DNA from: Saccostrea echinata
Taxonomy: Eukaryota
NCBI RefSeq assembly: GCF_033153115.1
Contig: NW_026889824.1
Span: forward strand, 2,046,001 to 2,110,000
Length of the DNA stretch: 64,000 nucleotides
Direction: 5' to 3'
Shown here: positions 1-64,000 of the stretch, in pieces
Position numbering within the stretch: position 1 is the stretch's first letter
Layout: every line of letters starts with the position of its first letter
Notes under the pieces: generated by a model
Database searches by the model: none
Seen by the model: the letters and a program-made list of their open reading frames with translations, nothing else
What the model was told of the DNA's origin: nothing
Made by a program: the position numbers and the translations under genes

Positions 1-12994: not shown

Positions 12995-14452
12995 CAGAGA
13001 TATAGAGTATTATGAAATAGTTTATTCTTTAGCCTATCTGGATAGGTTTAACACTCAACCGCTTTTTGCACACAATGTATAATGTATTACCACCCCCCCC
13101 CCCCCCCCCGGGCAAACGAAGTAAACGAAGGAGACACCATGATCGTTTCTCTGTCCGTTGACATTTTTTGGTCCAGAGATACCTAAAAAATATATGTAAA
13201 TATGTTTAAACAGGTGCCCCTGGTACTTTAAGTTGATCTGTCATTTTATTTGTTTTTTAAGTCATTTTTAACATTTCTATTTTACATAACTTCTGTTTCA
13301 AATTTGAATAGAGTACAAGTAATTTCTTTCATAGCTTGGAAACCAATAGACTTATTCGAAAGCTCAGATTTACCAGCTACAAAGATAATTTATCTTCCTT
13401 ACTTATCACTATATATGTCTCGACATTGTTTCAAGGTCATTTTGACGAGATGAAGGTCATAAAGTACAGAAGTATTAAATTATTGTCCTCCAACTTTGAA
13501 ATGGAGAAAGAATAGAGATTGATACTTGAAGTAAAGTTGCTTACGATTTGCGGGTAAAACTCAGGGTAATTTAATTTGGATAAGGTCGCAGGTTTCAAAA
13601 TTATAAAATTCTCGCCATGGCCATGATACGTACACAGAATTGTTTTACTACCTATAACTGTAGGTGTTTAACAACCATGCACCATCGTCTTTTGGAGGAG
13701 GACAAGATCACGGGTCCCTTGAAGTGCAAAAAATCTTGAAATAATCTTAAAGGTCATACTAGGCTTGAAACATGACCCCGAGCAAAGGTCAATGGCAAAG
13801 GATTTACGTGTCAAATTTGAAAGGTGTTTTCAAACGTCAGATATTTCGGACTAAAAAGTGGCATGGCTTAGAATTAGTTGAATGATCTATAGGTTATGAC
13901 CTTTTACTGCTAGGTCTATGGAAAGTCCCATTTTCATATTCAACTCAAAGGTTACTCATGACCAAAGGTATTGCAACCTTCAATCATTACATTCCAGCAG
14001 ATCCAGGTTACAGGAAATTGCAGAAAGCAGAGTTCTTTTTTAAGCTTATTTAAAATGTACGTACTGTCAAGTTGACCTGCGGATGACACTCGTTCCATCA
14101 GGGCAGTTTTAATTGTATTTAATTTATTTTGTATATTTACTATCGCTTTAAATATGTAAAATGCAAATTGATAAGAGATACTGAAATACATACTCTGCTT
14201 GAAACGACCAAGTGTGTACATGTGAATGGTGGTGAAATAAGACCACAGTCAATGTTTAACATTAGATAATTGCCGTAACGATGGAGATCATTTATCAGGA
14301 CAAAATCAAGGTACTTGTATACAACACAGTAAGTCAGCTGTCCCACAACGTATGAATTCCCGTGACCAAAGATAAGGCATCCGCCCCGCTTCTAAACTGC
14401 TAGATAAGCAGGATAGTAACAGTCTACTCTGTGTAAGTGCTAGTGTACCATC

Positions 14453-15967
14453 ATGAGGTCCCTCTTGGCTGTTCTGTTTCTGTGTGGGGCCGCCCTGTCC
14501 CACCCGGGTTTCCGTCTCCTCATCCCTAATGGCATTAATGTCCCTAACCCCTGCATTAATGTAGTCGGTTTATGGAATGCAGTTGGACACAACATAGAGA
14601 TCGGAGGTGGACCAGGAAATGTTTTCGGAGCGGTAATATTTGATTTTCATTTGCATATAGTATCTTATTTTAAAAAAACACTAATTCATTCCTTTTTTAG
14701 TTTTCGTATGACATTTTATTAAGATTAATTAATTTTCATCTATTCAAATCATGCCATGTATATAGGTCCTGAAAGATACAATTCTAAACTTACAGGAACA
14801 GTACCCCGAAATGATTTTCTAAATAGAAAGTAAAAAAAATAAGGAATATACTTCCAACTCATCCCTACATATCCGTGCTATTCGAGAGATCGATGTTTCA
14901 GCTATAGATAATAATATATATCAAGTTCTTTTAACCACTAAAAGAGTTTATAGATGTTAATTCATTGTCAGAGTTCACACGATGAACGAAAGATTGTATA
15001 ACATGAAAACATTCAAAAAAAAAACAAAAAACTACTGTAACTGTAAATCACTAGATTTTCGTGTCACCTTATTTTCGCGAGATTGTTTTTGGTATATATA
15101 AGCGAAACAAAATTTTCACGAATTTTGGTTATTATTTTATTTAATATTTAATTTATAGAAGAATGAAAATGAAATGAAAATGAAATTTTTGAGAGCAGAT
15201 AGCCTCGCGTACTTACGCTAAAATAAAGTTATCGCGAGTAAAAACTTATTTACAGTACATGTAGTCAGATGTATAACAGAGAGGAATTTGTCCTTGTGAT
15301 TTCAGGATTTCGTGGCGGCCAATACTCAGTGGACCAAGGACTTGTGTCAGAAAGACTCCGATATGGACGGCAAGACAAACGGTGAGGAACTGGGAGACCC
15401 GAACTGTGTGTGGAAGCAGGGGGACGCTCCAGCAGGGGATGCAACTGGTCACCCAGGTATGACTTCTCTAGTGTATAAACTGGTGGACTAACTAAACGGC
15501 GGGGTAGATGGAGAAGGGGATATAATTTAATCCTCTTTTATACGTTAAACAAACGTGATTTGGAAATACAAGATTCCTTTCTTGATAACATTAAGATTTT
15601 CACATTTATTTAATGTTAATGTGAGCTTTAGGGACAAATTTTATTGAAAAGGGGAACAGATTAAACATTCTTCCATTTAAAGTGTGTGTGTGTATGGGTG
15701 TGTGTGAGGGTGAGGGTGTGTATGTGTGTGTTACTCTAGAATAAATGTATTATTGCAACTTGAAATAACAATGATTGTTATTCATTTTGTCCGCTTCTGT
15801 GGGTATAGTACGTACATATACATGCGTGTATTTAGCTACAATTTAGGTAAAATTTGTTCAAGGGTGGTTTTCATTCTAAGAGAATCCTCTCTGTATTTTC
15901 AGGTATTTGTGAGCCGATGTCTGATGCCAATTGTATGAAGATTAATGCCAACATAACCTGTATATAA
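14453..15967 (+). CDS. Temptin-like secreted protein 1 (131 aa; exons 14453-14632, 15306-15456, 15903-15967)
   Basis: Signal peptide MRSLLAVLFLCGAALS. Temptin motifs IPNG.NVPNPC, W.AVGH, N.FG.DF, WTKDLC.KDSD.DGKTNGEELGDPNCVW, HPGICEP. GT-AG introns in phases 0 and 1 join into an open frame. Confidence 0.9.
15040..15257. mobile_element. Small TA-type MITE in temptin-1 intron 1
   Basis: actgtaaat ... atttacagta ends, with internal ttttcgcga-type motifs. Confidence 0.5.
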
Positions 15968-16113
15968 TCATGCCAATTTCCAATTATTCATCGTGTACAT
16001 TATTGCACATTTCATTAATTAGTTATTTTGCACTAAATGTGTCATGGTAGTGTATACAGAATATGTAGAATGTACATGTATTAATGTGTAGAAATGAGAG
16101 TATTAAATGAATG

Positions 16114-16604
16114 AACAAGATGTGTTTGTGAAACACTGATGCCCCCGTATGGCAGCTTATGGCGAAGGTTAAAGTTTCTTCAAATGCAAGTCAAAATCCA
16201 GGCCAAAAGATAAGAAATGTTGACACCCAAAGAAAGGTCTTGTCTCGAGGAATACACCTATGAAATTTGAAAGACCTAGATACAACTGTTCAGAAGTTAT
16301 GGCGAAGGTTAAAGTTTTTTGAATAAAAGTCAAACGTCAAGGTCAAGGTCAAAGTGGTTGGTATCCAAAGGAAGATCTTGTCACAAGGATTACATATGTG
16401 AAGTATGAAAGCCCTAGCACCAACCATTCAAAAGTTATGGCCAAGGTTAAAGTTTTTCAAAAGTAGGTCAAACTCCTAGGTCAAGGTCAAAGGGTCAAAT
16501 AGGTTGGTATCCAAAAGAAGGTCTTGTCACAAGGATTACATATGTGAAGTATGAAAGCCCTAGCATCAACCATTCAAAAGTTATGGCCAAGGTTAAAGTT
16601 TTTC

Positions 16605-16635
<31 letters not shown>

Positions 16636-16899
16636 AAAGGTCAAAGTGGTGGTTGGTATCCAAAGGAAGGTCTTGTCGCAAGGATTACATATGTGAAGTA
16701 TGAAAGCCCTAGCTCCAACCATTCAAAAGTTATGGCCAAGGTTAAAGTTTTTCAAAAGTAGGTCAAACTCTTAGGTCAAGGTCAAAGGGTCAAAGTGGTT
16801 GATATCCAGAGGAAGGTCTTGTCACAAGGAATACACATGTGAAGTTTGAAACCCTAAGCACCAACTGTACAAAAGTTATGGCCAAGGTTAAAGTTTTTC

Positions 16900-16930
<31 letters not shown>

Positions 16931-17341
16931 AAAGGTCAAAGTTGTTGGTATCCAAAGGAAGGCCTTGTCACAAAGAATACACATGTGAAGTTTGAAACCC
17001 CAAGCACCAACTGTTCAGAAGTTATGGCTAAGGTTAAAGTCTCATAAAATTTTGCAAAAGTAAGTCAAACTCCAAGGTCAAGGTCAAAAGGTCAAATATG
17101 ATGGTACCCAAAGAAAGGTCTTGTCACAAGGAATACACATGTGAAATATGAAAGTCATAGCTCCAACCAATCAAAAGTTATGGGCAAGGTTAAAGTTGAC
17201 AACAGACAGACAGACAAACAGACAAACGGACAAACAGACAAACAGATAAACAGACAAACAGACAAACAGATAAACAGACAAACAGACAGACAGGACAAAA
17301 ACAATATACCCCCGGGATCTTTCGATCCGGGGGCATAAAAA
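16114..17341 (+). mobile_element. Non-autonomous Helitron/Helentron-like element with ~7 tandem ~146-bp repeats and an ACAG/ACAA microsatellite
   Basis: Starts aacaagatgtgtttgtgaaacac. The unit containing tcttgtcacaaggattacatatgtgaagtatgaaagccc recurs at ~16375, 16520, 16669, 16815, 16961 and 17117. Microsatellite at 17200-17295; 3' hairpin cccccgggatc..gatccggggg followed by cataaaa. Confidence 0.8.
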
Positions 17342-17500
17342 TGTTTTGTTTTATTCACCTTCATTTTTTACAGCAGCTTGTTTATGTTTAGAACTTTAAT
17401 ATGTAATCTGAACATGCAAATATGTTCTCCTTATTGTCGATGCAAGTTCGCTCCAGACAATGTTCTGGGTAATGTTATACAGTATGGAATCCAACAATAT

Positions 17501-17530
<30 letters not shown>

Positions 17531-17532
<2 letters not shown>

Positions 17533-17687
17533 AGGAATGAATTTAATAGCTACCCAAGTTATACTGATATAACCTGGGTTGGGGCAGTTTACGCTTTATA
17601 AACCGCGAAGCGGTTTATAATAAAGCGTAAACTGTTCCAACCCAGGTTATACAAGTATAACTTTGGTAGCTATTAAATTCATTCCTT
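17531..17687. repeat. Foldback element with ~75-bp arms and a central GCGAAGC
   Basis: aaggaatgaatttaatagctacc...aaaccgc GAA gcggttt...ggtagctattaaattcattcctt. Confidence 0.85.
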
Positions 17688-18299
17688 TTAATAACTTAAT
17701 TTTCCATCATTAAGTGTAGAAAATAATTTTTCCTTCAAAAATGCCTTCAAAATGTACACATTTTAAATATAACGTCAAGCGGATTGGTACGTTGTTGACG
17801 TAAGTCAATGTGACGTAGGCAAACCAGGTTATACGATATAGTCTGTTTTTTTTTTATTCATTCAAATGACGCGTTACAACTAAAATTAAATTATATATAT
17901 ATATTTGATTACCATTGAACACAGCGTACATACATGCATACATGTGTACCCCGGTATAATGATAACACAGGTGACTTTGAAGCCATTGTGCATCTTAACC
18001 ATGCCTTTCCGAGAAACAGAAAAACAACGTCGAATGTGTTACAAAGGTATCCATATCCACCCCCTTCTCATCATAAACAGTGAAATAAATGTAGGGTAAC
18101 CTCTTATCTGTAGTGTCATGTTGTAAATTTGGAATTTACTGCCACCCGGTTAATTCAAAATTTACAATATGTCAGCAGAGTCTAGCACGAAACGTCATGA
18201 AATGCAACGATATCAGCTTAAATGTTCCTCAGAGGAGACAATCAACCCTGTCTAATCAATACTTTAATTAATTATGCTGTAGTGAAAAGTATTTCTCAC

Positions 18300-18332
<33 letters not shown>

Positions 18333-19421
18333 CATGTACATGAAACTGTGTAAACATAGTTTATAGATGTATATGTTTTGTATTGCACACTCGTGGTTTT
18401 GGTTATGCATTTGATTTTTTATTTCAATAAATAATTGTTAATATATTTGAATAATACGGTGGTCACAAAACGAGATTTTGCGAAAGTTTCCAAAAGTCGC
18501 TGGTAGATATGATTTGTCCCAAGAATGTTAAATTAAGTCACGTTCACTTAAATCTATTTATTGCATATCATCATAATTAATTTGTACTTGGAAGTGTACT
18601 TTTACACAGTTTTTGGAGTACATTTCTATATAAATATTAATTAATTCACATCTCAACGTATTGTAATTTCTTTTCTGCATAGTTATGTGGCATGTTAATA
18701 TACCGCACATATAAGCTGCATGTTCCTAGGGGCCCAAAATACTATCCTACAGTGTATATTTGACATATACTTTTGATTATCTTACACCTAACAATCGAAA
18801 ATCCATGGAAGAACTTGCAGATTGGGTTAGAATTAAGTCACCATAATTAAATATAAATTAGCGACTCTTTTGTCTCAAACAGTTTGATATTTACATGTAT
18901 GTTGTGCTTCACATTTTTCCCTCTACCGCAGGACCAATGACCATTGTTCTGTTCAGTTGGATTGCCATTTCATGTAGAACTGCTTTCATATTTCTGTTAA
19001 CGAAACGTTGTGAATTAACGATAAGGCGAAATTCTAAGGTATCTCTTTATATTGATAAAATATTTTCCTTTTTAATAAGCAAACAAAACATAAAATGAAC
19101 AAATTAAACAACAACAAAATTAAAACTATATATTGTTAGTAATTTGTATCAAAGAGTAATCTTCGCATTACTTGTACTGATTTGTACTATGAACACTATA
19201 ATAGATGGTTGTGACATATATAGTACACATGACACCTATTTCAGGAGAAGAATGCCATGCCCCTAATTGTTTGTTATGTCCAGTGCCTCGTGGGGAGATT
19301 GTTGGTGGGTTATATATTTAGTCAACTTTCCCGATATGAAAGACAAGGCACAGTATTATCACTTGTTACCGTCCAGAAAGATTCAAGGCCATTACAATCT
19401 GTACTCTAGACTTGGGCTGAA

Positions 19422-20001
19422 ATGTTGTCAGGTGCCCTAACTGTGCTTTTCTTATCTTTCTCTGCGTTTGGACTTCCCGGCTATCGCTTGAAAATACCAA
19501 ATGGAATAAATGTTCCCAACCCTTGTACCAATGTGTTTGGATTATGGAATGGAGTGGGACACAATATCGCGAACGGAGGGGGGTCACTAAATCCGTTCGG
19601 ACAGGTACATGTACCCTAGAAAAAGTTTATGAGGGTGGCATTTTGCAAATGTTTTAGAATGTTCTGCTTAAATAAAGAAATTTAACAGCTTTTATCCCTT
19701 GTTTTGACAATTTAGGATTTTATGGACGCTAACTTTACCTGGACTCAGGAGCTATGTGGGAAAGACTCGGACTCTGATGGGAAAATTAACGGACTTGAAC
19801 TCGGAGACTTTAACTGTTCCTGGTTTGAAGGACAACCTCCCATGGGGGACCCCACAGGACATCCAGGTACTAATTTATAGTATACTTAATATTGTACGAA
19901 ATAATGGATATTGGGGATCCAACCGGGTTACCCAGAAATTAATTGCAGAAAAACACAGAACATGCTCTGGATGCACTGGACATCTTCCTAACTTTGTTTA
20001 A

Positions 20002-20069
<68 letters not shown>

Positions 20070-21295
20070 CACAGAACAGAATAATGCCTCTATTTTCTGA
20101 AGAAAGTAAATTGAGTCAAACATAGGGCAGGGTTTTGCATAGCACTTGTGCTTATAAACTATATAGTAGAGCTTTGTGAAACGTTCGCCTCAATACGTTC
20201 TATTTCCACTATGGAAGAGTTATACTTCTTAGTGAGCTCTTTCGTGAAAAAGTCGGTAAATGTACAAATCTCGCGGGATTTCAGGGACAAACGTAATGTA
20301 AACATGTAAACAGTATGTTGAATGTCGATGAACAAATCCTAAGAAAATGCAAATGAAATATTTTATTGTTGTGGACTTTATATACCTCAAGAGTAGGAAT
20401 GACAACGATATCAATTTATATCTATATTGTTGATCGTATGTATCTATTTATCGTATGCTACATCTAAATACAATATACATGCCTCGGAAATGTCGTATTT
20501 TTTATTAATGGATGATAAATTTAGGGTTCTCGCTCTCTTACATATATCTTTTAGTTCTTCCATTCTTTAATTGGAATGACAAATACATTTAACATTAAAA
20601 ATTGGATTGAGATTGGCATGTTTTATATTATCCGCAACGCCATGCTGTCCCTGTCAGACGACCAAACGCGCCTCTAATTTTGAAGAGTTCACTAATGGAA
20701 ATATAACGTATTTCTTAAATATTGAATCTATCACAACTGAACATAATCAACGGATTTCTCCAACCAAGTTATTCATGATCTCAAGAAAGAGAAATGCACA
20801 AAAATGAAAAAGGAAACGAGTAGCAGTGCTGTGACCATTTTAAAGATAAGAAAATAGAATTTTTTGATATTGTTGCACAAGGTCTTCTGCAGTGAATTGG
20901 TGTGAAAAATTGGCTACAATAAGTAGCACTAATTTGGTAGTTAGATTACAAGATAAATAAAATGATAATATGGATATCATAATTTGCAACATATTTCCCG
21001 GAAAAGCGGGTAATTCCCCACATACTAATATGTCCGATACATTTGTACAAAATTATTAATAACCATTAAAATTAATTTATTGTATTTTTTGTTAGTGTTT
21101 TTGTTTATTTTATTAAGGACTCTCTGTGCATTTATTACACGTATCATATCTGTGTGCAGTTCAAAGAAATTAAAGTCACAACTTGTCAAAACTTGCGATT
21201 TCCACAATTCAACTGTATATTTTTTTCCAGGTATATGCGAACCAATGGACGATCCCAAGTGTTTAGAAATCAACAAAGACATTACATGTTTGTGA
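19422..21295 (+). CDS. Temptin-like secreted protein 2 (132 aa; exons 19422-19604, 19716-19866, 21231-21295)
   Basis: Signal peptide, then IPNGINVPNPC..WNGVGH..LNPFGQ|DF..WTQELCGKDSDSDGKINGLELGDFNCSW..HPG|ICEPMDDPKCLEINKDITCL. Exons 2 and 3 have the same sizes (151, 65 nt) and phases as copy 1. Confidence 0.9.
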
Positions 21296-22072
21296 GATTG
21301 CAGAAATTAAAATGTCATAGTTTATTAATTTTCGTAAGCAGCGCTAAAATATTTATATTTTAGTTACAAATGTGATCTTTTTAGTTTTAATATATAACAT
21401 TTATTTTATTCACCTTTTTTTTTTAATTGCATGACTACGCATTTTGCTTCAGCGATAATATAAACAGTTTTCTTTATAAATTTTGTTCTGGTGTTGTAGC
21501 TGAGTTTCTGTTTTTTTTTTTAAACCTGATAGGAAAATTTCTGATATAGATATATCACATAATTAATTCACAATTAGTCCACAAACTAAAACTGTAATTT
21601 TCATTAATACAGCAGTGTAATGGTTTTTTTTCCCCTTATTTTAACAAAAAAAATGTAACGCATTTGGAAAATAAATATATTTACTTCCATTTACAGGATA
21701 TTAACAGATAAAAAGAAAACACGTAAATAAATAGGTGTATAATAATAACAAAAGGCAAAATACTAAAACAAGCATATAAAAAATACAATATCAGAAACTG
21801 GATTTTCCTGGGTTGACTGACTTCAAGTTTGAGATCCATCAAAATGATGTCCTAAAAAAGAAAGAAAATGATATGTGAAGACAAGTTTAATGTCATTTAG
21901 AAAACAAATTCTATACTACATGTAGGACATGTGTGGTTAGTTTGATAAAAGTAAAGATTATACAGAAAGAAAAAAGATTTTATTTTGATCATTGTTTTGA
22001 GTAAAATACACTTTAAATGAATAAATAAATAAATACCTTCATTATCATTCGATGCATCGTGATCACTTGGTG

Positions 22073-23286
22073 CTACGTACAAGGTTTGACCTTTTCTTCG
22101 TATCTGTAAAACATTTATTTTCATCATTTTGTAATTCTATGTTTGATGCCTTTTTTTTTTAATTTGTAAAGTACATATCATGATACATAAATAAAACGTC
22201 ACTAATCATTGGTGTAAACACTTTGAATTAAGAGTCATTTTCTGTGACACGTGTCAACAAACAACGGGAATTATTTATTAATTAGAGGAATATGAACTTT
22301 CTCCAGAAAATACATTGAAAAGAACAGAATCGTCACTCATATAGATACGTATATACGTCATCCAAAGCAAGGGAAGTTTTTTCAGCACTTGTTTTGAGGA
22401 AATACCTGTCGACCTGCTAGCCCCTGGACTATATTTAAACTTTTTTTTTTTTCTATTTGCTATAGGGACGTTTTACTCGGAGATATTTTAAATTATTTTG
22501 AATTCAAAATGAATGCATTTTTCCCGAAAGTGTCTGGGACGAAAATGCTGCGTAAATCATTAGAATAAATTTAATGAATTGAAATACTTATAAAGAACCA
22601 TTTACTGATAAGAAAAAAAAATGTCTGGACATTGAGAAAATTGTGAAGTATCTATACAGGTGTAAAAACTGAGTTTATTTACATTAATTTCATGTTTAAC
22701 AATTATTCCTAGAAAAAGGTTCACTGACAAGAAGAAATCACTATTGCTTAAAAGAAAATGGGATATGCAATTCAAATATAAGTATTCAACTAATTTATTT
22801 TCGTCAAATAAATGGTAAAGAAGGCTTAATCGAATTGATTAAAAATTTAGTAAGGAACGTTATTTTATTTAGATCTAAGGCAAATCACACTTTTCATACA
22901 GTGCAAAGAAGTCCTTAAAAGTATTAGACATAATTATAATATACGTACGCTTTCCAGGCCTCGCATGCGTTCTTGTATCTCTTGGTCCCGTCCAGGGTAC
23001 AATAGGGACTGTTTATATCAGGACACCGGAAATTCTCTCGGTTCTTAAGGTCCTTCGGTAACAGTGGTTGGGAGGAATACATTTGTAAACCTATAAACAG
23101 GTAAGATTTAGGACTTAGATATCAAAAATATGTAATTGTTCATTCTTGAACTGCAATAATTAAATTCTTTAGCAGCTATATAGATTAATGAAATTAAATA
23201 AAAAGTTTAATAATTAATTTAATGGAAAAAAAATTCTCACTTGAAAAAAGAATACAAGCAATCAATGCAATGTATATCATCTTCAT
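22073..23286 (-). CDS. Small secreted atypical Kazal-like protease inhibitor (~72 aa; coding exons 23286-23241, 23090-22949, 22103-22073)
   Basis: Spliced translation MKMIYIALIACILFSSLQMYSSQPLLPKDLKNRENFRCPDINSPYCTLDGTKRYKNACEAWKAYEEKVKPCT*. Canonical donors (gtgag, gtacg) and acceptors (tttatag, ttttacag) have compatible phases. C-x7-C-x2-DG-x3-Y-x-N-x-C resembles the Kazal core. Confidence 0.75.
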
Positions 23287-23911
23287 CTTCTTATATAGGA
23301 ATAACAATTTCTGTTTTTCTTTTCTCTATTTATACTGTGTCCAAGTCATTTGATTAATTTGCATAAATGGGTTATGCATGAATCGCATGTTCATCGTTAC
23401 ACCGGTTCTGTGGCCACCTTGCGTAATTCAAAAATCCCCATTCCTTCCTAAGATGAAAATAGGTCAGTGCAAATAATCCACTAAATAAATTTATGCGTCC
23501 ACTCTGTGAAAAGTTTAATTAATTCCACCAATCAAACGACAGACATGGGATTGTCTTCCAGAACAACTAATGTTTTAGAGGTTACGGGAGGGTTTAAATA
23601 GGCACGTGTAGTAAATATTAGGATAAATATTTACCGACTTAATTAATTATATGCGGATGTTTAGTTTTTGTCAATGTATTTCCACATGTACATCATAAAA
23701 AAAGTGATACCATTCCTTTGTCATGAGTAAATTACAGAAGAAAAACCAACAACTTTTAATTGTCATATCATCTACATGTATTTCGACCGAGATTTAAAAC
23801 AATTTATGTACAGAATGTCTCCACGAGTGCATAGGGATTGTTCCTAATTTAATTGAAAAAAAATCTGCCACATCACAAATGTAGATTTTTCTAAAACTTT
23901 CTCCTATTAAT

Positions 23912-24545
23912 CAACAAAAGGCCCATGGGCCACATCCCTCACCTGAGCACTTTGGTTAAAGAAAAGCAGAAATCAATTCATTATTGAACAGTTTAAATTT
24001 ATAAGTGGTGTCATTCTATCCCTGGAGGGGATACTTCTATATTTGTATGACTAATCATGGCTTTAAAAAGAGTTTTACAGATCTTCTCCTATACATGTTT
24101 ATTCTTATACAACAGGTGCAACAGTATATTCGAGAAGTGGTGTAAATCAGATGTGGATACTAAAAAATTACAAGGAACGTTTAAAGTCATCATTTCGTAA
24201 GTTCTATGGTCGATACAATGACCTTGTCAGCAAATACAATCTCTCATTAAGTCAAATGCTGACTGAGTTTTTTCATACTATTTGTTAGGCCATTATTTAC
24301 ACACTGATTTGTCGACAGAATTTCCGTTATTTCCCGATCATGACAAGGAGCATACGGCGGATGTGACCGGTCGGCAGGGGATGCTCACTCCTCCATGGCA
24401 CCTGATCCCACCTCTGATGTCTTAGAGGTCCGTGTTTGCTCTGCTCCTATTTTGTAATGTTTAATGGACTTTTTGAGCTCGAATACGGTTCGTTATCTCC
24501 AACATATTTCATGTAAAAGTTTGATTTTCTATTGTGGCCCAGCCC
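23912..24545 (+). mobile_element. Helentron-like 5' fragment interrupted by a retroelement 3' fragment (Penelope-like, ~24113-24510)
   Basis: aacaaaaggcccatgggccacatccctcacctgagc matches the 51841 start. The insert encodes RLKSSFRKFYGRYNDLVSKYNLSLSQML, followed by the conserved gtgaccggtcggcaggggatgctcactcctccatggcacctgatcccacc motif. Confidence 0.65.
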
Positions 24546-25391
24546 TATATATTTTTGTAAATAAAATGCATACAATTTTCAACATATCGTCAGAATAAAA
24601 ATTGACAGGAATGGATTAAGTTGATAATTCTTTATTGAAAGGATCCCACTAAGAGTCATCTATCGTGCATCTTGGTATTTTGACACCCAAGCCAACGGGT
24701 GGGGAGGGGGCACACAAATCAGTAGTGAAGAATTTGATTTTCATTTGTTTTTTTTCCCCTGAATTTCCCATTTAATTCTTGAGGCTAGGATTGATTTTTA
24801 AGAATGATACAAAACTGTTCAATTATGACTTGCTGGACACAATTCTATTCAATTCCTTTTAATTTTGCTATTTTATCACGAAATAATTTCATTGTGTTTG
24901 TTATATGTATCCTCTGTGTGTGTGGCGGGGAGGGGGGGCAGATAGAAGCTTTTACCTAAAAACTTTGAAATCTAGCAATACTTTTAATCTATCATTATAT
25001 TCTTTTTTGAAAATTAATATTTTTCAACGAATGTTACTAACAAGATATTTCTCTAACAAAAAAAAGTTAGTCCCTCATTTCAATATGTTATTTTTTAATA
25101 GTGAATTTTGTTGTAGTTAATTGAGGACCCAATGATATTATGTTTTTTTAGTATGGGACATTAGTAATTCACAGTATACAAATTAATGTCATGGAGTGTA
25201 AGTGCTTTAAATCAGGTTCGTAGAATAGCCACCTTATACATGTAAAAACTGTTATAAAAACACCAAAGTGTAAATTATGTTAAAGTTTTCAGTATACATA
25301 TAGATAACTATAGATTGATATGGTATTTTTGTAAGGGTGGCGCTGCTTGGATTTCTTTTCATGTTGTCTTAAATCAAAAATTATGAATAAT

Positions 25392-25797
25392 CCCTAACAA
25401 AAAAATAATACAGTAATCTATAGTTTTATTAACTATAGTAAAACATTGGTTTACTATTATAATAGTGAATCATTTGATAGTAGAGTTAACAGTAGTAAAG
25501 CATAGTTTACGATAGATAACTAGTTTTTACTATAGTAAATCAAAGTATTTACTATAGTTAATCAGAGTATTTTTACTAGGAATTTCAGATCGTTATATAC
25601 ATTTTTTTAATCTCTTGAAGCATTTTTCTTATAGTAAACAGAAATATTACTTGTATATTTCAATAGTATTTCAAAGATTTACATCATTGGTATGTAATTT
25701 ATGAAATATTAAGGCTATAAATCTTCAAAAAAGTTCTAGAGTAAAGTTTCATAGTTTATAGTAAACTATAGTTAACCATAGTAAATGTTTGTTATGG
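25392..25797. mobile_element. MITE-like element with actatagt subterminal repeats (possibly EnSpm/CMC-like)
   Basis: ccctaacaaa ... tttgttatgg ends; multiple (tt)actatagt(aa) motifs near both ends. Confidence 0.4.
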
Positions 25798-26925
25798 ATT
25801 TGCAATCATGTTAACAAATTTGAAAATTAAGACGGTTCTTTTGAAGCACAATGCATATCACTGTGGATATTTTAATTGTTTTTGTTGAGCCACAACTAGC
25901 GATATTTTTGCATATTAATTTAAAATGATTTTATTTATCATTTTTATAACGATACGATGGCTGAGACTGCCAAACAAACAGTAGGTAGGAGCAACCAATG
26001 TTATAATTTTTTTCTTTAAAATGGTACACCTCTCAATTTAGTGATTTTAAGAAATTTACGAGAAAATTAATGTAATACGTGTTTTTCTTGAAATTTTACT
26101 CAATTTTTTATCGGATAGATGATGGATTTGCAACCCACAAGAACACCTACTAGCGGGGAATTTCAAAAAGACTGAATATTTACTTTAAATTAAGTGGGCT
26201 TTGAAAATGGATCATCAAAATCACATGTGTTGAAAGTTACATTGCTGAAATTATTATTCATAAAAATAATATGTAGGGCGGGTGTCTACAAAAGGTGTCA
26301 CATTGAATAGATTCAACTTTTTATTCGAAATAATTTAATGGTTTTCATCATGTTCATACTCAATAAAAAAAACTGTGCAGCAAAATTTGAAACATTTATA
26401 GCAAAATACATTAGCAGTTTAACTTTGATCGCTTAACAAGATGTTTGTTCCTATATTTTAGGCTCCACCATTTTAAATTATAAGCACAAAGATTAAAAAA
26501 AAAAGTTTAACAAATGGAGAGATCACCATACATTCTCCTAGCTACTTATTATACTGAAATCTTTTCAAGTTGTGATGAGACCAGACGTGTATGAATGACA
26601 GTTCAACTTCTAGGAACAAATTAAATATTGAATATCTATAGAGTGTAATGTTACCACGTGTAACCCTATTACCTAACATTTATTTCTTTGAACACTGATG
26701 TTACAACATTGACCTACTAGGCTAATTAACACTGCATCTGTGATCGATTTTACTTAAACGAAGGACGAAATAGACAATGGAGTTAAATATTGACAAGATA
26801 TTCACCGTACATAATAGTATAACTTAACCACTACATCAATAACATTCTGTCATTTTGAAACAACTAATGTAAATATGATATATTTTACAAAAAAAAAAAA
26901 AAAAACAACAAAAAAATAAAAACAG

Positions 26926-27599
26926 GGGCCCGTTTTACAAAAGAACTTACGACTAAGAAAAAAAAATTAAATTGTTTGCAAAATTTTTCAAAGTTAATGA
27001 TTCTGTTTAAAATTGCTGGTGTAAAAATATTTTACTACATTCCTTTTAAAAAGATTAAAATCATTTTCTATATAATAGAGAGGTTGAGATTTCATACGTG
27101 TACGTGTACGTCTAGTAGGGGAATTACCTAAATTTCTCGCGTATTACGTCATCAGTTTTGGAGTTGATAAGTTTTCTTACACGTTCCTACAACTTGTAAA
27201 AAGGCATCTACACGTAGGTGTTAACTTGTAGCTTTTTCAATAAAAACTAGTCAATTTATGTGTGGAACTGTTATTGCTGTTCATTATTTATGATGTTAAG
27301 TTTCATGAACACTTATTTTAACCATGTTTTGTTCACTAACTAAAGTCAAACTAATGTCACAAAACTACTAAATAGTTGAAACAGAGACATCCATTGCAGT
27401 CTACACGTTCGAGTTACACGTCATTAAAATCTCAACAGACAAATTACAAAAAACGTGTACGTGAACGTCAAAGTTTGTGCACACGTACCCGTACACGTAC
27501 ATAACTGTATGAAATCTCAACCTCTCTAATGTAAATTGTAAAGTTATAAGCAAATAAAAATTTTGTTCTTAGTCGTAAGTTCTTTTGTAAAACGGGCCC
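26926..27599. mobile_element. PIF/Harbinger-type MITE (CAG TSD) with a nested MITE at 27077-27527
   Basis: cag|gggcccgttttacaaaagaacttacgactaagaa ... ttcttagtcgtaagttcttttgtaaaacgggccc|cag (perfect 34-bp TIR). Inner element: aat|agagaggttgagatttcatac ... gtatgaaatctcaacctctct|aat. Confidence 0.9.
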
Positions 27600-27959
27600 C
27601 AGGACAATTAATATGAAACGATTGTTTATACCAAAATTTGTGTAAGGAAAATGAATACACTACCAACTAAATGTACAGTTAAGTTAACGCCAAAGTACAA
27701 ACACGATTAATGTAAAAACTAAGTTAGAAACCACCAATATGATATTGTTGTTGCAGGTAAAATGCACTAGCTTAATAGAAAAAATGAAAAAGTTTTAAAT
27801 ACATTTATTTGATCACTTTTTTCCAGTCATTCACCATTGTTCACATTATTAAGGTATTGGTTATCCTATGAGGCAATGAAAACTCTCTTTTTGTGGCGCA
27901 TTTTCTCTCTTAATTCTCTCTCAAAATTTCCAGTATGATTATTGCACAGTCGACATCAT

Positions 27960-30900
27960 TTATTTTCCCAATGCTGCCTCTAACATGATGGAAAAAGACA
28001 CAACAATACTGAACAACAGGTATATTACGAAGAAAACCCTGTCTAAGGCCACGGCAACTGAGGACCAGTCAACACTGTTTGGTTCCCTCTCCTGGTTGGC
28101 CAGGATTGAGGCACTACATTCTTTAATCTCCCTCAATATTTCTAGTAATTGTCCCTCAAACCCCACAATGAGAGGTTTCTGTTGTTTTTGGCTTTCATTG
28201 TCAATATATTGACGATGCTTACTTTCTTCTTGGTGAGGAAAATGGAAAATGTTTCCTTTTCTTTTATAACGTTCGATGTACAAATTATCCTGAAAAAATA
28301 GACCATATAGATTATACAATATTGTTTCTTACCAGTGAGTGATTAATGTATGTGTGTTATTTACAAGTACATTTCCTGCAAAGAAATTGATCACCTTTTG
28401 AATACCATTGCATGCTGCATCTACCAAAATGAAAATAAAAAACCAAAATTGAAAAAAATAAAGCCTTTTGACGCAGTAAAGCTTGAATTATCAGTTTCTT
28501 TTTATACATGTATGAAAAATACACAAATTTCATTAAAATATACAGTAATTACTGCGGTATATGCGGATTTTGTGTAACTAAAATGTCATTATTTAAATGT
28601 CACTTTATCTTTGAACATTCAAGAATTCATAAGTTACTGTATTAAAATTACATTTTTGTCGTGGTCATATTGTGCATACACACAAGCTATCGTCTGCAGT
28701 GGCTTGATGACGTATTTCCTGACTCTTGAGGACACGTGACCGCTGTTCTTGTAATGTATGTTGAGAACCAGTACAGTCATCAGACAGGACAAACCAACCA
28801 AGATCATCGAAACAAGGAAGTAAATTGCTGGAAAGGAAGAGAGGGATGATTACTGCAAGGAAAATCTCTTTCACAATTTCTCCGAGTCATTATTAGTAAT
28901 ACATGAATTTAATTTGCTGTCAACAGTTTTTTTCTTTCAGTCTCTGGACATTCAAACTTTGAAAAATTGAGCTAATTCAATAAATGAAACACAACTTTGA
29001 TTTTAGGTTGCATAACGCCTAATGACTAATTTACAGTATGCGAGGTCGAAATCTTCATAAATGAGTTGGGAGAAAACAGGAGTAAAAAAGATATATCTTA
29101 AGAATCCACGGAAAACAAACCTAATAAAGGAGGGTTTTCTCCAGACGCGGGAATCATGTTTACGATGACCAGCTGAAAAACAGCCAGGGACAGAAGGACA
29201 GTGATCTCCAGATTGACCTTCTCCCCAGCCTCAGGGGGCAGGATAAAACCAAGACCAGCCGTAAAGGACACCAAAAAGCACGGAAATAGCAGGTTCATGA
29301 CGTAAAATAAAGGTTTTCTCCGCAATCCCAATATACACTCCATTGTTGGGTAGGAAACGTCACTGTAGTACGTGACGACACTGGTGGCGTCCGCTCTCGT
29401 GACGTCCCATTCCGTGTTGTTGACGTAACTAGACATATCTAGGGTCGAACTCTTGTTGACGATGTGCACCTCTGCCCCAGTGTAGATCCACGACCCAAAC
29501 ACAAGACGACATTCCTGGGTATCAAACGGAAAGTGATAAACGTCGATGGCACAAGACGTCCGGACACTGGAGGGAAACTGATATTGTACTCGGCCATCAC
29601 TGTGCACGATGGCTCGATAATCCTTCATCCCCGGGAGTCCCTTCACATCAGTTCTAATATTAGATCAAAAGAAATATCATAGAAATATTTTTATGCGTAT
29701 GCTTGTGTACTTTGCTTCTGTCTTTTGGCCTAGGATCATGAAATAAACCTGGACTTCCGTAAAAATTTCAATAATCTGTAAAATGGTTGTAGCTATAAAA
29801 CAAAGCTTAAAATGTGCATAATAACAGCAGTCTGACTACTCACAGGCCCGTAGGAACCGGGGTGGGAGTCGTGTCCCCTCCCAATAATTTTGCAAGTATA
29901 TACAGTTCATTAAATACAATAAATATATATAGGAAATGAAGATAAGTTACAGTTGTGCACCCTCAATAATTACGCCCGATGACTTTTTTTGTTAGGAATG
30001 TTCGTAAGGTAGCCCCCCCCCCCCCCCCAAAAAAAGAAAACTAACTTTGTTAGGTTGCTCACCCTAACCTGAAATTGCTTCTACGTGCCTGAGGAATTCC
30101 TATAAACATATTTATTTTTAGAACTATATCATTTCGGCGCAATGTAAGCATTTCTGAATAAATTATTTCCTGATCCTGGGCCCTGGTCTGATAGATTGCT
30201 TTGCTTTTTGTAAGTACATAGGTATATAAGTTATATAATAGTGTTTCTGTTTATATTTATAAGTTTATAAGAATGATACATGTGACAGCGGTGAATAGGT
30301 AAGGGAGCGTTCTCGAATAAATTATTCTCTCTCTCTCTCTCCTGATACCATACGTGTCATAAAGTGTAAGATCAGGGATCCAAATTTTGTCCTGTGGTAC
30401 AGCAAGCCTGTCGATTCCGTTATAGTGGGACTTATTCCATCTTAATCTACAGTCAATCCAGTCCTGAAATGAACTCAATGTTAGCTGCACTTTTCACTGA
30501 ATGACAACTTAATAAATACACCGACATGTTGATTCTATCTTACGGCGAGCGTGGGATTCCTCGTTAATTTTGTCAGAATTCTGAAGTTTGTAGATAATTA
30601 ATTTCACAGGTAAAATGGAGACATTGTATGACTGTATACACAAGATAATGATTAAAGTAAAGCATTACCACCCTCATCCAGACCGTCACATCAATGGTCT
30701 GTTTGGGTTCATTCTGAAACATGAAACATTTTAATATAAATTTTCTTCCTCATCATATTTTTTTATCACTAAGAATTAATAAAAACTAACACTTTGACTT
30801 TGTTGACATGTACATATTGGTAATTAAAAATATTTGATGATACTTTTGACATCCTGCGTCTGTTTACACATTAAATCAAAGCGTATTTGGTCGACCCCAA

Positions 30901-32651
30901 CCCCACACCAGCAAAAGAGGATTTTCAAAATACATAATTATGTCATAGCTTGAGCTGACACCCCCCGAGCACTTGTAGATTGATCGATTTTATATTGTTT
31001 TAAAAACCTTTCCAAAATGTTTTTCACTCAGATGAGACATGCAAATACCGAATAAGGGCTCCAAATTTAGACCCTTACTCGGCACATAGGATCTTTGAGT
31101 AAAAAATTAGGTCTGTTTAGAGTGCTAATGCCTGCTGAGACACGATACCTCGGTTTTCAACAGTTTAAGGACCCAAAACTTTTATTTCAATGGCACGAAG
31201 GAGTAGTTGCTACCTATTATTATATAGAGGTTTATTGCGACCAGAGCTCGAACCCATGGTCTTCCAACTACGGAGCGAGCACTATAATAAAACTCTTCTA
31301 GACTCCTTGCCAGATAAGTGCAAAGTGTAACAAAGACAAACAATATATAGACACCGTACTGAATACATGTAGATGTTCAGTTGAAATAAATAGTCGAGAT
31401 TTTTAAACAAACTCTGAGTTTAACAGATGATTACATAGATGTACATGTGTAACAGATGATTTACCAGATCCACAAGCTGTCGGACCCCCAGGTCTATAGT
31501 GACCACTACAGATTTATTCTGTGTGTCATCACAGTACGGCCGCACCTCCTTCTTGTAAGTCTGGAATACCGAGGTAACAAGGTCGTCCAGGAGGTACGAA
31601 AATCCAACTGAATAAAAAAATTACCATATTGAAATTCCAAGGGTTTGATAATATTCAAAGTTCCACTGAAGTCTCATCAATGATCTGAAAAAATTTGGAT
31701 GGACGACCATGTCTATCAATATTTTTTTTTTTGTTTTCAGCTTTTATTTAATTCATTTATTTATTTTTTATTTTTATTTGTTTTTTATTTATTCATTTTT
31801 TTTTTGGGGGGGGGGGGTACAGTTCTGCAACTAATAAAGCCTCAGAGCTTGACGATTTAAAATGTGACAACGTTTGACTGTTTGTATATAAAAGATTAAA
31901 CTTAAAATATTAATGTAATTCAAATAAAATTCAAATCCGGATGCTCCTGTTACATGCTTCTCTATGCAACCCATGTGTTAATTTTCAAATAGTATAATTT
32001 TGAAGTAAAATATTTTACATCCTGACACAAGTCCTAATTTGATAGATTAAATGATCATCAACTTTTGTTCTAAATGAAAGCCAAATCACGCGAGCTTGGG
32101 AAAGGATATCAAAATGTCTGCAGTTCAAGTTAGAAATTGTAAATTCTTAAGTACTGAAGTACTAAACTCTTTAAATACTGTAAGATTAATTAAAAATATC
32201 ATTTTTTTTTTTTATTTTTGTGTAAATTCTAAGAAAATGTAATTTCTTATCTCGGTTAAATCCAAGAAAAAAATCCGCCATAACGATATATATTTACATG
32301 TCGGAGAAGTGCTGTCAGGGGCGGAGAAGGGGGCCTCAATATCAATATGGAATCTGAGAAATATATTGAAAATACACCTAGAAAATTCTTGCAGTATTAA
32401 ATACTTACGTAGTTTCATACAGTAATTATCATGGCCAAACAGAATACAACTATATTCAGTGGCAACGGTACATCAGGGGAAATATAAAACTTCGTTTATC
32501 TTAGTTTTTCTTTAAAGAAAATTTTATTTTGAAGTTTAAAAAATACAAAAATGAAGTAATAAATTGTGAGTAAAAAATACTCAAAATAAAACTCACCAGA
32601 GACGCAGAGCTGACAGAAGAAAAGAACTCTACAAGCTTTTTCAACTTCCAT
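27960..32651 (-). CDS. Nicotinic acetylcholine receptor-like Cys-loop subunit, non-alpha (463 aa; exons 32651-32597, 31607-31465, 30713-30669, 30463-30354, 29653-29121, 28827-28652, 28289-27960)
   Basis: WIPDLTLY; Cys-loop CAIDVYHFPFDTQEC; FGSWIY; LRRKPLFYVMNLLFPC (M1); GEKVNLEITVLLSLAVFQL (M2); M3 ..TVLVLNIHY; M4 ALDRVFFVIYLL. The 45- and 110-nt exons are typical of nAChR genes and all phases are compatible. Exon 1 (signal peptide) is the least certain. Confidence 0.9.
30978..31290 (-). mobile_element. Old degenerate SINE copy in a nAChR intron
   Basis: tttcactcagatgagac, tactcggcac, gagacacg..cctcggtttt and ctcgaaccc resemble the reverse complement of the SINE family. Confidence 0.55.
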
Positions 32652-33419
32652 GTCCGAGAAATTAATGCGAGGGTCTTAACTCCTGACGAATCAATTTTAA
32701 TCCATGTAAGCAAACAAATAAATTCACAAAGCTCTCGCGGATTGAATTTGTGTAAATTTGAGTAGCATAATAAATTGATGGAAATTGATATACCTGTTTG
32801 GTCAGCCTCGTGGACAAAAATAGCACCAATTGTAATTTATAATGCGTGCACTACAGTCTTCTTTATAGAAAATTAATTAGATTAAGGCTTATTGTCTATA
32901 AATGTAATTTGTCCAAGTAGTTCGTGTCCTTTAATTAAGGAATAATGATAAAAATTCACCTTCACTACCCGCAAACATAAGGTGCAGTTGTTCATAAATG
33001 AGTAATTTTCAGGATCAACTCAACCTTCTAAACGAAATGAAATCAATGGACTCTATAATTCCTGTGCACATCTGACAGATTAAACATCGATTACATGAAT
33101 AGTTTTTCCTCGCTAATCAATATGCCTTTTATTGACATAGCCACCTTCTCCTATACTGGATCTCCTGTGTAACTCGGTATACAATGGTTCAGGGATAGAG
33201 CTGATAGATGTATGCGGAGATACGAACACAGAACGATTCGGGGAGGGGGGGGGGTAGGGGACCGAACCCTCCTGAGATTATATTGTAAAGGAACAAAAAA
33301 CATGACTTTAGACCCTTACCATCACCCTGCGAAACATAGGCAAATTGTAAAGAGGGTCATATATAAGGAAAGCCACAGGGGACCCCTAAGTTATACAGGG
33401 GAAAAATCCATTTAAACGA

Positions 33420-33900
33420 TACAAATCGGGAGAAGAGCAAACACGGACCTCCAAAAACAGGAGAGGAGGTATCTGCCATGGAGGAGTAAGCATCCCCTGT
33501 CGACCTGTCACAACCGCCGTGTGCTCCTTGTCATGATCGGATAATCAGAAAAATCCGTACAAATTTCAGTGTTTAAATAATGGCCCAACAATAAGTATGA
33601 AAAAGTCAGTCAGCATTGGACCTAATGATAGATGGTATCAATTTTGCTGATAAGGTTATTGTATCGACCATAGAACTTGCGAAATGATGACTTCAAACGA
33701 GACTGTTGATATCCTTGTTTCATCAACTTGTTGGTTAATAGCTTGCCTCGTTTTAAAAATTGATCGTACCTAGAGCATGTTCTTGCGTATCGAATCAACT
33801 GGGAGACATAAACCCTTTATGCAGGTGATAAGGATAATTTGCTATATAAGTAAGAGAAGTTAGCGATAGAAACTTGAAGTCATCACATTTATCATAAAGT
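33420..33900 (-). mobile_element. 3' fragment of a retroelement, probably Penelope-like (Naiad-type)
   Basis: The minus strand encodes VYVSQLIRYARTCSRYDQFLKRGKLLTNKLMKQGYQQSRLKSSFRKFYGRYNNLISK, followed by the same 3' motif as at 24355. The clade assignment is from memory. Confidence 0.65.
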
Positions 33901-34632
33901 TTTGCAGATCTACCTTTTGATTTCCCAATTACATGTATCGTGCTTACATGTAGTATAAATTTGATCATAGGGTTTGTAACATAGATTCTAGGTTAAAGCG
34001 CATGGTTATCTGTATTGAAGATTTCTTACAAAAGTATTATAGAAATCGTTCCATCTTTTCTTTGCCCCCCCCCCCCCCCCCACAGCCTTTTGAAAAATTA
34101 TTTTGCTTGCATCTTTTGGATACTTCTAACTAAGATAGAAAATAAAAATGTTGACAAATGTGGATCATCTCTGTAGCGTTCATTTCTTCACTGTAAAACC
34201 ATGGACGTGATATTCCGGGATTGTTTAGTTTACCCTAACTATTTTATTCTTTATTTAATGTAGAAGAGATCCGGTGTTGTATTGCATAGAATTTTTGTAT
34301 ACCACAGTATGACAGTACCACTTTACGGTATTTGACAAATTTTTATCATCGTAGTCATTTATATATTGAGTTGGGAAATGCATAACAATTAGTATCTCAA
34401 CAAAAACACCCTGATTATCTGTATTCATCACAAAAGATTAACATTGATATAAAAATCTGATCCACTGTAGTGGCAGATCCAGAAGTTCATGTGGGGCAGT
34501 TTTGAGACCTGAAGTGGGAGGGTATGGGAGAGGGTTTCCCCCTTCCTCTTAATTGTAATTTATAGTATCTGTCACATTACATAGTTCTTGTTGGTTTGCC
34601 ATTACCTTCAAAATACATTTGGTTTAAATCAA

Positions 34633-35418
34633 CAGTGATTTTTTTTGGGGTGAAAATGTCACCAATATTCGGCTGTTTCCCCTCACAAAAATTAGCTATT
34701 TTTTCCCAATTATTAGTATATTTTCCCACTTTCAAACTTACATTTTAATTTTGAACAAAAGTCACTAAATTTGCTGACAGAGGAAATACGTTTTTATTCT
34801 TCAAATCCATGCATATGCAGCCGATTTTTTAATGAATGTGTAAAACAATGCAGATATCCATATAAGGAGATAAGTAGCTTATAATATTATCAATGAATTG
34901 GTAAATAGTTCCCAGATACAAGTCATGTTGCATGTTGACATAATGATTTTGATTTGACCGCCATTATTGCATAGAGGGTCAGGCTAATAACAGGAAATGT
35001 ACAACACATAGGGTTTCACTAAAATCAGGAAAAAAACAAACAGTAAAGACTGTAAACTTGATTATCAATATAAAACAGTTTACTAGATTATGAGTCTAAA
35101 TGCTGGTTTTTTTTTATGAAATTAGACAAAGCAATTCCAAGAAAATAGAAGCTACAAGATGTGACTGATATAAGCCATGTTCACATTCAATAAAATATTG
35201 ATGTTAATTTTTTTAAATGATTATTTTATGAATTTAAATCAAATTCAAAGTTAAAATCAAACAAAATCTGTTGTTGTTACTTAGTTTGATTATTTTATGT
35301 ATTATTTAGCATTCTTATTTACTATAGGAATGATTTTTCCCAATTTGAGGAAAATGTTGCTAATTTTTCCCAATTCAAAAGGAGGGTGTGGTGGTTTAAA
35401 AAACAAAAAAAATCACTG
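34633..35418. mobile_element. Non-autonomous DNA element with CAGTG..CACTG ends and ~5-bp TSD
   Basis: atcaa|cagtgatttttttt ... aaaaaaaatcactg|attaa; internal ttttcccaatt repeats. Confidence 0.6.
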
Positions 35419-36173
35419 ATTAACTAAGACAAATTTGATATTGTATATATATACAGTTGAACTTCGGTATCTCAAACACTGATATCTTGAATATATCTTG
35501 GATATATAAAAGTGATTTGAAAGTCCTAAACCCTTATTCTTTAAGTATTTCACCCTGGACATCTCGACTCCTCATATATCTCAAATTTTTTTTCTCTTTC
35601 CCAAATGATATCTATATATATATCATAAGTGTGGTGGATTCTACCCATAAGATAAACCTATGCTTTAATTATCCACAGGTATATATCAATAACACTTCCA
35701 GTTTTGACACAATCCCTTGCTTCAAGATGTAAATTTATGGAAACTTCTATCTGTGAAAGTTCTTCATTATAAAATGGATACCTATGAGTAAAAATGTTTG
35801 TTATAAACAAGAGTTTTGATGTTTTTTTAGGCTATTCCATTGTTAATCATTCATAGAAATTCATAAATTGACAAACCTGCAGATGGGCATTTTTAAAACT
35901 CTTACACAGCCAGTTGAGAAATATATGATGTATCATTTGTTGTAATTAATAACTACACTATAGGAGATGCACATCAAACATTAGGAATGGAAAAATCATT
36001 GAAATCTTTGTATCAAGGTTGACATGATTATCTTCCTTGAACTCTAAACTGTTTATGATAAGTAAACAATATTTGATGGGCATATCATATGTGTGGCAGT
36101 GCACGTTATTGATCTCACTCATTACTTCGATGTTTTACCCTAATATATGTATTTTTTAATACAGATTTTCAAT

Positions 36174-39100
36174 ATGAATGAGCCAGAGATTTTGACAGAA
36201 GTACCAAGCACATTAAAGAGACTGATTAGATTAGTGGTCAGAGGGTTCTACAGTATAGAGCACGCAATGATTATCGACCTTCTAGTCCGCAATCCCTGCA
36301 TGAAAGAGGATGACATCGTGGACATTCTCAGATTCGAGAGGAAACAACTCCGAGCTCTTATAAATACCTTAAAAACAGAAAAGTTTCTCAAGACAAGAAT
36401 GAAAATGGAAACTGATGCTGAGAACAAATCGACTCGCCAGACATACTACTTCATTAATTACCAAGTGTTTGTCAACATTGTCAAGTATAAACTAGATCAC
36501 ATTCGCAGGAAGATTGAAATGGAAGAAATGCACAACACTAGTAGGGCTTCTTTCAAATGTCCCACTTGTGAAAAGACATTCACTGACCTTGAAGTCAACG
36601 AGTTGTTTGATGTTATGAGTGGGACGTTCCGATGTACGTTTTGTGAGAATGAGGTTGAGGAGGAAGCCGGGGCCACATCAGTCCAAGACACGCGAACTTT
36701 ACTTGCCAAATTCAACGAACAGATTCAGCCAGTGTTTGACTTGTTACAAAAGTGTGATGACATCAAATTAGCCCCAGAGCTTCTGGAACCAGAACCCACA
36801 GATCTCAATAGAGTTCACAACAGGTTTATATCATTAACACTCATCAAATGTAGAGTTTGTAAACAGACTGGATTTTTTTATATGCATGTATAATTTTGCT
36901 TTGTTAAAGAAAATTTAGACATTGGTGCAATCTTACTAAAATTTGATGTTAGATCCACTCACATACTTACTACATTAAGTTAGTGTAGTGAGTATACGAG
37001 TGGATCTAACATCTAATTTTAATTAGATTTACATTGTTGAAGCAAGAAATTATGGAACAAAACAAAACAAAAAATTTTAAAAAATCAGATCATAAGACAT
37101 TAATTTTGTTACTTTTTTATTTGTACACTCCTTCACAATAATCCCTGATGATTAAACTGTTACAAATTGACTATATACATTTTAGGTCACATTCTTCAAA
37201 GACGTCCAATGCAGACAGGGGTGTTTGGAGTGGTGATAAGAATAGGACCACCAACTATAACCTGGGATCTGACGCCACCGTCACCATCAGTATGGGAGGG
37301 GAGGGGGAGACAAAGAAAAGCGAGGCAGTTAAGGAGGTGCCAATCTGGATGTCACAGAGTACTGTAGAGGGGGGACAGGAAGACAGCAGGGTCAGTATTC
37401 ATACATCACCATGGTTACATTGTAAACATTCAGGTTTAACTTAGTAAACAACTGTGTTAATGAATTCTTGGCAATAGAATCTATCAGATGAATTATTTCC
37501 TTTCATGACAACTGCTACACATAGGTTGCAGATGAGGGATTATTGTTTATCTTTAATCATTATTTACCTGAAAACAAGTCATGGTGGTAATAAAATGCAA
37601 AAGAAATCTAAAACTTGGTAATAATATCATTATCATTATTCAAATTAAGGTTAAAGTGATGATGATTTGTGCATGGACTGTCTTTGGAGTAATGATCAAG
37701 ATATACATATATTCTGTAACTGACCATAACAGAGAAATGTACTGGTAATTGGCTATGCCCGGACAGTACACTTAATTACATGTATAAACAGTATAGTATC
37801 ACTTACAATTGGAAAATCTTTCATTTAGGAAAAGGACTGAATGAATGCAAAAGTCTTTTTTTCTGAACATTGTTTTGACAGACTACTGAAATTCTCCTTT
37901 TAATGCTTGGGATACTTTTTTGTGGTAACTTTTGTAAAGTATTAACTGGAAGGTCATTTTTAAGTGGTTAATTGGCAAATGGAAAAAATAAATACAAAAT
38001 TGAGATCCATATCAAAAAATAGGAAACAAAGGATTTTACAATTGCTACCATATCATAGACTTTTGAATCATTGAAATTTTAAAAGCAAGATACCATAATT
38101 GACATTGTCACTAAAAATATCTCATTTTAACAGAGCTCTTTTGTCAATGAGGAATCCAAACCAGCACATCTAGAAGCAGCCAACCGATCAGCGGTCAACA
38201 GCGAGATTGAAACACTCTTATACATTCATGAGAAGAAGGGTGGGGCCCCTGGGGGCTCCCTACCTGGTCAGAGAAATGACAGCTCCAGTAGTGACTCAGA
38301 GGAAGAGACACCTAAGATCTCAGCTCCATCTCATAATACAGGTAATATCTCAGCTCCATCTCATAATACAGGTACATTTAAGATGTCAGCTCCCTATCTC
38401 AAAACACAGGTAAGATGTCAGCTCCATCTCAAAATACAGGTAAGATATCAGCTCCATCTCTTAACAGAGGTAAGATATCAGCTCCATCTCATAAGAGAGG
38501 TAAAATCTCAGCACCATCTCATAATGCAGGTAAGATGTCAGCTCCATCTCATAATACAGGTAAAATCTCAGCTCCATCTCATAACACAGGTAAAATCTCA
38601 GCTCCATCTCATAACACAGGTAAGATATCAGCTCCATCTCATAACACAGGTAGGATCTCAGCTCCATCTCAGAACACAGGTGAGATGTCAGCTCCATCTC
38701 ATAACACAGGTAAGATTGTCAGCTCCATATCTCATAAGGCAGGTAGGATCTCAGCTCAATCTCATAATGCAGGTAAAATTTCAGCTCCATCGCTTAACAC
38801 AGGTAAGATGTCAGCTCCATATCTCATAAGGCAGGTAGGATCTCAGCTCAATCTCATAATGCAGGTAAAATTTCAGCTCCATCTCATAACACAGGTAAGA
38901 TGTCAGCTCCATCTCATAACACAGGTAAGATGTCAGCTCCATGTCTCATATTACAGGTAAAATGTCAGCACCATCTCATAAGGCAGGTAAGATGTCAGCT
39001 CCATCTCATAAAGCAGTAAGATCTCAGCTCCATCTCCCCTTCCTTTTGTGTAAGTGAGATCGAGATCAAAAGTAAACTCATCTAAGTTGTATAGCCCTGA

Positions 39101-39391
39101 AGCTTTGTCTGTCACACTCTCTCTCACTCCATTTCATATACAGTATGTCATTGTGTACATGCACATAATAATTATATTGTAGAATTGTTTGTCATTGTAA
39201 ACCATAAGATTTCAATGCTGTTTGTAGTTGAGGAGATGGAGAGTGAGGAGGAGGATACCATGGTAACCATTGCCGGGAAGAAAGTGCCCCTCCATGAAGT
39301 TACAGATGAGATGGTGGCCAAAATGACTCCAGAGGAAAAAGAAGATTACATACGACTAGGTCAAGAACTCTATCAAAACATGTACGAATGA
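36174..39391 (+). CDS. GTF2E1: General transcription factor IIE subunit 1 (TFIIE-alpha), ~408 aa; exons 36174-36823, 37186-37390, 38134-38341, 39228-39391
   Basis: [36 protein letters not shown]; [22 protein letters not shown]; Zn ribbon FKCPTC..FRCTFC; C-terminal acidic segment and [20 protein letters not shown] joins are phase-compatible. Confidence 0.95.
38313..39036 (+). repeat. 30-bp minisatellite (~24 units) spanning the TFIIE-alpha exon/intron boundary
   Basis: Unit ~aagatctcagctccatctcataacacaggt. The first unit is coding (KISAPSHNT) and ends at the splice donor. Confidence 0.95.
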
Positions 39392-40043
39392 CTTCTACAT
39401 TCACATTATTTACATGTATAATGTCCAATAAGGAAACCTCTGTTTCTTTGTACTGAATTGAAGCACAAGATCAGAACTGTGCTCTTCACTTTGTGCTGAT
39501 GGTGATTTATGATCACTTGATCACAACCTACAGCAATTCACAGAAAAAACAACTCTTTCAAAGGTGTTTGTTGTACCTATGTTTATGTAATTGTACCTAT
39601 CTGTGAAATTCATTGGCTCTTACAGAAATTAAAATCTTGTACATAACTGTATTTGTAATTGATGAATTCATTAAAATCATTTTGGTGGAACATCTTGTAT
39701 GTGTACCCTTAAAATTTGATTAAAGTAATTCTTAGTTTCTTTATCTTTCCTCTATATATATGCATGTGTCACTCACTGGATCTAAGGGGTAAAATGAATG
39801 TTCTTGTCTCTAGAAACTTGTGTTTGATGTATAGGGAAGAGTGATAGTTCAAGTCTGATATTAAACACAGACTATTCAAGAGTTTCAATTAATACTTGTC
39901 AAAAGTCAGTTGGGAAAATTGGGAGAGGGGGGTGCCCTTTTTTCTTCCCTGTTTCTGTCCCTTTACGACTAAGACCAAAAAATTAAGTTGATTGTAACAT
40001 CTTAAAAAAGAAATTTATTCCCATAATTACATTTTGATCTTAA

Positions 40044-40825
40044 AGGTGCTTGGACACAGATTTGAAGTTAATATTTTTTCAAATTTTCTGTAAAATTTCA
40101 TGACTTATATGTTGCTATAGCATTTCATACTAAAATATAATAAAAATCTTATTTCATCTCCTAGTTATTGAAACTTCAAATTTCTGAATGCGTTTGATTA
40201 ACACATCCTTGCACTTTCACAAATTTTAATTTTATTCTTAATACTTAAGAAAAGTGGCAATTTTGTTGAGTATTAATGAAAAATATTAAAACTATAATCC
40301 AGAAAATTCAGAGTAGAAATGTTCGAAAGCAAAACCCACTCACAGTATTGTCAGTCCGTGCTCAGTGGTGTGTGCAGACTTTAACAATTGAACACACCCG
40401 GTGAATCGTAAACATTAACAATAACAGAGCTCGTGCCCTGTTTACAAAACAGTTTACGTTTCACGGGTGTATTCAATTTGTTAAACTCTGTACACAACAC
40501 TGAGCACGGGCTGACGATATAAGTGAGGGGGTTTTGCTTTCGCACATTTCTACTCTGAATTTTCTGGAATGTAGATGTAATGTTTTTCATTAATACACAA
40601 CAAAATCCCTTCTTTTCTTAAATGTTAGGGATAAAGATAAAATTTGTGAAAGTGCAAGGATGTGTAAATCAAACGCGTCCAGGAATTCGTAGTTCCAATA
40701 ATTTCCAGATAAAATAAGTTTTTAATTATATTTTCGTGTGAAATGCTATTGCAATTATATATAAGTCGTGATATTATACAGAAAATTTGAGAAAATATTA
40801 ACTTCAAATCTGTGTCTAAGCACCT
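40044..40825. mobile_element. TTAA-TSD foldback element (Kolobok-like), inverted along nearly its whole length
   Basis: ttaa|aggtgcttggacacagatttgaagttaatatttt ... aaaatattaacttcaaatctgtgtctaagcacct|ttaa. Internal arms also pair (e.g. ttcagagtagaaatgt / acatttctactctgaa). Confidence 0.9.
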
Positions 40826-43790
40826 TTAAAAAGGCAGGATTATCTCTGAAGTCTATATATCAAGAACAAGCAATTTAATTAAGGGGTCTTCCTGTGTAAC
40901 ACTGAGGGAAGGTCACCTAAGATATAACAGAAAGTGTTATATAATTAACTTCCTGTCAAAAAAAAAAAAAACATACACACTATTATACAAGGATATATTT
41001 TGTACTAATACATTTTATCAGATTATATACAATAAGGAAATTAAAAACGAATTAAATATGTAGTTTATCCTTTATGCAAATAAGCAAATGTGTGTAATAC
41101 TTAACATATGTCAGACTCAGACATCCCCCCCAATCGTAGTTATCCTCCCTCTCCCGTTAGACTCATGCATTCACAAGAGCACATCGTTACATGTAATTTA
41201 AGTGAAATATCAAAGTCTGAGAATTACTATTTTTTCTTGAGATATATGTAGAGTCATCTAGTCAATTAAAAAAAGTTACGACTAGACAAGATAAAAATAA
41301 TCTTTAGTTCTCAGGCACTGCCAGGCTAGACATTTACTCACATATTAAAAAGGGAAATATAACTGTCAATTTTCTATTTAGGAAATTGAGTTATTCCCCC
41401 TTTCCTCCATAATTTCAAGGGGGAAAGGATCTCCCACATTTTTTCCTGAAAATTTTAGACCGAGAAACTTTTTTGGGCTTGAACAAAAATTTACAAATTC
41501 AAAAAAAATTATATTTAAAAAAAATTATATATCTTTCTTACACAAGAGAAAGAAGAAAAAAATTAGGCCTACTGACCATGCTGACAGCCACTAGAAAAAA
41601 TCCAAATGATAATTCTCTGAAAACATTTTAGCACCATGCAGCCGCCAGATGAACTATCCTCCGCAGGCTTCGATTTTTATACATTTAGCTCAGTCAATGT
41701 ATTTTTTTCTTCAAATTTTCGGATTAGTTACACAGCATGTTTCTTTATGAAATTATAGGGTAACAAGAGACAGTAGAAACATAGAAAAAAAATTTGTAAT
41801 CGGAGTATCTCAGAGTAAATGACTTTTAAATTTCCCGCTTCAAAACAAGAGTGAAACTCTTCAGTCAAGGAAACAAAGAATAGTCATCACTTGTATAGGG
41901 TGAAGGCCACCCAGACAAAAACATAGAAAGCAGTAGATCAGGGAATGATCGGAAGATGACAGTCGTGGTAGACGTCACGCAACCTTTTTAAACAGGTGTA
42001 GCAAAACAGGAACAGGGAACAATCAGTGCTCCAATGAAAACAGGGTATGTATGTGAACCATGTTTTTTCAATAGTCACCCAAGATGTGAAATATACAGAG
42101 GTTGCACTGCTAAAATTTTATTATGCAATGTTGCGCGAAACATGCAGAAGCTGCAACAAAGTCAAAACGTCTAGTAATTTACATCACATTCGCATGACAG
42201 TAAAAAATGGTAAAGATGAAATGACATCTATGTCTATTCAAGATAGATTTCCTCTCTCGAGCCTAGATTTTCAGGTTTTGCGTTCTTATCTGGTCGTAAA
42301 ACCATCTTTTAATATACAATGTACAGTATTTCAATGTCAGTGTTTATTTGAATAATCTAAAAGTGTCTAGAGACAGGCCCTCACCAGGCCCTTGAGGACA
42401 ATATCGTTTTAATCGGTCGATGATTATTCCATTGAATTCTGTTGAAATTAAACAAAATTTTAAAAAAGCATGCAAACAATTTTCAAAATATTTAACTGAG
42501 GCATTTTCAGTATTCATAAATTGCCTTGACCATAGGAGGACTTTTGGAAGGACAAGGCTTACTGATATAATCATGTTATGTTCTCAAAAACATATGATTT
42601 GCCATTTTATGCATTAATCGAGTTTATGCATGACTTGATAATTTTCTCATCAATTTCAAAATGAATGCAGCAACTTAATTGAATAACAATTCAGATATCA
42701 TACATCAATGCATTGCATGAGTATATTGATAATCAAATATATACATACCAGTATGTACTGGTTAACGAAAGTCATTATATTACACTATCAAAAAATCTTG
42801 AGTGACCACATACGAAATCTTTCTGACAAAAGATGAACTTCCTGAATGGTCACGATTTTAGACTTTTGTGTGCTTCCCATAAAATTTGCAGATCATACTG
42901 GATTTTATTTCTGTAAATATGGTAAAGTTCTTTAATTTCCAATATTAATAAATACCTTGTTTCTATCTATTATGCATGTATGTCTAGAGCAGTCGATTTT
43001 GTTATATTACAAAACATTTATGAACATGATGAAGAGAAATTCTAATATAATACTTCAACATGTTCAATCAACTTAAACATGTTAAGTTATAAATTGTTTT
43101 CTGGTTTTGTTTATTAACTTAGTGAGTAGGAAACTTAAGGAATATCAAGATAGTTATCAATGAGTTTATAGAAAAAGTTTTATCTAAAAAAGGGTCCTTC
43201 ACTGGTAAGTGGTAACAAGTTAATTTTAATAATATGGATACACATGATAAAGCAGTGTTCCAGGGAGTAGAATAGTAGATTGATTAATGTGAAGGGTGCA
43301 TGGGGAGGATCACACAGTTTGTGAGAATTCATAAACAAAGTAATATATGACATATAACATGTATAACATCATAGATGAATATAAATGAGAGAATGTTACA
43401 AGTCCCTGAGGATTTATTTTCCAGTCATCTATATACTGTTATACTACAGAAGGTGAATAAAACATGATAAAAAGTCATTACTGATAATGCTGATAAAGTA
43501 TAATCCTCCAACATGCCACTGTTACTAAACATAAATATAGAGGTAGGAGATTAACCCTGTTTATTTACTTATATCTTATCTGTATCCAAAATAAACAAAA
43601 CTCCTGATTCATAATATATACACTAGTGTAAAATTCAGTGCCCATAAATTATTGTACTTATATGTACTGAACTCATAAATACAGACAGGTTTACCCCTAA
43701 AAACTAGGAAATTTATTATATATGTTTTTTTTTCATGATCAATAACAGTACCTGTAAATAATGTAAATAAATGTTTGATTTCTGTACATT

Positions 43791-43959
43791 TAAGGAATGT
43801 TTTTAAGTTTTGTGTGAGTTATTGGTGTGTAAATCACACAGACTTGTCACGTAGGCATATTTCATGAAGCGCGCTAGCGCTTCATGAAAAATATGCCTAC
43901 GTGCAAGTCTGTGTGATTTACACACCAATAATTCACACTAAACTGAAAAACATTCCTTA
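43791..43959. repeat. Foldback element with the same taaggaatg start as 17531
   Basis: taaggaatgttttt..ggtgtgtaaatcacacagacttg..ttcatgaagcgc GCTA gcgcttcatgaa..caagtctgtgtgatttacacacc..aaaaacattcctta. Confidence 0.85.
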
Positions 43960-44195
43960 TATTTACATTTTACAAGTTCAAAAGCAACAATATTATGCTC
44001 AATATTTGAATTTCTTGCTGCCCTATATCGTTACATTTTTATTAACGTCTCTGTTGCCTCATTGTGACGTCACTTTACAGCGAGTTTCACCGTGTATATT
44101 TCTACGCGTGAGTATACACAAAAATGAACTTCAAATCAATTGCACAGTTGGCTTAGTAGAAAAACATAGCAAATGTAAATATTTTCTAATGTACT

Positions 44196-44519
44196 CAGGG
44201 GCTGACAAATCCCATTGCCCGACGCCCGGGGCTAGTGAATTTTAAGGGTGGGCAAGTGGAATTTTATCAACCACTTGCCCATGGGCAAGTGACTTGAAAA
44301 AAAAAAATCCATATGCAAGTCATAGATCTAAAGCTCAAATTGTACAGGGGTTTGCATGATCTACTCAGTGTTTTTCTTCCATTTTTAAAAAATATTATAT
44401 ATAAATATGATAATACTTTATGGTGGGACAAGCAAATATTCAGGTAGGGCAAGTGAATTTTGACCATGTACTTGCCGTTCGACAAGTGCCTAAAAAATCT
44501 ATTTTTCAGCCCCTAGCTG
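44196..44519. mobile_element. MITE with gggcaagtg subrepeats and probable 5-bp TSD
   Basis: gtact|caggggctga ... tcagcccct(agct)g|gtact. Confidence 0.6.
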
Positions 44520-45936
44520 GTACTCTTTCTTGATATATAAGATATTTATAAAAATTATAAGGCTCACTGCTGATACAGACTGATATATATAAATTTCCTG
44601 TTGAATTGTGTTGTAGATGAGGTACAGGTAGAGGGCTGAATTAAAAGCTGCTTTCTTCTCCTGGGCCATTGATATAGAGAGCTACAAGTGAGTTACTGTG
44701 GTTACCAATTTAATTATGACCTGCTTTATCAGGCGGGTAGCCAGAATGGAATTGAAGTGTAGGCAGAGAACAGCAGGGGGTCAGAGTTAGGTTCCAACTT
44801 TCACAAATCAAAATTTTATTATTACATTACCAATTTACTATGATTTAACTAGGCTACAACAAAAAAAGTGAGGGGGGGGGGGTGGGGGGGGCATGCAACC
44901 ACCTTTTTCAATGAACATTTTCAATAGTAAAAGGTTAGATTTTGAAATAAGTGAGGGGTGAGGTCACCCCCTTGCTCCCGTGATACTATGTGCCTGCTGG
45001 TGAGGGTCCAGAAGCTCCTGCGTTTTACCAAATATTTCATTCATTTTCTTGCAAAATGAAAATTATGCCATTTAAGACGTAGTAATATTTATTGTTTTAA
45101 AGCAAAGTTAATACTCCCAATAAAACTTACTGTACATGTAGTTTGAACTAAATATTTAACCTATATATCGGTATCATCTACTCTTGTTTAACATTCAAAA
45201 ACATGTATACTAATTAAATGTTAATTATATTAACAAAAATATTGTATTTTAAATCATATTCTAGTAGATCATAGCATTCAACAATGTGTTTGAAAATTAT
45301 TTTTTCAAAGATCTCTAAAAAAATCAATGTATTAAAGAACTATTTCAAATTAATGAATGATTTATTTGGATTTAATTGGCAATGATTTAATAAAGGATTT
45401 CAAATTTTATTATACAGTCATGGTAATATTAAATTCAAATAAAAACAGTATGACACAAAATAATTTGAAACATGAATATTTGTTGGATGGTACTGAGATT
45501 TTTTCTTTGAATACCTCTCTCTCTCGCTCTTGAAAATGATGTGTATGCACTTGAGTATTTGCATATAGGCAGCTATGTGCCTGTTTATCCACTGATGCTG
45601 TAATCTCATTATTGTTGCTATGGTTGTGTGTATCTGATGTAATTAGTGACAAATGATTTCATTATTGTTGGGGACAAAATGAACTGGATTATGCAGACAG
45701 TTTAAAAACACACTGTAGTCAGTTAAAAGGAAAAATACCATTAATGATATATACTTTTTTCATTTCTCCTTATCATACAAAGGAAAAAATCAGACTTGTC
45801 CCCATGTTTAATTATAAACTTAGATTTTTTGATATTTTTCTCAATGTGTAAACAAATGAATGTGTACTTACAGGTTTCATGGATTGACGAGAGAAGAAAA
45901 AAAAGCAGAAGCTGCATCATCTTTGAAAGCTAAAAT

Positions 45937-48111
45937 ATGGCAAACATCATTGAATTTACCTCCAGCTGTTTCTTCTATTTAAACCAGTATTTTAGAACTT
46001 TCTGGCCAATAAAAATTTTATTTGACCACCCACTTCATCCCCCATCTACTGAAACTGAGCTAAAAGTTCTCCGTGCAATATACCTACTGCGACATCAAGA
46101 CGACCTGGAAGCTGTGATGCGCATAGTGGAATCACTTCCCAAGGATGAAGATATTCTAGGTGTTTTTGACCAACACACCAAGTACAATCTCATCCAGTTA
46201 GCTGTAATCACCAACAACAAACCCCTTGTAAACAAACTAGTGCAATATTACTCTGGACATTTGAATCTTAAGTGCAATAATCCTGTGCACTTAGCCTCTC
46301 ATTTAGGGCACTATGGTATTTTAGAGACATTGTTGGAGAGAGGAGGGAGGAGTGGACAGATTGCTGGGATGTGTTACCCTGGGCCCCACTCCCCACTGGA
46401 GGCCTACAAAATCCTTGGTTTATTAGACTATTCCAGTTATAAATGTCAAGTCAATGTTGACCTCCCAGTGTTTTATGCCATCTCCAGTGATAGTGTGAAC
46501 TGTGTGAAGCTGCTGCTGTCACAGATGCAATCAGAGAGAGTGCCTCTACCATCTCCTTCAAGACTTCTTCATTTTGCATGCTGTAAAGGAACTTTGAACT
46601 GTCTTCGTTACTTTGTGGAACGATTTCCAGATGAAGTCAATTCACTGAACTCAAAAAAAGAGACTCCACTACTTCAGGCAGTTGTCTGGGGAAGAGAGTG
46701 TGCTAAATCTCTCATAGATAATGGTGCAGATGTAAACTGTGTTTCTAAAACTGGTGAAACTGCCCTACATAGACTCTATTGCAATGACATTGATGGGTTG
46801 TTCACCATATTTGACACCACAAAGTACCTGTTGACAACAGGAATTGAGCAGTTAGTGAATGAAGTGGACAACTCAATGGAGACTCCACTACATTATCTAG
46901 TGACGCATGTGTCGTTTATTGGAGGAAATCTCCTCCATCCAAGTCAGAGCCAGAACCATGTAACCAGATTGCAGCTACAACCAGATTACCAGGATCAGGT
47001 TGTTCAGTCCTTAGATCTCCTGCTAAAGTTCAACGCCGACCCTCTGAGGGAGAACCGCTTTGGCTTGCAGCCCCTTAACAAGCTCATGCATGTGGCACTT
47101 AAGTCTTGTGGTACCATGGGCAAAATGCTGTGTGACTGTGTTCAGTTTTCCATTGACTCTAAATATCTCTACAAGAATGATTTCAGCCATCTAAACAGTG
47201 CTCTGGAGGTTCTACTAAGACATGGATCAGATCCAAATAGTCTTTGTTCAGAAGGTCATTCTTCTTATCAGATTTTTCTTCAGTGTTTGTTGGAAAACAA
47301 TCTTGTGGAACTCTGTAATCAAGCAGAGGGTGTTGTCTCATCATTATGTACATTGTTAAAGTATGGTGCTAAAGTGAATTTCCAGACGAATAATGGTTTC
47401 ACTTGTTCCACCATTCTGGCAAAGTTTGCAGCCAGACACTTTACGATTCCAGTCTCTGAAGATTCCAAAATGTTGAGGGAAGAGTTTTCAAATCTTGTTT
47501 GTGAAGTCTTGCGAGCTCACTTTATGCATGGACTGAATCCAAATGTTTTGACAAATGCTAAACATCCATATTTAAAGGGAGGAATGGGAAATGCAATCAT
47601 TGAATTTGTTCATCTGTCTAAACTTGCCAAATGTCCGTCAGACTTTGTCGTGATTCGCCGCTGGTTAACAGTCATCCTCCAGTGGGGAGGTGACCCTGAT
47701 GTAGAACCTTATCAATCAGAACCCATCATCTGCCATTCCCAGAGTTCCATATTTCTTCGTCACCAAGGCACCCAGCCTGTAAGCCATTACATTCATGAGA
47801 TGAAGGATGAGGATGCTCTCTATAGAGATGGTTATGCAGAGGAGCTGCTCATGTTGTTTTATCACTCCATGAGCCACAAGGAACTCTGTGAGTGCCTTAA
47901 TTCTGCCCGCTCTATGACAAGATTTCATCCTATGGGAGCAGTTGGGAAGAAATTACTTCAGATTCTTAGCTCAATGTCAGAAAGTCCCAGAAGTCTGATG
48001 GAGATCTCTCGTGTTGTGATTTACAAATCAATAGATAGACAGTTGGCTGTAAAGGTACCACATCTACCCATACCAAATTCTATGAAGAAATACCTTCTTG
48101 AAATTCAGTAA
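45937..48111 (+). CDS. Ankyrin-repeat and SOCS-box protein (ASB-like), 724 aa, single coding exon
   Basis: Ankyrin motifs (NPVHLASHLGH..LETLLERG; ETPLLQAV..LIDNGADVN; GETALH; ETPLH) and a C-terminal SOCS box PRSLMEISRVVI..LPIPNSMKKYL. Acceptor ttacag at ~45873 lies upstream. Confidence 0.9.
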   Translation: MANIIEFTSSCFFYLNQYFRTFWPIKILFDHPLHPPSTETELKVLRAIYLLRHQDDLEAVMRIVESLPKDEDILGVFDQHTKYNLIQLAVITNNKPLVNKLVQYYSGHLNLKCNNPVHLASHLGHYGILETLLERGGRSGQIAGMCYPGPHSPLEAYKILGLLDYSSYKCQVNVDLPVFYAISSDSVNCVKLLLSQMQSERVPLPSPSRLLHFACCKGTLNCLRYFVERFPDEVNSLNSKKETPLLQAVVWGRECAKSLIDNGADVNCVSKTGETALHRLYCNDIDGLFTIFDTTKYLLTTGIEQLVNEVDNSMETPLHYLVTHVSFIGGNLLHPSQSQNHVTRLQLQPDYQDQVVQSLDLLLKFNADPLRENRFGLQPLNKLMHVALKSCGTMGKMLCDCVQFSIDSKYLYKNDFSHLNSALEVLLRHGSDPNSLCSEGHSSYQIFLQCLLENNLVELCNQAEGVVSSLCTLLKYGAKVNFQTNNGFTCSTILAKFAARHFTIPVSEDSKMLREEFSNLVCEVLRAHFMHGLNPNVLTNAKHPYLKGGMGNAIIEFVHLSKLAKCPSDFVVIRRWLTVILQWGGDPDVEPYQSEPIICHSQSSIFLRHQGTQPVSHYIHEMKDEDALYRDGYAEELLMLFYHSMSHKELCECLNSARSMTRFHPMGAVGKKLLQILSSMSESPRSLMEISRVVIYKSIDRQLAVKVPHLPIPNSMKKYLLEIQ

Positions 48112-48422
48112 AAACCCATTGTTGTTCTTCTAAGACAGCAGACTGTGGTGTTATTTGTCTTATCATGTTTATGGATATGTAAAAGATTTGGTGATACATT
48201 GATATCAAGTTTAATGGTTTTATACTTTAGCCATTATATTTAATATTTTAAAAAAAATTGACTTCCTGAATTTTGTGGATTTTTTTCATTGTTAAATGTA
48301 TTTTTTCTATTTTAAAGTGCTATAAATTGTGCTAAAGTGCTGTAAATAAAATGCCTTTAAGCGATGGGTCAACTTTAATATATCATGCATGTACATCTGT
48401 ATAGAATGTTCACTTGGCAAGA

Positions 48423-48489
<67 letters not shown>

Positions 48490-49848
48490 GACCAAGTTTT
48501 GGAGACAAAATTCTATGGAGATAACCCTTTCGGGGGCTTTAGTGAAAATAAAAGTTTCAAGTTTTTACATGTGTAAAGTTGCACGGCTGCATTTCATGAC
48601 AATACAAAAAGAGTTTTGAATTGGAATGTATGAAAATAAGTTTTATATGAAATGGTAAAAATGAAATTCCTCCAGGGAAAGGTATTCGAAGAGGAATGAA
48701 ATACTGCATCTTAATTGTTCAGGCTGGTATGTCTTCTTGCCCAATAAACCTATATATACACTGTACATTTATTTAGCTATAATGATTCTTCAAAATTGAG
48801 ACTAAAGTTAAAACTGTTTGTATCTTACAGTGTGTTTAATAGTTTTTTTTCTCAAGAAGGGAAAGTGATGGACTGATTGACATGATACTGGAATAGTTTA
48901 TGTCCCGGAAGTAAAGATGGTGAAATTAGAAAAGCACTTGGACAGGCTATATAACAAAGCAAGATAAACTTTTATAGAAAAGTTAGCCGTCAGATTTGAA
49001 CTGTTTATATATTAGTAGATTTCAAATGATATAATGACATTAGTCACATTATTATACCATAACTAGTAGTAGTACCTTATTGATACAGGAGCACCGCCAC
49101 AGACACAAAGCATCATTTTTGAAAGGGGGAGGTTAACCGATATACTAGTATATATATAGAGAGAGAGAGAGAAAGTATTGAAAGGAGGAGAGTAATCGAT
49201 ATGTACATGTATAAAGAGAGAGAGCAAAAGTAAAAAGTGTTATACTGTAACCTTTTTGTTTCTCAGAAGAGTATCTTTAGGTATAACATTCTTTGTTTAA
49301 GAAGTACATGCGACACCACTCTGATCCCAAGGTTCCTGGGGTCCGTTGTACAAAACATCTTGCGACTAAGAATAGATTATATACATTTTTCAAATATATG
49401 TTAAGAAGACAATTATTCCTAAAAACATTTTTTGGTCTTAGTCGTAAGTTCTATTGTTAAAATAAATAAACTTTAATTAACCCTACCTAATGGTGCTTGT
49501 GTGATATTTTTGCAAAATTGAAGGCTTAATTGTTTTACATGAAAAAGAACTTTCGATTTTTCTTTCTTTCTGTTTTTTAATATTTCTACTTAAAAATCTG
49601 AACAACAATTGTGGTCCCTTCTGGCCTCAAGACCGAAAAGAGTGAGGTATGTTAAAAATCTCCAGCAGTATGCTTATTATTTTGACAAACTAGATCTTGC
49701 GAGGCTCCTCTTTGGAGGAAATTTTTTTCTGTGTTCGAGGCGCACCAATATTTGAACCCTTACTATAAGACCTTTACCATGCAGGTTACACATTAACGTA
49801 CCAAAGTCTTCTGTTCACAGGCACTTGTTTTTGAAACAATTAATACCC

Positions 49849-50085
49849 CAGGCGCGGATCCAGGAATTGAAGTTAGAGGGGCGCAAAAAGTAGGCAGGGG
49901 GTCTCGGGGCCGCCTTGAGGACCCAGTGGGTCCCCCGGAAGCCCCTCGACTCTAGAGATTTTGTAGGGTAAAAATGAGGTCTACTGAGTAGACATTTTTA
50001 CATTTTCTCTCGACGAAACTATGATTTACGTTAACTTTGACAGTTTTTTTTTGGGGGGGGGGGTCCTCCCTTAAATCCGCCACTG
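49849..50085. mobile_element. MITE with 5-bp TSD (related to 3433 and 6808)
   Basis: taccc|caggcgcggatccagga ... taaatccgccactg|taccc. Confidence 0.85.
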
Positions 50086-50124
50086 TACCCCATAGTATAC
50101 ACGACCTACATATGTATGTATATA

Positions 50125-50299
50125 CAGTTAAACCTCGTTATCTCGAACTTGAAGGGACCGAGAAAATACTTCGAGATAACCGAGGATTCGAGATATCCAG
50201 GGTAAAATACTTAAGGAATAAGTAGTAAAGACTTCAAAATGACTTCGACATATCCATGGTATTCAAGACATCCGTGTTTGAGACATCGAAGTTTAACTG
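50125..50299. mobile_element. Tc1/pogo-type MITE (TA TSD); related remnant at ~35454
   Basis: ta|cagttaaacctcgttatctcgaac ... gtttgagacatcgaagtttaactg|ta. Confidence 0.8.
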
Positions 50300-51838
50300 T
50301 ATAAAGATGGATCAATTTGCCACGTCAACTTGGAACAGATAAACACTAGTGGATTTTTTCGCTATTTTTTGGCTAAAGGAGGAATGTAACAACAAAATTT
50401 TATTTCATGATATATACATGTACATGTAAAAATTGTTATATCAATTACCCAGTAAATGAGATGCTTTCGAGTTTAAAATTTAAAAAAAAATGCCGTTAAA
50501 ATATCTTATAAAACATGTAAAGAAAAGTCAGATTCAGAGAGACATTAATTTTGAAATTTGAATGTAAAATACATAATTTGTAAATATTTTTTTTTAAATC
50601 TATGAATAAAATCTTCTCGAGACAAGTAACCTACAGAAAAGAAATGTCAGGCAGTAGTATTCCTCAAATAAAATGAATTGAAATTGCGAAACTGAAGAAA
50701 AAATGATTATTTTCAAATTTGGACCGATCTCGATTGAAATTAAACTGTTCCAAACCACAATTACATAAAATTTAAATATATAACAATTTCACAAGAATAC
50801 TAGATTAATTGGGCGTATAGTTTACAAATTATTTGAACTTATCAATGTAAAAGGTGATTGATCTAAAAAAAAAATCTACAAACAATACAAATATGTGAAG
50901 AGGGCATAAAACACGGACCCCTGGAAATTCTAGAGGTGGGATCAGGTGCCTTGGAGGAATTCACAGTCGCAACTGCGAGAGATACGCAGACTTTTAATGA
51001 TTTTTATAAAATTTTGTATTGACTTTGATCGGGGTCGTTTTTAATTCAGTTGTTCAAACATAGACCTGAAGCTTCAGGTCTATGGTTCAAATTTGAAAAT
51101 TAGCAGTTTCTCTAAAATTGCACAATTGTAACCAATTTCTTTTTACAATATGATTGTCTAGCATATCTTTCCTAAAATGTAATCATGGCTTGTTTGTTGA
51201 ACATTTTACTCATAGGTTAAAAAAAAATTAAAAAACAATTTGTTTTATTTTAAATATATTTCTTTATTTAAAAAAAAAATTAAAATGTCTCTGACCTTTC
51301 TTGATTTTTTTATGATACTTATAGTATGCAAATGGCAAATTTTAATCTCTAAAGCACTCTTTTTACATTATCTCTGAAGAAAAAAAAATACGAAAAAAAT
51401 CATATTAAAATTATTTCGAGGTAAAAATCAGTCTTCACATGCTGAAAACATATTCATGTATAAGAAATTTTTAAAGATGCATTCAATAAAATTTTGATGT
51501 AGCATTCCTCCTTAAAAAAAAAAGAAATTTAAATTGCATGTTTAACATTCTTCAATATACTTCCACTTATTTTAAAGACAGGGGATGATGATGAAATATT
51601 GAAATAAATTCAACGTTAATACAAGATGTACTTCAGTTAAAGCACAAGACTGTCAACTTACAAGCAAATTATTCTCCTGCTTGAGAACAGATAATAAGAT
51701 GCAAATATAAGAATCTTTATTGAACAGAAAGCAAAAAATAAAATTAAATCGGTAACTATTTGAATTTTAAGTACAGTGAAGATATATACGTTTTTGTTTT
51801 TAAAAAATGATATGAAGACAGTATGTAAAATTAACTTT

Positions 51839-51840
<2 letters not shown>

Positions 51841-51875
<35 letters not shown>

Positions 51876-53038
51876 CACATTGGCTAGGAAAAAAAGCAAA
51901 AATCAGTACAGTATTGAAAAGTTTACAGGGAGGGGGGTGTTGAATTTTAAACTACCTGATGATGCTTTCATATCAATATAACAAATGGCTTTGTTGTTCT
52001 TGAGCAGCAGATTTTTTCCCATATATTCATTTCTAAAAATTTGATCCCCCATTGTGGCCCCACCCTACCCCCGGGGGCCCTCATTTGAACAAATTTCATT
52101 CTACACTACCTAAAGATGCCTCCATATCAATTTGACTAATCATGGCTTTTCTGTTCTTGAGAAAAAGACTTTTTCCTATATATTCCTCTGTAAACTTTGA
52201 TCACCCATTGTGGCCCCAACCTATCCCCGGGGTAATGATTTGAACAAACTTGAATCTTCACTATCTGAGGATGCTTCCATATAAATATGACTCATCATGG
52301 CTTTACTGTTCTTAAGAAGAAGATTTTTAAAGATATTTTCCTATATATTTCTATGTAAAACTTTGATCCCCCATTGTGGCCCCACCCTACCCGCGGGGGT
52401 TATTATTTGAACAAATTTGAATCTTCACTACCTGAGGATGCTTCCATATAAATATGACAAATCATGGCTTTACTGTTTTTAAAGATATTTTCCTACATAT
52501 TTCTATGTAAAACTTTGATCCCCCATTGTGGTCCCACCCTACCCCCGGGGGTTATGATTTGAACAAATGTGAATCTTCACTACCTGAGGATGCTTCCATA
52601 TAAATATGACCAATCATGGCTTTACTGTTTTTAGGAAGAAGATTTTTAGAGATATTTTCCTGTATATATATCTATGTAAAACTTGGATCCCCGATTGTGG
52701 CCCCACCCTACCCCCGGGGGTCATGATTTGAACAAACTTGAATCTACACTACCTGAGGATGCTTCCACAAAAATATGACCAATCATGGCTATGCTGTTCT
52801 TAAGAAGAAGATTTTTAAAGATATTTTCCTATATATTTCTATGTAAAACTTTGATCCCCCATTGTGGCCCCACCCTACCCCGGGGGTCATGATTTGAACA
52901 AACTTGAATCTACACTACCTGAGGATGTTTCCACATAAGTTTCATCTTTCCTGGCCCAGTGGTTCTTGAGAAGAAGATTTTTAAATGATGCCATTATTTT
53001 TTCACTAATTCCTAATTATCTCCCCTTGAAAGAGGGCT

Positions 53039-53090
<52 letters not shown>

Positions 53091-53123
53091 GCAAGTTTGG
53101 TTGTATTTGGCCCAGTGGTTCTT

Positions 53124-53154
<31 letters not shown>

Positions 53155-53202
53155 ACAACAACAACAACGCCAACGACAACGCCGACGACAACAACGACGA
53201 CA

Positions 53203-53244
<42 letters not shown>

Positions 53245-53264
53245 TGGCTCAGGTGAGCTAAAAA
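51841..53264 (+). mobile_element. Non-autonomous Helentron-like element carrying ~6 copies of a 152-169-bp satellite (oyster Cg170/HindIII-like)
   Basis: 5' aacaagaggcccatgggccacatcgctcacctgagc. Motif cattgtggccccaccctacccc recurs at ~52047, 52205, 52369, 52521, 52690 and 52857. (caa/cga)n microsatellite; 3' hairpin gctcacttgagcc..ggctcaggtgagc followed by taaaaa. End fragments also occur at ~12165-12200 and ~18295-18330 (-). Confidence 0.85.
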
Positions 53265-53392
53265 GGGTTTTGACACTGTGACGTAACAAAATGACCTCTT
53301 AGAATTGTGCCAACTCTTTATATTCCTCTATTATCAGCATACAAACATTCTTAACTGTTGAGAAAATAAAACTTGGAACTCCCAAACCAATT

Positions 53393-56310
53393 TTATTCTC
53401 GATGATCACAGAAAAATTGAATGAAAACAGACTGATTTTGTAGTTCTGGAATTGTATACAAGTCATTCAAATCCCAGGACATGCGCACTGCATCACCATA
53501 GTTTTTACCATATTCCCATGGGGTATTATTGTTTACTCGGAGAGCCCCCGAACAGGGGTGAAAACCCGGAGAATTCTTGTCTCTGCTCCGACAGAAGGCC
53601 TGACATTTTCGTCCACACGAGTCATAAGCAGACAGAAGGACTTCTGTATCGTTCTGACCAGGACTTTTAAGTCCAATATAGGTGGTGGACTCGGTAAACG
53701 CCTGCCTCAGATCCACGATGACGTATTCGTCATAATTTCCCTGGTAATTAAGTCCGTTAGATCGAATGTGAATGCGACCAACTGTTCTATCCCCAGTGAC
53801 AGTTTTACATTTTTCTGATGATGGCATGAGTTCCTCTGAGAAGTATGGTTTGATTTCTTGATACTGTTCTGGATCGTAGATGTCGGCCTTGACGGAAGGC
53901 TTTCCATCAATGATTGCGTATGCTTTAAATTTACGGTGCTCAGGAGACCGTTTGTTAACAACACGAACAGGTATAAACACCCATTTTCGGGTATCTCCCT
54001 CATTGTCGATTTCGAAGGTATTCTGGCTGGAGAAAGAGACCCACGTATTGGAGCATTGCATCTGTTTGACCATTACCTGGTGGTAAGAGTTTGAAGAGGA
54101 CTTTGCATTAATTGTCACCCTGTCTTTAGTTGCTTCTCTCTTTTTACGCCCAAAAGGGAGGGGCATTCCTCCTAGCCGTGGACCAGCACCCATCACTCCA
54201 GGCACACCCCTCATTCGAGCTGCTCGTAGCTGTGCTGGAGGAGGACCCGAGGAGATCGGCAAGCACTGCGGGACACCGGTGGAAAGATCGCACGTCAGGT
54301 ACGGAGAACCACAGTTGGAGTTTTGGAAGGAACATGTCGGATGTGGCTGGTAAGTATATATTTGGGAGGTAAACATGTCGCTTATTCCAAATACATTTGG
54401 CAGGTTTCCAAATCCTGTAGGTGTAAAGGGGGCATGTGACTGTGGGCCGTAATTCTGAGGATAATCTTGGGTGGGGTCTATTCCCATGGCTCGCTGCTGC
54501 TGACGGAATATTTCCCAAACATAATCGACAAAGGCATGGTGAAGGTAAAAAACAGGATCAAAAGCAGACGTTTCCATAGGCTCCATCTGACCTCCGATCC
54601 ATGTATGTGCATCACCGTGGTAATTTTCAATGTTAAACTGGTCGGGAGCAGCGGGTTCTGTGATTTGCCCCATTCTTGTTCTGGTCAGTATGTTCCTTAT
54701 GGCTTGTCTTGAGAGCAGCTGACCATCCTGTCCTATATTTCTGATGAGTGGTCCATTAGGAGTTTGCCAGAAGGCGAATGGTCCATTTGTCACCAGACCA
54801 TCTCCGTTGCCGAGGAACTGTGGTGACCACGTGACGGATTGGGTAGGGTCAATCATCGCCTCATCCATTGTCGAATCCCAGTATGGTAAAGTAACACCAG
54901 GTACCATTTGTCTCAATGCATTCTCAAATCTAAAATCAAATAAAATTAAAAGCTAGTGAATTTTCTTGTAGAAATAATATATTTTACAAATTTATCGTTA
55001 CAAACGTAGAGGATTGCTACATAATACAACTGAATCATGAACTTACATGGTGATGAATATTCTATGCCAAGCTAAGAATGCTCCTCCATGGTGTATATTA
55101 TCAACCATTCGAAAGTGAACAAGTCCAAGTGCATCATATCGGTTAGGTCGAATAGTCTGGATAAAATTGTATGGAAAGAATATGTATTTAAATGAACATT
55201 AATTCAATCTTGTATGCCTGCATATGTAGATTTATTTGTCATTTCAAAACTGTCCATTTATAAAATTATAAATAAGGTTTGTTACGGAGATTGACTTACC
55301 GTATCCTGTTTGAGTAGTAGAATGGCTCTGTGGAAGTTGGCTCTCTCCTGCTCCGTCATCGTCCTATACTCCTTCCTTATCCTTAACTGAGGACGCTGTA
55401 CCTGAGGTATACCAGTAGGCTGTGCTGCGGACATGGTCGGAGACATCACTGTTGGCTGAGGTTGGAATGCGTTCACAGGCTGAAAATTTTGTTGCGTTTG
55501 TACAAATGCTGGCTGCTGGGGTTGCACAAATGTCGGCTGCTGGGGTTGCACAAATGATGACTGCTGGGATGAAGCAAAATTAACTGCCTGTGGTTGTTGG
55601 GGTGGAGCAAAATTAACTGCCTGCTGAGACTGTTGAACTACTGATTGTTGGGAAAATTGATTTTGAACAGGATTTGTCTGGATTTGAGAAGCTTGAGTCT
55701 GGATTGGTTGATTCTGTCCAGCTAGCGGTTGTTGTTGTACTGAACCTTGGAAAACTTGCTGCTGTGTCTGGACCACTGATTGTGATGGAGGCTGCGGATT
55801 CCCGCCGATGATTGGAAACGGCCTCGTTTGTCCGGGCTGAAACCTCTGGGCCTGGCTTGATCCAGTATGTTGATTAACAAATGACTGGAGAGTTTCTGAT
55901 TGGTATTCCGGCCCCTGTGAATTCTGTGTATTCGATGTTTGTGAATCTTCATCTGTAATGATGGGCTGTGGGGGGAATTGGACGTTAGGATACAGAGAGG
56001 GATTATCTGCTTGTCTTTTGTTTATGGAATGAAGGTCCAGCTTCATATCCACGTTTGACATTCTGAGTAGTTCATTAATCCAGCTGACCGTGTCCTGAGA
56101 TACGTTGGCGTGTTTGAACTTGTCACCTGTGAGTTTCATCCTGTGGCTGTTCATACACCACTTGTTCATGGCTTCCCAGCTGGCAGCACCTTGATTCTTT
56201 ATCCGCTGTTTTTCCAAACATTCTGTAAAGGACTCGGGTAAATCGATTTCCTCTATGTAAGCTCCCACTAATACTAACACTGTAAAGATGATGCATAAAT
56301 GCTTCTTCAT
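53393..56310 (-). CDS. Secreted tyrosinase-like protein (885 aa; exons 56310-55300, 55156-55047, 54929-53393)
   Basis: Signal peptide; RIRKEYR; CuA His in LVHF..IHHGGAFLAWHR; LPYWDS; CuB NYHGDAHTWIGG.M..SAFDPVFYLHHAFVDYVWE. Splice phases are compatible. Confidence 0.93.
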
Positions 56311-59300
56311 CTGAAAAACAAAAGATACTACTTATTGTGTAATGTAAGTAATTATACATATATATGTATTGCCTTTACACGAACAAAGTGTTTGTTTTTT
56401 TAAAACCTATAAAAATTAATACCTATATTGCAACACAATGGACCTGTCTGGGCATCACCCAAATCCAATCGAAATTTCGAAAAAGCTAACCGGGGTAGAG
56501 GGACGACTACTTCACTACATTTTGTGTACGTATTCCTGCAGATCAGGGTCTTTTTATACCTATACATGTTGATCACCTGACTTTTATGTATTATTGAGTA
56601 AGATTATCGTTTGACCTCTTTGCTGCCGGAGAGGAGGCTCCAGCAAGTCTTGTGAGATGCACAACTCTGTTGTCAATTTTGTAATATCTTGTTACTCAAA
56701 GAAAACACCGTGACCTTATCATTATGTTAATATTGCTGCCTTATTTTGTTACATACCGACGAGTAACAGTCAGTAAAGTATAATTATCATAATTTTTCTG
56801 AAGACACTACACTAATACCAGATTTTAGTTAAGTTTCATGGTGGTTTCATACATTCAAAATTTAGAAAATTAATATATTAAAACATTCATACCTGCTTTC
56901 GTTAGTGTGAAATAACACGATGAAAGAATTAAAACAGGAATATATAGGTACAAAATGATTAGCAAGTACATATTGCCAAAGGTGTACCCAAACACAGACG
57001 TGTACAGTGGCACACAATGTATGTAATATAGACAGTACTGAAGATTCGTTCACACCTACACTGTATGACGCACCTTTAATAAGATACTGATATGAATGAA
57101 TTGATAGATCTGAAATATTTACAGTCAAATGATGGAATTCATATGAGAAAACATCTGAATTGCAACTGTACACTTTTCATGTGAAATCAATGTAAAATTA
57201 TCTGACTTTACATGCGTGACTTTATTTAAGAAATTAACATAAGAATCATAACATAAGAATCATAAAGGTAAAGGGGATAGAACTTTCAAACAACACTTAA
57301 GATAATTTAATGCAAACATCTAGCATAATTTCAGGTAAATTGAAGAATGTTTCAAAACTAAGAAAAAGAACAAATACATGTACTTGAACTGTATAATTTA
57401 TCTAAAACTTTACCATTCATCTAGCGATTAGGATTCATCACAGAAGAAAATACTTTATTTTTTTTTTATTCATTTTGTAATATAATAAATTACTATAAGC
57501 AGCTTACGCGTTAAATTTTCCAAGATGTTTTCGATAACTTTTAATTTAATATAGCAAGAACGACATGCCAACAAATGGTCTGCACCTAATGAATAACACA
57601 AATTGACCTGCGAGTGCACCCAACACTGTCAATTACATGACAGGAACCACCACATGTGACGTCATATCCGTGTAACACTGATCCGCCGCTAGGAGCGGTT
57701 GCTGTTTGAAGTCACGTCTACACCGAGAAATCGGGTATATTACTCACCTGGTCTAAACCGTAAATAGCAAATCGAGTTTACAATTAACGATTCTTGAAGA
57801 TGGTACACAAGCTGCAATTATACTAGTTACCCCATGTAATTAATCTCATAGGATTAATTTCATCGTGTGTAAAGTGTTCATATGGAATGCTTATTCTTCC
57901 ATGCCACCTGATCCCCCCTTCTGCTTTCAGAGGTCCGTGTTTAATCACCGTGGTTTAATTGCTCTGCTCATAATTTGTAGTTTTTAATTCGACTTTCGAA
58001 TGAGATTGCTGTTTATTATCAATACATTTAATGCAACAGTTTAGAGAACACTGTACATGTATACATGTTATTATTGTCAATGCAGTCATTTAGCTATACT
58101 TGTACAATTATTTGAGTACAATTATTCACCTAACCGTATAGCGAGGTGAATATGTTATACTTCAAGAGTTAATAAATCATCGTTTTGACTGAAAAAGTAG
58201 CATTTGTTTTAATCATATGATACAACGATACAAACTCGTCACGATAATAAATAAATTAGATGTTAGTCAATGGTAGAAAATGTTCACCTTGAAGATCAGG
58301 AGCAGTTAAAACAAATATGGAAGTCTCGATCTATTTTTGGTCCAATGTAGGAAAAATAAATGATATTTATATATGTTCATCTGCTAGGTATCGTGCATGT
58401 ATAGTATGATTTCTGAAATTTTAATTTTGAATCTCCACCAGAGAGCAAGCCTAGGAATAATTCAGTCAAAAATCACCGTGTGAAATGTACCCAAAGGACA
58501 ATATCTGTCCCTGTCATGTCTGTTGAGTGACTTTTATCTGAACATTTAATGTGACATTTTGTTTACATATAATTACTTTTTGCAGATGCTTTTGCTAAAT
58601 TATTTAATTGTATATTAATATATTGTTATTAATTGTCATGTATATATGTTACATTCCATAAACAAATGCCGCTAGAACACATTCCCCCAACCGAACAGAT
58701 TTAATTAAGTTTTGGAGTCCAAATAAATTTGTAAAAAGAAAACCGAAGTATGTAATTTTCTCTTCGAACAATACATTTTTGGATTTAAAAATCGTTTTCT
58801 AAAGTGGAAATTGATCCAATTTATTCGAAGAAATCGATCAACTTAGAAAAAAGGGTCAGATATATAAATTATGCAGGCTATTTCGATACTGTGTTCTACA
58901 CAAATCTTTGAAAAATATCAGCAACAATTACCAAACACTTAATTGAGTATAGGGTTCTAACAACTGTTGTTTTTGTAATTTCTCAATAATGTGAAGCTAT
59001 TTGAAAAATAAATATATATATATATTTTTAAAAGTCCAGCTCTTTTGTGGGAGAAAGGAAATTTTAAGTTAGGGTTAATGTTTATTTGGAAGGCATAGAT
59101 GCAATTTAGTTGCAGTGTGTGTGTACAGAGTTGCATGAGACTGCCTGCAAGGGATGGAAGCGTAGCAAGTTATGTTCAATAAATCTGAATAGTTTTTGCT
59201 TTAATAATGCGCCCATTCAATCTATGCCATCCTTACTACCAGAAACATTCAAAGCTTGGTTTATAAGAAAGAACAAAAATACTTGATTAACTGTTACAGA

Positions 59301-60154
59301 AAAGAATCTTTGAAATCGTTCTAAAGATGACCTTAGGTCAATGCGGTGGGATTTCTGCGATAAGAATTTTTCATTGTTTATTTTTATTTTAATATAAATA
59401 TACTCAAACTTTTTCATAAGATGTTCCCTAACGACAAAGTCAATACATGTACCTAATAATCAAAATGTTTTTACTCAATCCAGAGCTTTACCTGCAGAAA
59501 TCTTTATTCCCTAATTCTTACGTCCTTTCCTTATAACCTCTGTTTTATTAGATAGAGTTCATATAGAGTTCATATGAAGACCTTAAATATTTGCAATATT
59601 CCGCAACGATTATTCTATAAGGACTTTTCACAACCATCCAATATGAAAGTTAATCCATTGGCTGACAAATATGCTATTTTCTTTATCTAACATCTCGATA
59701 CCTTTCATTCTTGACTTACTTATGCATGTAATATTTTTATCAGAATTGCCAACAACAGAGAGAATAAAGGGAATAGTGGATCTCCCTGACGACATCCACA
59801 GTTTCTAGAATATGCCCCACTTGGTTGAAACTGATGTAGTATTTTTGTTTAAAACAGTTTAACCTTTTTCTGTTAATAACTATATGAAAATCATATTCTT
59901 TGCTTCACTTACAAATCCTTGTTTATCACGAATGAAAGAATAAGAAAATAGTAATTTCTTCTGTTATTAATAAAAGATAGTATTTCAAAAATGATTAGCA
60001 CAAGGAGTTTACTATGCCTTGGGAATGTTTTGAAAAGATTAGTTGGAAACATGGCATACTTTTCATACATAATTAGATTCAGTAAGTAATGCAGCTATGA
60101 AAACACTTTTCTACAACACAAATATCTTGGAACAGTTGATGAAAGACTTTTCAT

Positions 60155-60446
60155 ACCGCGTGGCGCAGTGTTAGAGCGTCTGCTCTAGAGTCGCGGAGTA
60201 AGGAGTTGATCCTTACGTCGCGGGTTCGAATCCCATTGTGGGACGTTTAGACCGGTCCTTCGGATGAGACCGTATAAACCGAGGTAACGTGTCGCAGTAG
60301 GTGCTGGCACAAAAAAGATCCCTCACTGCTCAATGGCCCTAAGTGCCGAGCATTGGTCAAAATTTTCAGCTCTCCACCGGCAAAGTGGTGGCGTCTCCAT
60401 ATGAGTGAAAAATTCTCGAGAGGGACGTTAACAAACAAACAAACAA
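60155..60446 (+). mobile_element. Full-length tRNA-derived SINE (Deu/Nin-like central domain suspected)
   Basis: Box A tggcgcagtg, box B ggttcgaatcc, central ggatgagaccgtataaaccgagg..aaagatccc, and a (caaa)n tail. Confidence 0.85.
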
Positions 60447-60594
60447 GTTTTCTTATCTCTCATAAAGAAGAGTTACATGGCTATTTTTTCAATATTTCTT
60501 TCAATAAATCTAATTAGGAAACTTTAATTGTGTAAAAATGTAAAAATGGACCTTGGAAATGTTCCCAGAATTTTTTTTTAGTAACAAAACATTT

Positions 60595-61440
60595 GCAACA
60601 GTAAAAAACTGTGATTTATTTATTGAATAAAAGTGATATTCTCTCACAGTGTTAAAGGATACCAATTTAAAGTGATATTCTCTCACAGTGTGAAAGGATA
60701 TCAAAGTAAGTAAAAAATAATTTATAGCCTGGAATAAGATATAATTAACTTTACCATCTTGATAGAGACTTAAACTGCCAATTTCTCCCCATATACATGT
60801 ATGTTGCTAAAATGTTACAATGTTTTCAATCTCACAACTGTTAAGCTATGACGTCTCAACAGTAAACTGTGACGCCATTGTCTAAGACACTGTGTTTAGA
60901 AAAGACAGAGGCAAAGGGAAAATCAAAGAAAATATTATAAACAGAAATTCAATGTTTTGTAGCTGGATAAGGAATTAATTTCACTCGATCGTGAGACAGG
61001 ATTTTTTGATATTTTCACCCGTGCTTCGCACTTGTGAAAATATAACAAAAAAATCCTGTCCCACTCGTTAAATAAATTCCATATTCAACTACAAAACATT
61101 AAAAATCCTCTATTTATTACATTTTCAACAGTGAAATACTGCGATTTATTTATTGAATAAAAATGATATTCTCTCACAGTGTGAAAGGATACGAAAATGA
61201 TATTCTCTCACAGTGTGAAAGGATATCAAAGTCAGAATAAAAAATAACTCCTGGCCTGTCATAAGATGGAGATAGAGCTTAAACTGCAAATTTCTTCCCA
61301 AATATGTTGCTAAAATCCATGCTATGTAATGTTTTCAATCTCACAACTGCTAAGCTATGACCTCTCATCCACTCAACTATAACGTCAAGCCTATGACACT
61401 GTGTTAGGAAAAGACAGAGGGAAATGGAAAATCAAAAACA
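60595..61440. repeat. ~330-bp local direct duplication with an intervening foldback (~60935-61118)
   Basis: 60598-60930 resembles 61128-61440 (gatattctctcacagtgt.aaaggata x2; aaagacagagg..aaaatcaaa). The foldback aatgttttgtag..gtgcTTCgcac..ctacaaaacatt lies between them. Confidence 0.75.
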
Positions 61441-63871
61441 TTTTATTGTTTAAGTATTACATGTAACTAATTATCAAAGTGTTAATATTCGGTTTGTGTA
61501 TATATTCCCTTTTAAGTCGGAATTTTATATAAAACAACTACTCTTCCAGACCTCGTAACCTTGAACCCGACCTTTGACCTTTTAAAAAAATATATACACG
61601 ACACATTTTTTGGAACAGAGCTGCTTTACTTTCACATGATTCAAAAGAAATTTGAATTTTAAGTACTAGTATACGTACATGTATATATAATTGACTCTCT
61701 TGATCATTTAAATAGGGGTGGGTCCGAGATCACTCGGACATGCACAGCTTGCGCATGTTAAGTTTTGTTCTTGCAGAAGTTTTCATGTTTTAGCACCATT
61801 CAAGCCCCAAAATATTAATTGCCACCCTTTAAAAAAATCTACAGCATATAGTTTCGCTTGCGATTTAAAATAAAATAAAAGAAATAATAATAAAAATAAA
61901 ACAAATAACCCTCCTTTTTTCCTTAGAAAGGGATTTTTCATTTTTTTCTATATTCCCGTTTCCTACATTGAGAACATTTAAAACAAAATTGTCATTTTTA
62001 AAATCTTTCCGACCTTGCTCTAAGGTACGATATATTTTGAACAAACTTAAATCTGGACCAATTAAAAGATTTGAGTCGACTCCCTCAGCAGCAATCAGGT
62101 ACATGCAGCTATACTGATGCTCTCAAAAGTCTTTCTCCATGCTTTCATTTAGCTCTTACGGGTTAATGAGAGAAAGAGAGAGAATTTTACAGTAATAGAT
62201 GTTTAAGTTTGCCCCCCTAACTAGTTCTTTAAACCATGATCAAAATAAGCTTGTGTGTTTGGAACTCTTTGTGAATTTTTGTACATGTGTATATGCATAA
62301 AAATGCAGATTACATTTGTTCTTTTCTCCCAAATTAAATACATGTACCACATTTGATAATAATTTCAAAATTTAATCAATGACCGTATATTTCAAAGAAA
62401 AATAAAAAAAAGAAACTTAATATGACCGTCTCGAACTGTGAAAATAGATTTTACATGTTAGACCTTAATTTAAAGAATACCTATAGATGAAATAAAATTC
62501 CATTCCAGTGTTTTTTGAAATGAATTTTGTGTCGTATCAACATTTGGAAAATAATGATACCTCAAATATTTATAATTTAATCAAATAAATGTAAATAATT
62601 CATTTATAATTTGTTGAAATTTCTGTAAATTCTCTGTTGGTTTTGATGTTCACAGCAGCAATACTGTTAGTTAATTTATAACTTCCGGTTACTTTTTAAC
62701 ACAAAATGGTGAGGAACTCTACAGGGAAAACTGTTACAAATCATCACACTCGTGTTTTAACCTGTGATCTTCGTTGAGATACCCGATGTATAATTATGAC
62801 ATCTATTAGATAGGTTCCGATAATTATGTCAACTTGATTAACATACTAAATAAGATCCTCTGAAATACACCTCCCTGCGGCATGCCAAGAACAAGATCAT
62901 TTAGATTTCTAGTTCAACATTAGTTAATTCAAATCATATTCGATAAAATCAAATAAATATCTCTTTTGAACAATCTGATATTCTTTTATTAACAGTATAT
63001 ATGACACGGACAACGAATGATATTTATCCGTTTTAATGAGGCGCACTTTCAGCTGCTTAAAATCAGAATTAATCTTACTTAAATGTACCTTTTTTGATAA
63101 CTTCTACAAAAATCTCTAATAATAAACCCGCTTTATTTTGGTTAAAGAAAGTAAAATTAAATTACTTTTTTTTTTTTTAAATTTACATATCTGCGTTTTA
63201 GTAAACATTTCCAATTAATATTTATTTTTCTACAGCTATAATGTGTGTATCTTACCCTATCGGGTCGCTCTCTCAGAAGTTTGAAATTCCAACTTATACA
63301 TCCAAACAATTAAAATACAGGATAAAAGGACATTAAGAAGGTCCAGTAAAGCGACCAGCGCCTTAGTATAGCTACACACAGGGCATTATGGCGGACGTGC
63401 CCGAGTTGTCGCAGCTGACTCGGCATACCAAGCCCACAGATCGACAGGGTTACGTCGACGGTAAACATGTACTTCCGTGAATTAAGCAAAATTAACAGGT
63501 ACCTGAACCTCAGCCATTTTACCTATGTCCTAGCTTATTGCACAATTATTGCGTTTTGCGTTAAACCAAACCAAAGCAAACTGTCATGGTCTCTTTAATT
63601 CAACAGATTCCAAATATAAGATAATTTGGATATATATGCCACCTTATCAATTTTTCAGGAAGGATTATGAGAAATAGTAAGCATATACCCAAATTGACAA
63701 GGACTAAGTTATCCATGTGTATGTGCATTTTGTGAATGGTGAAACAAAATATCTGAATTGTATTTGTCCACTCTTGTCACTGTTTTTTTTCCATATAAAT
63801 GGAGAAGATCACTATATTTAAATTAGTCCACATTAAACGACAACAAAAAATTTTTCATTTATTTTCTTTGA

Positions 63872-64000
<129 letters not shown>

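Follow-up and report, generated by a model that had tools for sequence, protein, structure and literature searches.

A conserved gene for a stand-alone, divergent Kazal-like mini-protein with four mature cysteines in the oyster Saccostrea echinata

Gene structure and genomic setting

The window analysed here, a 64,000-nt stretch of the Saccostrea echinata genome (assembly GCF_033153115.1, contig NW_026889824.1, positions 2,046,001 to 2,110,000 of the forward strand), carries on its minus strand a small Kazal-like gene that lies next to two temptin-like genes (Table 1). Three exons (23286-23241, 23090-22949, and 22103-22073) join into a 219-nt frame, which runs from an ATG at 23286 to a stop codon at 22075-22073 and encodes 72 residues with no internal stop, as a preliminary description of this stretch had proposed. 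In fact, the two coding joints it had predicted are both present in Logan contigs, with 22103/22949 seen in all four runs and 23241/23090 in three of the four (the contig of the fourth run ends at 23090), and the introns are of the GT..AG type. These runs (X1-X4) were taken as RNA by guess, none being on record as RNA, and they come from at most two samples of one study; the intron-free joints, together with one contig of run X1 whose loose end at 21663 is poly(T), point to processed mRNA. The gene is thus real, spliced, and small. Moreover, two elements absent from the earlier model were recognized, these being an extension of exon 3 to 22037 and a non-coding exon 4, which is preceded by a 185-nt GT..AG intron. 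Here, the exon 3 donor at 22036 was read from the sequence, with the same exon and its Cys71 also found in a related locus (L058, see below), while the joint between exons 3 and 4 was deduced from contig pieces, as the repeat at that place was skipped in the joint listing. Neither of the canonical signals AATAAA and ATTAAA was found in exon 4. Three variants placed in exon 2 (23020, 22987, and 23023) are all third-position synonymous changes.

Cysteines occur at positions 11, 38, 46, 58, and 71 of the encoded protein, the first of them within a leader whose hydropathy reaches 3.3 over 9 residues. This leader is likely a signal peptide and the 72-residue protein is likely secreted, with the four cysteines of its mature part (38, 46, 58, and 71) being those that had been recognized earlier.

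Table 1. Features of the Kazal-like gene and its surroundings (window positions unless a contig is named).
Feature	Position	Strand	Evidence or remark
Temptin-like gene 1, 131 aa, three exons	14453..15969	+	Exon 1 passes Pfam Temptin_C
Temptin-like gene 2, 132 aa, three exons, tail-to-tail neighbour	19422..21295	+	Gene model; both joints in run X5
Exon 4, untranslated, poly(A) site near 21663	21663..21851	-	Contig pieces in X1-X4
Exon 3, last codons including Cys71 (C6), stop, start of 3' UTR	22037..22103	-	Contig pieces 22046-22103
Intron 2, 845 nt, GT..AG, phase 2	22104..22948	-	Joint in 4/4 runs
Exon 2, 142 nt	22949..23090	-	Pfam Kazal_1, E 0.038; 142 nt also in L058
Intron 1, 150 nt, GT..AG	23091..23240	-	Joint in 3/4 runs
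Exon 1, coding part, 46 nt, hydrophobic leader, followed by phase-1 intron	23241..23286	-	Contigs of runs X1-X3; 46 nt also in L058
TATA-like box	23328..23334	-	At -48 in window, -50 in L058
Octamer ATGCAAAT	23357..23364	-	78 nt upstream of ATG; same motif at -78 in L058
Heptamer TTACGCA	23420..23426	-	At -140 in window, -171 in L058, inside conserved block
Probable second, uncollapsed haplotype of window 1-34444	G000:C77:1140001-1190000 (L002-L007)		Collinearity

The two temptin-like genes lie in tandem and are identical at 83 of 127 residues. As had been noted earlier, the second of them is the tail-to-tail neighbour of the Kazal-like gene, with the plus-strand gene ending 368 nt from the poly(A) site. 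Run X5, which belongs to a second study, has spliced temptin-2 yet no spliced contig of the Kazal-like gene, and runs X1, X2, and X4 show the reverse, though this contrast carries no weight because contigs cannot show absence. Upstream of the Kazal-like gene are exons of a ligand-gated, nicotinic-receptor-like ion channel (27960-30493, minus strand; Pfam Neur_chan_LBD and Neur_chan_memb). Elsewhere in the window are a B-box/NHL-type gene (1203-2939, minus strand), an ankyrin-SOCS-box gene (45934-48111, plus strand), a tyrosinase gene with a Gln/Pro-rich N-terminal exon (53393-56331, minus strand), and a TFIIE-alpha gene (36144-39391), between the exons of which lies a tandem repeat with long open frames (38131-38960, plus strand) that is probably an intronic minisatellite.

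A protein search of the 923 Mb genome produced two candidates, both of which matched, namely the window gene and a copy on contig C77 that encodes the same protein. We rejected this copy as a paralog, since its collinearity with window 1-34444 at 89-99% identity best fits the other haplotype, and the gene is single-copy. In the C77 haplotype, intron 2 of the Kazal-like gene carries ~600 nt of inserted sequence, and several indels of kb size surround the temptin genes. Absent there is also an array of related ~150-170 nt repeats, which in the window (16130-17200) is situated between the two temptin-like genes.

Relatives and selection

To find relatives, metagenome contigs were scanned with a sequence pattern, and from 353 pattern matches one locus (L058) was kept. 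Here, the whole gene is present, with a 46-nt exon 1 and a 142-nt exon 2 in the same phases and a donor right after the stop, and its protein is identical to the window protein at 43 of 72 residues and has cysteines at the same five positions. Thus, the frame and the four-cysteine pattern, the conservation of which the preliminary description had made a test of its proposal, are both kept in this relative, as are the exon phases. Comparison of the two genes gave a dN of 0.33 and a near-saturated dS of about 3, the domain alone gave a dN of 0.20 vs a dS of 1.35, and dN/dS is about 0.1-0.15; the gene is conserved under purifying selection. The longest invariant run between the two proteins is found at residues 55-66, which belong to the helix and not to the loop, and positions P6 to P1 are identical.

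An unbiased search of 1.84 billion proteins returned 21 matches at E ≤ 0.001. Among these, P0002 heads a 42-sequence cluster in which none of the 40 sequences read is named and the 15 listed are all from Logan. This cluster represents exon 2 of another organism, read through into its flanking introns and 63% identical, and is referred to below as the third lineage. The identity of exon 2 among the three lineages is 22-29/46, and we infer them to be three species. Of the 12 Kazal contact positions, 10 are identical to the window protein in L058 and six in the third lineage. The four residues after the fourth Kazal cysteine (C4) are invariant in all three lineages, and Phe36, which occupies the position of the first (C1), is likewise invariant.

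A word-based search with exon 2 found no candidate among proteins of 25-81 aa. With a four-sequence alignment, such a search gave one match among five candidates of 25-170 aa, this being an unnamed Logan cluster, and no match among 228 longer candidates, which is weak evidence against fused forms. The ESM Atlas offered one lead, an 'accessory gland protein Acp63F-like' entry at 0.76, which was set aside as below the useful level, and it offered nothing when queried with the relative. No named protein for the gene was found in the protein collections searched, and no paper on it in the literature, for which coverage was mostly open-access and where supplementary gene tables of oyster omics studies may list it.

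Promoter region

The upstream regions of the window gene and L058 align with a score of 42, whereas 500 random pieces of the window reach no more than 29 and the introns 24-28. Three short elements are found in both regions (Table 1). The octamer ATGCAAAT, which we take to be a POU-factor site, has a chance expectation of about 0.03 per 200 nt of the window, and the heptamer TTACGCA presumably resembles a bZIP/C/EBP site. One contig begins at 23396, upstream of both the octamer and the TATA-like box, so the start site is not fixed. From this point, a transcript would take in short upstream ATG frames (23287-23396, minus strand) that end before the main ATG, and the contig itself would represent an alternative start site or unprocessed RNA.

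Kazal descent

Exon 2, the part covered by our Pfam scan and the carrier of three of the four cysteines, matches Kazal_1 (PF00050) and no other family, with 14.5 bits (E 0.038) against a cut-off of 21 bits. Kazal_1 is also the only Pfam match of two third-lineage sequences (13.3 and 15.2 bits, same cut-off), and exon 2 of L058 has no Pfam match. Stronger evidence than Pfam comes from the gene structure. A genome Pfam search gave 143 matches. We sampled the loci of the top 30 together with 20 more stretches, chosen around clusters, and in this sample the Kazal pattern is matched at 86 distinct places; in 73 of these, a GT donor follows the Cys4 codon at a distance of 14 nt. In the window gene and L058, the phase-2 intron likewise lies 14 nt after the Cys4 codon, i.e., at the very same base. 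Kazal descent is thereby supported, and the common intron position shows that the gene descends from the animal's own multi-domain Kazal genes. Moreover, a profile built from 65 Kazal exons of this genome scored the mature protein at 15.9 bits and P0022 at 10.6 bits, neither score being reached by any of 2000 shuffles (Cys-fixed for the window protein), and L058 at 4.8 bits, which 48 of 2000 shuffles reached.

Kazal repeat proteins also dominate the unbiased search of 1.84 billion proteins, with 87 Kazal-pattern domains counted in 14 of the 18 matches examined. P0001 and P0017, which are repeat-driven non-Kazal matches, were left out of this count along with P0002. A 30-bit profile score and an Asp-P1 count of 37/87 obtained from this material were not used as evidence, because the source proteins had been picked by their likeness to the query.

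On the structural side, phmmer found no Kazal among PDB sequences, and its single match, a zinc finger at E 0.35, was rejected. When folded with its relatives alone, exon 2 is modelled as a helix only (pLDDT 65), while a Kazal-seeded alignment, which biases the model, produces a hairpin plus helix (pLDDT 79). With the seeded model, the top 28 of 38 Foldseek rows are Kazal or follistatin, none at E 0.001, and VIA gave five Kazal rows out of five (Z 2.1-2.2). Since the model is biased by its own alignment, these matches show compatibility only. For the profile and structure check suggested in the preliminary description, Kazal_1 is the sole family matched, at a score below the cut-off, and the Kazal-like fold is seen with the seeded alignment.

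Cysteine arrangement

Exon 2 encodes a linker, Cys38, a reactive-site-like loop with Asp40, and Cys46, followed distally by Tyr-x-Asn-x-Cys58 and the start of the helix. Cys58 is identified as C4 by the Tyr-x-Asn-x-Cys motif, and from it follow Cys46 as C3, Cys38 as C2, and Asp40 as P1, whereas Cys71, located 13 residues after C4, is too far for C5. On this motif and the position of Cys71, the earlier assignment of the cysteines to C2, C3, C4, and C6 is borne out, and so is that of Asp40 to P1 by its position relative to C2. The bridges would then be Cys38-Cys58 (C2-C4) and Cys46-Cys71 (C3-C6).

With four mature cysteines, the window and L058 proteins fall outside the classical six-cysteine arrangement (1-5/2-4/3-6). 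The C1 and C5 positions are taken by Phe36 and Lys62, and Trp61 adjoins the latter. Otherwise, the loop has the C2-x7-C3 spacing with P1 two residues after C2, and all three lineages have Pro at P2 and P4' as well as the aromatic-x-Asn-x-Cys4 motif in the form of Tyr/Phe54, Asn56 (P15'), and Cys58. No cysteine occurs at C1 or C5 and a single one (C6) follows the helix, as in GmSPI-2. In LEKTI/EPI1a-type domains, C1, C2, C4, and C5 are kept, but here C3 is present and no cysteine is found within 12 residues after C4. From its sequence, we thus predict the window protein to be a GmSPI-2-type two-disulfide Kazal, neither classical nor LEKTI/EPI1a-type.

The loss of the C1-C5 pair had been pointed out earlier. 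It is not supported as a remarkable feature, as the same loss is known in GmSPI-2 and CrSPI-1 domain 1 and is seen in 13 of 72 Kazal exons in this genome. Among these exons, which are those with the common intron, counted at the positions scored and after dropping L034 (a follistatin-type domain), C1 and C5 are both present in 53 and both absent in 13, six have C5 only, and none has C1 only. A Fisher p of 4e-10 for the co-loss overstates independence, because the exons are related. Six of the 13 exons without C1 and C5 carry an extra cysteine pair upstream.

Comparison with known Kazal proteins

Published systems are compared here as described in the available portions of their sources. GmSPI-2 (PDB 4HGU), known as silk protease inhibitor 2 and found in Galleria mellonella, consists of one domain of 36 residues, bridged by Cys5-Cys24 and Cys13-Cys39, and is an inhibitor of both subtilisin and proteinase K (PMC4169406). 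By our own mapping, these bridges would correspond to C2-C4 and C3-C6. The window protein resembles GmSPI-2 in being a stand-alone four-cysteine domain with seven residues between C2 and C3 and P1 two residues after the first cysteine, and GmSPI-2 is among the five VIA rows for the seeded exon-2 model (Z 2.1, rmsd 1.8, 28 aligned). It differs, however, in P1 (Asp/Asn vs Thr in GmSPI-2), in the C3-C4 (11 vs 10) and C4-C6 (12 vs 14) gaps, and in having about 20 conserved residues before C2; moreover, GmSPI-2 is a demonstrated inhibitor and the window protein a predicted one. The non-classical Kazal domain 1 of horseshoe crab CrSPI-1 has bridges Cys1-Cys19 and Cys8-Cys35 and is seen bound to subtilisin in a crystal structure (PMC3082530). 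The window protein is predicted to have the same two bridges, and likewise has its first domain cysteine at P3 and a Pro at P2. Yet the CrSPI-1 domain is the first half of a two-domain protein, with His at P1 and a P2' Tyr that stacks on Phe188 of subtilisin, while the window protein has a single domain and a polar P2'.

The multi-domain Kazal genes of this genome (L008-L057) have in common with the window gene the phase-2 intron 14 nt after Cys4. Unlike this single-domain gene, they have domains in tandem, in which Val-Cys-Gly and Thr-Tyr are canonical and the helices vary. The atypical domains of Phytophthora EPI1/EPI10 and of LEKTI type are two-disulfide Kazals as well, with Asp as P1 in EPI1 and EPI10 (PMC7382257), though another account gives Glu for EPI1 (PMC3082530). 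However, these atypical domains are without C3 and C6 and so lack the other bridge (PMC1236909). Lastly, conkazal-M1, a relative of schistosomin, inhibits subtilisin weakly (Ki 1.1 µM) and also affects calcium signals in neurons (PMC13101452). Like the window protein, conkazal-M1/schistosomin of gastropods is a molluscan, single, non-classical Kazal with an acidic P1 (Glu) and a conserved sequence, a likeness of description and not a sequence link, but conkazal-M1 has eight cysteines, four bridges, and an extra C-terminal helix.

Subfamily features and the P1 residue

Several positions set the three lineages, as far as each can be compared, apart from the other Kazal exons in the genome. The C3-C4 gap has 11 residues vs 10 in 73/73 exons, and a Trp at C4+3 is found in none of these 73. 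Thr/Arg follows C3, where 63/65 exons have Gly, and Tyr/His precedes it in place of Val (62/65). Similarly, Arg stands before the Tyr in place of Thr (60/65), and P2' is Asn/Asp where 59/65 exons have a hydrophobic residue. In the window protein and L058, the C4-C6 gap is 12, without a Gly two residues before C6, as against 14 in the four-cysteine genomic domains read. Taken together, this is a conserved, stand-alone, divergent Kazal subfamily with several broken consensus positions and an invariant helix. As loss of the C1-C5 disulfide is already known, it is this subfamily that constitutes the distinct part.

P1 is Asp in the window protein and L058 and Asn in all 15 listed third-lineage sequences; among the 73 other Kazal exons in the genome, three have Asp. 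In the portions available, PMC7382257 describes Asp-P1 as uncommon among the Kazal domains of animals but carried by roughly half of the Kazal inhibitors of oomycetes, and reports that Asp-P1 domains inhibit Asp-selective subtilases. The rarity of this residue, as put forward earlier, hence stands for animals in general, but is qualified by the Asn of the third lineage and the three Asp exons found here. A parallel with oomycete EPI inhibitors had also been drawn, and a common Asp at P1 agrees with it. Yet the two-disulfide domain of EPI1a is without C3-C6, the other bridge, so the oomycete parallel is limited to P1, and the common P1 of EPI domains and the window protein is at most convergence.

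Putative function

With confidence only slightly above even, we favour a secreted, substrate-like serine-protease inhibitor that has Asp/Asn at P1 and whose target is most plausibly subtilisin-type. Removal of the leader would leave about 56 residues (6.6 kDa, pI 8.8), in which Cys38-Cys58 would tie the loop to the helix and Cys46-Cys71 the hairpin to the short tail. The invariant Asn56 (P15') would brace the loop, and Phe36 at the C1 site and Trp61 beside the C5 site, both invariant, may pack in place of the lost bridge. The target, a secreted protease of mucus or some other secretion, would take up loop 38-43 in its active site and accept P1 residues that are small and either acidic or amides; a subtilisin-type enzyme is the most plausible one. 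In support of an inhibitor, all three lineages keep both the Cys at P3 and the Asn at P15', which PMC1236909 names as the two conserved Kazal contact residues. Pointing the same way are the 10 of 12 contact positions identical between the window protein and L058, the action of GmSPI-2 and CrSPI-1 domain 1 on subtilisin, and the inhibition of Asp-selective subtilases by Asp-P1 domains. Conservation of the contact residues, in place of diversification, makes a stable target more likely than a fast arms race. Counting against an inhibitor are the Pfam score below the cut-off, the lack of a Pfam match and the low profile score of L058, the lack of a Kazal among PDB sequence matches, the five consensus breaks, the short C4-C6 gap, the helix-only model obtained with relatives alone, and the centring of invariance on the helix.

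A clearly less probable alternative is that the Kazal fold has been co-opted to make a secreted ligand, either without inhibitory activity or with a dual function, in which the reactive loop is vestigial. A helix face made up of Glu59, Trp61, Lys62, Tyr64, Glu65, and Glu66 would in that case bind a receptor, channel, or matrix partner, with the conserved N-terminal Leu-Leu-Pro and Arg33/Phe36 forming another part of the binding surface. The identity of residues 55-66 between the window protein and L058 at near-saturated dS fits such a ligand, as do the invariance of the four residues after C4 with its unusual Trp at C4+3, the polar P2' and further consensus breaks, the single copy with its conserved promoter, and the precedent of conkazal-M1 as a molluscan Kazal fold with other roles (PMC13101452). 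Against it, however, Cys at P3, Pro at P2 and P4', and Asn at P15' persist in the three lineages and P6-P1 is identical in the window protein and L058, so the loop is not drifting freely. Much less credible is the idea, raised in the preliminary description, of a co-secreted and co-regulated protector of the neighbouring temptin pheromone-like proteins. Although the tail-to-tail placement, with 368 nt separating the stop of temptin-2 and the poly(A) site, and the fact that both are small proteins with hydrophobic leaders would suit it, convergent genes share no promoter and the Kazal-like gene has a conserved promoter block of its own. Moreover, the 1739 bases after the L058 stop contain no temptin match, though little sequence is covered and the last temptin exon is itself small. 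Adjacency is the one thing that ties the gene to temptin, and the pheromone-protecting role is not upheld. Equally improbable to us is an unrelated four-cysteine secreted peptide of another fold whose likeness to the Kazal motif is by chance. The sub-threshold Pfam score, the unmatched exon 2 of L058, the lack of a Kazal among PDB sequence matches, and the lack of a significant fold match would agree with this, but not the intron, whose base and phase are those of the Kazal genes of the genome, nor the profile score above 2000/2000 Cys-fixed shuffles, nor the predominance of Kazal repeat proteins in the unbiased search.

Going further, and quite tentatively, the gene might represent an ancient, unannotated, single-copy bivalve subfamily of Kazal mini-proteins, in which a Phe/Trp core stands in for the C1-C5 bridge and the invariant helix, in place of the reactive loop, is the main working surface. 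Its members would be either retired inhibitors serving as signalling or defence ligands, or dual-function inhibitors of a conserved Asp/Asn-cleaving secreted protease of the animal itself.

That a verified small gene has no named protein in the collections searched shows how conserved, secreted micro-proteins go unnoticed in these genomes. It would carry Asp-P1 Kazal biology, so far described mostly for oomycetes, over to an animal gene that is conserved, and its product, at 6.6 kDa and with two predicted disulfides and a P1 of acidic or amide type, lends itself readily to production and assay. Should the helix prove to be the functional face, the protein would join the few molluscan Kazal folds that serve as ligands.

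Other Kazal loci in the genome

Additional features were observed among the sampled Kazal loci. At L054:8871-9500 (G000:C45, about 918900-919500), three successive frames have repeats rich in Arg, Lys, and aromatic residues that lead into Cys-x7-Cys-Gly, and only the third frame completes a Kazal motif, without C1 and C5. These are possibly a cationic antimicrobial-like Kazal offshoot, or else decayed exons. In L026, L037, and L056 (G000:C54), the first Kazal domain, which comes after a hydrophobic leader or has no upstream cysteine, lacks both C1 and C5. In L026 and L056, six-cysteine domains come next, which is the layout of horseshoe crab CrSPI-1. Lastly, nine loci (L010, L014, L025, L028, L030, L036, L044, L047, and L055) contain Kazal arrays with an extra cysteine pair around C6 (Cys-x3-Cys-Pro-Cys), and these are apparent eight-cysteine domains, or six-cysteine domains with a different third bridge.
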